NCBI GenBank assembly: GCA_964525605.1
Contig: CAZGKT010000012.1
Coordinates: 7,771 to 71,770 of the forward strand
Length of the DNA stretch: 64,000 bases
Direction of reading: 5' to 3'
Origin: an uncultured bacterium
GTDB lineage: Bacteria > Oederibacteriota > Muellerivitia > Muellerivitales > Muellerivitaceae
The notes beneath the pieces are model-generated. The model was not told the origin of the DNA, did no database searches, and saw only the letters and a program-made list of their open reading frames with translations. A program made the position numbers and the translations under genes. Shown piece by piece: positions 1 through 64,000 of the stretch; positions within the stretch are counted from its first letter, which is position 1; the number at the start of each line of letters is the position of its first letter.

Positions 1-1149
1 CGACTTTAACATTTCTCCCAGTTTTCCGATCATCACCACAGAATTCTCATCAAGCGAAACAAGGAATCTGGCATATTCGGAAGCCTTGGTGAAATCACCC
101 TTGGCCTCGGCCCGATCCAGGAGCGATTTATAAGCCTGTGTAGCCTCCGCTTTTGCGCCCCGCTTCATGGCCAGTTCCGCCTGGACCTCCAGAACCATTG
201 GGTTGTCCTTCTCAACCTTCAAGGCCCGTTGGACAACCTCATTGGCCTTATCCAATTGGTTTTGCTCCATGAGAACACGGGCCAAGTGCGCCAAAGCCCC
301 GACATGATTCACCTTGAAACGAAGCAGGTTGTCCAGTTCGGTCTTGGCTTCCGAAAATTGCTGTTTTTTGAACAGGACCACGCCCTGGATGTAATGAGCT
401 TCAATACTTTTTAGTTCAATGGCTTTCGATGCGTTTTGCTGGGCCCTTTCCAAATCCCCCACGTTCAAGGCCAGTTCGGCAAGAACTAGAAATTCTTTTT
501 TCGCTTCGCCTTCCGAACCTTGTTTAAGGAAAATTTGGGCCAGGTTGGATCTGGCGTCGAGATGGTTGGGTTCTAGATTGACGACCTTCTGGTAAATCTC
601 TTGAGCCTTTTTTAAAACCCTCGATTTTAAAAAGCTGTCGCCCACATGCATATAAGCCTCAACCGCTTCCTTGGCGAGGCCTTTCTTTTCGTATAGTTCA
701 CCCAGTTTGGAATAAGCCGCGAGGTTGTCCTTATCCAGCTTCGACACTTCTCTTAAAGCTTCGATGGCTCCGTCCACATCGCCGCTCTCCATCGCGCTTT
801 CGGCCCGAATCGTTTCTCGAATCAGGTTTTGTTGCTGAATCCCTTCCGAGGTGAGCTTGGAAGAATCAAGGTTCGCGATCTTCTTATTGACGATAACGGC
901 CTTGTCGGCTTGTCCCCGGGTTGAAAAGTCGGAAGAAACCTTGATGTACTCGTCAAAGGCTTCCCGAACCGCGCCTTTTTTGACGTAAACATCTCCCAAC
1001 ATATTGTGGGTGTTGACGTCATCCGGATCGAGAGCGATGAGTTTTTTATATTCTTCAATGGCTTTATCCCAGCGGCCTTCCTGGAAATAAATGTAAGCCA
1101 TTTTGACGATGTTTTTTTTGTCGCCACCGGCGGCGGCTGGGACGGTCAT
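1..1149 (-). CDS. TPR-repeat protein (partial; C-terminus lies beyond window start)
   Basis: Minus-strand frame opens at ATG ~1149 (MTVPAAAGGDKKNIVKMAYIYFQEGRWDKAIEEYKKLIALDPDD...) and stays open to nt 1. It is a succession of 34-aa TPR-like units. It is missing from the ORF track only because there is no in-window stop; the listed 229..414 and 822..1127 ORFs are other frames of the same region. Confidence 0.75.
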   Translation of the reverse strand, partial: MTVPAAAGGDKKNIVKMAYIYFQEGRWDKAIEEYKKLIALDPDDVNTHNMLGDVYVKKGAVREAFDEYIKVSSDFSTRGQADKAVIVNKKIANLDSSKLTSEGIQQQNLIRETIRAESAMESGDVDGAIEALREVSKLDKDNLAAYSKLGELYEKKGLAKEAVEAYMHVGDSFLKSRVLKKAQEIYQKVVNLEPNHLDARSNLAQIFLKQGSEGEAKKEFLVLAELALNVGDLERAQQNASKAIELKSIEAHYIQGVVLFKKQQFSEAKTELDNLLRFKVNHVGALAHLARVLMEQNQLDKANEVVQRALKVEKDNPMVLEVQAELAMKRGAKAEATQAYKSLLDRAEAKGDFTKASEYARFLVSLDENSVVMIGKLGEMLKS

Positions 1150-1813
1150 AACCCCTCGTAATTCCGTTCAAGATGATCGGGAAAAAGGAAAAGACAGAGG
1201 AAAAAAAGAAGCAAATCCCCTTGAATGCCTGAAAAACACTATAACATCCGAGATTTTAGTTCGCAAGGAATTGGCGGGGGTTTCACGAGAAATTGCGTCC
1301 ACTTTCACCCGTCTAAACTCATGAAATGCAAAGATCAACGAGGAAGTTAAAGATTCAACCTTGCGGGCGGGTTCTTTTCGCTTGATCGGTTTCGAGGCCA
1401 AGGGAAAAATCGGCTCTTCTTGTTCCGAACCGACCCAATGCCATGGTCTATTCGAGTTTCCCGAATTTTTTCACCGCAAAACAATGATTTTCAATGCTTG
1501 CCGTTGCATCACTCCCCGCCCCATTGGCCGCAGTGACCACCACCCGGCGGATCCCGCTGGTTGGTCCACTTGTGTTTCCAACAGCACTTTCAGCACTGAC
1601 TAGCCCTCAACAGTTTGGAGCCATTCACCGGCACGTGGTAAACGCGAAACATAGTTTTTATGATCCCGTTCCCCGTTGGACTGGAATCTTGAAGAACCAA
1701 CCTTACCCACAGTGGGTCCCTGTCAAAGTCTTTTACCCATTTTCCGCAGTCTAGCCTCCTCCCTTCATTCCAAAACCCCAAATATATGTTGTTTTATTCA
1801 ACCCGTTTTTGGC

Positions 1814-2269
1814 ATGTCGTTTGCTTTATTTGAGGGTGCGGTCGTTCAAATAAAACGCGGTGCTTTTGAACTGGCAAATGCCGTTTTAATAATCTTTCCC
1901 AAGGAACCAAAGGTGCCCGTCTCAGAAAACAAAGAAGAAAGACGTAAATATCCCCGAATCAAATTTGTGGATCGGGTGGAAATCTTTCCAGTCATTGAAT
2001 CCAAGTCCAGAAATATTTTCGAGGTGCAAAATACCCCTATCACCGTTAAAGCCGTCGATTTAAGCGAAAACGGAATCCGTCTGGAACTTGGAACTTCCAA
2101 GCCCCCAGCCCGCATCCTCAAACTTAATTTTCAGATCAACAAAGATAAATCCATCAACGTCTACGGCAAAATGGCTTGGGTTTCCGGTAAATTTCTAGGA
2201 TGTACGTTTGTCGCCATGGATAAGGAAAGCCGACAGCTGATCCGGGATTTTGTTGAAAAGTTGATTTAA
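1814..2269 (+). CDS. PilZ-domain protein (predicted c-di-GMP receptor)
   Basis: RRKYPRIKF (RxxxR) followed by DLSENGIRL (DxSxxG) gives the PilZ signature. Track ORF is 1676..2269; start moved to first ATG (MSFALFEG...) at 1814. Confidence 0.7.
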   Translation: MSFALFEGAVVQIKRGAFELANAVLIIFPKEPKVPVSENKEERRKYPRIKFVDRVEIFPVIESKSRNIFEVQNTPITVKAVDLSENGIRLELGTSKPPARILKLNFQINKDKSINVYGKMAWVSGKFLGCTFVAMDKESRQLIRDFVEKLI

Positions 2270-2364
2270 ACCCATAAACCTTCCCTCCCGAATAATCCGA
2301 CACCATACCCAAAAGTCATCGCAAGAGGTGTTGCATCCCCATTTCCTAAATCCGCCCGGGGCAA

Positions 2365-3606
2365 TCAAGGATACCTTGGAGAAACGGGCCCCGTGGGTAT
2401 GACATTTGAAGTCACGGGAGGGGTGGGGGTTAAAGCGGGCGAACTCGCCGAAGTTGCACCAGTTGCAAAGCCAATTTGTCCCGGCACGCAGGTCGGAACA
2501 GGAACTGCTAACCAAATCGAGACCGCAGATCCCCAGGACGATTTTTCCCAATTCCAATCAGTCAGCATATTGGGACAAAACTGAACGGTCATGGACCAAG
2601 CCGTGGCCCCCACAACCCCTGGCGTGCTCTTGAGCCAGGCAAAAAGATTGGTATCAAAAGTAGTGTCATCCTGGTTGCAGGCGAAGACGCTGGGTCCCAT
2701 TTCCCCCACCAGAACGGGGTGGGAGGCCAATAGGGTTCCGGGAACCTGGCCGTTCCAGGCACGGTCGGTTATGCCGTGGTCCGCGTAAAAATGGGCCGAA
2801 TAGACAATACCGTTTCCTACGTTGGTGAGTGGATAATTGGCCGCGTGACTCAAGTCCGCGCACCAGGCCAACCCCCCTGCCAGGCAAATATTTTTAGCAC
2901 CCGTAGACCTCACGGCGTTTAAGAGTCCCTGCATGCCCGGGGTCGAAAACCCGGCCCCATCACCCATCCCGCCCTTTTGCCAGAGGGTCCAGGCCGCGTC
3001 GTCATCCATTTTGTTGCTGCTGTAAGGTTCGTTATAAAGGTCGAATAGAACCGCGGGATTATTAGCGTAAAGCCCCGCCAAAGAGCTCCAAAAGGTGACC
3101 GCGTTTTGATCCGCCATGTACTGTTGCTTGGTCCTAGCGTCGGTGCCCCAGGCTCCCCCGCAGGGGGGACTGGCCGTATCCGCTTCCCCCGACCAATGCA
3201 AATCGAGAATGACGTAGGCATTGTGCTTGGAACAAAAATCAACGATATCGGAAATGAACCCTCGGTAAGTGACCAGATCGGCTCCGCCACAGCCGAACCA
3301 AAAATCCTGGTTCATCGGCAGTCGAATAATGTTGGAATGCCAGGCCGTGACGGCCTCTTGGACCGTATCCAGGGGTCTTCCCCACTCGCCGCCGGGGGGG
3401 CCATAGCCGTTACTGCAATATTCCAACCCGGCCACGTTGACCCCCTTCAGTGTGATGGGGCAACCGCTACCAGTGATAACCTGATTGCCTGAAACTAAAA
3501 GCGTGGGAGGAGCCGCGCAGGCTTGAAAGCAAAGGAAGATAATGACCGCCCCCGTCCAAAACGCTCGGGAACAACTCGGCCCTATCCCCCCAAAAATCAT
3601 TGCCAT
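2365..3606 (-). CDS. Secreted glycoside hydrolase family 5 (endo-beta-1,4-glucanase/mannanase type)
   Basis: Signal peptide MAMIFGG...FQACAAP. GH-A clan blocks present: LDLHWSGE, acid/base LYNEPY, nucleophile VLVGEMG. Confidence 0.85.
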   Translation of the reverse strand: MAMIFGGIGPSCSRAFWTGAVIIFLCFQACAAPPTLLVSGNQVITGSGCPITLKGVNVAGLEYCSNGYGPPGGEWGRPLDTVQEAVTAWHSNIIRLPMNQDFWFGCGGADLVTYRGFISDIVDFCSKHNAYVILDLHWSGEADTASPPCGGAWGTDARTKQQYMADQNAVTFWSSLAGLYANNPAVLFDLYNEPYSSNKMDDDAAWTLWQKGGMGDGAGFSTPGMQGLLNAVRSTGAKNICLAGGLAWCADLSHAANYPLTNVGNGIVYSAHFYADHGITDRAWNGQVPGTLLASHPVLVGEMGPSVFACNQDDTTFDTNLFAWLKSTPGVVGATAWSMTVQFCPNMLTDWNWEKSSWGSAVSIWLAVPVPTCVPGQIGFATGATSASSPALTPTPPVTSNVIPTGPVSPRYP

Positions 3607-3663
3607 GGTTATCCCCCGAGGAAAAACAAAGTCAAACCTGACCGTGTCTAGTTTAACAAAACG

Positions 3664-5550
3664 TCAGGGTTTCACCTCAGCCCGAAACGGCGCGGCAGGG
3701 AGGCCGGCACCATTGTAAAGGTTGCATCCAGGATCATCCGCCCAGGCATAACGCGTTCCCTTGGGATGGAACACCCGATCACTCCAAACCACGACTTCCT
3801 TACCCGATATCTTGGCTTGGGCGGGAACATACAGGTTATCTTCTCCCACAATCTCAAATCCAACTAACCGGTCACCCTTTACTTTCAATCCCTTGTCCGC
3901 ATGTTTGAAGGTTACGATCAACTTTTTCCCACTTATTTTCAGCGAGTCGAATAAGGGACCGGAGTAGGGCCCCTTTTTCCCATAGGCTTCATGAAGTGCC
4001 GCGAGGCCTAGGCGATAACCCACATCGATCTTGTCTTTGGGATGTATGGCTTTCGATTCCCCGACATCAATGAGTACCGCCAAACCCGTATGGGGGACGT
4101 CCAGAGCCGCCGCTTGAGCTTCCCGTAATTCGGGCCAGCCGTTTCCCGGCGTGGCATTCGGGTCGTGCCAATTGGGCAATTGGGCGATGATGAAAGGAAA
4201 ATCACCTTCACCCCAGGCCTTTCGCCATCCCTGAATCATGGCGGGGAGAAGTTTTTTGTAATTTTCAGCCTGGCCCACGTTGGTTTCCCCCTGGTACCAG
4301 ATCACGCCGCGCATGCCGTAAGGAATCAAGGGGGCTACCATACCGTTGAACAAGCCGACTGGCCGCATCCCCATGGGTTTCACGCAGGCGTTCAAGCAAA
4401 AACCATTCACCGCTGATAATTGGAGGGGCATGGGTTTTCCCCACCCGCTTTGTTGGAGACTATAAAAAGGAATTTGATAGGATTTCCAATCGGCGGCCGC
4501 CTCGAAAGGTTCCGAGCCATAATTGTCCCAATCCGTGACGATGGGTTGTTCTAACAGGACGTTAAATTTACCCGTGCCCTTCGCCTCAAACTCGATGAAA
4601 TCATAGGCGCTCAAGTCCACGGAGGTGTCATCCGGCGCCAGGGACGTGGTACAGTTCCCCCAACCTCCGGTCTGCACATCCGCCTTCACTTGGCCTACCC
4701 CGGAGTCCACCTGAAATGAAAAAGCGGACCCAGGTTGGGCGTTTGAGGACCAGGCACCAGTGGGAGAGGGGAGCAAGGTGATGGGTTGGTGGGCCGGATT
4801 ATTGGAAGTCAGGCGTAATCCCTTAATCTCCAGTTCCATCCTTTGAAGGCCACTGCGGGCTTTCTGTTCCGAAAGCGATAGCGAATTCCATCCAACCAAA
4901 AGGGGTTTAATGGACGGATTGGTTTCAAAGGCTTCCTCGGGCATCCAGGATTCGATCCAGGTTCCGCCCCAATAGGTTCCTATCATTCCAACAGGAACTT
5001 TCAAATCCTTATGTATTTTCTTAGCGAAATAATAGGCCGCGGCGGAAAAATTCTTGGCTGTGCCCGGATCGCAAACTTTCCAATCCCCGATGGGTTCTTC
5101 CTCGGGTTCGTTTGAAAGACGGCGACCCTGGACAAACCATCGGATGAGAGGGTTATTGGCTTTGGGCACCTCATTCGCCGAATCGCTCGTGTTATTCAGC
5201 GGCAATTCCATATTGGATTGTCCCGCAGCCACCCAGACCTCCCCTACCAGAACATCCCGGATCGTCACGGAACCGGAACCAGAAACCACCAATTCAAAGG
5301 GACCTCCAGCCTTCAGCGAAGGCAAGATGGCCTTCCATTTGCCATCCGATCCGGCCTGGGCCGTGGCCGTTTTGCCATCCATCGTAACCGTGACCGGCTG
5401 GTTGGGATTGTCCTGTCCCCAGACGGGGAGGGGCATCCCACGCTGGAGAACCATGTGGTCCCCGAACAGGGAAGGAAGTTTGATTTGGGCCATGGCCGAA
5501 CCTGACATCAGAAAAATCCAACCGCACAATAGGGTAAAAGGACGGCGCAT
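3664..5550 (-). CDS. SASA/DUF303-family SGNH carbohydrate O-acetylesterase (probable acetyl-mannan/xylan esterase)
   Basis: PSLFGDHMVLQR, VAAGQSNME (GQSN Ser block) and GVIWYQGETN blocks with an inserted beta-sandwich. Signal peptide from M19 (MRRPFTLLCGWIFLMSGSAMA). Track ORF extends to 5604. Confidence 0.8.
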   Translation of the reverse strand: MRRPFTLLCGWIFLMSGSAMAQIKLPSLFGDHMVLQRGMPLPVWGQDNPNQPVTVTMDGKTATAQAGSDGKWKAILPSLKAGGPFELVVSGSGSVTIRDVLVGEVWVAAGQSNMELPLNNTSDSANEVPKANNPLIRWFVQGRRLSNEPEEEPIGDWKVCDPGTAKNFSAAAYYFAKKIHKDLKVPVGMIGTYWGGTWIESWMPEEAFETNPSIKPLLVGWNSLSLSEQKARSGLQRMELEIKGLRLTSNNPAHQPITLLPSPTGAWSSNAQPGSAFSFQVDSGVGQVKADVQTGGWGNCTTSLAPDDTSVDLSAYDFIEFEAKGTGKFNVLLEQPIVTDWDNYGSEPFEAAADWKSYQIPFYSLQQSGWGKPMPLQLSAVNGFCLNACVKPMGMRPVGLFNGMVAPLIPYGMRGVIWYQGETNVGQAENYKKLLPAMIQGWRKAWGEGDFPFIIAQLPNWHDPNATPGNGWPELREAQAAALDVPHTGLAVLIDVGESKAIHPKDKIDVGYRLGLAALHEAYGKKGPYSGPLFDSLKISGKKLIVTFKHADKGLKVKGDRLVGFEIVGEDNLYVPAQAKISGKEVVVWSDRVFHPKGTRYAWADDPGCNLYNGAGLPAAPFRAEVKP

Positions 5551-5664
5551 GGCCAAACCTCCCGGGAAGGATATAAAAGGAAAATGTTTTGGAAGAAAAC
5601 CCATGCGTGCATTTTACTTTTTTTTGTGGGTTTTTGAAAAAGTGTTGGGTGGTAGAACTTCAGC

Positions 5665-6339
5665 TTAGGGTGTCTTTTCCCAGCCAAAGCTATCGGCGTC
5701 CACCACCCCCGGCGAGGTAAACAACGAAGAACCATTCCCGGCGAGCTGAAGGCCCACCTGGTAGACGTTGGAAACATTGGGTGCGGGGGAGGCCTGGTAA
5801 TTCGGTGCGTTCACGTTATACGTCACCTGCATCCATTGGCCGGGAACCAGCTTGACGAAGGTCCCGTTGGCGTATTGATAGGCGCTGTCCTTAAGGAATA
5901 TTTGGGCACCTATCTGGTTGGGAGCGGTCACGACGCCCGACACCAGTTTCACCCACATGGAAAGGGTCATATTGAATAAATTGAGGCCCTGGCCGGAGGA
6001 AGTGATCTGGTAATGGACCGAATATCCGGAAAGGGAAATATAGGTGGTGACACCCGCGTTGACCGAATAAGCCAGGTCAGGAACGGGAATTTCCAAAGCA
6101 TAGGGGCCCTGAAAAGCCTGGGATGTCACGGTCAGGGGCCAAGTTGAGGACAAATTCACCGGACTGGAAGAATCGTAAACCCAACTATCGGTCGTTCCGT
6201 CGTCGAAGGAACCAAAGGAAGCGATGGATGGATTGATCAAGGGGCTGATGGGGCCTGTGACTTTGCCACAGCCTGGCAAGAATAGGCCCAAGCCGATCAA
6301 TGAAAGAAAGGCCCATACGCTCATTGGAGTTTTCATCAT
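5665..6339 (-). CDS. Lipoprotein with beta-rich (CBM-like?) C-terminal domain
   Basis: Lipobox LFLPGC after MMKTPMSVWAFLSLIGLG. ATGA overlap with upstream GH5x2 gene. C-terminal domain compositionally resembles that of lipoprotein 13030..13767. Confidence 0.65.
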   Translation of the reverse strand: MMKTPMSVWAFLSLIGLGLFLPGCGKVTGPISPLINPSIASFGSFDDGTTDSWVYDSSSPVNLSSTWPLTVTSQAFQGPYALEIPVPDLAYSVNAGVTTYISLSGYSVHYQITSSGQGLNLFNMTLSMWVKLVSGVVTAPNQIGAQIFLKDSAYQYANGTFVKLVPGQWMQVTYNVNAPNYQASPAPNVSNVYQVGLQLAGNGSSLFTSPGVVDADSFGWEKTP

Positions 6340-8708
6340 CGGCCTCCCTCCAACTTTTCAGCCTGTAAGACGAACAGGTTCGCGATATTGACATCATCCG
6401 GGTTAAAACTGTTGGCGTCGCTCGAGTCGTGGGGCGCACCCAGCATCCAATAATTAGTGCCATCCCCTCCGGCTGCGTAGAACACCCTCATCATCTCATA
6501 AATCCACTGGGCTTGGTCATAGCCCGGCTTTCCCTTTTCAATGCCGAATTCCTCCATGACCACGGGTTTTTTCAATATTTCATGGGCATCCCGGACATAG
6601 GCGGTCAGGATGGCCGCGAGGGTTTTCGCGTTCCAGCCTGCGCCGTTCTGGGTCGGGTAAACGTGGAAAACGGCGTAATCGATGGAAGGGGACTGGTGGT
6701 CCCGGATAAAGTCCGTGCCCGAATAGTGGGTCCCGTTATTGGCCCTCAAGCCCTCTTCTCCGGTCGTCACCAACTGCTGGACACCCGTTTTTTTCAAGAA
6801 GCCCGCCATCTGGTCGATCCATACCGCCAGAAAATTCCCTGAGGTGTCCTTCTCATCCCGGGGCTCGTTCATCAAATCCCAGGCCATGATCGTCGGGTCG
6901 TTCTTGTAGGCGACCCCGGTGACGGTGTTGACGCGGTTGACCAGCATGGCCATCCAGTCCTGGAACCCCTTCTCAATGGCAGGGTTATCGAAAAAATCGT
7001 TCTTGACGGAGGATCCGTACCACTTGGCCCATTGGGGAGCCCCGCCAAAATCGTTCCAGTTTCCTGACAGGGCCAGGACCAAACGGATATGGTGCTTCCC
7101 GGCCGAGGCGATAACATGGTCCAGAAGCTGCAAGTTCGATTCCACGTATTGGCCGGGGGCTGTCTGGAAGTAGCGGAGTTTTTCCCAATCATCGGGAACG
7201 GGCTTGGACGATTCCCCGAAGGCCCAAGTGCGCATCACGGTAAATCCCATTTTCTCGGCTTCGCTGAAGATGTATTCCACTGAGTCGGGCATGTAATGAA
7301 TGTAATAATTATTGGTGCCCACGAAGCGGAACGGCTTATCCCCGTCGTAAAAGCCGGTTCCCTTGACCGTGATGAAATTTTTCGACCAGGGCTGGGAAGG
7401 CGCGATTAATCGCTTCAGGGGGGGCACCTCAAAGGAAAGAATATTGGAATACTGGTATCCTGAACCGGAGGCGGCCTTGACCTGAAAGTCGTAATGTTTC
7501 CCCGTCGAGAGGTTTTTCAAAAGAATCTGTTGGCTCAAGGCGGGCTGGGAAAGACCCGTTTCATGGTTCAAGAGTCCGTTTTCCCCATACCGGACGGAGA
7601 CTTGCGCCGATGTTGAGAGGACAACCGAAACCGCTTCACTAGCACCCCAATCCACGACAGGTTCCCCCTGGGGTGAGGCGGATACGCCGGTGAAGAGCCC
7701 GCTACCAACCAGAACAGCTGACTTGGATATGGCGGTCAGGGATGTTTGCAGGTCGGTCCAATGGACCGTTTGGGTAGGATCAATGGAGACCATGTAACCA
7801 GCCCCCGAATAAGCTTCTGGGGCCTGGGAATTGGCGGCGATGGGCACGACAGGCTTGCCCATTTGCTGGGCCCAGGTACCCGGGTTCGGCGCGTTGGGAG
7901 TCATCTCTTCCAATATAAAATCAACACCCGGTTGGTCCGCCAATTCCACAGCGGAAAGGCCGGGAGCGCCGGAATCCAAGGAAAGTACCACCTTCGCATT
8001 CGTTCCAAGGCTTTTTACGAAGGAAGCCATGGAAGTCGCCCATTGATCCGCGATGGCCGGATCGCCGAGTTCATAGCGGGGCGCATCGATAAGGTTGAAA
8101 GCCCAGATATTGGGATCCTTCGCGTAAGAAATGCCGGTCACCTTGTTCACCCGGCCCAGGAGCATTTGGACGTATTGCCGATACCAGGCCTTACACTGGA
8201 AATCGAGATAGAAAACCCCCGGATTGTGACTCCCAGCCCAAGCGGCGTAATATCCCTTTCCCCCTTCGGGGCCCGAATCGGCACACAAATCGAGGACCAG
8301 CTTCAACCCGGCTTTTCCGGCCGCGGCTGTCATCTGGTCCAGCTTGGCCAGGGCGGCCTCGTCCCAGGTTCCGGGACCGGTTTGAAGGGGCATAGGCGCT
8401 TTACCCAGGGAAAATGCGTTGGTTTTTACCACCCACACCCCGGCAGCCTTGGCCTGGGAGAAAAAGGCGGTGAGCTGGTCGGGGGACATGCGGTATAGCC
8501 CAGGGGCTTCCAATCCAGTCAGGTAAACCGGTTTGCCATCGGTCTGAAGGGAAAGACCGTCCACCTGCAAACCTCGGGCGGAAGTCGCGACAGCGGCGGT
8601 AAGGGAAGCTTTTCCTTTTTTCTTCTTGGCCGCCGCCTGTGCCCGCGGAACCGCCAGCGCCAAGACCAGGAAGACCACCATCAGCGGGATTAATGCTTTT
8701 GTTTTCAT
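6336..8708 (-). CDS. Secreted tandem GH5-like protein (two TIM-barrel domains separated by an FN3-like segment)
   Basis: Signal peptide MKTKALIPLMVVFLVLALAVPRAQA. ATG at 8708 preferred (AGGA 8 nt upstream); track ORF starts at GTG 8747. Domain 2 has TWAF / WDLMNEPR / VMEEFG. Domain 1 is paralogous but reads FNLIDAPR. Confidence 0.85.
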   Translation of the reverse strand: MKTKALIPLMVVFLVLALAVPRAQAAAKKKKGKASLTAAVATSARGLQVDGLSLQTDGKPVYLTGLEAPGLYRMSPDQLTAFFSQAKAAGVWVVKTNAFSLGKAPMPLQTGPGTWDEAALAKLDQMTAAAGKAGLKLVLDLCADSGPEGGKGYYAAWAGSHNPGVFYLDFQCKAWYRQYVQMLLGRVNKVTGISYAKDPNIWAFNLIDAPRYELGDPAIADQWATSMASFVKSLGTNAKVVLSLDSGAPGLSAVELADQPGVDFILEEMTPNAPNPGTWAQQMGKPVVPIAANSQAPEAYSGAGYMVSIDPTQTVHWTDLQTSLTAISKSAVLVGSGLFTGVSASPQGEPVVDWGASEAVSVVLSTSAQVSVRYGENGLLNHETGLSQPALSQQILLKNLSTGKHYDFQVKAASGSGYQYSNILSFEVPPLKRLIAPSQPWSKNFITVKGTGFYDGDKPFRFVGTNNYYIHYMPDSVEYIFSEAEKMGFTVMRTWAFGESSKPVPDDWEKLRYFQTAPGQYVESNLQLLDHVIASAGKHHIRLVLALSGNWNDFGGAPQWAKWYGSSVKNDFFDNPAIEKGFQDWMAMLVNRVNTVTGVAYKNDPTIMAWDLMNEPRDEKDTSGNFLAVWIDQMAGFLKKTGVQQLVTTGEEGLRANNGTHYSGTDFIRDHQSPSIDYAVFHVYPTQNGAGWNAKTLAAILTAYVRDAHEILKKPVVMEEFGIEKGKPGYDQAQWIYEMMRVFYAAGGDGTNYWMLGAPHDSSDANSFNPDDVNIANLFVLQAEKLEGGR

Positions 8709-8716
8709 GATCATTC

Positions 8717-11700
8717 CTAAAACTTCCCGGTCAGCGAGAATTGCCACATGTTGAGTGTTTGAAGGCTATTGTCGTCCTCCCAATAGTCGAGGAAACTTGG
8801 AAGGCCGTAGGTCAGGGAGGCCAAAACGGTGTTGTTCATAAAATATTTGCTGAAGCTGGCGTAAATATTGGTGTACTGGCCGAAGCGGTATCCGGTCTGG
8901 TCCACGTATTTCACATCCCCCTTGAGCCAGGTGTTGCCCCAGAACTTGTACTTCAACCCCGCGTCGTAGGTGAAGACTTCCCACCATTCGGTAACCGCAT
9001 CCCGGAATATGCCGGTAGCGAGGAACTGGGGCGTGATCTTGTAGTGAAGCTCATAGTTGGAAGTGATTTGAAGGGCCCGGGTGGGAATTTCCGGATTGGC
9101 CAAGGTGGGGTCACCCACGTTGTAACCGTCGTCGTAAAAGTACCACCAAAAATTCATGTAGAGGGGCGACTTGTCGGTGTTGTTGGTCAGGATGGTTCGG
9201 ATCCCGTAGTTACTATTGGTATTCGTCATGGAGGCGTAGTCGTAATACTGGATGTTTAAGTTGAGGCCCGTCAAAAAATCATTCCAAAAAGGGCTCCAAG
9301 TTTCCATGTCTTTGATGAGTTGGAGGGTATCGGTGGCCCAAACGATCTGGAAGTTATTCTGGATGGCTCCCGAGGAGGCCCCGGCAACCTCGTAAGGCAT
9401 GAAAAAGTAAATCGGGTTGACCGTGCGCCCCGCCGTCAATTTAAACGCGCCGAGTTGGTAATTGAGGCCTACGTCATAAGCCTGGTTATTGATGGAGGGA
9501 AGATCGTAAACGCTTCCCTGGTATGCCGTGTTCACGCTTTCGGCAAATTCCCCGAAAACCTGCAGATGAATGTCCCTCAAATAGCCGTTGAGGTCGGCCT
9601 CGTAGGTCTTGATGTCCGCTTCCACGTTGGACGTCAGGGGATTGCTTCCCGGCACGTTGCCATAGCGTCCGTCCAACAGGCCCGCGCCCAGCCACCAGTC
9701 CTCCACAGCGACGGATTTGAAACGCAAGAGATAACCCGCTGAATTTCCCAGGGAGAGGGGAGTGGTGCCATATTGGGCAAAACCCGAGGCCTGAAGCATC
9801 CCCACATTGCCAATGGAATAATGGTCCTCCGCCCCGTAAATCTGGCTGCCCAGGGAAGGACCGCTCAGCAATTGCATGGGATCATCCGAACCGCTCAATT
9901 GGTCGCCCGTGAAAAGGGCCAATTCATTGCCCCCGGCACGGACATCCAGCCGGATTTTTTCCAAATTAAACTGGGCCTGACTGTTTTGCGTTCCCATCAC
10001 CGAACCCTGCACCACCAGTTGTAAATGATCGGAAGGGTTGATTTTGAAGGATATATCCTCCCCGACGACCCCCTCCACCCGTTGGGAACCCGTCCCCAAC
10101 CAGCGAATGTTGTCCAGGTAAAAGGTGCCCCGTCCCGGAAGTCCCGCGACACCCGAAACTTTGAAGGCGATCACGTGAACCTGATTCGCGTTACGCAAGG
10201 TATCCCAAAATCTCCAGGCCGTTCGGGCGCTTTTGAAGTTGTTGCCTTGCAAGGGAATATCCAAATTATGGTTCCACCCGCAATTGAGAGTGACCGAGAG
10301 GGACTCGATGTCTTCCCCGTTGCTGTTTCCGTTGTAGGTCCCACCCGTGTAAAACTGCAGGTTAATGGCCAGGGGCTGTCCGGGGTTGAAGGCGTCGAAG
10401 TCGATATGGGTATAGGGGGAAACATCGATGGAACTGCCGGGGGGCCCGGGGGGGGTGTATTGGAAGATAGGGTTGTTGACGGCGGCGCCTGCGGCGAAGT
10501 TGCAGAGGTAATCCACTTCCAGGGAATGGCTTCCATCGGTCGCGTAAGCATTGCTTCGGGTCAAAATAACTCCCGTGTTGGCCTCCCAGGAAGTGATACT
10601 TCCCTCAAAGCTCTCAAAAGGAGTGTACTGCAGGGACCGGACGGTTAATTGGGTTTCAGACGAGACGCCAATCACCTGTCCCACATCCCGGGAACCTGCG
10701 GCGGGCCCGATCAAATCCCGTTCGATCGTCCGGAGGTTGGACATGAAAACATGCCCGTCGCCCAGGTGGTGGGGATGGATGTTGACGATGACCGTACGGA
10801 TGTCTTCCCGGGTTCTCAGGTAATCGGTCGAGGACCAGTTGGTTTCCAGCGATTTGAAAATGGCTTCGGAAATGTTCACCTTCACATTGCGGTTCCAGCC
10901 AGGCTTCAACGAGTAATCGATGCTTTCCTGCCATTCCGTATTGGGTCCGGTTTGAACGGCCAAGGTGAAAACAACCGAGTAGGATTGGGGATTATAAAAG
11001 TCGAACTCAACGGCAAGGACATTGCTCCAATCCACGAATTTATTTTTCACGAATTGGCAGGCCTGGTCATCGGCGAAGGTGCGGTACCGCAAGTCCACCG
11101 CATATACCCCCTGGGGGTTGTCCCGGGTTTTGAGCGTCGTGTAACCCGCCAAAACCGCGAAAGAATTGCTTCCCGCGCTGGTGGAAGCTTCCCAGCCATC
11201 CGCGGAAGCGTTATAGAGCGGGTCCCATAAAACCGTTCGTCCCTGAATTTCCCCCTTGGGGGCGGCGGACTTGCCCATCGCCACATTGTCCGTTCCGGTG
11301 ACGCGGACATTGTCAAAGTAGGCCGAGCCCGTCAAAGACCCATTATGGTAAAACCCGATGAAAAGGCTTTTAACCTGGTCCAGTTCCTCGGCATAGGCTG
11401 TGTTTTTCCACTGGCTGTCTGCGGTTTTGAAGTTCTTGGTCTTTAAGTAAAAGGTCACGTTTCGGTTCCATCCCGGCTTGACGGAAACGGGATTGGCTTC
11501 CTGCCATAAGAAGGTATCCCCTGTTTTCAGGACCATCCCGGCCTGGAGGGTTTCCTTCAGGGGGTTATAAATGTCCACCTTGACCGCGTCGGAATTTTTA
11601 AGGTTCAGGCTTTCATTTTGTTCGAAGCCATACCAGGCCTGCTGACCGTCGCCGTCGAAATCGAAGGACACCTTCAGCATATGGGTGCCTTCGGTGGCGT

Positions 11701-13012
11701 TCTTGGACTGGACGATGGTCGCCCCGGTTGATTTGTAAGTCCCCCCCATGGCGGCCCAGGGAGTGGTTCCCTTCTCGAAACCCTCCAGGAGGTGGTCGGT
11801 GCCCTCGACTGCCGGAAGGAAGGGCACGGCGGCACGAACGATTTTTTCCAACTCAGGCGCTTGGTCTGTAAGCAACCGCACGTTATCCACGACCACGAAG
11901 CCCTTGCCAATCTGGTGGGAAGCGAAGGAAAGCCCGAATTTCCGTACCGCGCCTAGTCCCACGAGGGGGGCCGTATTGATGTAGTTGCTGGCGGCGCACT
12001 TGTAGATCTTGGATTTCAGGGAGATGGCCACGTTCCGGTTCCAACCGGGCTTCAGGGTTTGGGAAGCGGATTCGTAATAATCCCACTTGGCGCCTGTATT
12101 CAACACGATAGTGGTATCCATCGGGTCTTTCCCCGGCACGAAAACGTCATACATCACGCCATTGGCCGCCGAAAGATCCATGTCGGCCTCCAGGACGAAA
12201 GTGCCCCGGTCATCCGGCTGTTTGTTTTCAAAATTCAAAAAGGCCGCATGGGTTCCTTCCGTGGTCTGGACCGTTTTCACATCCGTATCGGTGGCCGAAG
12301 AATAGTCCTTATCGGGCGCGAAGGGGCAACTCCCGTCCTCAAAACCCGTTACCAGGACCGGGCTTCCCGTAACCAAGTCGGCGGCGGTGAATTTCAGGAC
12401 TTTGCTTTCATCCGCCCCGGTCAAGCGAAGGTCATCCATGTAGAGGTAGCCTTCCCCCTCCTGCTGGGTCTCAAACACAAGGGCCGCTTGCTTCAAGTCG
12501 GACTTGGGATTCAAGGAGGTTATGTCGAAGACAACATTCCGGTTCCACCCCGGAACCAGGGTCGTTTCGGGCGACTTGAGCCAATTCCAGGAGGGGCCCT
12601 GTTTGAGAATGACGGAGCCGGTGAACGTCAAGGGAGAGGAATTGTAAAAATCCACCGTCAGGGAGGTGGCGCCGGTCAGGTCCCCCACCTGGGAAGTGGA
12701 AAAGGCAACCCTTCCACCCCCCTTGGACAGGATGAAATGGCCTCGGTAACCGTAACGGCCGCTGGTAGGAAAATCGGGGGAGATGATTCCGCCATCCATG
12801 ACGCTGGCCTCGAACTGGGTGCCCCAATAGGTGTTACCCAGTTCGAAATCTTCCCAGATGAATGGTTGAGCCGGGGCCGATAAAGGCGATGGAGGCGGCG
12901 GTTCCTGTGCGTAAGAGACGTGGGGCGGTAGACTGCAAGCCAACACAAAAAAGGCGAAGCTCCGAAAAGCCGCGCCAATTTTAAAAGGATATGAATTCAA
13001 TCTGTGACTCAC
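8717..13012 (-). CDS. Giant outer-membrane protein: signal peptide + five tandem PGWNRNV-modules + C-terminal beta-barrel
   Basis: 1431 aa. Signal peptide KIGAAFRSFAFFVLACSLPPHVSYA-QE. Motif PGWNRNV at aa 154, 322, 513, 704 (degenerate CGWNHNL at 911). Last ~450 aa have alternating amphipathic beta pattern ending ...SLTGKF (terminal Phe). Confidence 0.8.
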   Translation of the reverse strand: MSHRLNSYPFKIGAAFRSFAFFVLACSLPPHVSYAQEPPPPSPLSAPAQPFIWEDFELGNTYWGTQFEASVMDGGIISPDFPTSGRYGYRGHFILSKGGGRVAFSTSQVGDLTGATSLTVDFYNSSPLTFTGSVILKQGPSWNWLKSPETTLVPGWNRNVVFDITSLNPKSDLKQAALVFETQQEGEGYLYMDDLRLTGADESKVLKFTAADLVTGSPVLVTGFEDGSCPFAPDKDYSSATDTDVKTVQTTEGTHAAFLNFENKQPDDRGTFVLEADMDLSAANGVMYDVFVPGKDPMDTTIVLNTGAKWDYYESASQTLKPGWNRNVAISLKSKIYKCAASNYINTAPLVGLGAVRKFGLSFASHQIGKGFVVVDNVRLLTDQAPELEKIVRAAVPFLPAVEGTDHLLEGFEKGTTPWAAMGGTYKSTGATIVQSKNATEGTHMLKVSFDFDGDGQQAWYGFEQNESLNLKNSDAVKVDIYNPLKETLQAGMVLKTGDTFLWQEANPVSVKPGWNRNVTFYLKTKNFKTADSQWKNTAYAEELDQVKSLFIGFYHNGSLTGSAYFDNVRVTGTDNVAMGKSAAPKGEIQGRTVLWDPLYNASADGWEASTSAGSNSFAVLAGYTTLKTRDNPQGVYAVDLRYRTFADDQACQFVKNKFVDWSNVLAVEFDFYNPQSYSVVFTLAVQTGPNTEWQESIDYSLKPGWNRNVKVNISEAIFKSLETNWSSTDYLRTREDIRTVIVNIHPHHLGDGHVFMSNLRTIERDLIGPAAGSRDVGQVIGVSSETQLTVRSLQYTPFESFEGSITSWEANTGVILTRSNAYATDGSHSLEVDYLCNFAAGAAVNNPIFQYTPPGPPGSSIDVSPYTHIDFDAFNPGQPLAINLQFYTGGTYNGNSNGEDIESLSVTLNCGWNHNLDIPLQGNNFKSARTAWRFWDTLRNANQVHVIAFKVSGVAGLPGRGTFYLDNIRWLGTGSQRVEGVVGEDISFKINPSDHLQLVVQGSVMGTQNSQAQFNLEKIRLDVRAGGNELALFTGDQLSGSDDPMQLLSGPSLGSQIYGAEDHYSIGNVGMLQASGFAQYGTTPLSLGNSAGYLLRFKSVAVEDWWLGAGLLDGRYGNVPGSNPLTSNVEADIKTYEADLNGYLRDIHLQVFGEFAESVNTAYQGSVYDLPSINNQAYDVGLNYQLGAFKLTAGRTVNPIYFFMPYEVAGASSGAIQNNFQIVWATDTLQLIKDMETWSPFWNDFLTGLNLNIQYYDYASMTNTNSNYGIRTILTNNTDKSPLYMNFWWYFYDDGYNVGDPTLANPEIPTRALQITSNYELHYKITPQFLATGIFRDAVTEWWEVFTYDAGLKYKFWGNTWLKGDVKYVDQTGYRFGQYTNIYASFSKYFMNNTVLASLTYGLPSFLDYWEDDNSLQTLNMWQFSLTGKF

Positions 13013-13029
13013 TTGCTTAAATTAATAAC

Positions 13030-13767
13030 TCAGTAATTCCAATTGAAAATATCGACGATCGCCTGAGAAGCCGTGCCCGAGCCATTGGTGTTGATTTGAA
13101 CCCCGATCAAGACGACCTGCGTGGGATCAAAGCTTCCCACCACGGCACCGGGTACGGAATAAGTCAAGGCCACGCATCCCGGTCCCGCGTTGATCCAGTT
13201 GCTGTAGGAAGAGGCCCAACTTTGGCCGGCACCGTCCTGGACGAAAACATACCCCCCTTGGGGGTAGGTGGCGTTGAACCCCGAAGCAAAGGAAATGACC
13301 GAGCTGATGTTTTTGCCGGCCAAGTTGGTAGCAGTCCCGAGGTTGTATTGGATGTTGGCCTGTTGACTGGTTGCCGTAAAACCGATCGTCACTTCCAACG
13401 CCCCCATATTCGGGGAACAGGAAGCGCTTGGATTGAATCCTGTGGTTACCGACACGCCCGCCGTGGATCCGCTCGCGTTGTAGTTCCATCCGGTGATGGA
13501 GGCCGCCGAACTAAAATAGTAGCCGGGCATCGGGGTCGCGGTCGGCATACCGGTAGGTGTGATCGTGGGAGACATCGTGACCGTGGGGGTGTTGGTCGGT
13601 GGAGGAACGGTCGGCGTTGGATAACCCCAATTGGGCTCGTTGGGATTGTTAACGCCGCATCCGGTGTAAAACAATGGAACGAGGGAAACCACCGCGATAA
13701 ACGCCAAAAACATGAGGACGGCCGAACGTTTCAAGGGAGTCTCCGTGAACCCGGGGCAAATTTTCAA
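13030..13767 (-). CDS. Lipoprotein with Pro/Thr-rich linker and beta-rich C-terminal domain
   Basis: Lipobox LFYTGCG. Linker PTPTVPPPTNTPTVTMSPTITPTGMPTATPMP. 17 nt upstream of OMP gene. Start uncertain (TTG 13767 or ATG 13713). Confidence 0.6.
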   Translation of the reverse strand: MKICPGFTETPLKRSAVLMFLAFIAVVSLVPLFYTGCGVNNPNEPNWGYPTPTVPPPTNTPTVTMSPTITPTGMPTATPMPGYYFSSAASITGWNYNASGSTAGVSVTTGFNPSASCSPNMGALEVTIGFTATSQQANIQYNLGTATNLAGKNISSVISFASGFNATYPQGGYVFVQDGAGQSWASSYSNWINAGPGCVALTYSVPGAVVGSFDPTQVVLIGVQINTNGSGTASQAIVDIFNWNY

Positions 13768-13850
13768 CGGTTTCAGTAAAGCGTTTTAATGAGGCTATCA
13801 CCCACGCCAAGAAACTGTCAAGAAAGTATTGCTTTTCATTGAAGCGCCCG

Positions 13851-14891
13851 TTAACCCCTCGCTCTCGAGGGGGCCTTGGCCGTGGATTCACGGACCACCA
13901 GCTCAACCGGGACCTCCAGCCGGACGGCCTTTTGGTTCCCGTTTTCAATCATCTGCAATACCCGGTTGACGCCCATCTTGCCCATGTACTCCTTTGCCAC
14001 GCTGATGGTCGTCAGGGGCGGATTCGTGTAATTGCTCATCGTGATATTGTCGAAGCCGACCACGCTCAAGTCTTGGGGCACCTTTCGGCCCGTCTCGTGG
14101 GCCGCCCTTAAAACCCCGGCGGACATCTCGTCGTTGACGCAAAAGAGGGCGGTCAAGTCCTTCCGTTTGACAAGAATTTCTTTCGCCCTTGCGTAGCCTT
14201 CCCAAAAATTCAAGTTGTCGGCCTTGAAGATCAGGCCATCGGAGGGCTCAATGCCGTTTTTCACCAGCGCCGATTTCCAACCCGCCAACCTTTCCTGGAT
14301 GCTGGGACGATCCCAAGCCGCGGCCAGGATACCGATTTGCTTGTGCCCAAGCCGGACGAGGTGTTCGACCGCCAGCACCCCGCCCTTGCGGTTGTCGATC
14401 TGAATCGTGTCGATTCCTTTCAAATGGGGAAAGTTGTCGATGGCCGCAATGGGGATTTTCCGCTTTTTCATGTCGGCCGCCATCTTGGGATCGCACCGGC
14501 CTATCACCAGGATTCCATCCACGTTTTTCTCTCGGACGATCTTGGGAAGGCTGGGATAGCCCTGGTAAACCGATTCAATATAGGAAAAGTATAGGTTGAA
14601 ACCCTGGGCCAGGGTTTCCTTCACCACGCCTTCGATCACGAAGGAATAGAAATGGTTCGAGATGGGCTGGTCCTCGAGGTAAAAAATCACCCCCAGATTG
14701 CGCGTTCTTTTCCCCGCCAAGCCCGCCGCGAGGGCGCTCGGGTGGTAGTCCAGCTTTTCCGCCGCCGCCATCACTTTGCGCTGGACCGCCTGGCTGATGA
14801 CCATGTCGGCCCGGCGGTTGAGAACGAAGGATACGGTGGTGATGGACACCCCCGCCGCCTTGGCCACGTCCTTGATTGTCACATGCTTCAT
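13851..14891 (-). CDS. LacI-family transcriptional regulator
   Basis: N-terminal HTH MKHVTIKDVAKAAGVSITTVSFVLN followed by periplasmic-binding-protein-like sugar-binding fold. Confidence 0.9.
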   Translation of the reverse strand: MKHVTIKDVAKAAGVSITTVSFVLNRRADMVISQAVQRKVMAAAEKLDYHPSALAAGLAGKRTRNLGVIFYLEDQPISNHFYSFVIEGVVKETLAQGFNLYFSYIESVYQGYPSLPKIVREKNVDGILVIGRCDPKMAADMKKRKIPIAAIDNFPHLKGIDTIQIDNRKGGVLAVEHLVRLGHKQIGILAAAWDRPSIQERLAGWKSALVKNGIEPSDGLIFKADNLNFWEGYARAKEILVKRKDLTALFCVNDEMSAGVLRAAHETGRKVPQDLSVVGFDNITMSNYTNPPLTTISVAKEYMGKMGVNRVLQMIENGNQKAVRLEVPVELVVRESTAKAPSRARG

Positions 14892-15116
14892 ATGAACTCC
14901 TCGCCTTTTTCAACGAACCTTTCAAGTCATTCGACAGGGCAATTATTCACCCGGGGAGATGCAAAATCAAAAAAGAAACCATCTTCTTTTACGAAGAAAG
15001 CTTCAACCGAATGCCCCCCCGAAAGGAAAGTGAGGGCGGAGGCTCGAAAGGAACCTAAAGCCCAAATAAACCAACCTTGCGATATTACTTTATATTTGGC
15101 GGATTAAAGCTAGAAT

Positions 15117-15132
15117 ACTAAAACCTTTTAGT
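15117..15132. promoter_or_regulatory. 16-bp palindrome ACTAAAACCTTTTAGT, candidate LacI-family operator
   Basis: Inverted repeat (7/8 per half) 56 nt upstream of the GH130 start, in the LacI/GH130 divergent intergenic region next to a TATATT -10-like element. Half-site ACTAAAAC recurs at ~17669 upstream of GH36. Confidence 0.3.
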
Positions 15133-15187
15133 TAATCTTAGAGTCGAAAGCCTTTTAAGGCCCGACCATCCAACCCGGAGGATTTCC

Positions 15188-16114
15188 TTGGCTAATGAGA
15201 CCGTGTTTAAGCGTTATTCCCAGAATCCCATCATCACCTCGGCGGCCGTGCCTGACGCGCACGTCATCATGAACAGCGCCGTGATCCGGTTCAAAGGGGC
15301 TTACGCCGGGGTCTTCCGGGTGGACACCCAGGAAATGGTCATGGAACTGCATGTGGGTTTCAGCCAGGACGCCCTCCATTGGGACATCCAGCCCCAGCGC
15401 CTGAAGCTTTACGGCAAGGTCCCAAAGGCCATTCCCTGCGGGATGGGTTACGACCCCCGCATCACCCAGATCGGGAATACCTATTACATCACCTGGTGCT
15501 ATTACCCCACCCCCGGACCCTCCATCGGATTGGCCTCGACCCAGGATTTCAAGAAGTTCACCCAACTTTCGACCATTCTCCTGCCCTACAACCGAAACGC
15601 GGTGCTCTTCCCCCGCAAGATCAACGGAAAGTTCGCCTTGCTTCACCGGCCTTCCGATAACGGCCACACGCCTTTCGGCGATATCTTCTACGCCACGAGC
15701 CCCGACATGATCCATTGGGGAAACCATGAGTTCGTTTTTGGAAGAACCAGCGGCTGGCAAATGACGAAGGTCGGGGCCGGCCCCACGCCCATCGAGACCA
15801 AAGAGGGGTGGGTCATCCTCTATCACGGCGTCCATACCACCTGTAACGGGTTTGTTTATTCCATGGGCGGCGCGATCCTCGATTTGGACCAGCCTTGGAA
15901 AGTGAAGTATCGGACGAAGCGATATCTGATGGCGCCCACCGAGCTCTACGAACGGGTGGGTTTCGTGCCCAATGTGGTCTTCCCCACCGCGGCGATCCTG
16001 GATGAAAAGACCAACCAGATCGATGTCTATTACGGCGCGGCCGACACCTGCGTTTGCCTGGCCTCGGCCGACTTCGGCGAGGTCGTGAAGTTTATCAAGA
16101 AGAACAGCTATTAA
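15188..16114 (+). CDS. Glycoside hydrolase family 130 (beta-mannoside phosphorylase/hydrolase)
   Basis: MANETVFKRYSQNPIIT...LHWD...YDPRI...LLHRPSD...YYGAADTCVCLA; typical GH130 (DUF377) five-bladed propeller blocks. Confidence 0.8.
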   Translation: MANETVFKRYSQNPIITSAAVPDAHVIMNSAVIRFKGAYAGVFRVDTQEMVMELHVGFSQDALHWDIQPQRLKLYGKVPKAIPCGMGYDPRITQIGNTYYITWCYYPTPGPSIGLASTQDFKKFTQLSTILLPYNRNAVLFPRKINGKFALLHRPSDNGHTPFGDIFYATSPDMIHWGNHEFVFGRTSGWQMTKVGAGPTPIETKEGWVILYHGVHTTCNGFVYSMGGAILDLDQPWKVKYRTKRYLMAPTELYERVGFVPNVVFPTAAILDEKTNQIDVYYGAADTCVCLASADFGEVVKFIKKNSY

Positions 16115-16316
16115 AAAATTCGATTGATTTACCGCAGAGACGCGGAGAACAACGTTTCACCGACTTATGGGCCCCTCTCTAAAAATTGCCTTTTTGGTTT
16201 TGTCGGCTCCAATAAACAAGGTTTTCTTTGTGTCTTGATGCCTTGGGGTAACCCATTATTAGGTTTCCTTATTTCTTTCGATTTTCTCCGCGTCTCCGCG
16301 GTTAAATTTTCTTCGT

Positions 16317-17612
16317 CTATTTTTTGAAAAAGTTCTTATTCACGTCCGCTGTCGCCTTTTTCAACGCCACCGCCGCCGTCTCGTCCCCGTTCCAGACCCG
16401 TTCCAGTGCCGAATCGATATGGCTCTTCCATTCCGCGATATTGGGGTCCAGCGGCTGCCAATGTCCGTCTTTTACCGCGTCCACCAGGAAAGCCTTGGAC
16501 TTGGGCTGTTGGTTGTCCAGGAAAACCGGCGACTGGGCCAGGGCCTTGATCGCCGGCTGGGTCAAACCGGTGGCGGCCATGTATTTCTCTCCCACCTCGC
16601 CCGCGAGAAACTTCACCAGCTCAAAGGCCAAGTCCGGGTGTTGGGAAGTCCGGATGATGCCGTAACCCGTCGCGCTCATGGGGAAACCCCGATGTCCCTT
16701 CGGCCCCAAGGGGAATTCCACCACATCCCAATCGAATGATTTGATCTCACGGAAACGGGGGGTCATCCAGATCCCGCTGTAGAACATGGCCCCCTGACCG
16801 TTGATGAAGTAATCCGAATTGCCCAACCCGCCCATGGCCGTGGAAGCGCTGGGGCTGGGGGTACAGCCGTACTTGAAGATGAGGTCGGCCCGGAACTGGG
16901 CTCCCGCGATGGCCTCGGGGGTATCCAACATGCATCGCGTGTCGTGGTTTATGTCATCCACCAGGGTTCCCCCGAAGGCGTAAACCCAGGCGTCCCAGGT
17001 CGGGTAATCATCCACGAATCCCCATTGGTCCGTCTTTCCCCCGGCGGCCTTCTTGGTCAGTTTTTGAGCGGTCGCCACGAACTCCTCGTAGGTCCAGTCG
17101 TTCTTCGGGTAAGGCAGGCCCGCTTCGTCGAATTTCTTCTTGTTGTAATAGATCACCGCGATCGGGGCGATATCCCGGGGGATGGCCGTGAGCATGCCGT
17201 TCACCGTGTAATGGTCGATCGCCTCGGGATAAAAATCCGTCAGTTTGATGGAAGGGTCCTTGTCCACATAGGGTTTCAGGTCCACAAATAAACCCCGGGT
17301 GGTAAAGGAAGACATCTGTTCCGCGTTGATGGCCATCACGTCCGGGGCCTGGTTGGCCGAGAAATCGGTCAGGATCTTGGTGATATATTCGCCATAGGGC
17401 GCCCGTTGAAGAACCACCTCCACATCCGGGTGGGCCTTCTTGAAGTCGTCGATCGCGAATTGGACGATCTTGTTCTCCTCCACCCCGCCCCAGCCGATGC
17501 ACGAGAGCGTGACTTTCCCGTTGTTCTTCGAACAGCCGAGGGGGCCTAAAAGAAGAGGCCCAAAGAACGATACAAAAATGGAAAGAGTCAAAGGAACCAT
17601 AAGATTTTTCAT
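16317..17612 (-). CDS. ABC transporter solute-binding lipoprotein (family 1, sugar-binding)
   Basis: Lipobox LLGPLGCS. SBP_bac_1-like sequence throughout. No permease or ATPase genes in the window. Confidence 0.8.
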   Translation of the reverse strand: MKNLMVPLTLSIFVSFFGPLLLGPLGCSKNNGKVTLSCIGWGGVEENKIVQFAIDDFKKAHPDVEVVLQRAPYGEYITKILTDFSANQAPDVMAINAEQMSSFTTRGLFVDLKPYVDKDPSIKLTDFYPEAIDHYTVNGMLTAIPRDIAPIAVIYYNKKKFDEAGLPYPKNDWTYEEFVATAQKLTKKAAGGKTDQWGFVDDYPTWDAWVYAFGGTLVDDINHDTRCMLDTPEAIAGAQFRADLIFKYGCTPSPSASTAMGGLGNSDYFINGQGAMFYSGIWMTPRFREIKSFDWDVVEFPLGPKGHRGFPMSATGYGIIRTSQHPDLAFELVKFLAGEVGEKYMAATGLTQPAIKALAQSPVFLDNQQPKSKAFLVDAVKDGHWQPLDPNIAEWKSHIDSALERVWNGDETAAVALKKATADVNKNFFKK

Positions 17613-17734
17613 GAATAACCTCCGTTGATGGCCGATTATATCAAAGGGATATTTATTACCAATAAAAGACTAAAACGATTTAATCTTTTCAGGTTATTCT
17701 ACGGTTCGATTACCTCTATCCTATCGGGATAACC

Positions 17735-19924
17735 ATGATCCATTTCGACCCAGACCAAAAGATCTTCCGATTGATCTCCGACCGATCGGTTTCGATGATG
17801 GCCGTCCACCCGGCCGGGGGGCTGGGCTTCCTCTATTGGGGGAAGACCCCCGCGCCCGAGGTCGAACAGGGCTTTACCCAGGAATGGGAGGAGAAGACCC
17901 GGGACATCACCCCCAACACCGACCTGAACATGGTCCGGCGGGATTTCGCCGACTTCGGCCACAATGACCTGCGCACCCCGGCTTATCTCGTCGAACTGAA
18001 AGACGGGTCCCGGATCACCGAATTCCATTACCTTTCCCATGAGATCCTCCCAGGAAAACCTGACTTCCCAGGTCTTCCCTCTTCCCAGGTTTTGTCCGAA
18101 GACCAGGTTCAAACGCTCCGTTTAACCCTTATTGACCAGCCCACCGGCCTGGAGATCGACCTCTTCTATACCCTCTATCCCCATCGGGATATGTTGGTTC
18201 GTCGAAGCCGGATTCGAAACAAGGGAACCCAGGCGGTCAAGGTTTTGAAATTCGCGACTTTGGGCCTCGACCTGCCCCCAGAGGACTACCACCTCGTGAG
18301 TTTCGGCGGGGCCTGGGCCCGGGAGCGAATGTTCCAGGAACGCCCCCTGCTCCAGGGGACCGTTCGATTGGAAAGCCGCCGGGGCATCTCGTCCCACGAG
18401 ATGAACCCCTTCGCGATGGTCACGAAGGGCCGTGCGAGCGAGGATCAAGGCGAGGTTTTCGGCTTCGCCCTGGCCTACAGCGGGAACTGGCTCCTGGAGG
18501 CCGAGGTCCATCAAACGGGGTGGCTCCGCCTCAACATGGGCTTGAGCGACTTCGGCTTTCAATGGTTCCTGGCGCCTGGCGAAACCTTCACCGCCCCCGA
18601 ATGCCTGATGGCCTACTCGCCCTCGGGTTTTGACGCCATCAGCCAAACCTATCATTCGTTCGTCCGCGACCGGGTCTGCCGGGGGAAATGGGCCCAAAAA
18701 CCCCGGCCCATCCTCATCAACAATTGGGAAGCCACCTATTTCGATTTCAAACACGAGGATATCCTCCGCATCGCCAAAACCGCCGCGCAAACGGGCGTCG
18801 AAATGATGGTTTTGGACGACGGCTGGTTCGGCAAGCGGGATAAGGACGACAGTTCCCTGGGCGATTGGTTCGTCGATCTTCGAAAGCTCCCCAAAGGGCT
18901 TCCCGCCCTCTCGAAAGAGATCCACGACCTCGGCCTGAAATTCGGTCTTTGGTTCGAACCCGAGATGATTTCGCCCCGGAGCCGGCTCTACGAAAAACAC
19001 CCCGACTGGTGCCTGCATGTGAACGACCGCGAACGAAAGACCGCGCGCAATCAACTAGTGCTGGATATGACCCGCCCAGAAGTACGGGATTACCTTTTCG
19101 ACACGATCGGGCGGGTGTTGGAAGAGACCCAGGTCGATTATGTGAAGTGGGACATGAACCGCTCCCTCACCGAGGTCGGGAGCCCCTCCCTGCCCCCCGA
19201 ACGCCAGGGCGAGGTCACCCATCGGTACTGCCTGGGGGTCTATGAACTCATGGAACGATTAAACAAAAGATTCCCAAATGTTCTCTTCGAAGGCTGCGCG
19301 GGCGGCGGCGGGCGTTTCGACCTGGGGATCTTAAGTTACCAACCCCAGATATGGTCCTCGGACAATATGGATGGTTGGGACCGGCTCCTCATTCAATACG
19401 GAACCAGTTTTTGTTACCCGGCCCTCACCCAGGGCTCCCATATCGGTTCCTCCCCCAATCAAATCACACGGCGGGAATCCCCCTTGAAATGGCGGGCGCT
19501 CCTGGCCATGTCAGCGAACCTGGGGGTGGAAGCGGATATTTCCAAATGGAGTGAGGGGGATAGAAAGGAACTGGCCGGTTATATCTCTCTATATAAGGAG
19601 ATCCGGCCCCTGGTCCAATTCGGGGATTTTCACCGTTTGGAAGCCCCCTATGATTTCGCCCGGACGGCCTGGATGTTTACGAGCCGGGATCAAAAAGAAG
19701 CCCTGCTCTTTATTTTCCAGTCCACCCCGCCACAAGGCCCGGGGGTGAAGCCCGTTTGCCTCAGGGGTTTAGACCCCGCCCTCCTTTACCAAATCAAGGG
19801 TGAGGGAGCGGCGTTCACCGGCGAACACCTGATGTCGGATGGATGGCTGCCGAAGGAATTCCAGACCGGCCGCGTTCCCACGCTTTTCCATGCCGCCCTT
19901 TACCGCCTCCAGGCCGGGAACTAG
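17735..19924 (+). CDS. Alpha-galactosidase, glycoside hydrolase family 36
   Basis: MVLDDGWFGKRDKDDSSLGDW, KFGLWFEPEM, KWDMNR catalytic blocks. 729 aa. Confidence 0.9.
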   Translation: MIHFDPDQKIFRLISDRSVSMMAVHPAGGLGFLYWGKTPAPEVEQGFTQEWEEKTRDITPNTDLNMVRRDFADFGHNDLRTPAYLVELKDGSRITEFHYLSHEILPGKPDFPGLPSSQVLSEDQVQTLRLTLIDQPTGLEIDLFYTLYPHRDMLVRRSRIRNKGTQAVKVLKFATLGLDLPPEDYHLVSFGGAWARERMFQERPLLQGTVRLESRRGISSHEMNPFAMVTKGRASEDQGEVFGFALAYSGNWLLEAEVHQTGWLRLNMGLSDFGFQWFLAPGETFTAPECLMAYSPSGFDAISQTYHSFVRDRVCRGKWAQKPRPILINNWEATYFDFKHEDILRIAKTAAQTGVEMMVLDDGWFGKRDKDDSSLGDWFVDLRKLPKGLPALSKEIHDLGLKFGLWFEPEMISPRSRLYEKHPDWCLHVNDRERKTARNQLVLDMTRPEVRDYLFDTIGRVLEETQVDYVKWDMNRSLTEVGSPSLPPERQGEVTHRYCLGVYELMERLNKRFPNVLFEGCAGGGGRFDLGILSYQPQIWSSDNMDGWDRLLIQYGTSFCYPALTQGSHIGSSPNQITRRESPLKWRALLAMSANLGVEADISKWSEGDRKELAGYISLYKEIRPLVQFGDFHRLEAPYDFARTAWMFTSRDQKEALLFIFQSTPPQGPGVKPVCLRGLDPALLYQIKGEGAAFTGEHLMSDGWLPKEFQTGRVPTLFHAALYRLQAGN

Positions 19925-19950
19925 CTTCCCCTCAATCCGGAGGACGCGGC

Positions 19951-20253
19951 TTAGGCCGTTACGGCCTGGGTCACTTCGGTAGGGGCCTTGGGAAGGGTGA
20001 CCATGGAAGACTCGTCCCACATTTCCGTGACGTTGTTTTCCAACAAGACCAGATAGCCCTTAAATTCCCCCCCGGCCCCTTTGAACGCCGCCGAGGCGAT
20101 GCTCCCCACTTTGTTCGTTCGATAATTACCCACCCGATGATTCAATTCAAAGTGCGTCATGTAGCCTTCGTTGTAAGACATAAGCCCTCCCGTTTTGATC
20201 GTTTTTATCTCAAAAAAATCCGCCGCGATCCGGGAAGAAAATAAGGTTGTCAT
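19951..20253 (-). CDS. Hypothetical small protein (lower-GC gene)
   Basis: 101-aa frame from MTTLFSSRIAADFFEIKTIKTGG...; AT-rich codons unlike its neighbours. The track ORF (to 20619) overlaps the hlyIII start and is trimmed. No recognisable motif. Confidence 0.3.
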   Translation of the reverse strand: MTTLFSSRIAADFFEIKTIKTGGLMSYNEGYMTHFELNHRVGNYRTNKVGSIASAAFKGAGGEFKGYLVLLENNVTEMWDESSMVTLPKAPTEVTQAVTA

Positions 20254-20410
20254 CTGTTTTCTTGAGTGGACCCATCCATCGAGTACGTTGAATTCAGGAT
20301 AGGGTGACCCAGGGGCCGCTTCAAGCGAACATCCAACTATATTGTCGTAAATTTCAGGTGCTAAGATGTTGGAGAAACCCGATGCCCCTTTAACCCGAAA
20401 GAAGCCTTTC

Positions 20411-21079
20411 ATGAACCCGGTCTCCACCCGCCCCGCCCCTGCGGGGTATACCCCCGGCGAGGAACTCGCCAACGGCATCACCCACGGCGTCGCCGCCCTC
20501 TTGACCTGCGCCGGGGCGGCGGTTTTGATCACCCTGGCCGCCCTCACGGGAAACGCCTGGCATATTGTCAGTTTCAGCGTCTTTTCGGGCGCCTTGATTT
20601 TGCTTTTCGTCTTTTCCACGCTCTACCACAGTTTCCAATCGCCGCGGGTCAAATACGTTTTCGAGGTTTTGGACCATTCGGCCATCTTTCTCGTCATCGC
20701 GGGAACCTATACGCCCCTGACCCTTGTCACCCTGCACGGGGTCCTGGGTTGGACCTTATTCGGCGTGGTTTGGGGTTTGGCGGCGGCGGGGATCGTGATG
20801 AAGGCCTTTTTCACCGGGCGCTTCCGCCTGGTTTCCACCCTGCTCTACCTGGGGATGGGCTGGATGATCCTGGCGGCGGGAAAACCACTCGTCGCTTCCC
20901 TGCCGTCCGGGGGACTGACGCTTTTAATCGCGGGAGGGGTTTTCTACAGCCTGGGAACCATCTTCTACCTTTGGAAAAAACTGCCCTACCATCACGCCGT
21001 CTGGCATCTTTTCGTTTTCGCGGGCGCCCTTTGCCACTACTTCACCCTTTTGTTTTACGTTTTGCCTCAAAAGGTCTGA
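20411..21079 (+). CDS. Hemolysin-III / PAQR family membrane protein
   Basis: GEELANGITHGVAALL N-terminal block. Seven hydrophobic spans. ...HAVWHLFVFAGALCHY C-terminal His motif. Alternative start at 20366. Confidence 0.8.
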   Translation: MNPVSTRPAPAGYTPGEELANGITHGVAALLTCAGAAVLITLAALTGNAWHIVSFSVFSGALILLFVFSTLYHSFQSPRVKYVFEVLDHSAIFLVIAGTYTPLTLVTLHGVLGWTLFGVVWGLAAAGIVMKAFFTGRFRLVSTLLYLGMGWMILAAGKPLVASLPSGGLTLLIAGGVFYSLGTIFYLWKKLPYHHAVWHLFVFAGALCHYFTLLFYVLPQKV

Positions 21080-21125
21080 GCGCGGGAAAAATTTCCACGT
21101 CGTTTCGTGGGTCCGCCCGGCCGAT

Positions 21126-23090
21126 TTATTTCAGCGATTTGGGAACCGTTCCCTGCGGAGGCAGAACCTGCAAGCCGTTGGAGACCATCAGGCTCTCCAG
21201 GTCCGATTTTTTCCAGTAGGAAATTCCGTTGGTTTTTTTAGCTTCCGAATCCATGACCTGGTAATACGGGGTTCCGTCCTTGCCGGTAAAGGCTTTCGAC
21301 ACCGCGATCCAGTGGGACCAGCTGGCCTGGGGATTGGCCACCTGATTGGAAATGCGAACCACGACCGGTCTTGGGTTTTGGGCTAAGGCCGCCGGGATAT
21401 CCTTGACCGGCACCGCGTTAATATCGCCCAGGGCGCGGGCGGATTGGAGCATGTCAAACCCGGTGAGTCCCCCCAGTTTCGTCACTTCAAGATCGGGGCT
21501 TTTGAGCACGCTCACCGGCAGGGAATAATCGGTCCGAACCTTGCCCAGGGCGACGGCGGCGGCGACTCCGTAAGGGGTTTCGGCGGCGTTGGCGAGGGCG
21601 AAAATGCCGCAGTCCAGGTTGTTTTGCAGGCCGGCCGCCACCTGGTTGGAGCCCTTCCCTTTTTTGGCCGCCTTCGCCAGGGCCGCGTACTCGGCTTCAC
21701 TCCGGTCGAGCGTTTTGTCGTTGTACAGCTTCGTCGCGGCGTCGCCGGTGACGGGAGTCACGGCGGACGGGTTGTCAAAGATCGGCGCCGTTTCGTAGAT
21801 GGTGACCGCCTTGCTCATATAACGGTTGATCTCATCCTGGCTGGCCCCCGCCGCCTTCAACCGCGCGGCGCCCAGGTCGTTGTAAAACTGTTTTTCCTTC
21901 TTCTGATTCGCGTTGTACCTTTGAATCAGGTCCTTTTTCTTGGCTTCGGGCAAACTTTGGAAATTCGCCGCGTCCTGGATGATGCGGGCCTTCTCGGCGG
22001 TGATATCCTTCTGGGTGTTGATGAATGGTTCCGCCTGGCCGGGACTCAGGTCGGGCTGCAAGGCGGCGCCCGAGAGGGGGAAATTTTCATCGGCCGGGCT
22101 GTTCGCTCCGCCCGTCCCTCCCTCGCCGGTTTCAGGGCCGGTTCCGGTCGCGGTCTCCCCTCCCGGCAGGCTTAAATTCGGCACCACTCCGTTGGGCGTG
22201 TCAAACCCCAGGTTGCTTTCGGCCTTCATATCCTCCAGCGAGGGTTGGTTCAGGGCATCGGGTCCGGTGACGGCGTTTTGCTGGAGTTGATACATGCCTT
22301 TCCCCCCCGGCATGTCATACCCGTCCCCGTTCGTCCCGCCGGCCGTGAAAAAGGGATTGCGCCCCTCGCCGGGTGAGCCCAGGTTCGATTTGGATTTTCC
22401 CAGTTTTTTGTCCATCTCCTCGGCGAGATAGCCCCTGTAGGCGATCGCGACATACTTAAAAACCGTGGGGTTGAGGTTATGGATCAGGTTGTAGCCGGCC
22501 CCCAGGACGAACACCGAGGCCATGACCAGTTTACGAAGGGCTTCCCGGGCCTTCCCCGAGAGCGGGTCGCCCAATTCATAATCCAGGCTTTCGGCGATCG
22601 GCCTTCCCTTCACCGCGCCCAACCTGATTTCGCATTCACACTCGATGTTTTTTTTCGGGCCCAGCGCCCTCAATAACCGTTTCTGGTCCTTGTCCCGCAG
22701 TCTCAGGGAGCCGTTGGTGGGAAGCAGACGCTTATCCCTGCTTTCTTGACCGCCCTGAATCAGGGTGTGAAACCGGCCGTTGGCGTCGGCCAGGGCCGCG
22801 TCGCCGGCGATCGGCTGTAAAACCAGGACATCGTGCGGGCCGAAATGTTTTCGAGGCAGGGCGGTTCCAAAACCGGAGGGAAGCAATCCCAGGACACGGT
22901 AGAGTCCCAGGGGAGTATCTCCAAAGGGAAGAAGCGGATTACGGGTGGGGTTTCCATGGCGAAGGGCGGCGGAAGAATCGGCCCGTCCGCAAATGGGAAA
23001 GGGGCCCGCCAAGCGGCGGCCGTCTTCTTCCAGGTGAACGGTCCCCTCCACATCGCGTTGGGGGGGCAAGGTCACGATCAGTTTGCGCAT
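21126..23090 (-). CDS. Two-domain protein: YkuD (L,D-transpeptidase)-like domain with Ser in place of catalytic Cys + TM + low-complexity spacer + C-terminal papain/transglutaminase-like Cys-His domain
   Basis: TPLGLYRV ... RFHTLIQGG ... NGSLRLRDKDQKRLL lines up with the YkuD TPxGxF ... HGT ... SHGCIRMxNxD core. C-terminus has QNNLDCGIFALA ... SHWIAV. Start chosen at ATG 23090 (GGAGAGGGT immediately upstream); track ORF starts at TTG 23168. Confidence 0.65.
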   Translation of the reverse strand: MRKLIVTLPPQRDVEGTVHLEEDGRRLAGPFPICGRADSSAALRHGNPTRNPLLPFGDTPLGLYRVLGLLPSGFGTALPRKHFGPHDVLVLQPIAGDAALADANGRFHTLIQGGQESRDKRLLPTNGSLRLRDKDQKRLLRALGPKKNIECECEIRLGAVKGRPIAESLDYELGDPLSGKAREALRKLVMASVFVLGAGYNLIHNLNPTVFKYVAIAYRGYLAEEMDKKLGKSKSNLGSPGEGRNPFFTAGGTNGDGYDMPGGKGMYQLQQNAVTGPDALNQPSLEDMKAESNLGFDTPNGVVPNLSLPGGETATGTGPETGEGGTGGANSPADENFPLSGAALQPDLSPGQAEPFINTQKDITAEKARIIQDAANFQSLPEAKKKDLIQRYNANQKKEKQFYNDLGAARLKAAGASQDEINRYMSKAVTIYETAPIFDNPSAVTPVTGDAATKLYNDKTLDRSEAEYAALAKAAKKGKGSNQVAAGLQNNLDCGIFALANAAETPYGVAAAVALGKVRTDYSLPVSVLKSPDLEVTKLGGLTGFDMLQSARALGDINAVPVKDIPAALAQNPRPVVVRISNQVANPQASWSHWIAVSKAFTGKDGTPYYQVMDSEAKKTNGISYWKKSDLESLMVSNGLQVLPPQGTVPKSLK

Positions 23091-23124
23091 ACCCTCTCCC
23101 CAGGCCGTTAAATGGATGTATTTG

Positions 23125-26100
23125 TCACAATTGTATGTTTTTTCGTCCGCCCTTTCCATTTTTTTCAAGCCCTAAAATCTCCGCATAGCGCCGGACCATC
23201 AAATCCATCGTAAATTTTTCGTTAACGATCCTTCGGCTGGCCTTGCCAAAGAGTTCTCGTTTCGCCCGATTCGTGAGCAATAGGCGGACCTGGTGGGCCA
23301 TTTCCCGGGGATCGGTATCGGAAACCAAATAGCCGTTCACGCCCGTCTGAACCTGTTCTGCCGTTCCGCCGTGTTTCGTGGCGACAATGGGCAGGCCCAG
23401 GCTCATGGCTTCCAGCGAGGCGTTGGGCGACCCATGATCCGTGCCGAGCAGGAGAAAAACCTGGAACTCCCGCAGGTAGGGCGCCACGTTGCCCTGGTGC
23501 CCCGCGAATTCCATGTTGGCGACGCCCATTTCTCCCGCCCGCCGGTGGATGAATTTCCAGTATTCCTCGTACTTGGGGTTTCCCGCTCCCACCAGTTTCA
23601 ACCTCACGCCGGGCAGGCGCCGGTTGAGCGCGGCGAGCATATCGACTAGAAACTCGATGCGTTTACTGGGCAAAATTCGACAGCAGGTTCCGATGATCCA
23701 ATCCCGCCCCGCCTTCCCTTCCGCTTCTCCCCCGGGTCCGCCTGCCGTTGCGCCCGAGAGATCCGGCACCCCGTTGGGAATGACCGAAAGCTTTCGGCCC
23801 GGCATCCGGATGCCGGGGGGATACCCGCCCTCGTATTTGGAGATGAAATGGTCGAGGCGGTGGAAATAATCTTTCCCGTCCAGGGCGATACGCTGTTGGA
23901 AGTCGGCCGCGTTCTGGATATCCGCGAAGAGCCAGGGGCCCGGGCTGACGTCGATCAGGCGCACCCGGCCTGGAGGGAGGATCTTGGCGAGCAGTAATTT
24001 CACCTTCGCCTCCACGTTCCAAAAAACCAGCGTTCCGATTCCCAAATGCCGGACCATGGAAAGGATCTGTTCGACCCGGTTCAGGTAGGTTCGGGCCGAG
24101 CGCATGGAAAACACGGGCACGCCCGCCGATTCCAGTTCTTCAAGGAAAGGCTGGTGGTTGATCGATTGGATCACCCCCAGCCAGGTGCGCCCCTCCCGGG
24201 GCAGGCGGCAGAGGAGATTCACCAGCGATCTCGGCGATCCCCCCAGGTTCAGGTTGTCGGTTAAAAAAAGAATCCCGGGTTTGTCCGGGGTTTCCGGGTA
24301 TAGGGCCGGCATGCCGTATTGCCCCAGGTAACTCCACAGCCGGGGAACCAGGTCCGCGTCCGGCGGCCGGACCGGGACCAGCCTTTGTCCCCTCGACAGA
24401 ACCTGGACGATCCCCTTGACGTAAGCTCCGATGTCCGCCGTATCCTTCACAATGACCGCCTCGGGAGGCAGGCATTCCCGGTTCCCCCCCGCGTCGGCGG
24501 AAACGATGGGGCAACCGGCGTGAACCGCCTCCAGCGTGGCAACGCTCAAGCCCTCATATAGACTCGTATTCAAGAAGACATCAAAGGCCGCGTAATAGGG
24601 CCCCACATCCTTGACCGGTCCGGGCGTGAGCAGGTCCGGCATCACTCCCAGGTCCAGCGCCTGCTTGCAGGTCGCCTCATAGGTCACCCGGCCGTTTCCC
24701 CATTGATGGTCCCACCCGCCCAGGATCATGAGTTTGGCGTTCTGGTGCCGGCGGATTTCGGCCAACACCCTCACGGCGCGGGTGTAGGCTTTCTGGGTCT
24801 TGAATTCCCCCACCATGCCGATGAGCAGGGTGTTCTCGGGGATCGAATGGAGATCCCGGATTTTCTGGCGCTGGGCCAGCAGATCCTCGGGGGTGAACCA
24901 TCTTTGCAATTCATGGCGCACCGCCACGACCGGTTTGGGGCATTTTGCCGCGCGCAGCTGCTCGGCCACGTCCTGTGAAACGGCCGCCACGTAAGGCACA
25001 TGGGGATCATCAAATTCGGCCGGGGCGTTTTGCCAGGAAGGCTTGGAATTCTGAATGACCGGTATGGTGATGACGCCGTAGCGCCACAGGGCCTTCAAGT
25101 AGGGCATGTGGATCATGTGGGTAAAGACCACCGGGGTGGGCGAGGCCAGGATCTCAAAGGCCGCCATCCGCATCTTGGATTCCAGGTCGAGGGAGTGGAG
25201 CCGGTAAACCCGCCTCTGGGGATCGCCTTTATAATCGTAAGAAGGTTTCACGTCCGCCAGGATGAAAAGCTTGGACGTGACCGGGTTTTTCCCCAGGCCC
25301 TGCAGGGTTTCAATCACGCTCCGTTCGGCCCCTCCCCGCGCCAGACTCGGAAGCATCAGGTTGATATGGTGGGAGTGGGATATTTCGGGAGTGACCGGCT
25401 GGCGCACCTCGGAGGTTGAAATCTGCACGGGCATGGGAGGAATTTCCGGCGAGGGGGCGGGGGTTTGGTTTTCCTCCTGCGCCGGTGGAGCCGAATCCAC
25501 CAACCCATATTGTTCATAAAGATGTCCAAGGGTCGATTCGGCCGGGACCGAGTCCTTGTTGGGCGCCTCCTCCACGCATTTCACACCCCGGTATTTGCCT
25601 TCGTCCATCGCCAGGGTGCGCCACATTTCGTTGATCCAGTGGATGGCGTGCCATTCTTCCGGGATGGGTTCTTCCCGCTCGATGAAGGGCAGAATGATCT
25701 TTTCCCACTTGTCCTCGTTGCAGATCCCCGGAAGGATGAACCGGTCCAACTTCAACTTGCGCACGTTGCGGGAAAGCACGCGGTTGGGCATCAGCCAGGC
25801 GCTTTTCTCGTCGGCGTCCCGCCATACCTGCTCGTAGGTCATCTTCATCAACCGGCTCTTGGGGGGGCATTTCATGATGTTTCCCACTACCCCTACCCGG
25901 TGCGGGCGGAAGACGTACTTCCCGGGAAAATTCAGGGGTTTCAGGCAGGTCACGTCCATATCCACCCAATACCCGCCCTTCTCATATAGAAGCTTGAAGC
26001 GAAACAGGTCCGAAAAGGGCGCGCCTACGCTCCCCCGGCCCACGCCGGTCTCCGGATCGATCTCCTTCTTATAGAAGATCTTGTCCTTGGGGATGATTTC

Positions 26101-27276
26101 GGACGCGTCCTCCAAGATGACTTCCGGCGGCAGGGGCGTCTCCAAATCGTCGTAAAGCCAAAGGTGAAACTCGTGTCCGTGTTTGAGGAAGGAACGAATC
26201 GTCAGCTCTTCAAGCTTGGAAAGCCGGTTGCCGATCCAAAGCCCATGCACCACCCGGTTGGCGGGGGTCAAACGACCCAGGACCATTCGGCCAGGGGCCG
26301 TTCGGCCCTTTGGTTTCACCTTCGCTCCGGTTTTCCTTTTCATCGGAGCCCCCGCCCGCAACAGAGCTTCCGCGTCGTCCCAATTTTTCCAACCCCTGCG
26401 CCGGACCCCCCCATTGATGAAATGGATCAATTTCGGGGTGGGCTTGGTTTTATGGGGACGAAGGCTGTAGGTGTCCTGGAAGGGAATTTGTTTTCCCGGA
26501 AGGGATTGCCGGTTTTTCAGGGGCGTCCCCTCGTGGCAATCCAGGATGAAGTTGTACTCGCGCGGCAGGGTCGGCGTCTTTTGAAGACCCAGTTTCCAGG
26601 CCGCCGCCACCAGGGTGCCCTGGTCACGGGTTTTCCAGTAGGGATCGTTGAAAATCTCGCGGGTATACCGGTTCCAAAGGTCCAACAGGGGTTTAGATTC
26701 CCGCTTAAAGACGAACAATCCCCCGTTCCAGTGAGCCCAGGACGGGTCCTTGACGGAGACATTGAATTTCTTTTGAATCGCTTGGACCAGGTGATCGCAT
26801 TGGGACTCCTCGCAACCGCAGTTGACCGCGTACCGGCTGAAGGTCGGCAGGGGGTAGTGGTCCGGGGCGAAGGCGACGCATCCCTTCACGCGGGTGAAGA
26901 TCGAATCCACATCCTTGTTCACCGCGATCACGTCATTGTCCAGGTAACAGCCCACCAGGCCCGGATCCTTCAGGTAACCTTGAATTCCGGTCTTGATCAT
27001 GATGGCCATCTGGTGGTCGTCGAACCCCTCGATGCGGGGAATGTCGATCAATTGGTCGTGGTTGATGGGCGCGCTGATCCCGCATCCGAGGATCACGATG
27101 TCTTTTCGGGAGTACTTTTTCAGGAATTGCAGGGAGATGTTGACTCGTTCGGCGTGCTCATTTCCGCAGACCACATAGACGTAAGTGTGGCGGGAAGGTT
27201 GAAGGCTTTTACGATGGGAAGAGGCGGATTTTTTGGTTGGTTTGACCGATTTTGCCATGCCCGCCCCGTTTTTCAT
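23125..27276 (-). CDS. 1383-aa multi-module glycosyltransferase (GT-A DxD module + GT32-like Gly_transf_sug/Gb3_synth module + two GT4 GT-B modules)
   Basis: Module 1 has DNDVIAV (DxD). Module 2 has LWIGNRLSKLEELTIRSFLKHGHEFHLWLYDD and GYWVDMDV. Module 3 has a GT4 N-half (PSLARGGAERSVIETLQGL) and C-half (LIGMVGEFKTQKAYTRAV...). Module 4 has LGGSPRSLVNLL... and ...SPNASLEAMSLGLPIVATKHGGTAEQV. Confidence 0.85.
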   Translation of the reverse strand: MKNGAGMAKSVKPTKKSASSHRKSLQPSRHTYVYVVCGNEHAERVNISLQFLKKYSRKDIVILGCGISAPINHDQLIDIPRIEGFDDHQMAIMIKTGIQGYLKDPGLVGCYLDNDVIAVNKDVDSIFTRVKGCVAFAPDHYPLPTFSRYAVNCGCEESQCDHLVQAIQKKFNVSVKDPSWAHWNGGLFVFKRESKPLLDLWNRYTREIFNDPYWKTRDQGTLVAAAWKLGLQKTPTLPREYNFILDCHEGTPLKNRQSLPGKQIPFQDTYSLRPHKTKPTPKLIHFINGGVRRRGWKNWDDAEALLRAGAPMKRKTGAKVKPKGRTAPGRMVLGRLTPANRVVHGLWIGNRLSKLEELTIRSFLKHGHEFHLWLYDDLETPLPPEVILEDASEIIPKDKIFYKKEIDPETGVGRGSVGAPFSDLFRFKLLYEKGGYWVDMDVTCLKPLNFPGKYVFRPHRVGVVGNIMKCPPKSRLMKMTYEQVWRDADEKSAWLMPNRVLSRNVRKLKLDRFILPGICNEDKWEKIILPFIEREEPIPEEWHAIHWINEMWRTLAMDEGKYRGVKCVEEAPNKDSVPAESTLGHLYEQYGLVDSAPPAQEENQTPAPSPEIPPMPVQISTSEVRQPVTPEISHSHHINLMLPSLARGGAERSVIETLQGLGKNPVTSKLFILADVKPSYDYKGDPQRRVYRLHSLDLESKMRMAAFEILASPTPVVFTHMIHMPYLKALWRYGVITIPVIQNSKPSWQNAPAEFDDPHVPYVAAVSQDVAEQLRAAKCPKPVVAVRHELQRWFTPEDLLAQRQKIRDLHSIPENTLLIGMVGEFKTQKAYTRAVRVLAEIRRHQNAKLMILGGWDHQWGNGRVTYEATCKQALDLGVMPDLLTPGPVKDVGPYYAAFDVFLNTSLYEGLSVATLEAVHAGCPIVSADAGGNRECLPPEAVIVKDTADIGAYVKGIVQVLSRGQRLVPVRPPDADLVPRLWSYLGQYGMPALYPETPDKPGILFLTDNLNLGGSPRSLVNLLCRLPREGRTWLGVIQSINHQPFLEELESAGVPVFSMRSARTYLNRVEQILSMVRHLGIGTLVFWNVEAKVKLLLAKILPPGRVRLIDVSPGPWLFADIQNAADFQQRIALDGKDYFHRLDHFISKYEGGYPPGIRMPGRKLSVIPNGVPDLSGATAGGPGGEAEGKAGRDWIIGTCCRILPSKRIEFLVDMLAALNRRLPGVRLKLVGAGNPKYEEYWKFIHRRAGEMGVANMEFAGHQGNVAPYLREFQVFLLLGTDHGSPNASLEAMSLGLPIVATKHGGTAEQVQTGVNGYLVSDTDPREMAHQVRLLLTNRAKRELFGKASRRIVNEKFTMDLMVRRYAEILGLEKNGKGGRKNIQL

Positions 27277-27480
27277 CGAATGGCTCCCGACGCAAGAGAG
27301 GCCAGTATAGGTGAGTGGTTATTGGCGAAAGAAGGGTAAATTGAAACACCCATTCATTTGATTTAAAAAGACCCGGCCTTTTTTATAATCTCCAGGTCCG
27401 GGTCTTGCAAAAACCCCCGCATCAATTCAAAGATTTAACTCCGTGTTTTCGGAGCGAATGTCTTTAAAGGAAATTACCGC

Positions 27481-29637
27481 TTGTCCCTCTCCATCTTCAG
27501 CTACAAGCCGCCCCACGACGGCACCTTAGCCCATATTGAAAACGGGGTCCTGAAGTTTTCCATCGAGGGCGAAAAGGATTCCCATCCCCGCTTTTCGGGT
27601 TTTAATTCCTTTTACCGCGCCATGAAGGTGGCCGGCGCCTTCGATGTCCGGCCCGACGTGATCGCCTGGGGCGGGGGGAGTTCCCCCCGGGACCCCATGG
27701 ATCTCTACGACGGCATCGCGCCCGAACTCATTCTGGCCGAAGACCTTCAATTATTCGGCAAGAAAACCCTCCTCTTTCGATCGAGCCACGAACGGGCCCA
27801 TATCTTTTCTTCCTATGGCCTTTCCCCCTTTCCCCAGGGCCAGCCCGTCTATGCCCTCGTCTGGGAAGGAGGGATCGGAGCCTTCTACGAGATCGACGAA
27901 AAGCTGAACATCCACCCCTTCGGGACGGTTTTAAGAAACCCCGGCCACCGCTACAGCATTCCCTACTCGGTTGCCAACCCCCAGAACGCCAAGTCCAAGG
28001 CCGACTGGTTTTTGCACGGCTATTACGCGGGTAAAACCATGGCGCTGGCCGCCTACGGCGAAATCATGGGCCGGGACCAAAGGAAGGATTGGTCGGCGGA
28101 AATCGACGCCTTCTTGAAAATGAAAATGGTCTTTGAAATGCCGGGAAACCGCCCGCAGGACCAAAAGGCCGCGGAATCCTACGTCGCCGAGCTGAAAAAA
28201 AGCCGGCTCTTCGACATCGGGGTCGAATCGGAAGACTTCAAGGATTTCACCTACGCCCTCAGCGCGAAAATTTACGGCCTCTTCCACCATTTCGCGAAAC
28301 AAAACCTGAAAAAGGGTTATCCCCTCCTTATCAGCGGCGGGTGCGGTTTGAACTGCGATTGGAACACCCAATGGAAGGAAAGCGGATTATTTTCGGACCT
28401 GTTCGTCCCGCCCTGCACCAACGACAGCGGCATCGCCATTGGCATGGCGGTGGACGCCCAGAGGCACGTCTCCGGAAACGCCAAACTCGACTGGTCCGTC
28501 TATTGCGGGGAGTCTTTCGTGGAAGACGCGGTCGATTTAACCGGCTTCCGGATTTCGCCCTTGAATTTGGACGAAGTGGCCGCCCTGCTGGAAAAGGGAA
28601 AGGTCCTGGCCTGGGTCGAGGGCCGTTACGAGATGGGCCCCCGAGCCCTCTGCCACCGTTCGCTCATTGCCGCGCCCTTCAAGAAGGAAATGACCGACCG
28701 CCTGAACAAGATCAAGAACCGGGAGCCCTTCCGGCCCATCGCGCCCATTTGCCTGGAGGAAGAGGTTTCCGAATACTTCGATTGGCGGGGCCCCAGCCCC
28801 TTCATGCTGTATTTTCAAAGGGTCCGATCGCCCCAACTCCAGGCCGTCACCCACGTCAACCGGACCGCGCGGGTCCAGACCGTCAACGACCGGACCAACC
28901 CCCGAATGGCGTCCCTTTTGCGGGTCTTCAAGAAGAAAACGGGGTTCGGGGTTTTGTGCAACACCAGCCTGAACTTCGCCGGCATGGGTTTCATCAACCG
29001 CCTGTCCGACCTGGTGCGCTACACCCTCAAGACAGGGTTGGACGGCTTCGTGGTGGAAGACCGGCTTTACTTGAAGCGGGCCTTCGACTACCGCCGCCCC
29101 GATTCGGCAGCTTCCCTCGCCCCTTCCCGCCCCTATCTTTCGCTTTCCGAGCCGGTCGTCACCTATCCCTTGACGAACAAGACCGAGACTGAAATCACGC
29201 CCCAAGCCATCCGCTTAAAATTCGAAACCCCTTCCGACATCTGCGTCTTGAGCTTTTCTTCCAACGTGGGCCCTTTCGCCGCCCCCGGCGTGGTGGATGT
29301 GAAGGGTTACGGCTTTTTCCAATTCCAGGCCCAGGCGCCGAAGGGGTTGAAGTTTTTCGTGACCATGACCGAATCCGGGGCCAACGCCCCCGATGCCGGG
29401 TCCTTTTCCGGCGTGAACGGGGCGGACGGGGAACGTTATTTCTTCCCGACCCAGCTGGGAACCGGGGATTGGGCCACCTACCGGTTGGACTTGGCTGCCC
29501 TGAACCTGTGGCGGTACTGGGGAAATCAAAAGGGAAATAATATCTTGGATCTACAGGGTTTGAGATCGATCGAGTTTTTCGTTCTGGGAAACCAGAAAGG
29601 CGAGATTCAGTTGAGGCATTTGGAGTTCACGGTTTAA
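27481..29637 (+). CDS. NodU/CmcH-family carbamoyltransferase with extra C-terminal beta-sandwich (CBM-like) domain
   Basis: TTG start. LSIFSYKPPHDGTLAHIENGVLKFSIEGEKD (ASKHA N-domain) and LLISGGCGLNCDWN...NDSGIAIGMA (GGxxLN block). Residues ~545-718 form an additional domain (...WATYRLDLAALNLWRYWG...IEFFVLG...). Confidence 0.75.
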   Translation: MSLSIFSYKPPHDGTLAHIENGVLKFSIEGEKDSHPRFSGFNSFYRAMKVAGAFDVRPDVIAWGGGSSPRDPMDLYDGIAPELILAEDLQLFGKKTLLFRSSHERAHIFSSYGLSPFPQGQPVYALVWEGGIGAFYEIDEKLNIHPFGTVLRNPGHRYSIPYSVANPQNAKSKADWFLHGYYAGKTMALAAYGEIMGRDQRKDWSAEIDAFLKMKMVFEMPGNRPQDQKAAESYVAELKKSRLFDIGVESEDFKDFTYALSAKIYGLFHHFAKQNLKKGYPLLISGGCGLNCDWNTQWKESGLFSDLFVPPCTNDSGIAIGMAVDAQRHVSGNAKLDWSVYCGESFVEDAVDLTGFRISPLNLDEVAALLEKGKVLAWVEGRYEMGPRALCHRSLIAAPFKKEMTDRLNKIKNREPFRPIAPICLEEEVSEYFDWRGPSPFMLYFQRVRSPQLQAVTHVNRTARVQTVNDRTNPRMASLLRVFKKKTGFGVLCNTSLNFAGMGFINRLSDLVRYTLKTGLDGFVVEDRLYLKRAFDYRRPDSAASLAPSRPYLSLSEPVVTYPLTNKTETEITPQAIRLKFETPSDICVLSFSSNVGPFAAPGVVDVKGYGFFQFQAQAPKGLKFFVTMTESGANAPDAGSFSGVNGADGERYFFPTQLGTGDWATYRLDLAALNLWRYWGNQKGNNILDLQGLRSIEFFVLGNQKGEIQLRHLEFTV

Positions 29638-29638
29638 T

Positions 29639-29659
29639 CCGGCGGTCTCTTCGCGCCGG
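29639..29659. terminator. Possible bidirectional terminator hairpin between convergent genes
   Basis: CCGGCG-gtctcttcg-CGCCGG, 6-bp GC stem between stop of carbamoyltransferase (29637) and stop of 29668..30171. No clean U-tract. Confidence 0.2.
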
Positions 29660-29667
29660 GTCCGGCC

Positions 29668-30171
29668 TTAATCCGGAAACCGGGAGAGAATATCCGTATC
29701 CAGGTTGTAGCCCATCCGGGCAAAGGGCGGAAAGACCACCCAGATAATCGTATGGTTGATATAGTTGAACTCGTTCCAATAATTAAAAACATATTTCACT
29801 TTCGGAATTTTCGGGATGAATTCCGGGGCCAGGTCCTGCAGTTTGTCCGGGAAGCGCTTGTATTTGACCCGGTATTGGTTGCAGGCGTCCGTGATTTGGC
29901 GCAGGTGGGCGTTCCCGACCTTATAGTTGAAGGACCGGGCGCCAAACACCGCGGCGATCATCAGCGCGAAGATTCCCGCCTTGAACAGGCGGGGTTTAAC
30001 CAATCGTTTATGACGAACCGAAGCGATCCCGGCCCCGATCAATAGAACGAGGATGCCTCCCAAACCCACCACCAGGGTCAGGATGCCCTGATCCAAGAAG
30101 AAGACGTCCAGGATAAAAATGAACCCGGCGGTCATCCAGGTCCTTCGGAGGCTTAAGGGTTTTTCGTCCAA
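29668..30171 (-). CDS. Hypothetical membrane protein
   Basis: Two strong hydrophobic spans (AGFIFILDVFFLDQGILTLVVGLGGILVLLIGAGIA; IFALMIAAVFGA). 167 aa. No recognised domain. Confidence 0.5.
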   Translation of the reverse strand: MDEKPLSLRRTWMTAGFIFILDVFFLDQGILTLVVGLGGILVLLIGAGIASVRHKRLVKPRLFKAGIFALMIAAVFGARSFNYKVGNAHLRQITDACNQYRVKYKRFPDKLQDLAPEFIPKIPKVKYVFNYWNEFNYINHTIIWVVFPPFARMGYNLDTDILSRFPD

Positions 30172-30956
30172 GTCATTCTCCCAGGGAGGCGGTTCGAGCA
30201 GGCCCCGCGTTCCCGCGATCCATCGTACATACTAATCCTAACCAGGTAAAACCCCCGGGTTTAATGATTTTCACCCCCGAGTAGCGGTTTCCTGAATTCC
30301 CTTTGGATATATGAAAATGATAAGGGAGGACGTCCATTATTCGGGTTCAAGCTCGAAGTGATGTTTGGATTGAAGGATGATCAGAGGAGCCAATTCGCGT
30401 AGGTGCTAAAGTTTCTGGGTAGCGGATCTCCCGTTTCGGGAGCCCCCCCACTCAGCAAGTGGATCCATCCCCACAACCATTGTTCCCCATGGCATCCGCA
30501 AGATCGCGATGATTGACAGCCGTCTCCCTGCCTTTGCGGTATCGCCACGTTCACGTCGGATCGGGGAGATGCGCTCCGGGGCCATGAGGGTGGCCGAACG
30601 GGTCACCTGCCAAAAGATGTTGGAGGCTTGGGCCCCGTTGATCAAGGTCACTCGGCCATGAGGGGTTTCGAAATACCTTCCAAAACGATAAAAAAACCAC
30701 CATCGACAAGTTTGTTTGGCAAAAAAAATCAAAATGATCCTTCGAACTCTCAATTTGATTTTAAGGAGTGTTTTGAAAAACAAGCCTCTACGAGTTTCGG
30801 TCAAGCGTCGGGAACCCCAGGCTCAGAAAAGACCCCATCCCTCCTTGGGACGGGTTTGATTTTTCACACGCCTGCTTCACGAAATTCTCCGCGACGTCGC
30901 GTCTTGGCATTGAATCCTTCCGTTAGGTTTTTCGTATCCCATCCATTCTTTTCCCC

Positions 30957-33900
30957 ATGAAACACGGCTTATTTCTTGCTCTCGTTCATAGGGTGAAACC
31001 TCCCCAGATCATCCGGAAACTCGCCAACCTTCGCCGCCACTTCCCCTTCCGCTTTCCCGCCTCCTTCCTCGTTTCCCGGCCCACGGAGGCTCCCATCCGC
31101 TCCGAGCTTTTCAGCACCGAACGGTTCGACCAGCACGCCCGCTCGCTGGCGGCGGCGCAAACCCTCACCGACGACCCCAAAGCCGGAGCCCAGCTCTTTC
31201 CCCGGCTCCGCGAAAACGAAAATATCCTCGGGGAGGCCTTCCGCTACCTCACCGGCGAGGTCCAGAAAAAGAAACCCATCAACCCCGCCGGCGAGTGGCT
31301 TTTGGATTCCTACTACGTGGTGGAGGAACAGCTCCGCGACATCAAGCGGTTTCTGCCCCACGACTTCTACAACGAGCTCCCGAAACTTTCCGATGGTTTC
31401 TTGAAGGGCTACCCCCGTGTCTACGGCCTGGCCTGGGCTTACGTGGCCCATACGGACAGCCGATTCGACCCCGAATCCCTCATTCATTTCGTGCGTTCTT
31501 ACCAGCAGGTGGAGCCCCTGACCATCGGGGAACTCTGGGCCCTGGCCATCACGCTTCGGGTCGTGATGGTCGACAACCTGCGCCGCATCGCCGTATACCT
31601 CGTCACCTCCCAGGAGGCGCGCCAGGACGCGGACGCCTTCGTGGACGAGCTGTTAGGGCTCATCGAGGAATCCTCGCTTTCCAGCCGCCCCACGGCCGCC
31701 AAACTCCAGCGCCAATCCGTCCATCCGGCCTACCTGGTCCAGCTCATCCAGCGCCTGCGCTACCAGGACCCCCGGGGAACGCCCGCGGTGGACTGGCTGA
31801 ACGAAAAACTTGCCTTCGAAAAAACCACCGCCGAGGAAATGGTCACCTCCGTCCACAGCCTCCAGGCCGCCAACAACTCCACGGTGCGAAACATCATCAC
31901 CAGCTTCCGCAACATGACGACCTTCGACTGGCAGGATTTTTTCGAGTCCGTCAGCCTGGTCCAGGAGATCCTTGCCCGGCACCCCCTTTATTCCCAAATG
32001 GATTTCAAGACCCGCAACTCCTACCGCACCGCCGTTGAGGAACTGGCCAAGGGATCGGGTAAAAGCGAATTAGAAATCGCGCAGCTAGCCCTCCAAAGGG
32101 CGGCCGAAGGCGCGGACCACCAGGGTTTTTCAGCCCGGATGGGCGATCCCGGCTATTCCCTCTTCGACGAGGGCCGCCGGGCCTTTGAGAAGAAAATCGG
32201 ATTCCAGGTCCCGTTGAAAAAACGTCTCCGCCGTTTTTGCACCGACTACCCGGCCCTCACCTACATCGGCAACATTCTCTTCATGGCCACGGTCATCCTC
32301 TGGATCGCGGCGCTGATGAACCCCCACCTGCCCCAGGCCGAAAGGTTTCTTCTCTTGTTTTTGGGCCTCTTCCCCGCCGGGGACCTGGCCGTCGGCTGGG
32401 TCAACCATTTCGTCACCGGCATGGTGCCGCCCCGCCATCTCGCGCGCCTGGAGTTCTTGGCGGGCCCCACCCCGGAGTTCCGGACCTTCGTGGTGGTTCC
32501 CACCCTGCTGGAAAAGGAATCGAACATTCCCGAACAGTTGGAAAAACTGGAAGTCCATTACCTTTCCAACGCCGACGGGGAAGTCTATTACGCCCTGCTG
32601 ACGGACTTTCCCGATTCTTCCGTGGAAATTTCGCCGGAGGATGAAAAAAAACTCAACCTCGCCGTCCAGCTAACCGCCGAGCTGAACCAACGCCACGGAC
32701 CCGCAGCCGGTGGAGCTTCCCGTTTTTTCCTCTGCCACCGCAAAAGGCTTTGGAACCCGCTGGAAGGAAAGTGGATGGGCTGGGAACGAAAGAGGGGGAA
32801 GCTTCACGAATTCAATAGGCTTTTGCGGGGAGCCCAGGATACGAGCTTCCTGCGTCCCGATGGCTCCGTTCTCACTGTCCCTTCCGGGGTCCGTTACGTC
32901 ATCACCCTGGATGCCGACACCAAGCTTTCCCCCGGCGTGGTCAACCACCTGGTGGGCATCCTGGCCCATCCGCTCAACCAGGCAAGGCTGGACCCCGTCC
33001 GCCAAAAGGTCGTGGAAGGCTACGGCATCCTCCAGCCCCGGGTCACGGCTTTCCTTCCAGCCCAGGACGAAAAATCCATCTTCCAAAAACTCTTTTCAGG
33101 CGATTGCTGCATCGACCCCTACGCCTCGGCCGTTTCGGATGTGTACCAGGACCTCTTCGGCGAGGGCAGTTTCACCGGCAAGGGCATCTACGACGTGGAC
33201 GCGGTGGAACAATCCCTGAAAGGGCGGATCAGCGAAAACCGCCTCCTGAGCCACGACCTCTTCGAGGGCTGTTTCGCCCGTTGTGGCTACGCCAGCGACC
33301 TGGAATTCTTCGAGGAATTCCCCTCCCACGCCGAAACCTCCACCCTGCGCAACCACCGCTGGATCAGGGGCGATTGGCAGCTCTTGCCCTGGATCTTCGG
33401 CCGGGAAGGCAACTCGCTCTCCACCCTTTCCCGTTGGAAAATGGCCGACAACCTGCGCCGAAGCCTCTCCCCCATCGGCACCGTCTGCCTTCTCATCGGG
33501 GCCTTCTGCCTGCCTCAGGTCTACCAGCCCGGCTGGGTAGGCTTGGCCTTGTTAGGGATAGCCCTTCCTTCTTATATACCCTTCTTCAAGGACCTGGTCC
33601 TGTGGCGCCGCCCCCTCCATTGGAGGGACCATTTGGGCGAAATTACACGGGATTTCGTCCTCGGGAGCGGTCAGTTCCTCGTCAATCTGGTTCTGGTGGC
33701 CCACCGTGCCTGGATGCACCTTGACGCCATCCTCCGCACCCTCTGGCGTCTGTTCGTTAGCCACCGCAACCTCCTTGAATGGGTCACCGCCGCCCAGGCC
33801 AACTCTAACTCTGCCCTTAGCCTCTCTCATTTCCTTCGAAGGATGAAGGGTTCGATCTTCATCGCGTGTTTCGCGGCGGCCTTAACGGCCCTGTTCAACC

Positions 33901-36900
33901 CGGCCTCCCTGCCCCTCTGCCTTCCTTTCGTCCTTCTCTGGCTTTGCGCGCCCTGGTTCGCCCAGGCCATCAGTACCCCCGAACCCAAGCGGGAAAGCCT
34001 ACCCTTGACCGCCGATGAAACCAGTGAACTGCGGCTCCATGCCCGGCGCGTCTGGGCTTTCTTCAGCCACTTCGCCGTGAAGGAGGATCATTTCCTCCCG
34101 CCCGATAATTTCCAGGAAGACCCCCTCCCCGTCGTGGCGCACCGGGGTTCCCCGACCAATTTCGGCCTCTACCTTCTCTCCGTCGTCACCGCCCATGATT
34201 TCGGCTGGATCGGCCTCACCGAAATGACCCGAAAACTGGAAGCGGCCCTGAAAAGCCTCAAAGACATGCAGCGATTCCGGGGCCATTTTTATAACTGGAT
34301 CGACACCCAAACCCTTCTGCCCCTGGAACCCCGTTACATCTCATCGGTGGACAGCGGAAACCTGGCCGGCCATCTCTTGACCCTTTCCCAATCCTGCAGG
34401 GATCTGGCCCACCAGCCGCTCTTTCCCGATTCCATCATTGAGGGAATCCAGGACACGGTGTCCCTCCTTAAAAAATCGGCGCAGGCCCTTCCCCTTCACG
34501 CTTTCTCCTCCGCCACCCCCTTGAGCCAGCTTCAAAAGGAAATCGCCAACTTCGACAGCCAGCTTATTCGGGAGGAACATTCCCGCACCCATTCCGAATG
34601 GGCCTCCTACTGGACCCAGCTTTCCCTCCAGGCCGAAACCCTCAAGGATGCCGCCCATGCCTTCTCCGCCGGCCAGCGCGGGGAGGAAATATTCGAAATG
34701 ACGGCTTGGGCAGACCGCGTCGCCGACGATGTCCAAAGCCATACCCAGGATTTCCAACACTTCTTCCCCTGGGCCCTGGGCCGTTCGGCCCTGGATCATT
34801 CAAACCTTCCTACACTAGAAGCCGATTCTCCGGTGATCCGCGAATTCCAATCATCGCTCGGTAAACTTCTCTCCTCCGGCATGACCCCCGCCGAAGTACC
34901 AGGCCTTTGCGAACAGGCACTCGCTTCCATTGAGGCGAAACGCCAGGTCCGCGACAGCCCTCCCCTTTCCGAGTCCGAGGAACTTTATTTCGACCAGGTG
35001 GGCGCGGCATTAACCCTCGCCGCCCAAAATGGCCGGGAGATTTTGCGAAGGTTGGAGGAGGTAGCTACCGATTCCCGGACGATCTTCAATGAGATGGATT
35101 TCAGCTTTTTGCTGAATCCCCAGAAGAAGCTTTTCTCCATCGGCTATCGGATTGCCGATAGCCGTTCGGCTGACGGCCATTCGACCGATGGACAGTTGGA
35201 AGAGGGCTGTTACGACCTTTTGGCCTCCGAAGCCCGCCTCACCAGCTATGTGGCCATCATCAAAAAAGACGTTCCCGTTTCCCATTGGTTCAGGTTGGGC
35301 CGGGGGCTGGTGGCGGATGAGGGCAAGGCGATGCTGATGAGCTGGGCCGGGTCTATGTTCGAGTACCTCATGCCTTCCCTCGTCATGACCACGCCCGGCG
35401 GAAGCCTTTTGGACCAGACCTGTCGGCGGGTGGTGGAACGGCAGATGGATTACGGGAATTTACGGGGTTCGCCCTGGGGCGTATCGGAAGCGGGATATAA
35501 CGCCCGGGACCTGGACCTGAATTACCAGTATTCCACCTTCGGTGTGCCCGGCCTGGGGTTGAAGCGGGGTTTGGCTAAGGACCTCGTCATCGCGCCCTAT
35601 GCCACGGCTCTCGCCGCCATGTTGGAACCCCGAAAGGCCCTTTTTAATTTCCAGAAATTGGAACAACTGGGCGCCCGGGGCTTGTACGGGTTTTACGAAT
35701 CGCTGGATTACACCCCGACGAGGCTTCGGGAAAACGAGAAATTCGCCCTAGTGAAGTCCTATATGGCCCACCACCAGGGCATGTCGCTCATTGCCTTTTC
35801 CAACGTGGTTAATTCCGGCCTCATGCGCCGCCGCTTCCACATGGACCCCTTGGTCCAGGCGGGCGAGCTTTTGTTGCAAGAAAAGACCCCCAGGAATCTG
35901 GGGGCGGCGCGCGACCAGAAGGAAGAGGTGGAAATCCAGGTCATCCAGGTGCCGATCCCCTCCATCCTTCGCGATATCCGCTCGCTCCACCACGCCGTCC
36001 CTAGTTCCCACCTGCTCTCCAACGGCCGTTACGCCGTCATGATCACGGCCGCCGGATCGGGCTATAGCCGCTGGAAAAACCGCGCCGTCACCCGCTGGCG
36101 GGAAGACGTCACCCGCGACCCCTACGGCAGTTTCCTTTACCTGAGGGATCTCAAGTCGGGTGGGGTCTGGTCGGCGGCCTACCAGCCGGTCTTGACCGAA
36201 CCCCTGCAGTACCACGTGCTGTTTTCGGAAGACCGGGCCAAGATCTCGCGCGTGGACCATGGGATCTCCACCGACCTGGAAATTCTCGTTTCGGCGGAAG
36301 ACGACGCCGAGCTCCGCCGCCTCACCCTCACCAACCCCGGGGGCGTCGAAAGGGAAATCGAGGTCACTTCTTATTCGGAAGTGGTGCTGACCGACCCCGC
36401 CGCCGATTTGGCCCATCCGGCCTTTTCCAACCTCTTCATTGAGACCCGTTTCATCCCGGGTCTCGCCGCCCTCACGGCCAGGCGGCGCCCCCGCTCTTCC
36501 GGCGAGGAACCGGTCTTCATGGCCCAGGTGCTTTCCGTGGGAAGCGAAACCTTCGGGGAAATCGAGTACGAAACCGACCGGGCGAAATTCATCGGCCGGG
36601 GCCGCACACCCCGCACCGCCTCCTCGGTCTTGGACGGCCTGCCCCTTTCCCTTTCCACCGGCGCGGTGCTGGACCCCATCCTGTCTTTAAGGGTCAAGGT
36701 GCGCTTAGCTCCCGGCACCTCCGCCCAGGTTTGTTTCACCACCCTGGTGACGGGCTCCGAAACCGAAATGCTTTCAATGGCCGAAAAATACCATAATTCC
36801 TCCGCCTTCGAGCGTTCCTCCGCCCTCGTCTGGACCCAATCCACCGCCAAGCTTCATCACTTGGGGATCGAACTGGAAGAAGCCCAGCTTTTCCAGAAAC

Positions 36901-39863
36901 TCGCAAACCGAATCCTTTTTTCCGACCCCCTCATGCGCCCCACGAGCGAGATCTTGAAAAAGAACCGCATGAACGTGACGGGCCTCTGGTCCCGCGGCAT
37001 CTCGGGCGACCTGCCCATTCTTTTGGTCCGGGTGGACGACCTGGAAGACCAGGCCCTGATCCGCCAGCTTTTGCGCGCCCACGAATACTGGCGCATGAAA
37101 CGGCTATCGATGGATATCGTGCTGCTGAACGAGAAGGGGCCTTCTTACGTGCAAGATTTACAGACAGCCCTGGAAGGCATGGTGCGGGGCAGTGAAGCGA
37201 CATCCCTCGGCAACCCCGACCTGCCTCCCGGGCGCATTTTCGTCTTGCGCGACGACCTGCTGGACGTGCGGGAAAAGAACCTTTTGCTGGCCGTAGCCCG
37301 GGCCATCCTCAACAGCCGCCAGGGCACCCTCGCCGAGCAGGTGATGCGGGTACGAAAATTCGACAGTTTCAAGTACGTTCCCGCGAAGAAAATGGAAGAG
37401 ACGGAAAAATTCCGCCTCGCGGAAAGGGTCGAGCCCCCGGTTTCGCTTTTTCCCCTGGACTTCTTCAACGGCATCGGCGGCTTCACCCCCGATGGGCGGG
37501 AATACGCCATCGTGCTGGAAAAGGGCCAACGCACCCCCGCCCCCTGGATCAACGTGATCTCCAATGGCGAATTCGGGTTTCAGGTTTCCGAATCGGGCGC
37601 GGGCTACACCTGGGCCTTGAACAGCCGGGAAAACCAGATTTCCCCCTGGTCCAACGACCCCGTGATAGACCCTCCCGGCGAGGCCTTTTATATCCAAGAC
37701 TCGGAGGATCTCTGGTCCCCCACCGCCTCCCCCATCAGGCTGGAAGATGCCACCTATACCGCCCGGCACGGAGCGGGTTACAGCGTTTTTGGCAACGAAT
37801 CCAACGGTATCCGAAGCACCCTCACCCAGTTCGTGGACGCCAAAGAACCGGTCAAGATTTCCCGGTTAGTCCTGCAAAACCGATCCCACCGCTCGAGGGA
37901 GCTTTCCATCACCGGTTACGTGGAATGGGTGCTCGGTTTTAACCGCACCCAAACCTCGCATTCTCTCGTGACCGAAATGGACGCCGAAACCGGCGCGCTT
38001 TTCGCCATGAACCCGCTCAACCCAGTTTACGGAAGCCGGGTTTCATTTTTCGACCTCAAGGGCACCCAGACCGCCTTCACCTCTGACCGGTCCGAATTTA
38101 TCGGAAGAAACGGAACACTGGAACGCCCCGCCGGGCTTTTGCGGAAGGAACCCTTAAGCGGCACCACCGGAGCCGGGTTTGATCCCTGCGGGGTTTTGCA
38201 GGCCCCCCTCACCCTGGCTCCGGGCGAGAAAAAGGAACTGGTGTTTCTTTTAGGGCAGGCCGAAAGCCAGGACCAGGCCCGCCGCTTGGTAAAAACCTTC
38301 AGGCAGAGGGGCGTGGAGGAGAGCCTACAGGCCGTTAACCAATTCTGGGATAACTTTTTGGGCAAGATCCAGGTGCAAACCCCCGACCCCGCGATGGACC
38401 TCATGCTCAACCGCTGGCTTCAAACCCAAACCCTGGCCTGCCGGTTTTGGGCCCGCTCGGCCTTTTACCAGGCCGGAGGCGCCTATGGCTTTAGGGACCA
38501 ACTTCAGGATGTGATGGCCATCGTGACGACCGACCCCACCCTGGCCCGGTCGCATATCCTGGTGGCCGCCGGCCGGCAGTTCCCCGAAGGCGATGTCCAG
38601 CATTGGTGGCACCCCTTGTCCGGGCGGGGGGTGAGGTCCCGCGTTTCGGATGACCGCCTCTGGCTTCCCTATGTGGTGCTCCATTACCTGAAGGTGACGG
38701 AGGATCAGGCCCTGCTGGAAGAACTGGTTCCCTTCCTTCAAGCCCCGCTTCTTCGCCCCGACCAGGAAGATTCCTATTTCGAACCCACGGTTTCCCGCGA
38801 ACCTGCCCTGGACCTTTACGAACATTGCGCGAGAGCGGTCGATATCAGCCTTCAAACCGGTGTCCACGGCCTGCCCCTGATGGGAAGTGGGGATTGGAAT
38901 GACGGCATGAACCGAGTCGGCCATGAGGGAAAGGGTGAAAGTGTTTGGCTGGCCTGGTTTCTCCATGAAATCCTGACAGAAATGGCCCCAGTCGCCCAGT
39001 CGAAGGGCGATGAAAAGCGGGCGAAAACTTGGGCCGAACACGCTGACAAGCTCAAACAGGCCCTGGAAACGAACGCCTGGGACGGGACCTGGTACCGCCG
39101 GGCCTTTTTCGACGACGGTTCCCCCCTGGGGTCCAGGGAAAACACCGAATGCCAGATCGATTCCATCGCCCAGAGCTGGGCGGTATTATCCGGCGCCGCG
39201 GACCCGGCCCGAGCGCTCCAGGCCATGAAATCCGTGGAAGAGCGCCTCATCCTCAAGGACGATGACCTGGTTTTGATCTTCACCCCGCCCTTCGACCAAA
39301 CACCGAAAGACCCCGGCTATATCAAGGGTTATCTGCCCGGCGTGAGAGAAAATGGGGGCCAATACACCCACGCCGCCGTCTGGTGTCTCTTGGCCTACGC
39401 GAAGATGGGAATGGGCAAGCAGGCCTTCGAGTTGTTTTCGATGTTGAACCCTATCAACCACGCCCTGACCCGAACCCATGTGGCGACCTACAAAACCGAA
39501 CCCTATGTGATGGTGGCGGATATTTACGGCAAAGCCCCCCACGTGGGCCGGGGCGGCTGGACCTGGTACACCGGTTCGGCCGGGTGGATGTATAGGGCCG
39601 GAGTCGAATTTATCTTGGGAATACAGCAGAGAGGCAAAAAACTACATTTCGATCCATGCATACCGAAGGAATGGTCTGGATTTAAGGTTACTTATCAGAA
39701 TCTAAGTAGTGTTTATGACATTCAATTCGAAAACCCTAATCATGTTTCCAAAGGGGTTCAACGTATTGAATGTGATGGAGTTGTTGTTCAGACGAAGGAT
39801 GCGGCGATCGACTTGAAGGATGATCGGAAGACCCATTTCGTGAAAGTTATTTTAGGCCCGTAA
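30957..39863 (+). CDS. ndvB: Cyclic beta-1,2-glucan synthase (GT84 glycosyltransferase + GH94 phosphorylase-like domain), 2968 aa
   Basis: Multi-TM N-region. GT84 core with YVITLDADTKL (DxD). NHRWIRGDWQLLPWI. C-terminal GH94 blocks GFRDQLQD, WTWYTGSAGWMYRAG. Overall size and order as NdvB/ChvB/Cgs. Last ~85 codons (from ~39605) are visibly AT-richer than the rest. Confidence 0.9.
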   Translation: MKHGLFLALVHRVKPPQIIRKLANLRRHFPFRFPASFLVSRPTEAPIRSELFSTERFDQHARSLAAAQTLTDDPKAGAQLFPRLRENENILGEAFRYLTGEVQKKKPINPAGEWLLDSYYVVEEQLRDIKRFLPHDFYNELPKLSDGFLKGYPRVYGLAWAYVAHTDSRFDPESLIHFVRSYQQVEPLTIGELWALAITLRVVMVDNLRRIAVYLVTSQEARQDADAFVDELLGLIEESSLSSRPTAAKLQRQSVHPAYLVQLIQRLRYQDPRGTPAVDWLNEKLAFEKTTAEEMVTSVHSLQAANNSTVRNIITSFRNMTTFDWQDFFESVSLVQEILARHPLYSQMDFKTRNSYRTAVEELAKGSGKSELEIAQLALQRAAEGADHQGFSARMGDPGYSLFDEGRRAFEKKIGFQVPLKKRLRRFCTDYPALTYIGNILFMATVILWIAALMNPHLPQAERFLLLFLGLFPAGDLAVGWVNHFVTGMVPPRHLARLEFLAGPTPEFRTFVVVPTLLEKESNIPEQLEKLEVHYLSNADGEVYYALLTDFPDSSVEISPEDEKKLNLAVQLTAELNQRHGPAAGGASRFFLCHRKRLWNPLEGKWMGWERKRGKLHEFNRLLRGAQDTSFLRPDGSVLTVPSGVRYVITLDADTKLSPGVVNHLVGILAHPLNQARLDPVRQKVVEGYGILQPRVTAFLPAQDEKSIFQKLFSGDCCIDPYASAVSDVYQDLFGEGSFTGKGIYDVDAVEQSLKGRISENRLLSHDLFEGCFARCGYASDLEFFEEFPSHAETSTLRNHRWIRGDWQLLPWIFGREGNSLSTLSRWKMADNLRRSLSPIGTVCLLIGAFCLPQVYQPGWVGLALLGIALPSYIPFFKDLVLWRRPLHWRDHLGEITRDFVLGSGQFLVNLVLVAHRAWMHLDAILRTLWRLFVSHRNLLEWVTAAQANSNSALSLSHFLRRMKGSIFIACFAAALTALFNPASLPLCLPFVLLWLCAPWFAQAISTPEPKRESLPLTADETSELRLHARRVWAFFSHFAVKEDHFLPPDNFQEDPLPVVAHRGSPTNFGLYLLSVVTAHDFGWIGLTEMTRKLEAALKSLKDMQRFRGHFYNWIDTQTLLPLEPRYISSVDSGNLAGHLLTLSQSCRDLAHQPLFPDSIIEGIQDTVSLLKKSAQALPLHAFSSATPLSQLQKEIANFDSQLIREEHSRTHSEWASYWTQLSLQAETLKDAAHAFSAGQRGEEIFEMTAWADRVADDVQSHTQDFQHFFPWALGRSALDHSNLPTLEADSPVIREFQSSLGKLLSSGMTPAEVPGLCEQALASIEAKRQVRDSPPLSESEELYFDQVGAALTLAAQNGREILRRLEEVATDSRTIFNEMDFSFLLNPQKKLFSIGYRIADSRSADGHSTDGQLEEGCYDLLASEARLTSYVAIIKKDVPVSHWFRLGRGLVADEGKAMLMSWAGSMFEYLMPSLVMTTPGGSLLDQTCRRVVERQMDYGNLRGSPWGVSEAGYNARDLDLNYQYSTFGVPGLGLKRGLAKDLVIAPYATALAAMLEPRKALFNFQKLEQLGARGLYGFYESLDYTPTRLRENEKFALVKSYMAHHQGMSLIAFSNVVNSGLMRRRFHMDPLVQAGELLLQEKTPRNLGAARDQKEEVEIQVIQVPIPSILRDIRSLHHAVPSSHLLSNGRYAVMITAAGSGYSRWKNRAVTRWREDVTRDPYGSFLYLRDLKSGGVWSAAYQPVLTEPLQYHVLFSEDRAKISRVDHGISTDLEILVSAEDDAELRRLTLTNPGGVEREIEVTSYSEVVLTDPAADLAHPAFSNLFIETRFIPGLAALTARRRPRSSGEEPVFMAQVLSVGSETFGEIEYETDRAKFIGRGRTPRTASSVLDGLPLSLSTGAVLDPILSLRVKVRLAPGTSAQVCFTTLVTGSETEMLSMAEKYHNSSAFERSSALVWTQSTAKLHHLGIELEEAQLFQKLANRILFSDPLMRPTSEILKKNRMNVTGLWSRGISGDLPILLVRVDDLEDQALIRQLLRAHEYWRMKRLSMDIVLLNEKGPSYVQDLQTALEGMVRGSEATSLGNPDLPPGRIFVLRDDLLDVREKNLLLAVARAILNSRQGTLAEQVMRVRKFDSFKYVPAKKMEETEKFRLAERVEPPVSLFPLDFFNGIGGFTPDGREYAIVLEKGQRTPAPWINVISNGEFGFQVSESGAGYTWALNSRENQISPWSNDPVIDPPGEAFYIQDSEDLWSPTASPIRLEDATYTARHGAGYSVFGNESNGIRSTLTQFVDAKEPVKISRLVLQNRSHRSRELSITGYVEWVLGFNRTQTSHSLVTEMDAETGALFAMNPLNPVYGSRVSFFDLKGTQTAFTSDRSEFIGRNGTLERPAGLLRKEPLSGTTGAGFDPCGVLQAPLTLAPGEKKELVFLLGQAESQDQARRLVKTFRQRGVEESLQAVNQFWDNFLGKIQVQTPDPAMDLMLNRWLQTQTLACRFWARSAFYQAGGAYGFRDQLQDVMAIVTTDPTLARSHILVAAGRQFPEGDVQHWWHPLSGRGVRSRVSDDRLWLPYVVLHYLKVTEDQALLEELVPFLQAPLLRPDQEDSYFEPTVSREPALDLYEHCARAVDISLQTGVHGLPLMGSGDWNDGMNRVGHEGKGESVWLAWFLHEILTEMAPVAQSKGDEKRAKTWAEHADKLKQALETNAWDGTWYRRAFFDDGSPLGSRENTECQIDSIAQSWAVLSGAADPARALQAMKSVEERLILKDDDLVLIFTPPFDQTPKDPGYIKGYLPGVRENGGQYTHAAVWCLLAYAKMGMGKQAFELFSMLNPINHALTRTHVATYKTEPYVMVADIYGKAPHVGRGGWTWYTGSAGWMYRAGVEFILGIQQRGKKLHFDPCIPKEWSGFKVTYQNLSSVYDIQFENPNHVSKGVQRIECDGVVVQTKDAAIDLKDDRKTHFVKVILGP

Positions 39864-39890
39864 AACCAATGTTTTACAAAGTGGATCGAA
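39790..39890. repeat. ~100-bp segment (cgs 3' end + 25 nt downstream) duplicated at ~60985..61085
   Basis: ...acgaaggatgcggcgatcgacttgaaggatgatcggaagacccatttcgtgaaagttattttaggcccgtaa...tttacaaagtggat vs ...atgaaggatgcgacgattgaattgaagaatgaccagaagaccaaattcttgaaagtcatcttaggcttataa...ttcacaaagtggat (~75% identity). Confidence 0.7.
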
Positions 39891-40084
39891 TCAGCCAAAA
39901 TTCTAAAATTAACCCCGAATCGCTAGCGAAGATCCCTGAAAAACATATCCAACGGCCATGGACTCTCCATCAAAAACGGGGTTATCTTTGGAACATCGGC
40001 CCCAAAAACCTGACTGCAAGCTAGCTATCCACGGCGCATAGCCCAGTTCAAATATACACAAACCAAGCTTATACTCATCCCGGC

Positions 40085-40678
40085 ATGACCGGGACTGGCA
40101 TAAGGAGCCGTGGTTTGTTCACTAAATACAAAGCCATTCAAAAACCCTGGATGGATGAAAAAGAAATTGCTCTCATTCGGAAGTACCTGCAACCCGGGCA
40201 CATCATGTTGGAATGGGGAAGCGGGGGAAGCACCTTCTATTTCTCCCAATTCGTCCAAAAATATTACAGTATCGAATCCGATCAAAAATGGGGAAAAATC
40301 ATCAGGCGCCGGGTTTTGTGGAGTGAGTTTTGGGTGAAAGTCCTCCGGGGACGGAAAGAACCCAAGATTATCTATCACCCGGTCAAGATGCCTGTCCGGC
40401 CCAGGACGATTCCCACCAGATATGAAGACTATCGGGATTTTATTGAGCGGGTCGATCACTTGGGGGTGAAACGGTTCGATGTGGTTTTAATCGACGGGCG
40501 GGGACGGGACCATTGCGCGAAAAAAATTCTCGACTACATCGATGAAAAATCCGTCGTTTTTATCCACGATTACTTCATGCCGGGCCGGGAATATTATTCG
40601 GAGGTTCTGCAGTGGTATGACATCTTGGAAGCCGTTACGGATACTCCCCAGACTTTGGTGGCCTTGCGCAAAAAATAA
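40085..40678 (+). CDS. Small Rossmann-fold SAM-dependent methyltransferase-like protein
   Basis: HIMLEWGSGGSTFYF (motif I-like E-x-G-x-G-G-S-T), acidic SIESD (motif II-like), VVLIDGRG. Sits in the lower-GC stretch directly after cgs. Alternative start at 40151. Confidence 0.5.
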   Translation: MTGTGIRSRGLFTKYKAIQKPWMDEKEIALIRKYLQPGHIMLEWGSGGSTFYFSQFVQKYYSIESDQKWGKIIRRRVLWSEFWVKVLRGRKEPKIIYHPVKMPVRPRTIPTRYEDYRDFIERVDHLGVKRFDVVLIDGRGRDHCAKKILDYIDEKSVVFIHDYFMPGREYYSEVLQWYDILEAVTDTPQTLVALRKK

Positions 40679-40786
40679 ACTTGGGAAGGATGCGGCTCCC
40701 AAACCGGATCGGGGCGTGGTGTCTGATCCCCTTTTCCGCGCCTTTTCCCCTTTGAGGCCCGTTCCCGGCTCTTATACTGTCCCTCT

Positions 40787-41716
40787 ATGAAAAAGCTCTC
40801 CTGGCTCATCCTGGTTGTCGTTGCGGCCGTTCCCTGCGCCTTATACGCCCAAACCGAACCAACTCCATCTTCTTCGGACTTGGCTCTCCCCGCCATGCCC
40901 CATCCCATCACACCCGTGCCCGAGATCGGCCGAATCTGGGCCCCTAGCCCGCCCCCTCAAGCAGAGGGCTTTGGTTTGGGTGCCCCCATTACGGAAAAAG
41001 GGTTGGAGGTCCCTAGCCCAACCCCACAGGTGGAGGTACCGGTTTTGTCCACGACATCCCCGAGCACTGTTTCATCAGCCCCGGACGTTTCCCCCACGGT
41101 CGCACCCACATTCGCGGGCGTGGTCCTGGCGATGGGAAAAACCACTCCCCGCCCGAAGGTGGAATTGGACACCACCCTGGGGGGCTTGGAGGGTTTTAAC
41201 GGTGAAAAAGGTCTGGGGTGGGGTGGCTCCATTGCCTGTTACGATCCGGTGTCACCCGACTTAGGGCTAGGGGGTTCCCTGGGCTTCTACGTCATGAACT
41301 CCCAGGTCGTTTCAGACAACACCTATACCACAGTTCCGCCCAGTGCCCCCTCGACCTCCCCGGGCCAGGAGGTCTTGGCCCAGACCAACACCCGATTCCA
41401 GATTTTGGGTTCGGCGAAAGTCACGATGAGCGGTTCGAACCTGCGGCCCTATCTATTGGCGGGGTTGGGGGTTGCCTTTATTTCCGATACAGGAAATGTC
41501 AGTGAGATCGTCTCGGGCAATACCGTCGCGTACCACACCCTCGCCGACAACACTCAAACCTGCGCGGTAGGCGAGGCCGGGGTGGGTTTGAAGATCCCTC
41601 TCGTTCAGGCGCTCGATCTAGCCTTGGAGGGAAAAGTCGACTTGCTCTATGACCCGAAGGGCGGAACGACTACCACCTATCTCCCCTTCCAGGCCGGGCT
41701 GGATTTCGGTTTATAA
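40787..41716 (+). CDS. Outer-membrane beta-barrel protein with Pro/Ser/Thr-rich N-terminal region
   Basis: Signal peptide MKKLSWLILVVVAAVPCALYA. Alternating amphipathic strands in C-terminal 180 aa ending ...LPFQAGLDFGL. Confidence 0.65.
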   Translation: MKKLSWLILVVVAAVPCALYAQTEPTPSSSDLALPAMPHPITPVPEIGRIWAPSPPPQAEGFGLGAPITEKGLEVPSPTPQVEVPVLSTTSPSTVSSAPDVSPTVAPTFAGVVLAMGKTTPRPKVELDTTLGGLEGFNGEKGLGWGGSIACYDPVSPDLGLGGSLGFYVMNSQVVSDNTYTTVPPSAPSTSPGQEVLAQTNTRFQILGSAKVTMSGSNLRPYLLAGLGVAFISDTGNVSEIVSGNTVAYHTLADNTQTCAVGEAGVGLKIPLVQALDLALEGKVDLLYDPKGGTTTTYLPFQAGLDFGL

Positions 41717-41984
41717 GGGAGTAGGGTTGATACCCGATGACCAACAGGTTCGACTAAATCGAACATAGGTCGATGTCAGCCAGTTTTATCGTTGAACTTG
41801 GGCAGATTTCCCCTTGAAAAATGAATTTATATAACCGCATGGGTAAACCTGTCGTAGTGTCCGGGGAACCGAGGCATGACCTGGAGCCCGGCCTCTTTTT
41901 GAAACCAGTGGTATTATTACAGTAATTCCCAATTACGCCGTTAGGTGAATGGGTTCGATCCTATATATGACTGGAGAATATGAC

Positions 41985-43304
41985 ATGAAAAAATCTTTCA
42001 GCTTCTTGGGCCTGGCTTTAGGAGCCCTAACCCTATCCCTGGTCTGCGGATGCAGTAACCACCTGACCACCGCAACCGTCACCAACCCATCCATTGCTCC
42101 CGTCAACATCGCCCCCAACGCCACACTTTATACGGCCGAAGAAGCGACGAACCAGACAGGGGCATCCCTCTATGGTTCCTGCGAAAGCCTCACTAGTTCG
42201 GGCAATATCTTCTTCTCTCCCTTCAGTATCACGACCTGCTTGGCCATGGCTCAGGAAGGCGCGGTCGGCAACACCCAGATTCAGATGCAAAATTTCTTGG
42301 GGCTCAACCCCACGACCTCAACCCGGCTCTCGAGTATGCAAACCCTGATCAATCAGATTAATGCCCCCGGCAAGTCCTACACCCTCGACACAGCCAATAA
42401 TATGTGGCTTCAGGTTGGTTTTCCCTTCCTTCCGGCTTATCTCAACACGGTTCAAACCTACTATGACGCGGGCGTCACGAACGTGGATTTCGTCAACCAG
42501 CCCGCCCAGGCCTTGCAGACGATCAACGGCGCGGTCTCGCAGGAAACCGACGGGTACATCCCGACCCTGTTTTCCGGCCTTCCCCCCAAAACCAAACTGG
42601 TTCTGACCAACGCCATTTATTTTAAGGGCGACTGGCAATTCCAGTTCCCCGTGTCGAATACGGCTCCCCAGACCTTCAATCTCACGACTACCACTTCCGA
42701 ACCGGTCAGCATGATGCACATGACCTTCAACGCCAACCTTGGCACCTTCAACGGGGCGGCCACCGTTTTGTCCATCCCCTACAGCAATTACCAGGCTTCG
42801 ATGTACGTTTTCCTGCCGCCACTCGGCAGCATGGCGGCCCTGGAAAGCCAAATGACCGGAGCTAACATCAACACCTGGCTGACGGCTAACGCTTCGACGA
42901 TGAACTCAACCACCGCCTATGGCCAGGTAATGCTGACCCTGCCCAGGTTCAGCTTCAAAACCAATTACGACCTGACCAGCGCTTTGACTGCCGACATGCC
43001 CCTGGCCTTTACCATCCCCGGGCCCACCACGCTGATAGGGGCCGATTTCTGGAATATCGACGGAACGAACAACTTGTACATCACCGAGGTGGTCCATCAA
43101 GCCTATGTGGACGTTTCGGAAACGGGCACGACCGCCGCCGCCGCGACCGGGGTCGCTTTGGGGTGCCCCAATTGCATGGTCGTATCGATGCCGATGATCA
43201 ATTCCTTCACCGCGGACCATCCCTTCATTTTCATGATCGTGGACAACGCCTCCAATACGGTGTTGTTCATGGGCCGAGTGAACGATCCGCTTTCCAGTAA
43301 TTAA
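41985..43304 (+). CDS. Serpin (serine protease inhibitor) lipoprotein
   Basis: Lipobox LSLVCGC. Serpin N-block NIFFSPFSITTCLAM. Hinge ETGTTAAAATG. C-terminal FTADHPFIFMIVDNASNTVLFMGRVNDP. GGAG RBS 10 nt upstream of ATG 41985. Confidence 0.85.
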   Translation: MKKSFSFLGLALGALTLSLVCGCSNHLTTATVTNPSIAPVNIAPNATLYTAEEATNQTGASLYGSCESLTSSGNIFFSPFSITTCLAMAQEGAVGNTQIQMQNFLGLNPTTSTRLSSMQTLINQINAPGKSYTLDTANNMWLQVGFPFLPAYLNTVQTYYDAGVTNVDFVNQPAQALQTINGAVSQETDGYIPTLFSGLPPKTKLVLTNAIYFKGDWQFQFPVSNTAPQTFNLTTTTSEPVSMMHMTFNANLGTFNGAATVLSIPYSNYQASMYVFLPPLGSMAALESQMTGANINTWLTANASTMNSTTAYGQVMLTLPRFSFKTNYDLTSALTADMPLAFTIPGPTTLIGADFWNIDGTNNLYITEVVHQAYVDVSETGTTAAAATGVALGCPNCMVVSMPMINSFTADHPFIFMIVDNASNTVLFMGRVNDPLSSN

Positions 43305-43344
43305 CGGTTGTAGGAAGTTATAAAAGAATAGGTTCAGGTGGGAT

Positions 43345-43362
43345 GGGGTCAGGGTTGACCCC
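43345..43362 (+). terminator. Possible terminator hairpin after serpin
   Basis: GGGGTCA-gggt-TGACCCC 7-bp stem 40 nt after the serpin stop; followed by AT-rich but not a clean T-run. Confidence 0.2.
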
Positions 43363-44064
43363 GTTCAAGGGCATTATTTCGGTTACTCGGCAAACCAACC
43401 CGACTTCATTTAACACAATCCCAAATTATTCTTCTGAATGATTTAGAAGACTAGGCGCGATCGAAATCAAATCTAAATAACACAAGGCCAAAACAACTCC
43501 CGATATGTTCTTTAATACGGGATTAGGATTTCACCACAAATACCTTGATCGGCCTCGATCGCGCAGGAGTCCTATTACCCTAATCCACAATGAATAATGA
43601 TTTGGAGGAGTCTTTTATTCCAAAAAAAATGGACCATCCAAATAAATAAACCGGCTGACAGTTTCCCCTTGATCGGATTGGGGAATCGGGAAGGTTCCGG
43701 CGGGGGCATAGGCTTGGCGAGAGGCGGGTGTCCCTTTTTAAGAAGTCTTAACGGTTAGAGCCGTAAGAGGAACGAGTGCAAGGTCAGACCTCACCCCACA
43801 CAAAGGCCCGGAAAATTTCGGAAGTAACCCCGCGATATATCAGCGCAATATTAGCATTTTCGAAACCTGCCGACCTTGCGGCGATTCCATGACCAGGTAA
43901 TAGAGCCCGTCCGCTTTTTCGACTAGCCTCGGACAAGCCATGGCTAACAGGACTAAAATCAGCTTCTCCACCCCGCCCGTTGATACCCTTTCCCGATTAA
44001 AAAAAATATAATTGATGGATCTACCGCGCAAGAAATTAAAACCTGATATCGCCAGGAGTAACTT

Positions 44065-44601
44065 ATGCCGAAAAAAATTATCTGTTCCAAATGCGGGGCT
44101 GTACTGCCCCCCTTCGCCACGACGGAAAACCCTAAACGCATCTATAAAATATGTGCCGAGTGCGAGGCCGATTTAACCCGTCAAATCAAGGGTCCGGCAG
44201 TGGAAAAATACCTCGATACGCTGGGTACCCCGGCCCTCGTAGTCAACCGGGATCTGCGCGTGATCGCCTTCAATCAAAATTGTTTACGAGATTTATGCGG
44301 CAATGAACCCAAACCCACCGGCCTGCTCGCCGGGGAATTTTTGGAATGCCATAACGCTTCCCTGCCCGAACGATGCGGGGCCACCCCGGCTTGCCTGGAC
44401 TGCGCCATCCGCCGTACCGCGATCGACACCCTGAGGACGAAGGAATCCCAAAAATACGTCCCCGCCCTCATCCCCGGGAAGGACGGAAACCGAATGGTCC
44501 GAAGGGAATTTTTAATTTCCACGGATAAACTGGGAGACATGGTTCAGATCACCATCGAAAAATTGGTTACTGTTCTGTTGCCCCCCGCCTCGGAAAACTG
44601 A
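44065..44601 (+). CDS. Cys-rich small protein: N-terminal zinc-ribbon (CxxC...CxxC) + PAS-like region with second Cys cluster
   Basis: CSKCG...CAEC, then NRDLRVIAFNQNCLRDL (PAS-like), then ECHNASLPERCGATPACLDC. AGGAG 9 nt upstream. Confidence 0.55.
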   Translation: MPKKIICSKCGAVLPPFATTENPKRIYKICAECEADLTRQIKGPAVEKYLDTLGTPALVVNRDLRVIAFNQNCLRDLCGNEPKPTGLLAGEFLECHNASLPERCGATPACLDCAIRRTAIDTLRTKESQKYVPALIPGKDGNRMVRREFLISTDKLGDMVQITIEKLVTVLLPPASEN

Positions 44602-44655
44602 ATCAAAAGTCAAAAGAGCGTCACCCCCTTTTAATTTGCTGATCAAAAAAAAGAA

Positions 44656-47600
44656 CTATTTGCGCTTATGGCCCTTTGGCTTTCGGACCTTATGGGTATG
44701 GACCTTGGGTTTCTTGCCCTGGTGAGGCGGGCGGTCGGATTTCTCCCAGGCGGTGACCACATCCTCGATGCGGACGGTCCGGGCCCATTGTTGAGCCCCT
44801 TCCAATTGCTCGCTCGGGAATCGGCTCCGTAAATCCCGCGCAAAAGTATCCGCTTGATCCTTTGTTTGCCGGTGACAGATGGGTTGGGTCAGGGCGAGCG
44901 TGATGAAACTCAAGGCTTGGCCTTCCTCCCCCTCGGCCTTCAAGAGTCGGGAGATCCCTACCGCCAGGTCGATCAATTGGGGCTTGAGCTTGGCTTCCGT
45001 CGCCATCCGTGCCGCCCTTTTGAAATATTTTTTAGTTTCCGGGTAGGCTTCCAACCGGCACGCGATATCCCCCAAATGGATGCAAGTGGCCGACATCCCC
45101 AGCACATCCCCCGTTTCCTCGAAGAAACCCAGGCTTTTCAGGAAAAAATTTTCGGCTTCCTTCCATCGCTTTGCGAAACCCGATAGGGCACCCAGGTGGT
45201 AAAAATGCCAAGCCTCGCTGGTGGGATTCGATCCCTCCTTCGTCAACAAGTCATGGGACTGCTGGAAAAGGCCCGCCGCTTCCTGATCTTTTCCCTGGGC
45301 GAACCTCAAATTGCCTAAAAGGTCCATGGACCAGGCGATCCCCCGGGAGTCGCCGATATCCTGGTAAATTTTCAATCCATCCTGAAAAAACTGATCGGCC
45401 TCCTCGTACTCCCCCAGGGACCAGCTGACGTATCCCAAGTGATCGCTCGTTGCCGCGACCGCCCGGCGGTCCCCCAGGTCCTGCGAAATGGATTTACTCT
45501 CCAGGTACATTTGGCGGGCGCCGGCGTAATCCCCTACCAAAACGGCCACCCGTCCCAGGTTTCTCATGGCCCAGGCGGTTCCCCGGCGGTCGCCGCTCCG
45601 GGAATAGGCCTCTAAGCTCTTCATGTGATAAGCCCGGGCCTCCGCGAATTGACCCAGGTCGAACAGCGCCTCTCCGGTCAGGATATAGGAGTAGGCCATC
45701 TCCCGCTCGTCCCTGTCCTTTTCGGAATAGACGAGGCTTTTGCGGATAAAGGTAAGGCCCTTCCGCAGATTTCCCATCAAGAGGGTGATGTGGCCCAGGT
45801 GGTTGAGGGTGAGGGTGATGCCGGACCGCTGGCCGTTACGGTAATAAACCTTGAAGCTTTTTTCGTAATAATCCTTGGCCTTTTTAAACTCACCCTGGGT
45901 CTCAGCCACCAGGCCCAAACCGGCCAGGGCGAAACCCGATTGTTTCAGCGCGGAGGCGCCCTGGAACAGTTCCAGGCTTTTCTCAAACAGTTTTCGGGCC
46001 ACCTGGACACGGCCCAAATCGATTTCAAAATCACCCCGGCGGGAAAGCAGCTTGCCCAAAAGAACCGCCTTGGAATCGGTCATGTCGCCGGGGTCCTGGT
46101 ATCTTTCCTGGAGAATGTCCGCAGCCCGCTGAAAGGCCTCCTGGCCTTCCTGGAGCCACCCTTTCGTCTCGTAGAGGGTGAACAGGCTGTCCAGGTAATC
46201 CCCCATGACTTTTTCCTGCCCCCCATCGACCGCCCGGACCCACCCTTCCCGGATGTTTTCCATTTCCTGGAGAAGCCCCTCGAAAACGATCCGCTGGTTG
46301 GGCCCATACAAGTCCCGCTCCCTTTTCTTCAGCAGGTTTCCGAAATAGGCACTATGGTCGGCCATGGCCTGGGTCTTCCGGGCCGGATCGTCGAATAGTT
46401 TTTCCTTGGCGAAATGCTTCAGGAGCTCGTGGATCTCGTAGCGGCCGTCGGGCCGAAGACGAACCAAGGACTTCCCTTCGAGCGCGTTCAGGATGGGCTC
46501 GGTGGCCCCGGCCACGGCGCGAGCGGCCAAGCGGGTAAACCCACCCCGGAAGGTTGAAATGGCCATCAGGGATTTTTTCTGGGTTTCGGAAAGGAGGATC
46601 CAGGAATACTCGAACACCGCCCTCAAACTGCGGTGCCGGGGCGGTAGGTGGGGCATGGCGGTCGCCAAGAAATCTCGGCTACTCTCGATTTTATCCGCGA
46701 TCGGGGCGAGGCCCAGCGAAGAAACCCACGTCGCCGAAAGTTCCAGCCCCAGGGGCATTCCCTCCAAAAGCCGGCAGACGCGAATCAGGGACGGTCCCTC
46801 CTCCGCCTCCAAAGCAAAATCCGGACGCACCCGCCGGGCGCTTTTGAGGAACAATTGGACGGCGGCAAAGGCTTCCAGGGGGCCCTCCTGTCCCTCCTCG
46901 GGGTAGCGGAGACCCCGGACCTCGAATATTTTTTCGATTCCGATACCCAATTTTTCGCGGGACGTCACGATAATTTTCACGCCGGGCGCGGCCCTCAGGA
47001 GGTCTTGGATCAGATCCGCCCCCTCGACGAGGTGCTCGAAGTTGTCCAAAACGATCAAGCATTCTTTCGGCTTCAAATGGTTCAACAGCTGGGTTTTCGG
47101 ATCTTCCGGGCCGAAAAAGAAAAATTTCATGGCGGTGGCGATGGTACTGACGATCAACTGGTCCGATAGAAGCGGCGCCAGGGCCACCCAATAGACCCCA
47201 TCCTTGAACCGTTCCACCAACTCCGCCGCGGTCTGAAAAGCCAGCCGGGTCTTCCCGAAACCGCCCGGCCCCGCCAGGGTCACCTGCCGGACGGGGGAAC
47301 GGGCGAGCATTTCAGTCAATTCGCCGATTTCCTCCCGCCTTCCAAAAAAGGGAGAGATCTGAGGAAAAAAATTCTGGGTATAGTTCTTCAACGATCGAAG
47401 GGGCGGAAATTCCCCATGGGGTAAATCCGGATGCTGGAGGGAAAAGACATTTTCGGGTTCGCTCAGGTCTTTAAGGAAATGGGTTCCCAGATCCTGGAGC
47501 CGGGCGTCGGGAGGCAGAGGGATAAAATGTACCGCGGGAACCGTCAGGAGGATCTGGCCCCCCCAGGCCGTTTCCAGTAGTTTGAGGGCGTGGTTAAAGT

Positions 47601-47949
47601 CCGGGCCCACATAGGTCTGGGCGTACTGGTCGGCCTCTCCCGAATGCAGAACGACGCGGACCTTCCCCTGGCCGAAGGCGTCCCAGGACCGGGCGGGAAA
47701 TTGTTTTTGAATGTCCAGGGCGGCTTGAGCGGCCTCCCCGGGCTCTAAAATGGATAAAACCCCGGCGAGAGTGCGCTGCATCCAATGGGCGCCGTGAGCT
47801 TGGAGCAATTCTTCCAAAAAGAAAAACTGCCCGCCCAAAACATGGTCCGCTTCGGGCGTGCCCCGGCCCTGGAAAACAGCCGGATGGTCGATTTCAATAA
47901 AAAGGAAAATCAATGCGTCGTCGCCTTTGCGTGGCCAATGGCAAAGCAC
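44656..47949 (-). CDS. STAND signalling ATPase: N-terminal class-III cyclase-homology domain (degenerate) + NB-ARC + TPR array
   Basis: VLHSGEA...GPDFNHALKLLETAWGGQILLT (cyclase fold). Walker A GPGGFGKTRLA. Walker B CLIVLDNFEH. More than 10 TPRs in C-terminal 500 aa. Basic tail KKPKVHTHKVRKPKGHKRK. GTG start. Confidence 0.85.
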   Translation of the reverse strand: MLCHWPRKGDDALIFLFIEIDHPAVFQGRGTPEADHVLGGQFFFLEELLQAHGAHWMQRTLAGVLSILEPGEAAQAALDIQKQFPARSWDAFGQGKVRVVLHSGEADQYAQTYVGPDFNHALKLLETAWGGQILLTVPAVHFIPLPPDARLQDLGTHFLKDLSEPENVFSLQHPDLPHGEFPPLRSLKNYTQNFFPQISPFFGRREEIGELTEMLARSPVRQVTLAGPGGFGKTRLAFQTAAELVERFKDGVYWVALAPLLSDQLIVSTIATAMKFFFFGPEDPKTQLLNHLKPKECLIVLDNFEHLVEGADLIQDLLRAAPGVKIIVTSREKLGIGIEKIFEVRGLRYPEEGQEGPLEAFAAVQLFLKSARRVRPDFALEAEEGPSLIRVCRLLEGMPLGLELSATWVSSLGLAPIADKIESSRDFLATAMPHLPPRHRSLRAVFEYSWILLSETQKKSLMAISTFRGGFTRLAARAVAGATEPILNALEGKSLVRLRPDGRYEIHELLKHFAKEKLFDDPARKTQAMADHSAYFGNLLKKRERDLYGPNQRIVFEGLLQEMENIREGWVRAVDGGQEKVMGDYLDSLFTLYETKGWLQEGQEAFQRAADILQERYQDPGDMTDSKAVLLGKLLSRRGDFEIDLGRVQVARKLFEKSLELFQGASALKQSGFALAGLGLVAETQGEFKKAKDYYEKSFKVYYRNGQRSGITLTLNHLGHITLLMGNLRKGLTFIRKSLVYSEKDRDEREMAYSYILTGEALFDLGQFAEARAYHMKSLEAYSRSGDRRGTAWAMRNLGRVAVLVGDYAGARQMYLESKSISQDLGDRRAVAATSDHLGYVSWSLGEYEEADQFFQDGLKIYQDIGDSRGIAWSMDLLGNLRFAQGKDQEAAGLFQQSHDLLTKEGSNPTSEAWHFYHLGALSGFAKRWKEAENFFLKSLGFFEETGDVLGMSATCIHLGDIACRLEAYPETKKYFKRAARMATEAKLKPQLIDLAVGISRLLKAEGEEGQALSFITLALTQPICHRQTKDQADTFARDLRSRFPSEQLEGAQQWARTVRIEDVVTAWEKSDRPPHQGKKPKVHTHKVRKPKGHKRK

Positions 47950-48440
47950 TGGAATTCATTGGGGTTTATCGTCAAAGCTTGCTTGAAAGATTATATCGGA
48001 TAAGGGCCATGAAAGCCTCACCTGCCCAGGATTAGCAGACTTTATGGCATCTCTTAAAAAAAATGCCTTTGGCTTTGTTCCAAATATTAATTCACTCTTT
48101 GTGTCTTGGTGTCTTTGTGTTGGATTCTCAGAATTCCCTTAATCGCTTAATTTTCCAATGGTTTTACCCCTAATAACCAATGGTAATCCCACTTTTTGCC
48201 TCAAGATTCCCGCTCCCAGGCCGTTAGGTTTTACATGGAACCTATTACCAGTCTTCCCCCACAATCCACACCCAATCCTTATGCGACCATCGGAGCCAGT
48301 GCCTTGGCGGCTTTCGAAGAAGAGAGTGCCAAGCTCCTTGCGATGACCAAGGATTCGGTCCCCAACCCGGCCTACCTTGGCAGTCAGGTTGACGTCAAAG
48401 CCTGATCGTTTGCCTGTTCGCCCGGTTCAAACCTTTCCCC

Positions 48441-49064
48441 ATGGGAGTCCCCGTGAGAACTAAAAAACTCGCCCGTTGGATGGTCATCGTTTTGTGGGCG
48501 GCGCCTTTAGGGGTGATCGCCGATGATTGGCAGACTTTCACTTCCGAGGATTCCGCTTTCACCGCACAAATGCCCGGCACGCCCGATAACGTGGGGGGAG
48601 TCTATATCTGGGCCAAGCCCAACGCCCAGGGGACCGGCAACGACATCCGTTACAAGATCTACTATCACGAACCCTCCGCCGATGCCCTCAAGCCAACGGA
48701 TAGGTCGGGCCAGGCGTTACTCGCCGCCATCGTTTTGGACGACGACCCCACGGATTACTACAATTTATCGGTGACGAAAACACCCTTTAAATTCAAGGGA
48801 CGTCCGGCCCTCTTGATCGATAAACCCCTGAACCCGGATGGCGTGCCCGGACGATCCGATACGCTCTACATCCTTGCCGGCCAGGGAGTTTTCATCATGA
48901 GTTATTTCGCCACGGAGGCGAATTTTCGCCGGGACTACGCGAATAAATTTTTCGAATCCATTAAGATCCATAATCCCTATTCGGACCCGGATGCCCCAAC
49001 AGCCTCCCCCGCCCTCCCGGGCACGATCGGAACGCCGGTGGCCGTTCCCACGACGCCCGAATAA
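48441..49064 (+). CDS. Hypothetical secreted protein
   Basis: Signal peptide RTKKLARWMVIVLWAAPLGVIA-DD. 207 aa. Pro-rich C-terminus. No recognised domain. Confidence 0.5.
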   Translation: MGVPVRTKKLARWMVIVLWAAPLGVIADDWQTFTSEDSAFTAQMPGTPDNVGGVYIWAKPNAQGTGNDIRYKIYYHEPSADALKPTDRSGQALLAAIVLDDDPTDYYNLSVTKTPFKFKGRPALLIDKPLNPDGVPGRSDTLYILAGQGVFIMSYFATEANFRRDYANKFFESIKIHNPYSDPDAPTASPALPGTIGTPVAVPTTPE

Positions 49065-49144
49065 ACCCCGGGGAAAATGATCAGGTCAACATCGTCCATT
49101 CTTAAACCGGATCAGGATGACCTAACATTATTTCTATCTAACGA

Positions 49145-49402
49145 CTAAACAGGGCTTCCAACCGCCAATTCCAGCAGGGCTTCCACCGCCTTGTCCGCGT
49201 CCTCGCCCTCCGCGGTTATTTCCAACCGGTTTCCCTTAGCGTGAAGCAGACCGACCATCTCGACTAAACTTTTTGGGTCCACCTCGATTTTTCCCTTTCG
49301 AAGGGTAAGCTTGGATTTGAATTGATGGGCCGCCAGGGTGATTTCCATCAAGGTGCGGGGATTTAAGTCAGTCGCCTGAGGATGGGTGTAAGTGAATATC
49401 AT
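49145..49402 (-). CDS. HPr-family phosphocarrier-like protein with Asn at the His15 position (Crh-like)
   Basis: 85 aa. ITAEGEDADKAVEALLEL matches HPr C-terminus (ISAEGEDEQKAVEHLV). Ser46 context KGKIEVDPKSLVEMVGL is conserved. Active-site block reads DLNPRTL where HPr has GLHTRPA. Confidence 0.7.
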   Translation of the reverse strand: MIFTYTHPQATDLNPRTLMEITLAAHQFKSKLTLRKGKIEVDPKSLVEMVGLLHAKGNRLEITAEGEDADKAVEALLELAVGSPV

Positions 49403-49487
49403 TTGAAAACCTCCGTGTGAAAAAGTGATTGGGTGAAATGTCTATCCGGGAAAGGTTAAAGGAAAAGGCGGAAACGGCTCAAAAGGC

Positions 49488-49844
49488 TTAAATTCTCAAG
49501 AACAGGAGGCAAGGGATTGGATTCCATTTCGTAGCCGGGAAAACCAACCCCGCTTCCAACCCAGCCGGCATCCACAAAGGTTGGGTTTCCTGGCCGGATT
49601 TCGAAAGGGATTCCGAAGGTTTCTGAATTTTTGAATCAATTTCACGGGTCTGAGAATTCAATTGGTTCATTAAACCGCCGACAGGGTGGCGGGTGGGACA
49701 AGATTGGATGGATGCCTTCTCGAGAACGATCTGGCGCTGGCAGACGCCCAGGCTAAGAAAAGGGCGAAAGACAAAAGGGGTCAGGACGGCCGCCACCAGA
49801 CCGATCAATGAAATTTTTTTCAACCACCCCAAGAGTCTCAGCAT
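49488..49844 (-). CDS. Hypothetical small membrane protein
   Basis: MLRLLGWLKKISLIGLVAAVLTPFVF hydrophobic N-terminus. Track ORF starts at GTG 49853. No motif. Confidence 0.35.
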   Translation of the reverse strand: MLRLLGWLKKISLIGLVAAVLTPFVFRPFLSLGVCQRQIVLEKASIQSCPTRHPVGGLMNQLNSQTREIDSKIQKPSESLSKSGQETQPLWMPAGLEAGLVFPATKWNPIPCLLFLRI

Positions 49845-50098
49845 GGGAACCACCCGTCTTGAAAAGGAGAGCGGAAAAAGATTTCTTCGGCCCCGCAGGC
49901 CGATTTTCGTGCCTAATTCCCTCTCGAAAGTTCAGACGCATGGCGATCCGAAAAGATTCGGCGAAGGGTGTCAGGCTTGAAAATTAATGGTTGATAGGAA
50001 CATGTCAACGAATTCAATCGGGATCCTGAGGGGTGAGACCTGAAGCACCGAAGAGGACCGAAAAAAAGGATTCATTGTCCCTTTTATCTTCCGAAAAT

Positions 50099-50575
50099 TT
50101 ATTGGCTCTTTCGGTTTTGAATATCCTTGAGCCTCTGATCGACCGTGTAAGGCTGATCCGTCATGGGCACGGGTGTGGTGTTAAGAATATCGTAGGCGTC
50201 ATAAACGTTCTGGGTGTCCGGCATCGTTTTAAAAAGCTGAATCTTGTAGCTGACCCGGCGTTGATCCAAAACGCGGTGTCCTTCCGCGTGCGATTCGGCG
50301 TCCAGGTCGGGCTGGCCGCCGTCCTCCGTCGCCAAAAGGACGTAATAGCGGCATCCCTGCTCAAAAGTAAATTCCGCGCACCGATAGCCCGCGCATTCCT
50401 CGGCGAATCCGGGTTGACCGCCACTGCAAACAATTTCCCAAACGCCGTCTTCGCGGGGAATATTGTCGTACCCCGCCGAAAGGAGGCCGACCTTTTGGTA
50501 ACGCGCGGCACCCGCGCATCCACCGATCAGCGGTATCAATACCGCCAGCAAGAGAAAGCCACTGGTTTTTCCCAC
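50099..50575 (-). CDS. Cys-rich lipoprotein
   Basis: Lipobox LIPLIGGCAG. GTG start at 50575 with AAAGGAAA 8 nt upstream (track ORF to 50644). Seven further Cys in mature part. Confidence 0.5.
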   Translation of the reverse strand: MGKTSGFLLLAVLIPLIGGCAGAARYQKVGLLSAGYDNIPREDGVWEIVCSGGQPGFAEECAGYRCAEFTFEQGCRYYVLLATEDGGQPDLDAESHAEGHRVLDQRRVSYKIQLFKTMPDTQNVYDAYDILNTTPVPMTDQPYTVDQRLKDIQNRKSQ

Positions 50576-50694
50576 GATGAAATTTCCTTTCTGAGTTCGA
50601 ATCAAAGAGTATAAAAAAATTACCCTCAATCCGCACCGACCCACTCATAGACGTTCATCACGAAAGAGGCTTTATGGGACCCATTCAAATCGGA

Positions 50695-52077
50695 TCAAGG
50701 CGGGGTGGTCGCGGGCATTAAGCCATCCAGGGCCGCCTTGACCGGGGGGTTGTTCGGGTTCAATTTAAGACATTTTTCATAAGCCTGGCGTGCCCCATCC
50801 CGATTCCCTACTTTGAGCAGAGCGCTTCCCAGGCCCTGAAAGGCCTGCCAGGAGGCTGGGTTTTCCTGAACGACCTTCTGGAAAGCCGTTACCGCCGGGG
50901 CATATTGGCCCTGCTGGTAATCGTTGAGGGCGGAGCGGTACTCCTCAGCCGTCGGGTCTTTCACAGCCTCCGAAGCCGGGCCGTTTCGCATGGCTTCATT
51001 CAAGAGGATCTGCAGGGTGGGATAGACCGCGTCCGGCTTGTCCGCCAGGGTCCCCACGAGCGCCTTCAGCTCCGGCTGAAAATACTGGGCCAACTCCATG
51101 CATCGCAATGCCCCCTTGGGTTTGAAGGCGCTTCCGGAAATAAAGGATGCCTCTCCATTGGCTCCGCGCTGAGAGTCAAAGACCACGCTGGAATTGACAA
51201 ACTCGGCGTGCGTTTTCTCTCCCCGGGCGTATGGCAAACCCCAAGCCACGCATTGGCTCACCGAGGCGCCATTTCCCGTCTTGTAGTTGTAGAGGTCTAA
51301 ATTCTGAGCTCGGAGATAAAGGATGGCGGTTCGGATAAAGGGCTCCAGATCGTAAAAATGGTAATGCAGCGCATCCCGTTGCAGGAAGTCCAGGGTCGTC
51401 CCATCAGGGTTTAAGTTTCTCCCCATCAGGGTTTTCAGAGATTCCAAAACTTTATTTTCCAGATCCGGTTCGTTCAAGGTGAAGGCCACCAAGGCGATGG
51501 TCTTCAATCGATGGGTCTGGTGGTTGTTCCAATGGCTTCCTTTTTTGGGGTTATCGGCGTCCAGGAGCGTTTGGGCCACCGACCTTACCCAGGAATCCAA
51601 AACTTGCTGATCCGCCCGGGATGTCTTGGGGCGAATGAGATCGTAGGTTTCCAGGAGCGGTTCCAACTGGGTGGCGTCAATGGGGTCTTCCGGGGGCTGA
51701 CAGGTCTTGGCCCAGGCCGTCAGGTAAGCCGCCGCCTTATTGAGATATGCCGCGTCACCCGTTAAGGCATAGGCCAGCCCCAGGGACTGTAGCCGGGGCA
51801 TGTCTTTTAAAGCTTCCTGGGTTTGGGTTTTTTCGGCGCTTCCCCTCAGCTTCCCCGCCGTCTGGATTTCGTCAATGGGATGGGGAGTCAAGCCGAGAGC
51901 CTCTTGGGCCTGATGGAGGATGGACTTTGCGCAACGGCCGGCATCCGGGGAGGCCGGCACCAGGGCCCGAAGACGCAAGACTTCTGCGTCCGTCAGGGAG
52001 ACGACCCCGGCATGGAGGGTGGGAACCCATCCAAGGAAAAAACAACCGATAAGAGTAAAAAAACATTTGAGACCCAT
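50695..52077 (-). CDS. Secreted alginate-lyase-like (alpha/alpha-toroid polysaccharide-lyase fold) protein with C-terminal TPR
   Basis: Signal peptide MGLKCFFTLIGCFFLGWVPTLHA. SHWNNHQTHRLKTIALVAF resembles the PF05426 alginate-lyase/heparinase N-domain. C-terminal YQQGQYAPAVTAFQKVV...GNRDGARQAYEKCLKLNP TPRs. Confidence 0.55.
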   Translation of the reverse strand: MGLKCFFTLIGCFFLGWVPTLHAGVVSLTDAEVLRLRALVPASPDAGRCAKSILHQAQEALGLTPHPIDEIQTAGKLRGSAEKTQTQEALKDMPRLQSLGLAYALTGDAAYLNKAAAYLTAWAKTCQPPEDPIDATQLEPLLETYDLIRPKTSRADQQVLDSWVRSVAQTLLDADNPKKGSHWNNHQTHRLKTIALVAFTLNEPDLENKVLESLKTLMGRNLNPDGTTLDFLQRDALHYHFYDLEPFIRTAILYLRAQNLDLYNYKTGNGASVSQCVAWGLPYARGEKTHAEFVNSSVVFDSQRGANGEASFISGSAFKPKGALRCMELAQYFQPELKALVGTLADKPDAVYPTLQILLNEAMRNGPASEAVKDPTAEEYRSALNDYQQGQYAPAVTAFQKVVQENPASWQAFQGLGSALLKVGNRDGARQAYEKCLKLNPNNPPVKAALDGLMPATTPP

Positions 52078-52131
52078 AGCGGCTCCTATCGAGAAAAAAA
52101 GCAGTCAACAAACCGCGGGTTAAAAACCCTT

Positions 52132-52425
52132 TCAAGCCAGATTTTTTCCTGCTCCGCGCATAAAGGTCACGGACCATATAAGAAGCACCGCGAGGAATGA
52201 TGAAATACAGAAAATCCAAAGGAGCGAAAATTCATTCGTAAAACTCTCGAACGTAAGGACCGCCAACAATAGAAGCTCCAGGGTACCCACCCCAAGGTTC
52301 CAAAGAAGATTCCCTCGATTCTTTTCGATCTTTTTTCCTTTGGGCCAGAACAAATCACGGCACGAATAAAACACATGGGGAAAGACGATGATAAACCCTA
52401 CAAAAATAACCCCAAAAGAACTCAT
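52132..52425 (-). CDS. Hypothetical small membrane protein (AT-rich gene)
   Basis: 97 aa with three hydrophobic spans (VIFVGFIIVF; LELLLLAVLTF; LLWIFCISSFLAVLLIW). ATG start. Lower GC than surroundings. Confidence 0.4.
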   Translation of the reverse strand: MSSFGVIFVGFIIVFPHVFYSCRDLFWPKGKKIEKNRGNLLWNLGVGTLELLLLAVLTFESFTNEFSLLWIFCISSFLAVLLIWSVTFMRGAGKNLA

Positions 52426-52761
52426 GGTGTTTCATCCCTAACGCAGATTTTTTCCAACCCCTCATTTCAGCCAAACATCCTTATAGTGATCAGGCCAACA
52501 AGGGCCATTTTAAATTGAATTACGTTGAAGCCGGGCTTTATTTAAAAGACCCGATCGCATGATGCGTGAAAACTGTAACGTAAAAAAACCCCTCCGTCCT
52601 CAGGCCAGGCGGGCTTGCTTTCCAAATACCCCCGCCTTAATAATGAGCCTCTTTTTAAGGGGTCCATCCAGATCCTTCAGAAAACTTGTAAATATCGGGT
52701 TAAACAGAATCTTTACCATTAACTATAAAAAGACATTTCCTAAAATGATCCCAGGTACCGC

Positions 52762-53910
52762 ATGAACCGCGAAATCGAAACCCCCAAACAAACTCCGTTG
52801 AGTCTTGATTCCCTCGAATGGGTGATTCCCCTTGAGGAAATTCTCCAAGAAATACCCTATTACGGCATTTATATTTGCGACCTCTCCGGAAAGGCGATTT
52901 TTTGGAATCAGGGCGCTGAAATGCTGACCGGTTATAAGCCCCCGGAGATCATTGGTCGGTCCTCCATTAGCGAACTTCTCCAATTCACCGACACGAAAGG
53001 CAAGGCCCTCCACGGAAAAAGCGACCTGATGCATAAATGCCTGAAGCAGGGGGTGAAACATCAGCAAAAAATCCAGCTGAAAACCAAGCCCGGCCATCCC
53101 TTGTCGGCCCTCATCCACTTCCTTCCCATAAAGGACCGCCATGGAGAGATTCCCTCCGGCATCGTCTTCTTCCACGACATCAGCAAGGACGAAGACACGA
53201 TATTGACCCAAAAGATAGTGAACAGCTCCCTCAAGCAGTATGTTTCCAACGCCACCTACCGCGAGGCCCTGATCAAGGCCGTCTCCAACAAGAAGACCGA
53301 ACCGGAAGTCATTGACCGTACCATCCTCTTCATGGACATGGTCGGATTCACCACCTACGCGGAAAAAACCACACCCACCCAGGTCATCCGGACCCTCAAC
53401 GACCTCCTGAGTCTGGCGGGAGAAGCGGTTCGGGAATGTAAGGGCGACATCGATAAGTTTATCGGCGATTCCCTCGTTGCCGTTTTCAAGGACCCCAACA
53501 AAGCGGTTCAGGCGGCCCTGCAAATCCGGTTGGGCCTTTTTGAACTAAATGACCATCGGGAAGAGAAGGGCAAAATGCCCATTGAGGTTCGAATGGGGAT
53601 CAACACCGGCCGGTTGATCCGGGGCGAAATCGGCTCCCTCCACCGCAAGGAGCTCACGGTCATCGGGGACGTGGTCAATACGGCCTCCCGGGTCCAAACC
53701 AAGGCAAACCGCGGGGAAATCCTGATCACCCAAGCCACTTACGATCTTCTCGAAAACCAAAGGGATTGCTTCCCCGTGGGAAAAGTGGCCCTCAAGGGAA
53801 AAAGGCAATTGGTCACCATGTATCGGATTGGCGGATTGGCGAAGGTGGATCTGCCCTGGATTCCCAAATTCTTAAATGTGCTGTTGAACCGCGACGAAAA
53901 AGAGGCTTAA
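52762..53910 (+). CDS. PAS-domain class-III adenylate/guanylate cyclase
   Basis: PAS (IYICDLSGKAIFWNQGAEMLTGY). Cyclase blocks ILFMDMVGFT, KFIGDSLVAVF, RMGINTGRLIRGEIG, TVIGDVVNTASRVQ; both metal Asp present. Confidence 0.85.
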   Translation: MNREIETPKQTPLSLDSLEWVIPLEEILQEIPYYGIYICDLSGKAIFWNQGAEMLTGYKPPEIIGRSSISELLQFTDTKGKALHGKSDLMHKCLKQGVKHQQKIQLKTKPGHPLSALIHFLPIKDRHGEIPSGIVFFHDISKDEDTILTQKIVNSSLKQYVSNATYREALIKAVSNKKTEPEVIDRTILFMDMVGFTTYAEKTTPTQVIRTLNDLLSLAGEAVRECKGDIDKFIGDSLVAVFKDPNKAVQAALQIRLGLFELNDHREEKGKMPIEVRMGINTGRLIRGEIGSLHRKELTVIGDVVNTASRVQTKANRGEILITQATYDLLENQRDCFPVGKVALKGKRQLVTMYRIGGLAKVDLPWIPKFLNVLLNRDEKEA

Positions 53911-53967
53911 CCGAAAACAACGGGGTTCGGGCTTTACTCTTTTGGGAGCGATGCCCTAGCCCCTTTT

Positions 53968-54372
53968 TTATGCCCGGCGGGATTTTTTAGAGTGTTTCTT
54001 AAAGAATGCCGCAATCTGCGGTTTGTCCACCTTGCCCTGCGCGACATCGAGGGTGATCTTTTCAAACTCCGCCTCGCTGGAAGGCGGAAGAGTAATCCCG
54101 TTTAATTCCAAAAACACATCCGCCGCCATCGCCCCGACTCGTTTGTTACCATCCACGAAAGGATGATTCAAGGCGATGTGGAAAAGATAAGCCGCCGCCA
54201 TGAGATATCGATCCGCATGAAGAAATTGGCCCCCAAACTCAGCCGGGGGCATCGCCAGGGCCGATTGCAAAAGGCCCATGTCGCGCAAGCCTTCGCTCCC
54301 TCCCAATTGGCGGATCTGTTCTTTATGGATATATAAAACCTGGTCGAGGGTCAAAAATACAGGCGTCTTCAT
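53968..54372 (-). CDS. doc: Doc (death-on-curing) Fic-fold toxin
   Basis: HPFVDGNKRVG Fic/Doc motif. 134 aa. 5 nt after antitoxin gene. Confidence 0.85.
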   Translation of the reverse strand: MKTPVFLTLDQVLYIHKEQIRQLGGSEGLRDMGLLQSALAMPPAEFGGQFLHADRYLMAAAYLFHIALNHPFVDGNKRVGAMAADVFLELNGITLPPSSEAEFEKITLDVAQGKVDKPQIAAFFKKHSKKSRRA

Positions 54373-54377
54373 CGGCC

Positions 54378-54605
54378 CTAACCCGCCAAGGTCTTGTACA
54401 TTTTCGGAAATTTCTTGAAGGACTTCGCCACAGCCGATTCAAACCTCGTTTGTTTATTCTTGTCCCCGGCGGGCGAGATGATCAGGTTCTTGCCGTCCGT
54501 GGTGACGTAAAGGGCGGATTTTTCGGTGATCTGAAGCAGATCCATGATGGGCCGTTCGATGACCAGCGCGTAGCTGTTGCCGTGTTTGGTGAGTTTCTTG
54601 ATCAT
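54378..54605 (-). CDS. AbrB/MazE-fold (SpoVT-AbrB) antitoxin
   Basis: MIKKLTKHGNSYALVIERPIMDLL (swapped-hairpin KxGNSxAVxIP-type block). 75 aa. Immediately upstream of doc. Confidence 0.7.
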   Translation of the reverse strand: MIKKLTKHGNSYALVIERPIMDLLQITEKSALYVTTDGKNLIISPAGDKNKQTRFESAVAKSFKKFPKMYKTLAG

Positions 54606-54825
54606 GTTTTTTCTCCGTTATAACTTTATATATACAATGTTATAACCCGCCTCGCGATTCGTCAAGGAATCCCGGGCATCCCCCAAAACGGGTCATTCCC
54701 GGTTGTGGACAAGTATTAAATCTCAAAAGGACCCTACGATTGTTCAAGGGGTTCTTCGGAAATGAGAGGGAGGGAAAGGACCGCCTGAAGCGATGCCGCA
54801 AAAGGCGGTCCTTTTTTTCAAACGA

Positions 54826-55965
54826 TCAATAAAAACGCAAAGTGCCGTTCAAACGCAATCCGGAAAAATCGATATAAGCCGTGGAACTGTCGTTGTTTTT
54901 GAAGGTCCCGTTAACGGATGCGCCATTGAAGGTTCCGGTGTAGGTGAGCGGCGTCATCTGCAGATAACGGTAACCGATCCCGATATCCAGCGCCCAACTC
55001 TTGTTCGCGCCCTGGAGGAACTCTCCCTCCACCGCGAACATGCCGCCAAAATTCGAGGCATCGATATCTAAGTTCCCCTCATTGAAGCCGCTGATCGCAT
55101 AGGTGGAACCCACGAGTGTGTAATAACCCCCTTCAACATGGAAGATGAGGTTCCATTTATCCTGGATCGGGATCAGGTACTTGGCGACCACGGCACCCCC
55201 GACTGCGTAGGAAGTCCAAACATAACTGTCACCTATATCATCCGTGACGGTTTCGGGGCTCTTGGCCATGCCCTGCGCCTGCAGACCCAACTGGAACGAC
55301 CGGGCCAGGGTGTAGTCGGCTCCCAGGTCCAGTTCATACCCATAGGTTGTTTGGGAACTCGTCAGGGCGGGTCCATAAAAGTCCTGGAGGTCCTGAGAGC
55401 CCCCCAGCCAACCGGCTAGGCCCAGGTTCCAGGCGATGCTTCCCTCTTTAGGCAAAGGGCTGTTATCCGTCGATACGGCGACAACAGACGTGGTGGCAGG
55501 GGTGGGAAGAGCGGGTGGGGCCGCTGACGTGTCCGCAGGCGCCGCAGCCTGCGCGGTGACACCGGCCGCGGGGGTCGTGACGGCGGCATCCGGCGGAATG
55601 GCTGGTTGGGTTGACGGTTGCGCGGGCGGAGGCGGGGCGGTTGGCGCGGTGCCCAATTCAGCTTGCAGTTTTTGCACTTCAGCGGCCACTACGGCGTTAT
55701 CCGGTTTCAAGGAGAGGCTTGTTTGATAGGCGGCCAAGGCGGCGGCTTTGTTCCCCAAAATCAATTGGCAGTTTCCAACACCTTGGAACGCTACGCCGTA
55801 ATTGGCGTTCGCGGCTGCGGCCGCCTGATAGTTCACCAGAGCGTTCTGATAATCCTTCGCCGCGTAATCCTTATTGCCTTCCAGCAGATCCTGATAGGCG
55901 GTCATCTGGGCATAAGCTCCGGAAACCGCGAAAAGGCAAAGTATCAAAAAGAGCCAACGTTTCAT
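54826..55965 (-). CDS. TPR + Ala/Pro-rich linker + beta-barrel outer-membrane protein
   Basis: Signal peptide MKRWLFLILCLFAVSGAYA (GGGAGG RBS). TPR. PTAPPPPAQPSTQPAIPP linker. Barrel ending ...LRLNGTLRFY. Confidence 0.65.
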   Translation of the reverse strand: MKRWLFLILCLFAVSGAYAQMTAYQDLLEGNKDYAAKDYQNALVNYQAAAAANANYGVAFQGVGNCQLILGNKAAALAAYQTSLSLKPDNAVVAAEVQKLQAELGTAPTAPPPPAQPSTQPAIPPDAAVTTPAAGVTAQAAAPADTSAAPPALPTPATTSVVAVSTDNSPLPKEGSIAWNLGLAGWLGGSQDLQDFYGPALTSSQTTYGYELDLGADYTLARSFQLGLQAQGMAKSPETVTDDIGDSYVWTSYAVGGAVVAKYLIPIQDKWNLIFHVEGGYYTLVGSTYAISGFNEGNLDIDASNFGGMFAVEGEFLQGANKSWALDIGIGYRYLQMTPLTYTGTFNGASVNGTFKNNDSSTAYIDFSGLRLNGTLRFY

Positions 55966-56262
55966 AAATAGCCTCCCAAGAGATATTGAATGCCCTAAAC
56001 TCTGAAACCAATTTGTCCGGATCACTTCCACTTGTCGCGCCAGACCCCATTACCCGTACCCACAACTTCCTCAAATTATATCGCTCGCTCGGCTTTTGTG
56101 ACCTTGAAGTTCATTCGGTTCTAAAAATATTCAGCCGACGATCTCTTGATACCCATACTTTTTTTGATTCCGCAGGATAGACCAGAAAGAACCGGGCGAG
56201 AAAAAATTGCCTGACAACCGGAATGAACTTAAGGTAATAACCATTACATGAGGGGGCACCCC

Positions 56263-57510
56263 ATGCGTTTTCATTGGGTCAATTTTCTTTTCCTTTTCGC
56301 GCTGTCCCTCTTGCGAGGCCCCGCCGCATTCGCCCAGCCAGCCGAACCTTCCCCTCAGGATCTTTATTATCGAGCGGTGACCTTTTTCAACTCCCAGGAT
56401 TACAACTCCGCCCTGCCTCTGTTCAATCTGGTCATCCAATCCGACCCGTCGAACTATTTGGCCTACTATTACCTTGGCACCTGCCAGGGCAAGACCGGGG
56501 ATGTGAAAGACCAGGTTTTAAACTATGACCTATCGGACCACCTGCATCCCTATCCCGCGCTCAAGGCCTACGCGGATAAGTTGAAAAACAACCTGCCGAT
56601 CGAAGATCAGGAATGGGTGGAATCCCATTTAGCCCAAACTCCCGCCACCCCCACACCCGAACCGTTACAACCCTTGGGCCCCGCGAAGGATACGGGTTTC
56701 GGGGTCCGCTTTTCCACCAGCCTGTCTCTCTACAACCTGGCGGATTTAAATACCGAGATTGGTTTTGTTCAGCAGGAAGTTCAAGGCTGGGAGGCGGCCA
56801 ACCCCGGCGATGGTTATCAAACACAAACCTCCCTCAGCACGACGGATATTGGTTTTGAAATCAATCCGTTTTTGCCCATCGGGTCCCAGATGGAGGCAGG
56901 GTTTTCATTCACCGCTTGGCCTGCCGCCGCCGGCGCTTCCTACGAAATCACCGCCGGAAACGCCCCAAGCTATTTTGTCCGCAGCCAGTGGTCCCTCAAC
57001 ACCTTCAGTCTCGATTTGAAGGGCCGGGCCTACATCGGCGAACCCGCGGTAAGAGGGATTCGATTTTTTGTGGAACCATCCTTAGGGATTCAGCCCATCA
57101 ATGTCCAATTATTCAAAACCTATCAGGACACCACCGACACCCCCTCCTCCAACCAGGTCGGATATAACGTATCGGCGGTCGGCGCCAACGCCGCCCTGAA
57201 ACTGGGGGCGGTGTTTATGCCCGCTCCCCATGCCCAGGTTTCCATGAGCGCGGGCTGGCAATATGCCGCCGCCGCAGGCTTCAACGGCACCTATTCGGAT
57301 TCGGGCGTGCCCGCCATGAACGGCGCGGCAGGGTCAGTGCAGATGTACACCAACCCCGCCACCCATCAGCAATACCTTTTCTTCATGCCCAGCGACACCG
57401 CTCAATACACCAACTTCGGGGTCAACAGCCAGACCCAGAATTATTCACGGGCTTTGAATATTGATTTTGGGGGCTTAATCTTGAGCCTCGACGCCAGCTA
57501 CAGTTTTTAA
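56263..57510 (+). CDS. TPR + linker + beta-barrel outer-membrane protein (paralog-like partner of 54826..55965)
   Basis: Signal peptide MRFHWVNFLFLFALSLLRGPAAFA (GAGGGGG RBS; track ORF from 56248). TPR. PATPTPEPLQP linker. Barrel ending ...LSLDASYSF. Confidence 0.65.
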   Translation: MRFHWVNFLFLFALSLLRGPAAFAQPAEPSPQDLYYRAVTFFNSQDYNSALPLFNLVIQSDPSNYLAYYYLGTCQGKTGDVKDQVLNYDLSDHLHPYPALKAYADKLKNNLPIEDQEWVESHLAQTPATPTPEPLQPLGPAKDTGFGVRFSTSLSLYNLADLNTEIGFVQQEVQGWEAANPGDGYQTQTSLSTTDIGFEINPFLPIGSQMEAGFSFTAWPAAAGASYEITAGNAPSYFVRSQWSLNTFSLDLKGRAYIGEPAVRGIRFFVEPSLGIQPINVQLFKTYQDTTDTPSSNQVGYNVSAVGANAALKLGAVFMPAPHAQVSMSAGWQYAAAAGFNGTYSDSGVPAMNGAAGSVQMYTNPATHQQYLFFMPSDTAQYTNFGVNSQTQNYSRALNIDFGGLILSLDASYSF

Positions 57511-57563
57511 GAAGGTTGGTCGATTCGCATCATCAAGCGGGCAAGCGAAACCCAACGTCGCCC

Positions 57564-58049
57564 TTAGTGGGCAACGGCCCGCAGGTCGGGGGTTTGGGTT
57601 CCGTATTGGGAAGTTCTTAAATCCACGTCTTCCGTCGGGCTTTGCTTGAAAAGCCGGTAGGCGGTGGCATGGCTGGTGTAGTAGAGGAAGCCGTAATCCA
57701 TCTTGTTGATCCCCACCGATTCAAAGACCACCGCGTTGGCCCCGTTCTCAGCGGCCTTCTCCTGAAATTGCGAGCAAAGCTTTTCGGCGGACCATTGGGA
57801 ATCCTGGGGGGTCATAAGGGTACAGACGGGGACCGCTTGAAGATCGGGGGGAAAGGCTTCTTTGGATCGGAAAAAATAGACTTCCTGGGCTTTGAGCGCG
57901 GGATAGTCGCCCTGGCCATCCAGCTTTTGAACGACGGCCGGGTATTGATAAAGGGAAACCACGCAACCGCCCCCTCCCAACATCGAGAGGGTCAACAAAA
58001 GAAAAGCGAAAAAATTGAGAGGCCCGGCGGTTCGAACCCCTCGGTTCAT
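57564..58049 (-). CDS. Hypothetical lipoprotein
   Basis: Lipobox MLGGGGC after FFAFLLLTLS. 161 aa. Confidence 0.5.
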   Translation of the reverse strand: MNRGVRTAGPLNFFAFLLLTLSMLGGGGCVVSLYQYPAVVQKLDGQGDYPALKAQEVYFFRSKEAFPPDLQAVPVCTLMTPQDSQWSAEKLCSQFQEKAAENGANAVVFESVGINKMDYGFLYYTSHATAYRLFKQSPTEDVDLRTSQYGTQTPDLRAVAH

Positions 58050-58053
58050 TGGT

Positions 58054-58650
58054 TTAAAAAAGTTTTCGGTTCCAGAAACGCGGTTTTTTAGCTTTTCTCA
58101 AATGTTTCTGGCCCGTGAACCCGCTCACGGGGGAAAGCCCACCCACCGGGGGTTGAGGTTGGTGGGAGTCTTCTTTTATTTCCAGATACCGGAAATAACC
58201 CCACACACCCGCCACGATCAGAATAATCAGGATGAGAATCCAAAGCAGCCAATTGGTTCCCCGTTTGGGTTTGGGAGCTACGGTGGCATCCACGGGGGGC
58301 ATCGGTTGAGAAACGATGGGCGTCGGAACGACCGTGGGGGTCGCCTGAACTTGGGCCGCAACGACCGTCGGCGTGGGCGTGACCTCAACGGGTAGGGCTT
58401 TGGCCACATGGTGATGGTGGATACGGACAGGCTGTTCCGCCTGTGGGGTGACGGCCGCTATTGCCTCAGGGGTGGGTTGGTCCGTCGGGGTGGCATCCGG
58501 GTTTAAAACGGTTTCCGGGGCCTTTTGGTTTCTGACTTCACTATTCCCACAAGCGGTCACGAATAAGCCGCAAAGAACCAGCAGAAAACCAAAGGCGATG
58601 GTTGTACCGTAGCGTTTCAAAGTTGCCTCCCAAGGATTGACCCTAAGCAT
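58054..58650 (-). CDS. Pro/Thr-rich lipoprotein with C-terminal TM anchor and His4 run
   Basis: Lipobox LFVTACG. PTDQPTPEAIAAVTPQAEQPVRIHHHH. C-terminal WLLWILILIILIVAGVWGYF TM helix. Confidence 0.5.
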   Translation of the reverse strand: MLRVNPWEATLKRYGTTIAFGFLLVLCGLFVTACGNSEVRNQKAPETVLNPDATPTDQPTPEAIAAVTPQAEQPVRIHHHHVAKALPVEVTPTPTVVAAQVQATPTVVPTPIVSQPMPPVDATVAPKPKRGTNWLLWILILIILIVAGVWGYFRYLEIKEDSHQPQPPVGGLSPVSGFTGQKHLRKAKKPRFWNRKLF

Positions 58651-59006
58651 TATATAGGATTTGTTGAGGATTATTCAAAAAGCAAGGTACATGCCAAACC
58701 CAAAACACCTTAAATCCTTTAATGGAGGTAAAAGCCAATCCGCAATCGATCAAATGGAGAAGGAGGGTCTAAATCCGGAATTAGTTGATGTAACCCTATT
58801 TTTTGTCGGTTCAACGATAAATGGGGTCAATGGATGGGGAGTGGGGTGAATAATTTCTTTTCAAATTTGACCCTGCTTGCGCGGTCCTATTTCACAAGTT
58901 TATTTCCCTTAAACGACGCCGGGTTCGATGGGGAGAGTGCATGGTTCGGAATTTCTTTTCCACCTGGGTCAAAGCAACCGGCCTCGAGAGTCTGGTTTTT
59001 CGCCCC

Positions 59007-60065
59007 TTAAGGCGTTTCCCAGACGTCGTTGAAGTTGGTTGGGTCCCAGCCGCCCAGGATCATCAACTCATTGTTGAACACCACCGAGGAAAGGTTGTTG
59101 CGGGCCGTGAAAGCCGCGCGGGAGGCGGCTTGGGTCCAATGGGCCCCATCCGAGGAGTACCAGGCGTCGTTGAGGTCTCCCCCCGTGCCGATACCCCCGA
59201 CCACCCACATCAGGTTGTCGTAAACCGCGCTGGCGAAATAAGCGCGGGGGCTGAACTGGGACACGGACCCGGAGGCGGAATAGGTCAAAACCTTGGACCA
59301 GGTCGCCCCGTCGGGCGAAGACCACACATCGTTGGAATAGCCGGGGCCGCTCGCGGTTCCGCCGATCACCCATATCAAGTTGTTGTAAACCAGCCCTCCC
59401 TGCCCCTCCCTGGCTCCGAAGGCCGCGCTGGTCGTGGCCGCGGTCCAGGTTACCCCGTTGGAAGAATACCAGGCGTCGGCATTGTAGGTACCGGCAATCA
59501 CCCACATGAGATTTTTGAAAACCACGGCGGAGGCGTAGTCCCTTTGGGAGAACTGCGTGGTGCCGCCGGAAGCGTTGTTGGTGACGGCCATGGTCCAGGT
59601 GGCCCCATCCGGCGAGGACCAGACGTCGTTGAGCCAACTGCCGTTGTAACCCCCGAAAACCCACATCAGGTTGTCGTAAACCACCGAGGCGTGGCCTTGG
59701 CGTTGACCGAACTGGGTGGTGGCGGGAGAGGAGTTGTTGGCCAACTGCTGGGTCCAAACCGAACCGTTGGTGGAATACCACACGTCGTTGAGGTCGCCGC
59801 TGTTGCCGCTCCCGCCGATCACCCAGGCCCGGTTGTCGAACACCAGGGACGTTTGCGCATCGCGGACCGTGAAGCTGTTGGCGGCCCCGTTATCGATCTC
59901 AAACCACGCGGCGCCCGTGCTAGGGTTCATGGTCGCCGTGGGCGTAGCTTGGCCCGCGGGGGCGGTGGGCGATGCGGCCGGATTGTTCCCACAGGAAGCG
60001 CAGAAGAAACCCAGCCCTAACGCGAAAAATAAACCCGCCCAATATTTCTCGAATCCCCGGATCAT
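59007..60065 (-). CDS. Kelch-repeat beta-propeller lipoprotein
   Basis: Lipobox FFCASCG. Six repeats of the form (N)LMWV(I/F)GG...LNDVWSS(P/N)DG(A/V)TW. Confidence 0.75.
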   Translation of the reverse strand: MIRGFEKYWAGLFFALGLGFFCASCGNNPAASPTAPAGQATPTATMNPSTGAAWFEIDNGAANSFTVRDAQTSLVFDNRAWVIGGSGNSGDLNDVWYSTNGSVWTQQLANNSSPATTQFGQRQGHASVVYDNLMWVFGGYNGSWLNDVWSSPDGATWTMAVTNNASGGTTQFSQRDYASAVVFKNLMWVIAGTYNADAWYSSNGVTWTAATTSAAFGAREGQGGLVYNNLIWVIGGTASGPGYSNDVWSSPDGATWSKVLTYSASGSVSQFSPRAYFASAVYDNLMWVVGGIGTGGDLNDAWYSSDGAHWTQAASRAAFTARNNLSSVVFNNELMILGGWDPTNFNDVWETP

Positions 60066-60306
60066 AAAACACGCTCCCCGTGCCTATTTCCAACGTGGGC
60101 GTATTGTGAAGGAAGTTCCGGGAACTTTGAAAGGGCCGGGGGTGTTAAAAAAAGGTTAAGGCTTAACCCTACAAAAGCCAGGATCGATTGAGGTGAAGGA
60201 TGACCATAAAACCCCGGCAAGGGGCTAGGTTTTCGTACTCTTCTTCCCCAAAATAAACCCTTCAACCACCGCGCTTTTGATCGAAAGTACACCAAGGAGA
60301 GACCCC

Positions 60307-60975
60307 ATGGATGTGACCCAAGCTTTGAAAAGCCGATATACCTGCCGAGGCTTTAAACCAAACCCGGTGCCGAAAGAAACGCTGACTGAAATACTTGAGG
60401 CCGCCAACCGCGCGCCCTCCTGGGCCGATACCCAGCCTTGGGAAGTCTATGTCGCATCAGGCGATGCCTTGGAAAGGCTCCGCAAGGCCCATCTGGATAT
60501 TTTCGCCACGGGAGCCGCCCCCCACCCGGATCTTCCCGCCCCCGCCCAATGGCCCCCGGCCCTGAAAAAGCGCATGGATGACCTGTTGGCCCTTCATAAG
60601 AAGGAAGCCCAAGACCATCCCGAGCACAAGAACAACCCCGAAGCTTATCTGGTGCGCCAGATGAATTTCTTCAAAGCGCCCGTGGTGATTTACCTTTGCC
60701 TGGACCGCACGCTAAGCCCCTGGTCCATTTTCGATATGGGTTTTTATGCCCAAAGCCTGCTTCTCGCCGCCAAGGAAAGGGGTTTAGACACCGCCGGTTC
60801 CTACCGCTTGGTTTCGTATCCTGAACTGATCCGCAGTGAAATGGGGATTCCAGAGAACCTTTCGATCCTCTTCGGGATCGCCTTGGGCTACGCCACCGAA
60901 CATTCCCAAACCACAAGGTTCGAAAGCCCCCGAAGGCCCATCAAAGAGGTTGTGAAGTGGAAGGGGTTTGAGTGA
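60307..60975 (+). CDS. Nitroreductase-family FMN oxidoreductase
   Basis: MDVTQALKSRYTCRGFKPNPVPKETLTEILEAANRAPSWADTQPW (nitroreductase N-block). Track ORF from TTG 60277. Confidence 0.85.
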   Translation: MDVTQALKSRYTCRGFKPNPVPKETLTEILEAANRAPSWADTQPWEVYVASGDALERLRKAHLDIFATGAAPHPDLPAPAQWPPALKKRMDDLLALHKKEAQDHPEHKNNPEAYLVRQMNFFKAPVVIYLCLDRTLSPWSIFDMGFYAQSLLLAAKERGLDTAGSYRLVSYPELIRSEMGIPENLSILFGIALGYATEHSQTTRFESPRRPIKEVVKWKGFE

Positions 60976-60990
60976 AGGGCGGTCGTTCAA

Positions 60991-61062
60991 ATGAAGGATG
61001 CGACGATTGAATTGAAGAATGACCAGAAGACCAAATTCTTGAAAGTCATCTTAGGCTTATAA
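60991..61062 (+). pseudogene. Remnant duplicate of the last 23 codons of the cyclic-glucan synthase gene
   Basis: MKDATIELKNDQKTKFLKVILGL* vs cgs C-terminus TKDAAIDLKDDRKTHFVKVILGP*. Similarity continues past the stop (acaaagtggat). Starts the AT-rich islet. Confidence 0.6.
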
Positions 61063-61755
61063 ATCTACCGCTTCACAAAGTGGATAATGGTGGCCAGGCA
61101 CCTTTTTGCTCGGTTCTATTTTATGGCCAGGAGTTAAATAAATATTATTTCCTGGCGTAGAGATAAATTGAACAGGTTTATCTTTCATAGTTTTTTTATG
61201 GGGAATTACAGAACCAATTGATTTTTGACTTTCATCACCAGAAGCGCCTACTGATACAACCCCAAAATAATATTTTTTACCATTCTGCAAAACGCCAATG
61301 GTGATTTTACTTTTTTTAAATGGTTTTCTTATTCGTCTAGTAAAATTAATTCCATTGGTAGAGAAATACAGAACATATCCAATCGCATTTGGCATTGAAT
61401 CCCACGTTAAATTTGCAGATCCATTTTCTGCTTCAATATTGAAATGTGTTGGTGGTATTGGTTTTTTTTCTCGATTATGTGGTTTCGCGACCCCGTGGAC
61501 ACTTGGTGTACTTTCTATAGCTTCGTCTAATTCAATGTGCCGTCCACCCGGGACTGCTTTTTTAAAATATTCTTCTTGGGACCATGTTGGTGTTGGAGTA
61601 AGTTCATCAGAGAAAGCTGATTTTGGTAAAATTCCAAAATATTCAATAAGCAAAAAAATAAAAGCCAGAAATGATAAAAACCAGTTTTTGCAAAAAAGGG
61701 ATAGTGCCGAAAACGGGAAATATGCTTCTTTGCGATGAATGAATTTTTTTTTCAT
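61057..61755 (-). CDS. Membrane-anchored FN3-like-domain protein (AT-rich islet paralog A)
   Basis: N-terminal hydrophobic anchor FLSFLAFIFLLIEYFGIL. FN3-like PTHFNIEAENGSANLTWDSMPNAIGYVLYFSTNG...YYFGVVSVGASG. Confidence 0.6.
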   Translation of the reverse strand: MKKKFIHRKEAYFPFSALSLFCKNWFLSFLAFIFLLIEYFGILPKSAFSDELTPTPTWSQEEYFKKAVPGGRHIELDEAIESTPSVHGVAKPHNREKKPIPPTHFNIEAENGSANLTWDSMPNAIGYVLYFSTNGINFTRRIRKPFKKSKITIGVLQNGKKYYFGVVSVGASGDESQKSIGSVIPHKKTMKDKPVQFISTPGNNIYLTPGHKIEPSKKVPGHHYPLCEAVDL

Positions 61756-61787
61756 AAAAACCTCTGAAATCCCGTACTAAAGATATT

Positions 61788-61825
61788 GTTGCATACCATC
61801 CTTTTTAAAACACCCATGTGCAGGA
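61788..61825. repeat. 38-bp perfect direct repeat, copy 1 (gttgcataccatcctttttaaaacacccatgtgcagga)
   Basis: Identical 38-mer at ~62533..62570. Flanking 20 nt also similar (tttttcaacgt / tttttcaatgt). Confidence 0.8.
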
Positions 61826-62011
61826 ATATTGTGTAAATTTTTCAACGTAATGCTAAACCATGATATTGGTCATAGGGGGAGCTGGGGTTGAAAGGGGTAT
61901 TGTGTGCCAATATTTAGACGCAATTGGTTCCCCGTAAAGGGGGGGCTTATTCACCCCAAACCCAAATTTTTTTCCGCTAATAAGTTTAAATTCTGTTAAG
62001 GGGTGTTATAG

Positions 62012-62524
62012 ATGAAAAATCAAAAATTCGTAGTTGTGTTCAAATTTTTATTTTTTTTTCCTATTTTTGTCTGGTTCACTTTTATAAATGTAAGCCATGC
62101 CCAATTGATTGAGTCAACACCATCAGTGGACAACCCTCCTGAAAGTCAACACGATTACGGCCAATGGTTAGATAAACAAGCAAAAAACCAAAAAGAAATC
62201 GGAACACCTGCAGCCCTCTACAAACTTTCGCCAATGCCAGATTCTCCAACGAATTTAAAAATTGAGGCTGGCAATGGTTTAGCACTTTTAAAATGGGACA
62301 AGATGCCTAATGCGATCGCTTATCTTATTTATATTTCTAATGATGGGAAAACTTTTAAAAAGCGATTTAAAAAACCAGTTAAAACAACCAAAATTGAAAT
62401 TGGATTATTGGAAAACGATCAAACTTATTACTTCGGGATTACATCAATCGCGCATTATGGGAAAGAAAGCAAAATGGCTGTCCAAACTGTCACGCCCAGA
62501 AAAGGTTTAAGGTTTAAAGAGTAA
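62012..62524 (+). CDS. Secreted FN3-like-domain protein (AT-rich islet paralog B)
   Basis: Signal peptide FLFFFPIFVWFTFINVSHA. Shares IESTPSV and FN3-like block PTNLKIEAGNGLALLKWDKMPNAIAYLIYISNDG...YYFGITSIAHYG with 61057..61755. Confidence 0.6.
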   Translation: MKNQKFVVVFKFLFFFPIFVWFTFINVSHAQLIESTPSVDNPPESQHDYGQWLDKQAKNQKEIGTPAALYKLSPMPDSPTNLKIEAGNGLALLKWDKMPNAIAYLIYISNDGKTFKKRFKKPVKTTKIEIGLLENDQTYYFGITSIAHYGKESKMAVQTVTPRKGLRFKE

Positions 62525-62532
62525 GATTTTCC

Positions 62533-62570
62533 GTTGCATACCATCCTTTTTAAAACACCCATGTGCAGGA
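62533..62570. repeat. 38-bp perfect direct repeat, copy 2
   Basis: Same 38-mer as 61788..61825, 8 nt after stop of 62012..62524. Confidence 0.8.
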
Positions 62571-62647
62571 GCCCGTATTTATTAGTATTTTTCAATGTTC
62601 CGCCGAATTCGTCTGGATTTGAATAAGCTCAAATGCAGTGTGATCGG

Positions 62648-62722
62648 GGTCGGTCATCAATTATTAATATACTAAAATTCGTTCATCCTTCGTGAATGGA
62701 GTCGGTCATTATTTATTAATAT
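62648..62722. repeat. Two 23-nt direct repeats GGTCGGTCAT(C/T)A(A/T)TTATTAATAT separated by ~30 nt
   Basis: Copies at ~62648..62670 and ~62700..62722 (20/23 identical), each containing palindromic TATTAATA. In the convergent gap between FN3 gene B and the TM-cyclase gene. Confidence 0.6.
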
Positions 62723-62781
62723 TTCCCAAATCCAAATCCGCCCTTATTCGCCGAAACTTCAAGCAAAATCCCACTGTTCCT

Positions 62782-63822
62782 TTAAGCCAATCCAGCCTGA
62801 ATCTTCTTTCCCAAGACCACATAGGGGATGTGCAGTCCGGTTTTGCCCTTGATCGTGACGGCAGGCAGTTCCTCCAGGCGAAAGTCGTCGGCGGCCGAAT
62901 GGGCCATGTCCCGGTTGATGAGGATTTGGCCGTCTTTCGCCAGGGCGCAAAGGCGGGCGGCGAAATTGACCGTGTCCCCGATGACCGTGAATTCCATGCG
63001 CCGGGCCGAGCCCAGGTTTCCCATGATGACGTTGCCCGCCGCCAGCCCGATCCCCAGGCCCGTTTCAACATCCTTACTGTAGTTGCCCTTGAAGGCGCCC
63101 AAAATCTGGTGGAATCCATCCTGCATTTGCAGGGCCGAAAGCAGGGCCTTTTGGATCGACTCGGCTTCCTTATCCGGGGGAAAGGGGTAAAAAGCGAGGA
63201 TGGAGTCACCCATGAACTTGTTAATCTCCCCGCCTGAGAAGGTGATGATTTCTTCCAACTCGGTGAACATCCGGTTGAGGTAGCGCACTGTTTCCTGGGG
63301 CCTGAGCTTCTCGGTCATGGCGGTAAAACCCCGCACATCCGAAACCAAAACGATACAGCTGGTCACTTCCCCTTCCCATACGGCCTTGTTGCCCTTGGCC
63401 GTGGCGAATTGGGAAGCCCGGGTGCCCACGAATTTGTCCAGAATATGCAGGCTCTCGACCAGTTTTTTCTCGGTCCCGCTGAAATGAGCGTAGGCCAGGT
63501 CCATAATTTCTTTTTTCGTGGCCCCGATGGCCAAGGGGGTGGACTTGCGGACGATCTTGTAATCTTGGGGCAATACCCGGCACCGAAGAAGGAAGGACTG
63601 GAGTTCAACGAGGAGGGCTTCTTGGGCCCTCCACCAGAAGGCCCGGGCGACCAAGACCAACAGCGCGGCCGAGGCGACCCCGCAGGCAAAGGCAGCCTCC
63701 AAGGATTGGGTGTAAAACCAACTGACGGCCCCGATGATGATCACAGTGCCGAGAACCCAGATCGCGGGCAGGGCCTTGCCCGGTTGGTCTTCTTCTTTTT
63801 TAACCTCGGGTCCGTTCGCCAT
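62782..63822 (-). CDS. Membrane-anchored class-III adenylate/guanylate cyclase
   Basis: Two N-terminal TM helices (AIWVLGTVIIIGAVSWFY; AFACGVASAALLVLVARAFWW). Cyclase blocks CIVLVSDVRGFT, KFMGDSILAFY, GIGLAAGNVIMGNLG, FTVIGDTVNFAARL. Confidence 0.85.
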   Translation of the reverse strand: MANGPEVKKEEDQPGKALPAIWVLGTVIIIGAVSWFYTQSLEAAFACGVASAALLVLVARAFWWRAQEALLVELQSFLLRCRVLPQDYKIVRKSTPLAIGATKKEIMDLAYAHFSGTEKKLVESLHILDKFVGTRASQFATAKGNKAVWEGEVTSCIVLVSDVRGFTAMTEKLRPQETVRYLNRMFTELEEIITFSGGEINKFMGDSILAFYPFPPDKEAESIQKALLSALQMQDGFHQILGAFKGNYSKDVETGLGIGLAAGNVIMGNLGSARRMEFTVIGDTVNFAARLCALAKDGQILINRDMAHSAADDFRLEELPAVTIKGKTGLHIPYVVLGKKIQAGLA

Positions 63823-64000
63823 GGTGCCGCTATTTTATCAGGGTGGAGACCCCCATATTCGTTTCGTTTTCTGCACAAAAGAGTTTTGACTGCCCCGTTG
63901 CTGCAGGCCCAATCCCTTTGTGGGTTCCAAATGAATTAAGGATTTAATAGGTCCAAACTTGGTCCAGCGACATTTGATTGGGCATATTTTTGCTTCCCTC

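What the first reader, a model, noticed from the sequence alone, without database searches (positions are those of the whole stretch)
41985..43304. Lipoprotein serpin with a Cys-Pro-Asn-Cys / Met-rich reactive-centre loop
Seen in sequence:
- Unambiguous serpin: NIFFSPFSI...; hinge ETGTTAAAATG at nt ~43119; FTADHPFIFMIVD...LFMGRVNDP.
- Exported as a lipoprotein (LSLVCGC).
- The loop between hinge and the conserved FTADHPF reads GVALGCPNCMVVSMPM. This is ~5 residues longer than in alpha-1-antitrypsin. Two Cys flank the position predicted as P1 by hinge counting, and there are three Met.

Serving as an inhibitory serpin is established for this hinge type (small residues P12-P9).

Inference: a redox-sensitive or disulfide-constrained RCL, targeting a chymotrypsin/elastase-like or subtilisin-like protease at the cell surface. 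It lies downstream of an OMP in the glycan cluster. Bacterial serpins are sporadic, and none that I can recall has a CxxC in the RCL.
Basis: partly seen in the sequence, partly recalled or inferred. Interest (0 to 1): 0.5.

Follow-up and report, generated by a model that had tools for sequence, protein, structure and literature searches.

The report
Lipoprotein serpin with Cys-bracketed bait loop
This is a membrane-anchored bacterial protease inhibitor (a serpin) whose bait loop has two conserved cysteines on either side of the expected cut site, which probably lets oxidation or reduction switch it off or on, though nobody has tested this.

Summary
Window 41985-43304(+) encodes a complete serpin (Pfam 330 bits; AF2 pLDDT 87). 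It has a lipoprotein signal peptide (VCG|C23), an inhibitory-type hinge (ETGTTAAAAT) and a C394-P-N-C397 motif. In chloropin, the closest solved relative, P1 was mapped experimentally, and it aligns with Pro395. The canonical scissile bond therefore lies inside the CxxC.

The Cys pair is not a one-off. It is invariant in 12 of about 55 cluster representatives of a small clade of lipoprotein serpins from an unnamed, uncultured lineage. The two inner residues vary freely. The nested relative P0005 lacks both Cys. None of about 229 serpin loops sampled outside the clade has a CxxC.

Met is about 3-fold enriched in CxxC loops, but a strain variant changes two of the three Met. No protease or Dsb gene is linked. 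Tandem paralogs carry different loops.

Best reading (inference, about 0.4): the pair forms a reversible disulfide that cages the scissile bond, making a redox-gated inhibitor. The known analogue is the vicinal RCL disulfide of SerpinB9. The target protease cannot be inferred. I rate this a new variant of a known kind, of moderate interest.

The parts
41973..41976 (+). Shine-Dalgarno-like GGAG, 8 nt upstream of the preferred start codon
   Evidence: Read directly from the sequence. The alternative upstream ATG at 41949 has AGGTG only 1 nt away.
41985..43304 (+). Serpin gene (439 aa plus stop). Gene callers used ATG 41949, giving 451 aa.
   Evidence: ORF list. Pfam PF00079 at 329.7 bits, covering the full model. 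PDB serpin matches. AF2 serpin fold with pLDDT 87. Only one serpin copy in the window.
41985..42053 (+). Lipoprotein signal peptide M1-G22, with lipobox V20-C21-G22 and the lipid-acceptor Cys23 (nt 42051-42053)
   Evidence: The sequence MKKSFSFLGLALGALTLSLVCG|C fits the PROSITE lipobox pattern. Lipobox-like N-termini occur in 54 of 66 clade sequences.
42054..42143 (+). Thr/Pro/Asn-rich flexible tether between the lipid anchor and the serpin body (residues 24-53)
   Evidence: pLDDT is below 50 for residues 21-36. Tether length from the lipid Cys to NIFFSP is 39-154 residues across the clade, with a mode near 46.
42144..43289 (+). Serpin domain (residues 54-435)
   Evidence: Pfam envelope 54-435. 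Foldseek hits to PDB serpins with TM up to 0.92.
43119..43148 (+). RCL hinge, P17-P8: E379-T-G-T-T-A-A-A-A-T388
   Evidence: E379, G381, A384 and T388 are invariant in 67 relatives. The published inhibitory consensus is ExGTEAAAA.
43164..43175 (+). C394-P395-N396-C397: the conserved Cys pair bracketing the canonical scissile bond P395-N396
   Evidence: Codons TGC CCC AAT TGC. C394 and C397 are invariant in 12 CxxC members. The experimentally mapped P1 of chloropin, Arg383, aligns with P395.
43176..43205 (+). P' side of the loop, M398-VVSMPMINS407, with Met at 398, 403 and 405
   Evidence: A shared C-x-x-C-x-[A/V]-V motif and Met enrichment of 8.9% vs 2.7%. M398T and M405I occur in strain variant P0124.
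43206..43226 (+). Strand s1C anchor motif F408-TADHPF414
   Evidence: F408, P413 and F414 are invariant.

Best explanation
The gene encodes an inhibitory-type serpin. It is exported by the Sec pathway, lipidated on Cys23, and held on a membrane of a diderm envelope by a tether of about 30 residues. It belongs to a small family of such lipoprotein serpins in an uncultured lineage. The family has several paralogs, and their bait loops have diversified. (Up to here, confidence is above 0.9.)

In one loop type, to which this protein belongs, two cysteines spaced CxxC straddle the bond a protease must attack. The proposed mechanism is inferred and not shown.

- Outside the cytoplasm the two thiols can close into a 4-residue disulfide ring.
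- Such a ring cannot adopt the extended conformation a protease active site needs.
- If a bond inside the ring were cut, the P and P' sides would still be joined, so the loop could not snap into sheet A and carry the protease to the far pole.
- The oxidised protein is therefore a caged, protease-resistant, non-trapping form.
- Reduction, by anoxic or thiol-rich surroundings or by a partner, opens the ring and arms a normal suicide inhibitor whose P1 lies at C394, P395 or N396.

The neighbouring Met residues may add a second layer of oxidation sensitivity.
For: Serpin identity and inhibitory hinge.

Lipoprotein N-terminus is clade-wide. LolA is encoded near the serpin in two relatives, so the lineage is diderm.

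Position of the scissile bond:
- The P1 of chloropin, mapped by mass spectrometry, is the 17th residue from the hinge Glu. It aligns without gaps to P395.
- The AF2 loop-inserted model ends the inserted strand at G393.
- The RCL length rule allows at most 2 residues shorter, and 1-2 longer costs up to 1e6-fold in complex stability. This limits P1 to G393-C397, which is inside or touching the ring.

The pair behaves as one unit:
- Both Cys are invariant in 12 cluster representatives at 44-71% identity, while the inner residues are hypervariable.
- Both are absent in P0005, which groups with the window clade at bootstrap 100.
- Only 2 of 67 loops have a single Cys.
- A CxxC occurs in 0 of about 229 loops outside the clade.
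- A strain variant keeps CPNC while changing two Met.

Precedent: oxidation of a conserved RCL Cys pair to a disulfide reversibly inactivates SerpinB9 (Mangan 2016, cited in PMC11222584).

Geometry of disulfide rings and the roughly 70 A translocation: established knowledge.
Against: - No structural or biochemical evidence for the disulfide.
- Cys outside the loop show no even-number bias: 16 proteins have one and 18 have two. The envelope of these organisms may therefore not be strongly oxidising, and many relatives come from soils or sediments that may be anoxic.
- No Dsb-like or thioredoxin-like gene is linked.
- The first Cys sits at hinge position 16 in nine members and 15 in three, so the register relative to P1 is not fixed.
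- A cleaved but disulfide-linked loop might still insert slowly in a latency-like way, by pulling out strand s1C.
- The phylogenetic support amounts to few independent events. Deep nodes have bootstrap below 70, and the Met statistics are not corrected for phylogeny.
Confidence: 0.4

Rival explanations
1. Free-thiol specificity loop. The Cys are never bridged in vivo, because the envelope is anoxic or lacks Dsb. They act simply as P2/P2' (or P3/P1', or P1) side chains recognised by a particular target protease, as Cys344 acts as P1 in SERPINB1. Alternatively they act as thiols that engage the catalytic Cys or Zn of a cysteine protease or metalloprotease.
For: SERPINB1 is the second-best PDB match, and its loop ...ATFCM... 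aligns here. Several unrelated serpins in the sample have single or adjacent Cys around P1. Cys parity shows no sign of systematic disulfide formation. The second inner residue is mostly M, N, L, Y or I, which looks like a P1 set, and the first is often P, S or T, which looks like a P2 set. Miropin shows that bacterial lipoprotein serpins can inhibit cysteine proteases.
Against: This does not explain why the two Cys always occur together at a fixed i,i+3 spacing and are absent together in P0005. Ordinary subsite residues in this family are hypervariable, whereas these two are invariant.
Confidence: 0.2
2. Constitutive structural disulfide. The ring is a permanent rigid knob or turn, and the real scissile bond lies just outside it, for example at L392-G393 or G393-C394, or after C397 in the conserved x-A-V segment. 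The ring would shape the loop or protect the canonical position from off-target proteases.
For: Flanking residues are conserved: G at -1 in 9 of 12, A at +5 in 9 of 12, V at +6 in 10 of 12. Ala/Val would suit an elastase-like S1 pocket. The protein is extracytoplasmic.
Against: A P1 at +5 or +6 would be 21-22 residues from the hinge Glu, which is 4-5 too long. Additions of only 1-2 residues already destabilise complexes up to 1e6-fold. In miropin, a cut at P4'-P5' is non-productive. A P1 at L392 is 3 residues short, and deleting more than 2 converts a serpin into a substrate. A P1 Gly is unusual.
Confidence: 0.12
3. Metal-responsive loop. The CxxC, together with nearby Met thioethers, binds a soft metal such as Cu(I). 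Inhibitor activity or stability would then respond to envelope copper.
For: Met is 3.3-fold enriched in CxxC loops compared with sister loops (20/224 vs 24/874, p = 1.5e-4). The window loop has an MPM next to the CxxC. It is established knowledge that a CxxC is sufficient for two-coordinate Cu(I) in Atx1/CopZ-type proteins and that Met-rich motifs bind Cu(I) in the periplasm.
Against: P0004 and P0016 have no Met in the loop. P0124 changes two of three Met. The M-x-C-x-x-C form is present in only 2 of 12 members. There is no HMA fold and no copper-homeostasis gene nearby.
Confidence: 0.08
4. Non-inhibitory or decaying serpin. The odd loop, with Pro at the counted P1, means the protein no longer traps proteases and does something else, such as binding or chaperoning.
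For: P1 = Pro is a poor substrate residue for most serine proteases. No cognate protease gene was found.
Against: The hinge is of the inhibitory type, with small residues at P12-P9 and Thr at P14, and it is conserved. The gene is intact and full-length. AF2 readily inserts P15-P3 into sheet A. The counted P1 varies across orthologous loops (K, S, N, Q, T, P), as expected for a bait under selection.
Confidence: 0.1

Closest known systems
Miropin (Tannerella forsythia serpin)
   Same: A bacterial serpin made as a lipoprotein and displayed on the outer membrane. It has an inhibitory hinge and some flexibility in which RCL bond is used.
   Different: In the text I read, miropin's reactive site is the VKT motif, with no Cys pair reported there. 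Its one disulfide stabilises the native fold. It belongs to a different prokaryotic serpin group, and it was not among the top sequence matches here.
Chloropin (Chlorobium limicola serpin, PDB 8GXV)
   Same: It is the best solved sequence match (E = 7e-54) and aligns without gaps through the hinge and the P side of the RCL. It is secreted and inhibitory, and its P1 was mapped experimentally at hinge position 17.
   Different: P1-P1' is Arg-Ser, with no Cys in the loop. Its loop is 3 residues shorter on the P' side. It has an ordinary signal peptide and is not described as a lipoprotein.
SerpinB9 (PI-9): redox switch by a vicinal disulfide in the RCL
   Same: A conserved Cys pair next to the scissile bond. 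Its oxidation to a disulfide reversibly switches the inhibitor off. This is the only described serpin mechanism that matches the one proposed here.
   Different: The SerpinB9 pair is adjacent (CC). Per Mangan 2016, recalled from memory because the paper was not held, it sits at P1'-P2', or at P1-P1' in rodents. Here the spacing is CxxC across the counted P1-P1' bond. SerpinB9 is an intracellular eukaryotic clade-B serpin oxidised by ROS, whereas this protein is an exported bacterial lipoprotein.
SERPINB1 (leukocyte elastase inhibitor, PDB 4GA7)
   Same: It is the second-best solved match, and its loop ...ATFCM... carries a Cys that aligns at the first Cys of the window's CPNC. That this Cys is the P1 used against elastase is my own knowledge.
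   Different: It has a single Cys and cannot form an intraloop bridge. It is cytosolic.
Disulfide-closed reactive loops of standard-mechanism inhibitors (Bowman-Birk, SFTI-1)
   Same: A disulfide encloses the scissile bond and holds the two halves together after cleavage (own knowledge).
   Different: Those rings have 9 residues, are built to keep the extended canonical conformation, and act by tight reversible binding. A 4-residue CxxC ring cannot be extended, and the scaffold here is a serpin that needs the two halves to separate.

Membership tests
Serpin superfamily (Pfam PF00079) | Full-length match to the family profile above the curated cut-off | tested here: met
   329.7 bits against a cut-off of 27, covering model positions 2-370 of 370.
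Serpin superfamily (Pfam PF00079) | Serpin fold | tested here: met
   AF2 pLDDT 87 and pTM 0.85. Foldseek finds 415 PDB hits at E <= 1e-3, with the top hits all serpins and TM up to 0.92.
Inhibitory serpins | Hinge P17-P9 of the ExGTEAAAA type: Glu at P17, small uncharged residues at P14 and P12-P9, no Pro | tested here: met
   The hinge is E-T-G-T-T-A-A-A-A. It deviates only at P16 (T) and P13 (T). E379, G381 and A384 are invariant in 67 relatives.
Inhibitory serpins | A usable P1 at about 17 residues from the P17 Glu | tested here: inconclusive
   Position 17 is Pro395, flanked by C394 and C397. Which bond is actually used is unknown.
Inhibitory serpins | SDS-stable covalent complex with a protease and the S-to-R transition | not testable with these tools
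   This needs biochemistry. AF2 does place P15-P3 in sheet A, which shows only that insertion is compatible with the sequence.
Bacterial lipoproteins | Signal peptide with a basic n-region, a hydrophobic core and a lipobox [LVI..][ASTVI..][GAS]C within the first ~35 residues | tested here: met
   MKK...LSLVCG|C23 fits the PROSITE-type pattern. The same architecture occurs in 54 of 66 clade sequences.
Bacterial lipoproteins | Lipoprotein sorting machinery in the organism, and actual lipidation | tested here: inconclusive
   LolA is encoded in the loci of two relatives, but it was not seen in this window. Lipidation and the final location (periplasmic face or cell surface) are not testable here.
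Redox-switched serpins (SerpinB9 type) | Conserved Cys pair in the RCL next to the scissile bond | tested here: met
   C394 and C397 are invariant in 12 clusters and bracket the counted P1-P1' bond.
Redox-switched serpins (SerpinB9 type) | The pair is vicinal (adjacent Cys-Cys) | tested here: not met
   The spacing is C-x-x-C in all 12 members. The resemblance is therefore in mechanism, not in family membership.
Redox-switched serpins (SerpinB9 type) | Reversible loss of inhibition on oxidation | not testable with these tools
   This needs inhibition assays with and without reductant.
Thioredoxin-fold CxxC oxidoreductases | CxxC at the N-terminus of a helix in a thioredoxin fold | tested here: not met
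   The only domain is the serpin domain, and the CxxC lies in a disordered loop. CPxC resembles the DsbA and glutaredoxin motifs only as a string of letters.
c-type cytochrome haem-attachment site | CxxCH | tested here: not met
   The residue after the second Cys is M, G, E, Q, T or L, and never His.
HMA-type Cu(I) sites | An M-x-C-x-x-C motif in a ferredoxin-like fold | tested here: not met
   Met is at -2 in only 2 of 12 members, and there is no HMA domain.

The most novel reading that the evidence does not exclude
These are 'caged' serpins. A conserved CxxC disulfide ring encloses the scissile bond, so the exported inhibitor is inert and protease-resistant while oxidised. It becomes a suicide trap only when the envelope turns reducing, or when a partner or metal opens the ring. 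This would be a redox-gated protease inhibitor on a bacterial surface, working through a ring across P1-P1', which has not been described for any serpin.
Probability: 0.3. Interest if true: 0.65.

Novelty: new variant of a known kind. Interest (0 to 1): 0.45.

Why it matters

A conserved Cys pair that physically encloses the bond a protease must attack gives a concrete hypothesis that is cheap to test: extracellular proteolysis in an uncultured soil or sediment lineage may be tuned by redox state.

If true, it would extend the SerpinB9-type redox switch from the eukaryotic cytosol to the bacterial envelope, with a different geometry (a 4-residue ring across P1-P1'). It would also offer a compact design principle for engineering switchable serpins.

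If false, and the Cys are simply free thiols, the clade is still a useful set of natural loop variants on one scaffold, including tandem paralogs. It would then be ordinary biology.

Tried and rejected
1. Organism and context from GTDB genomes. 
2. Source names for close relatives. There were none. GatB from a relative's contig showed only '[bacterium]'-labelled relatives, then a drop to about 57% identity. The lineage remains unnamed.
3. AF2, to see whether the two Cys can bridge. The model came out in the loop-inserted (latent or cleaved-like) state with CPNC at pLDDT below 50, and coordinates are not exposed. This was uninformative for the native loop.
4. Even-number Cys bias as a proxy for an oxidising envelope. 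There was no bias. My first strict lipobox regex also mis-scored many sequences and had to be redone.
5. Guilt by association. Nine loci were inspected. There was no conserved neighbour, no protease and no Dsb or thioredoxin gene. An ECF-sigma plus FlgD_ig pair recurs, but such pairs are common in these contigs, with two in the 12 kb of L091 alone.
6. Widening the CxxC set. A profile of the 12 CxxC members found no new members in either protein database.
7. NCBIfam gave no hit, and Rfam found nothing in the window.
8. The primary SerpinB9 paper (PMC4751400) is not held, so it is cited through a review.
9. Haem-attachment (CxxCH), thioredoxin-like and HMA readings of the motif were considered and rejected (see Membership tests).
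Full report
**What is there.**
- The window has one long ORF at 41949..43304(+).
- The most likely start is ATG 41985. A GGAG lies 8 nt upstream, the N-termini of homologs align to this Met, and it opens a textbook signal peptide.
- The 439-aa product matches the Pfam Serpin model end to end at 329.7 bits.
- It hits 198 distinct PDB serpin sequences.
- It folds in AlphaFold2 as a serpin with mean pLDDT 87 and pTM 0.85.
- No second serpin copy is in the window.
- NCBIfam has no model for it.

**N-terminus.**
- MKKSFSFLGLALGALTLSLVCG|C23 fits the PROSITE-type lipobox rule.
- The same architecture is found in 54 of 66 sequences of the surrounding clade: a basic n-region, a hydrophobic core, [GAS]-Cys at residue 19-26, and then a low-complexity Thr/Pro-rich tether of about 45 residues. 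That covers essentially every sequence with an intact N-terminus except one small branch.
- LolA is encoded close to the serpin in two relatives, so the lineage is diderm with lipoprotein sorting.
- I cannot tell whether the protein faces the periplasm or the cell surface.

**The loop and where P1 is.**
- The hinge is E379-TGTTAAAAT. The published inhibitory consensus is ExGTEAAAA.
- After it comes GVALG-C394-P395-N396-C397-MVVSMPMINS, then the invariant s1C motif F408-TADHPF.
- Counting from the P17 Glu, P1 is Pro395, so the Cys are at P2 and P2'.
- This count can be calibrated. The closest solved relative is chloropin (8GXV), whose P1 Arg383 was mapped by mass spectrometry. It is the 17th residue from the hinge Glu, and in the gap-free HMMER alignment it sits opposite Pro395.
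- AF2 modelled the relaxed, loop-inserted state. The best structural matches are latent or cleaved serpins. The inserted strand runs from 381 to 393, which leaves CPNC at the distal turn where P1 belongs.
[quoted passage not shown] One or two extra residues cost up to a million-fold in complex stability, and deleting more than two turns a serpin into a substrate (citing Zhou et al.).
- Any productive scissile bond must therefore lie between about G393 and C397, which is inside or touching the CxxC.
- The loop is 7 residues longer than in alpha-1-antitrypsin, 5 longer than SERPINB1 and 3 longer than chloropin. All of the excess is on the P' side, and the length is normal for this clade.

**Is the Cys pair meaningful?**
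- A search of 5.8 billion clustered proteins found about 55 cluster representatives at 43-71% identity. They form one clade of lipoprotein serpins.
- In the exhaustive 50%-identity library the whole clade collapses into a single representative among 53,828 serpin representatives. A profile search found no further members.
- Twelve representatives carry a CxxC at the same place. The first Cys is at hinge position 16 in nine of them and at 15 in three.
- Across these twelve (44-71% identity to the window protein) both Cys are invariant. The two inner residues are P/S/Q/T/K/N and M/N/Y/L/D/I.
- The loops also share G at -1 and x-A-V after the second Cys, so this is one loop type rather than a set of convergent motifs.
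- On a bootstrapped NJ tree of the serpin body, with the loop masked, the CxxC members fall in three places:
  - The window protein with P0002-4 (bootstrap 97). P0005 joins them at bootstrap 100, and P0005 has neither Cys. P0014 and P0016 are next at bootstrap 67.
  - P0015/27/32/43, at bootstrap 81.
  - P0051, alone.
- Deep nodes are weak. I cannot distinguish one origin with losses from a few gains or from loop exchange between paralogs. Either way, the two Cys come and go together.
- Of the 67 aligned loops, 12 have CxxC, 2 have a single Cys and 53 have none.
- Outside the clade, none of about 229 parsed serpin loops has a CxxC. Some have single or adjacent Cys near P1.
- Chance expectation is about 9e-4 per loop.
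- The near-identical strain variant P0124 keeps CPNC but has M398T and M405I.
- Met is nevertheless 3.3-fold enriched in CxxC loops compared with sister loops: 20/224 against 24/874, Fisher p = 1.5e-4, not corrected for phylogeny.

**Context.**
- Upstream in the window are a 2968-aa GH94-type protein, a weak methyltransferase-like ORF and a Pro/Thr-rich exported protein with no family match.
- Downstream are a 760-bp gap, a small Cys-rich ORF and a STAND NTPase on the other strand.
- A strain contig shares the upstream genes but not the downstream one.
- Eight other loci of clade members show no conserved neighbour, no protease and no thiol-oxidoreductase.
- Two of those loci show tandem serpin paralogs with different loops, one CxxC and one not. 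The family looks like a set of baits diversified for different targets.
- The rest of the window encodes glycan-active enzymes and signalling proteins, and no protease.
- The host lineage is uncultured. GatB from a relative's 442-kb contig has relatives at 70-92% identity labelled only '[bacterium]', followed by a drop to about 57%.

**Mechanism.** Shown so far:
- It is an intact, inhibitory-type, lipoprotein serpin.
- A conserved Cys pair encloses the bond that hinge counting, and experimental mapping in a homolog, designate as the scissile bond.

Inferred:
- Two Cys at i,i+3 in an exported protein most plausibly act together, through a disulfide.
- The Cα atoms of a bridged pair lie about 4.4-6.8 Å apart. 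Residues i and i+3 of an extended chain are about 10 Å apart. An oxidised ring therefore cannot present P2-P2' in the canonical extended conformation (established structural knowledge).
- If a bond inside the ring were cut, P and P' would remain linked.
- Only 10 residues separate C397 from the anchored strand s1C. That is too short to follow P1 over the roughly 70 Å translocation, unless s1C is pulled out as in the slow latency transition.
- The oxidised form should therefore be a caged, non-trapping state, and the reduced form an ordinary suicide inhibitor.
- The one described serpin with this logic is SerpinB9, which is inactivated when a conserved RCL Cys pair is oxidised to a vicinal disulfide. 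The primary paper was not available.

I put about 0.4 on this reading. The main rivals are:
- Free thiols acting as plain specificity residues, as Cys does at P1 in SERPINB1 (0.2).
- A permanent structural ring with P1 outside it (0.12). This is disfavoured by the length rule.
- A Cu(I)-type metal site formed with the Met residues (0.08).
- Loss of inhibitory function (0.1).

The absence of an even-number bias among the other Cys of the clade, and the unknown oxygen regime of the hosts, are the main reasons for caution. The target protease class cannot be inferred from anything I found.

**Comparison and novelty.**
- It is a member of the serpin superfamily and, by sequence criteria, of the inhibitory serpins and of the bacterial lipoproteins.
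- It resembles miropin in being a lipoprotein serpin.
- It resembles chloropin in sequence.
- It resembles SerpinB9 only in the proposed switch. It is not a member of that group, because the pair is CxxC and not vicinal, and the scaffold and cellular compartment differ.
- It is not a thioredoxin-like, haem-c or HMA site.
- I rate it a new variant of a known kind: a conserved loop subtype, apparently undescribed, in a small and poorly sampled clade.
- Interest is moderate (0.45). The motif is real, conserved and sits in a mechanistically awkward place for a serpin, and the hypothesis is cheap to test. But there is a precedent for the concept, and nothing here demonstrates the disulfide or any inhibition.

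Noticed in passing
window 30957-39863 (+): A giant 2968-aa protein with two GH94 supersandwich stretches, a GH94 catalytic domain and a glucoamylase-like domain, resembling a cyclic beta-1,2-glucan synthase or phosphorylase. The same gene precedes the serpin in the strain contig L001.
   Followed up: partly
window 44656-47949 (-); L001 11910-15554 (-): A 1097-aa STAND NTPase (NB-ARC/AAA_16) with TPR repeats sits just downstream of the serpin. In the near-identical strain contig that position holds a different 1214-aa gene, so this spot varies between strains.
   Followed up: no
window 44065-44601 (+): A 178-aa Cys-rich ORF. Its N-terminus has two CxxC pairs (CSKC...CAEC) and looks like a zinc ribbon. 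It has no Pfam family above threshold.
   Followed up: partly
window 43305-44064: A 760-bp stretch with no ORF of 60 aa or more on the + strand, lying between the serpin stop and the next + strand gene. It has no Rfam match and no convincing terminator after the serpin.
   Followed up: partly
L090 3376-6070; L091 3563-6387: Tandem serpin paralogs with different reactive-centre loops. In L090, P0017 (no Cys) is followed by P0003 (CxxC). In L091, P0027 (CxxC) is followed by a serpin split into two ORFs, which may be a frameshift or a pseudogene.
   Followed up: partly
L090 1726-3247; L091 1985-3423 and 10482-11713; L083 6510-7870; L088 4368-5740: A gene pair of an ECF sigma factor (190 aa) and a FlgD_ig-domain protein recurs next to clade serpins. 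It is co-directional and immediately upstream in L090 and L091. This could be a regulatory link, or it could simply reflect how common such pairs are in this lineage. None is next to the window's serpin.
   Followed up: partly
L083 3288-4589 (GatB): The housekeeping protein GatB of a close relative has relatives at 70-92% identity that are labelled only '[bacterium]'. Identity then drops to about 57% against Firmicutes and Spirochaetia. The lineage is uncultured and has no named close relatives.
   Followed up: yes
window 2365-19924: A cluster of glycan-utilisation genes: two GH5 cellulase-like proteins, a SASA-type esterase, a 1431-aa protein with mannanase-type binding domains, a LacI regulator, a solute-binding protein and a GH36 alpha-galactosidase.
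   Followed up: no
window 52762-53910 (+) and 62782-63822 (-): Two class III adenylate/guanylate cyclase domain proteins, one with a PAS sensor. A cyclase also sits next to the serpin P0032 in L087.
   Followed up: no
P0162, P0229, P0238, P0242 (reactive-centre loops): Several unrelated long or multi-domain serpins in the sample have adjacent Cys-Cys near the counted P1 (for example LCCITF, VPCCAS, VMCCEI). These resemble the vicinal pair described for SerpinB9.
   Followed up: no

What the first reader, a model, noticed from the sequence alone, without database searches (positions are those of the whole stretch)
44656..47949. STAND ATPase whose N-terminal cyclase-homology domain appears to have lost both metal-binding aspartates
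Seen in sequence:
- N-terminal ~190 aa follow the class-III cyclase fold: ...VLHSGEA...GPDFNHALKLLETAWGGQILLT, with Asn and a basic residue at the transition-state positions.
- The first metal Asp of the FxDIxG block reads Glu: LFIEID.
- The position of the second, T-I-G-D, reads T-L-A-G.
- After that come NB-ARC (GPGGFGKTRLA; CLIVLDNFEH), more than 10 TPRs and a Lys/His-rich basic tail.

Established: class-III cyclases need both Asp for Mg/Mn binding, and catalytically dead cyclase-homology domains act as regulatory modules. AC-ATPase-TPR proteins are known, e.g. in mycobacteria, but with active cyclases and LuxR HTH outputs.

Inference: a pseudo-cyclase sensor. It may be an Avs-like NTPase in which the N-terminal effector slot is filled by a nucleotide-binding, not nucleotide-forming, domain. 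It is convergent with a Cys-rich Zn-ribbon-PAS protein.
Basis: partly seen in the sequence, partly recalled or inferred. Interest (0 to 1): 0.5.

Follow-up and report, generated by a model that had tools for sequence, protein, structure and literature searches.

The report
Dead-cyclase STAND ATPase with basic tail
This gene encodes a large molecular-switch protein whose N-terminal cyclic-nucleotide-making domain has lost its catalytic residues yet is strongly conserved, in a small protein family found almost only in the uncultured phylum FCPU426 that also gained a lysine-rich tail; it is a modest new variant of a known protein family, not a new kind of system.

Summary
The minus-strand ORF encodes a 1085-aa protein, most likely starting at TTG 47913 rather than GTG 47949. 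It has a class-III cyclase-fold domain, a STAND NTPase, 11 TPR-like hairpins and a disordered polybasic tail.

Pfam PF00211 does not detect the N-domain. Homologues, a family profile (Ma1120 cyclase, E=3e-40) and an AlphaFold model (Foldseek top hits all class-III cyclases) show it is a cyclase homology domain.

- Metal Asp 1 is Glu7.
- Metal Asp 2 is Ala50 (TGDG reads TLAG).
- The substrate Lys is Gln46.
- The transition-state Arg is Lys111.

This is not a one-off. About 37 proteins share the degenerate site and the basic tail, and all genome matches labelled to phylum except one weak partial hit are candidate division FCPU426. They form one clade on a tree built from the NTPase region alone. 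In 70 canonical relatives, five of the six catalytic positions are 100% conserved and the transition-state Asn 94%. The dead domain is under strong purifying selection (dN/dS 0.11).

The "pseudo-cyclase" reading is supported. "Nucleotide-binding sensor" is unproven, because phosphate-loop residues are also lost. "Avs-like defence" is not supported: no Avs HMM hit, one copy found per MAG and no recognisable defence genes nearby. Verdict: a new variant of the known cyclase-STAND-TPR family, of moderate interest.

The parts
44656..47913 (-). Whole gene: 1085-aa pseudo-cyclase / STAND NTPase / TPR / polybasic-tail protein. Probable TTG start at 47913; stop codon 44656-44658. The mechanical ORF extends to GTG 47949.
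   Evidence: Orthologues start at the aligned position. Logan's call of the near-identical protein is 1085 aa. NCBI and ENA calls (P0052, P0053) start at internal Met45 and lack beta1/alpha1, although the DNA of the 80% orthologue still encodes them.
47419..47913 (-). Degenerate class-III cyclase homology domain (residues 1-165).
   Evidence: There is no PF00211 hit. Homologues carry PF00211. The family profile matches Ma1120 at E=3e-40. The AF2 model has pLDDT 84, and its Foldseek top 50 are all class-III cyclases, led by Ma1120 with prob 1.0 and TM about 0.8. dN/dS is 0.11.
47881..47895 (-). Remodelled metal-A/phosphate loop E7-I-D9-H-P11. The canonical motif is D-I-E-G-S.
   Evidence: In the clade Glu is 88% conserved, Asp9 94% and Pro11 94%. 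Canonical relatives have Asp, Glu and Ser at 100%.
47761..47781 (-). M45-QRTLAG-51: the former K-x-T-G-D-G hairpin. Substrate Lys->Gln46, Gly->Leu49 (Pro in most of the clade), second metal Asp->Ala50 (variable in the clade).
47581..47616 (-). T100-YVGPDFNHAL-K111: the former D-x(6)-N-x(3)-R helix. Base-specifying Asp->Thr100, Asn107 kept here but variable in the clade, Arg->His108 (conserved), transition-state Arg->Lys111 (conserved).
47329..47418 (-). Conserved linker FPPLRSL...PFFGRxEE joining the cyclase-like domain to the NTPase. It is shared with canonical cyclase-STAND relatives.
46879..47328 (-). STAND P-loop NTPase core (residues 196-345): Walker A G215-T222, Walker B L286-H294, sensor-1 TSR 317-319.
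   Evidence: NB-ARC scores 27.2 bits against a 23.5 cut-off. These motif residues are invariant across 23 pseudo and canonical relatives.
46324..46878 (-). Helical ARC / winged-helix region of the NOD (residues 346-530). It is the most conserved part of the protein.
44887..46323 (-). Arm helices (residues 531-566) plus 11 TPR-like helix hairpins (residues 567-1009): the presumed sensor.
   Evidence: TPR_12 E=2.4e-45 and TPR_MalT E=5.8e-13. The best solved full-length match is PH0952, a STAND with a TPR sensor.
44740..44886 (-). C-terminal helical cap (residues 1010-1058), motif HPxCRxxTKD. It is also present in canonical relatives.
44659..44739 (-). Disordered polybasic Lys/Arg/His tail (residues 1059-1085).
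   Evidence: pLDDT is below 50 for residues 1061-1085. A tail of this composition is present in every complete pseudo-clade C-terminus and absent from the canonical relatives listed. It is the most basic C-terminus among 75 window ORFs.

Best explanation
The gene encodes a MalT/PH0952-type STAND (NOD) switch protein. It descends from the cyclase-STAND-TPR family, the architecture of mycobacterial Rv0386 and of full-length mammalian soluble adenylyl cyclase.

Shown:
- The N-terminal domain keeps the class-III cyclase fold.
- One ancestral event removed the two-metal site and most substrate and transition-state residues, making the domain a pseudoenzyme.
- The same clade gained a disordered polybasic C-terminal tail.
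- The NTPase motifs and TPR array are intact.
- The dead domain is under the strongest purifying selection in the protein.

Inferred, by analogy with MalT/PH0952:
- An unknown ligand or protein bound by the TPR sensor relieves autoinhibition.
- ADP is exchanged for ATP and the protein multimerises.
- In canonical relatives this would pair cyclase domains and switch on cNMP synthesis. Here the paired pseudo-cyclase domains cannot make cNMP and act as a non-catalytic interaction or assembly surface.
- The polybasic tail supplies a new tether or output, by binding a polyanion such as nucleic acid or acidic membrane.

The nature of the input signal and of the output target is unknown.
For: - Fold and homology: the N-domain's relatives carry PF00211. 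The family profile hits Ma1120 cyclase at E=3e-40. The AF2 model (pLDDT 84) matches only class-III cyclases among its top Foldseek hits.
- Catalytic loss: the window has E7, Q46, L49-A50, T100 and K111. Among 70 canonical relatives the D, K-side G-D, D and R positions are 100% conserved and the Asn 94%. In the pseudo clade the second Asp, base Asp, Asn, loop Thr and two further Arg are variable. Six other positions switched to a new conserved residue: D->E, E->D, S->P, H->R47, R->H108, R->K111.
- Both half-sites are degenerate, the Asp-donor side and the Lys/Asp/Asn/Arg-donor side. It follows from the known mechanism that a heterodimer with an active cyclase would also gain no complete site from this domain.
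- Single origin: all 37 degenerate-plus-tail proteins are monophyletic on a neighbour-joining tree built from NOD columns only.
- Functional retention: dN/dS of the domain is 0.11, against 0.16-0.22 for the NOD and TPR. Column conservation is 0.67, against 0.59 for the TPRs.
- Intact switch: Walker A, Walker B and sensor-1 residues are invariant across 23 relatives, and NB-ARC is above its cut-off.
- Architecture class: the best solved full-length match is 6MFV, PH0952, a STAND with a TPR sensor. The mechanism of that class is described in PMC6468293.
- Tail: it is compositionally conserved in the whole clade and absent in canonical relatives, and disordered.
Against: - No biochemical data exist for any member.
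- Glu7 and Asp9 leave two acidic residues near the former metal site. Arg86 and Lys148 are also retained (equivalents of the phosphate-contacting Arg and Lys of canonical cyclases, by my reading of the alignment). Some metal or nucleotide binding, or a non-canonical reaction, cannot be excluded.
- The set of switched-and-conserved residues could mark a new ligand or catalytic site rather than a passive scaffold.
- Nothing here identifies the TPR ligand, the partner of the pseudo-cyclase domain or the target of the tail.
- The neighbour-joining tree has no bootstrap support.
Confidence: 0.6

Rival explanations
1. The pseudo-cyclase domain works as a dominant-negative or regulatory partner. On activation it heterodimerises with true class-III cyclases of the same cell and modulates their output. 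This is a specific version of the non-catalytic reading.
For: - Class-III cyclases act as dimers with shared sites (established knowledge).
- The window encodes two cyclases with complete catalytic sets within 20 kb: PAS-cyclase 52762-53910 and 62782-63822.
- Kaur et al. 2020 proposed nucleotide binding or dominant-negative roles for inactive cNMP cyclase domains in other bacterial systems (PMC7159879).
Against: - The neighbouring cyclases are not conserved neighbours in other genomes.
- They belong to other cyclase subfamilies: 48 and 32 bits against the family HMM, versus 225 bits for the gene itself.
- There is no interaction evidence.
Confidence: 0.15
2. The domain is still an enzyme. The conserved E7-x-D9-H10-P11, R47, H108 and K111 residues form a new active site for a non-canonical reaction or an unusual metal geometry.
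For: - Six former active-site-region positions switched to a different residue that is conserved at 88-100% rather than decaying.
- The domain has the lowest dN/dS in the protein.
- Two acidic residues persist in the beta1 loop.
Against: - The second metal ligand position is freely variable (A, T, R, K, S, L, H, D, W), as are the base-specifying and Asn positions.
- A conserved Pro replaces the phosphate-loop Ser.
- To my knowledge no class-III cyclase is active without the Asp pair.
Confidence: 0.12
3. It is an Avs-like antiphage STAND. The TPRs recognise a phage protein and the N-terminal domain is the effector.
For: - The overall layout (N-terminal module, STAND NTPase, C-terminal TPR) resembles Avs proteins.
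- Inactive cyclase domains occur in some bacterial conflict systems (PMC7159879).
Against: - There is no Avs or other defence NTPase HMM hit; PADLOC gives only TPR models.
- No Avs structure appears among the top 50 fold matches, and the best is MalT-type PH0952.
- The targeted scan found one match per matching MAG, with all but one phylum-labelled match in FCPU426, the clade is monophyletic on the NOD tree, and the TPRs are under purifying selection (dN/dS 0.22). This is unlike patchy, fast-evolving defence genes.
- The neighbours found are GH94, serpin, alginate lyase, GH44 and membrane proteins, with no recognisable defence genes among them.
- A dead cyclase has no obvious toxic output.
Confidence: 0.06
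4. The N-domain is a decaying relic, or the gene is a pseudogene, and the substitutions carry no functional meaning.
For: - Pfam no longer recognises the domain.
- NCBI and ENA gene calls even omit its first 44 residues.
Against: - The 1085-codon ORF is intact and matches orthologue lengths of 1082-1095 aa.
- Domain dN/dS is 0.11.
- Domain conservation is equal to that of the NTPase.
- The omitted N-terminus is conserved at protein level in the 80% orthologue.
Confidence: 0.02

Closest known systems
Canonical class-III cyclase / STAND NTPase / TPR proteins (for example P0092-P0171 here, from Acetothermia, WOR-3, Fraserbacteria and Chloroflexi MAGs). This is the architecture of M. tuberculosis Rv0386/Rv2488c and of full-length mammalian soluble adenylyl cyclase ADCY10.
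   Same: - Same domain order, and the same conserved linker FPPLRSL...GRxxE.
- Same NOD motifs, TPR array and C-terminal HPxC..TKD cap.
- 33-41% full-length identity.
- The Rv0386 cyclase-ATPase-TPR architecture is described in bioRxiv 10.1101/2024.03.06.583649.
- The predicted STAND/P-loop region of full-length sAC is described in PMC12802110.
   Different: - The canonical relatives keep all six catalytic residues at 94-100%; this clade does not.
- There is no LuxR/GerE HTH, unlike Rv0386.
- A polybasic disordered tail is added.
- Proteins are about 100 aa longer.
MalT / PH0952-type STAND ATPases with a TPR (SUPR) sensor (PDB 6MFV; PMC6468293).
   Same: - 6MFV is the best solved structural match of the full-length model, covering NOD, arm and TPR.
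- There is a TPR_MalT Pfam hit.
- This class supplies the working model: inducer-released autoinhibition, then ATP-dependent multimerisation.
   Different: - MalT has a C-terminal LuxR-type DNA-binding effector, and PH0952 has no cyclase-like domain.
- Sequence similarity of the NOD is too low for phmmer.
Ma1120 (M. avium) and other soluble class-III adenylyl cyclases.
   Same: These are the closest solved structures of the N-domain: profile E=3e-40 and Foldseek prob 1.0, TM about 0.8.
   Different: Ma1120 has both metal Asp and is an active enzyme. The window domain has Glu and Ala at those positions.
Catalytically inactive cNMP-cyclase domains noted in vWA-MoxR conflict systems (Kaur et al. 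2020, PMC7159879). By analogy, from my own knowledge: degenerate GGDEF domains and the degenerate half-site of heterodimeric cyclases.
   Same: A cyclase-fold domain kept without catalytic residues, for which a binding or dominant-negative role has been proposed.
   Different: - The architecture differs (vWA fusion versus STAND-TPR), and the context is not a conflict system.
- Here both half-sites are degenerate, so the 'one dead site, one live site' heterodimer logic does not apply directly.

Membership tests
Class-III nucleotidyl cyclase (catalytically competent; PF00211) | Cyclase homology domain fold and homology | tested here: met
   The family profile matches Ma1120 at E=3e-40. The top 50 Foldseek matches of the AF2 model are all class-III cyclases. 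Homologues carry PF00211.
Class-III nucleotidyl cyclase (catalytically competent; PF00211) | Scores above the Pfam PF00211 gathering threshold | tested here: not met
   There is no PF00211 hit, even at E<=10 on the isolated domain. None of the roughly 40 clade members has a precomputed PF00211 hit.
Class-III nucleotidyl cyclase (catalytically competent; PF00211) | Two metal-binding aspartates (beta1 and the beta2-beta3 hairpin) | tested here: not met
   The window has Glu7 and Ala50. In the clade the first position is Glu (88%) and the second is variable. Canonical relatives have Asp at both positions at 100%.
Class-III nucleotidyl cyclase (catalytically competent; PF00211) | Transition-state Asn and Arg | tested here: not met
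   Asn107 is present in the window but only 37% conserved in the clade. The Arg is replaced by Lys111 (89% conserved).
Class-III nucleotidyl cyclase (catalytically competent; PF00211) | Substrate-specifying Lys plus Asp/Thr (or Glu plus Cys for GTP) | tested here: inconclusive
   The window has Gln46 and Thr100. In the clade the first position is Lys, Gln or Arg and the second is variable. Thr is acceptable in some active cyclases, by my own knowledge of CyaC.
Class-III nucleotidyl cyclase (catalytically competent; PF00211) | cNMP synthesis in vitro | not testable with these tools
   Needs a cyclase assay of purified protein.
STAND NTPases (NB-ARC / MalT-type NOD) | Walker A, Walker B and sensor-1 motifs | tested here: met
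   GPGGFGKT 215-222, LIVLDNFEH 286-294 and TSR 317-319 are present, and these residues are invariant in 23 relatives. NB-ARC scores 27.2 bits against a 23.5 cut-off.
STAND NTPases (NB-ARC / MalT-type NOD) | Helical and winged-helix domains after the P-loop core, then a repeat sensor | tested here: met
   The model shows helical and winged-helix elements at 346-530, followed by 11 TPR-like hairpins. The best solved match is the STAND-TPR protein PH0952.
STAND NTPases (NB-ARC / MalT-type NOD) | Ligand-triggered, ATP-dependent multimerisation | not testable with these tools
   Needs SEC-MALS or cryo-EM with and without ATP analogue.
Cyclase-STAND-TPR family (Rv0386 / sAC-like) | N-terminal CHD, conserved linker, NOD and TPR in one polypeptide; NOD related to that of canonical members | tested here: met
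   Full-length relatives with PF00211 are 33-41% identical. They share the linker and cap motifs. The NOD tree places the clade beside them.
Cyclase-STAND-TPR family (Rv0386 / sAC-like) | Catalytically competent CHD as output | tested here: not met
   See the Asp, Asn and Arg rows above.
Cyclase-STAND-TPR family (Rv0386 / sAC-like) | C-terminal LuxR-type HTH (mycobacterial members only) | tested here: not met
   No HTH family appears in the Pfam or NCBIfam scans. The C-terminus is a disordered basic tail.
Avs (antiviral STAND) defence proteins | Match to Avs or other defence NTPase models | tested here: not met
   PADLOC gives only three generic TPR models. No Avs structure is in the top 50 fold matches.
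Avs (antiviral STAND) defence proteins | Patchy distribution and defence-island context | tested here: not met
   The targeted scan found one match per matching MAG, nearly all FCPU426. The neighbours found are carbohydrate-active or membrane genes. Neighbour proteins were not themselves scanned against PADLOC.
Avs (antiviral STAND) defence proteins | Toxic N-terminal effector and recognition of phage proteins | not testable with these tools
   The N-domain is a dead cyclase with no recognisable toxic activity. Recognition needs experiments.

The most novel reading that the evidence does not exclude
The cyclase fold has been repurposed rather than merely silenced. The residues that switched and then froze (E7, D9, H10, P11, R47, H108, K111) would form a new ligand-binding or catalytic pocket. 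Together with the newly acquired polybasic tail, this would turn a cNMP-producing STAND into one that reads a small molecule or acts directly on a polyanion such as DNA, RNA, polyphosphate or acidic membrane. That would be a STAND output type not described so far.
Probability: 0.15. Interest if true: 0.6.

Novelty: new variant of a known kind. Interest (0 to 1): 0.4.

Why it matters
Cyclase-STAND-TPR proteins are widespread, from mycobacteria to mammalian soluble adenylyl cyclase, yet what the STAND/TPR part does is still unclear. The 2025 study of full-length sAC found no regulator specific to the STAND-containing isoform (PMC12802110).

This clade keeps the whole switch under strong selection while discarding catalysis and adding a basic tail. 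It is a natural separation-of-function variant. It argues that the cyclase fold in these proteins has a role beyond making cNMP, such as assembly or partner binding. It also offers a tractable construct for studying STAND-driven pairing of cyclase domains without enzymatic read-through.

The result flags an annotation problem as well. Pfam misses the domain, and NCBI/ENA gene calls truncate it. The biological impact is limited for now, because the clade is small, the organisms are uncultured and the output is unknown.

Tried and rejected
- Direct Pfam scans of the protein and of the isolated N-domain gave no PF00211 hit. Homology had to be shown through relatives and a family profile.
- A single-sequence scan of genome contigs found nothing. 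The alignment-based scan worked.
- An exact look-up of the NCBI version of the protein (P0052) found no contig.
- Synteny: no neighbour of the window gene is conserved elsewhere. A cluster of 2-3 multipass membrane paralogues, often with GH44, lies divergently upstream in most other FCPU426 loci, but it is absent from the window and from its closest orthologue. I therefore did not use it for function. These membrane proteins have no Pfam match.
- PADLOC gave only TPR hits.
- phmmer of the NOD region against PDB gave nothing. The full-length profile search was dominated by TPR proteins. The fold search gave PH0952.
- Rfam and tRNA scans of the window were empty. Promoter and terminator scans were at or below shuffle expectation.
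- Model coordinates are not exposed, so I could not test whether the newly conserved residues cluster in 3D.
- Shenoy et al. 2004 (PMC2447327) is held only as abstract and references.
- A genome-wide habit of basic C-termini was considered and rejected as an explanation of the tail. It is the most basic of 75 window ORFs.

Full report
**1. The gene**

- The minus-strand ORF 44656..47949 is intact at 1097 codons from GTG.
- Relatives begin with M-I/V-F-L-F at the residue aligned to Leu13 of that ORF.
- Logan's call for the near-identical protein is 1085 aa.
- A TTG at 47913 lies 10 nt after AAAGG. I therefore take 47913 as the start and number residues from it.
- NCBI and ENA gene calls for this protein and its 80% orthologue (P0052, P0053) start at internal Met45. 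That cuts off strand beta1 and helix alpha1 of the N-domain. The orthologue's DNA still encodes ALIFLFTEIDHPAVFQGRGNPKADQVL upstream of the called start.

**2. Is the N-domain a cyclase homology domain?**

- Pfam does not see it, in the whole protein or in the isolated 207 residues at E<=10.
- The best PDB sequence match is nevertheless the class-III adenylyl cyclase Ma1120, end to end, at E=0.15.
- A homologue search with the N-domain returned 51 proteins, most of which carry PF00211.
- A profile of their alignment hits Ma1120 at E=3e-40, followed by other class-III cyclases.
- An AlphaFold2 model of residues 1-200 has pLDDT 84 and pTM 0.79, with the expected beta-alpha-beta-beta-alpha-beta topology. 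Its top 50 Foldseek matches in the PDB are all class-III cyclases, led by Ma1120 (prob 1.0, TM about 0.8 on the target).
- Homology and fold are therefore established.

**3. The catalytic residues**

I took the 120 best full-length relatives and aligned them to an HMM of the domain. I then compared 70 canonical proteins with 36 proteins of the window's clade.

| Position | Canonical relatives (n=70) | Window | Window's clade (n=36) |
|---|---|---|---|
| Metal Asp 1 (in D-I-E-G-S-T) | Asp 100% | Glu7 | Glu 88% |
| +2 residue of that motif | Glu 100% | Asp9 | Asp 94% |
| Phosphate-loop Ser | Ser 100% | Pro11 | Pro 94% |
| Phosphate-loop Thr | Thr 100% | Ala12 | variable |
| Substrate Lys | Lys (nearly all) | Gln46 | Lys, Gln or Arg |
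| Position before the hairpin Thr | His 99% | Arg47 | Arg 100% |
| Hairpin Gly (of T-G-D-G) | Gly (nearly all) | Leu49 | mostly Pro |
| Metal Asp 2 | Asp 100% | Ala50 | variable |
| Base-specifying Asp | Asp 100% | Thr100 | variable |
| Transition-state Asn | Asn 94% | Asn107 | Asn 37% |
| Residue after that Asn | Arg 97% | His108 | His 100% |
| Transition-state Arg | Arg 100% | Lys111 | Lys 89% |

- Two further Arg that are 94% conserved in canonical proteins are variable in the clade.
- Both halves of the shared active site are degenerate: the Asp-donor half and the Lys/Asp/Asn/Arg-donor half. It follows from the dimeric mechanism of class-III cyclases that neither a homodimer nor a heterodimer with an active partner would gain a complete site from this domain.
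The one correction is the second motif: in this subfamily it is T-G-D-G, so T-L-A-G puts Ala, not Gly, at the Asp position.

**4. A clade, not an accident**

- About 40 clusters (P0052-P0091; 40-100% identity; 1075-1147 aa when complete) lack a precomputed PF00211 hit. From 38% identity downward most relatives have it and are about 100 aa shorter.
- A profile search of 1.84 billion representatives found only about six representatives of the degenerate type. A clear score gap (333-198 bits) separates them from canonical proteins (193 bits or less).
- A scan of 185,579 species genomes with clade-specific peptide patterns found 18 matches at 41-64% identity, one per MAG. Ten are labelled candidate division FCPU426 and the rest only 'bacterium' or 'proteobacterium'. 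They include MAGs from palsa, from groundwater and from the MFD-labelled series. A 19th, weak partial match (36% identity over 92 residues) lies in an Actinomycetota MAG.
- On a neighbour-joining tree built only from NOD and winged-helix columns, which is independent of the cyclase domain, all 37 degenerate proteins form one clade that excludes all 78 canonical ones. The tree has no bootstrap support.
- Catalysis was therefore lost once and the gene was then kept through deep divergence.
- Independent degenerate cyclase domains without the tail also exist among canonical-type proteins (P0138, P0255, P0266).

**5. Selection**

| Region | dN/dS, window vs 80% orthologue | Mean frequency of commonest residue, 29 clade members |
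|---|---|---|
| Cyclase-like domain | 0.11 | 0.67 |
| NOD core | 0.16 | 0.70 |
| ARC / winged helix | 0.17 | 0.74 |
| Arm + TPR (dN/dS); TPR only (conservation) | 0.22 | 0.59 |
| Tail | 0.24 | 0.44 |

The dead domain is functional, not a relic.

**6. A second clade-defining feature**

- Every complete C-terminus in the clade ends in a 25-40-residue tail with 10-23 Lys/Arg/His in the last 40 residues. This includes the basal-looking P0185 and P0300.
- The 20 canonical relatives listed (P0092-P0111) end right after the shared helical cap, with 2-12.
- In the full-length model (pLDDT 88) residues 1061-1085 are disordered.
- The tail is conserved in composition only. It is the most basic C-terminus of 75 window ORFs of 150 aa or more, so it is not a genome-wide habit.

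**7. The rest of the protein**

- Walker A (GPGGFGKT), Walker B (LIVLDNFEH) and sensor-1 (TSR) are present. These residues are invariant across 23 degenerate and canonical relatives.
- NB-ARC passes its Pfam cut-off.
- The model shows a helical and winged-helix region, arm helices and 11 TPR-like hairpins at residues 567-1009.
- The best solved match of the whole model is 6MFV, the PH0952 'STAND with a TPR sensor'. No Avs structure is in the top 50.
- For that class, inducer binding to the sensor relieves autoinhibition, the NOD exchanges ADP for ATP, and the protein multimerises into a hub that activates its target (PMC6468293).

**8. Context**

- Neighbours in the window are a 2968-aa GH94 protein, a methyltransferase-like ORF, a serpin, an alginate-lyase/TPR protein and a PAS-cyclase.
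- None is a conserved neighbour in other genomes.
- In most other FCPU426 loci the gene lies divergent from 2-3 tandem multipass membrane paralogues, often followed by a GH44 gene. This cluster is absent from the window and from its closest orthologue, so I treat it only as a lead.
- No recognisable defence genes were found nearby. PADLOC recognises only the TPRs of the gene itself; the neighbours were not scanned with it.
- The window has two other cyclase genes with complete catalytic sets.
- No Rfam family or tRNA lies in the window.

**9. What it most likely is**

- It is a MalT/PH0952-type STAND switch derived from the cyclase-STAND-TPR family. Its output domain became a pseudoenzyme, and it acquired a polyanion-binding-type tail.
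- Shown: the fold, the loss of catalytic residues, the single origin, purifying selection, the intact NTPase motifs, and the presence and disorder of the tail.
- Inferred: ligand-triggered, ATP-dependent multimerisation that pairs the pseudo-cyclase domains as a non-catalytic interaction surface, with the tail providing a tether or output.
- Rivals, in order: regulation of true cyclases by heterodimerisation; a repurposed pocket with new binding or catalytic activity; antiphage Avs-like function; a decaying relic, which is essentially excluded.

**10. Comparison and novelty**

- The cyclase-ATPase-TPR architecture is known in mycobacteria, with active cyclases and LuxR HTH outputs.
- Full-length mammalian sAC is predicted to carry a STAND/P-loop region after its cyclase domains.
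- Inactive cNMP cyclase domains have been noted in vWA-MoxR conflict systems, with 'binds nucleotide or dominant negative' offered as explanations (PMC7159879).
- My literature searches found no description of a conserved dead-cyclase clade within the STAND-TPR family, nor of its coupling to a polybasic tail.
- I rate it a new variant of a known kind, of moderate interest.

Noticed in passing
window 47782-47913 (-); L001 9833-10000: Public gene calls for this protein and its 80% orthologue (P0052 and P0053, from NCBI and ENA) start at internal Met45. They omit the first 44 residues (beta1/alpha1) of the cyclase-like domain, although that stretch is conserved at protein level. Together with the missing Pfam hit, this hides the domain in annotations.
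   Followed up: yes
window 52762-53910 (+) and 62782-63822 (-): Two further class-III cyclase genes have complete catalytic sets. One is a PAS-cyclase with FMDMVGFT / KFIGD / TVIGDVVNTASR. The other is a membrane-anchored one with VSDVRGFT / KFMGD / TVIGDTVNFAAR. This makes three cyclase-fold genes in 64 kb.
   Followed up: partly
L002 3883-9940 and the equivalent positions in L003-L020: In most other FCPU426 loci (a family spanning 17 locus ids, two of them the same contig) the orthologue lies divergent from 2-3 tandem paralogues of a roughly 430-510-aa multipass membrane protein. This protein has no Pfam match and carries an N-terminal DE..QTYLIGLK motif. In 12 loci a GH44 glycoside hydrolase follows. 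The cluster is absent from the window and from L001.
   Followed up: partly
window 30957-39863 (+): A 2968-aa protein with GH94 supersandwich and catalytic domains and a glucoamylase-like domain. It resembles cyclic beta-1,2-glucan synthase-type giants.
   Followed up: no
window 41949-43304 (+): A full-length bacterial serpin (PF00079, E=3.7e-98).
   Followed up: no
window 44065-44601 (+): The convergent 178-aa ORF has two N-terminal CxxC pairs. It gives only sub-threshold hits to a TFIIB-type Zn ribbon and to the MmyB-like (PAS-like) ligand-binding domain. It is not conserved next to orthologues.
   Followed up: partly
proteins P0057, P0066, P0070-P0075 (relatives, not in the window): Some clade members carry a 20-50-residue Pro/Gly/Ser-rich insertion in the cyclase-like domain, after the beta2-beta3 hairpin. 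This splits the HMM match in two.
   Followed up: no
proteins P0138, P0255, P0266 (relatives, not in the window): Independent losses of one or both metal Asp occur in otherwise canonical-type cyclase-STAND-TPR proteins that lack the polybasic tail. Degeneration of this domain has therefore happened more than once.
   Followed up: partly
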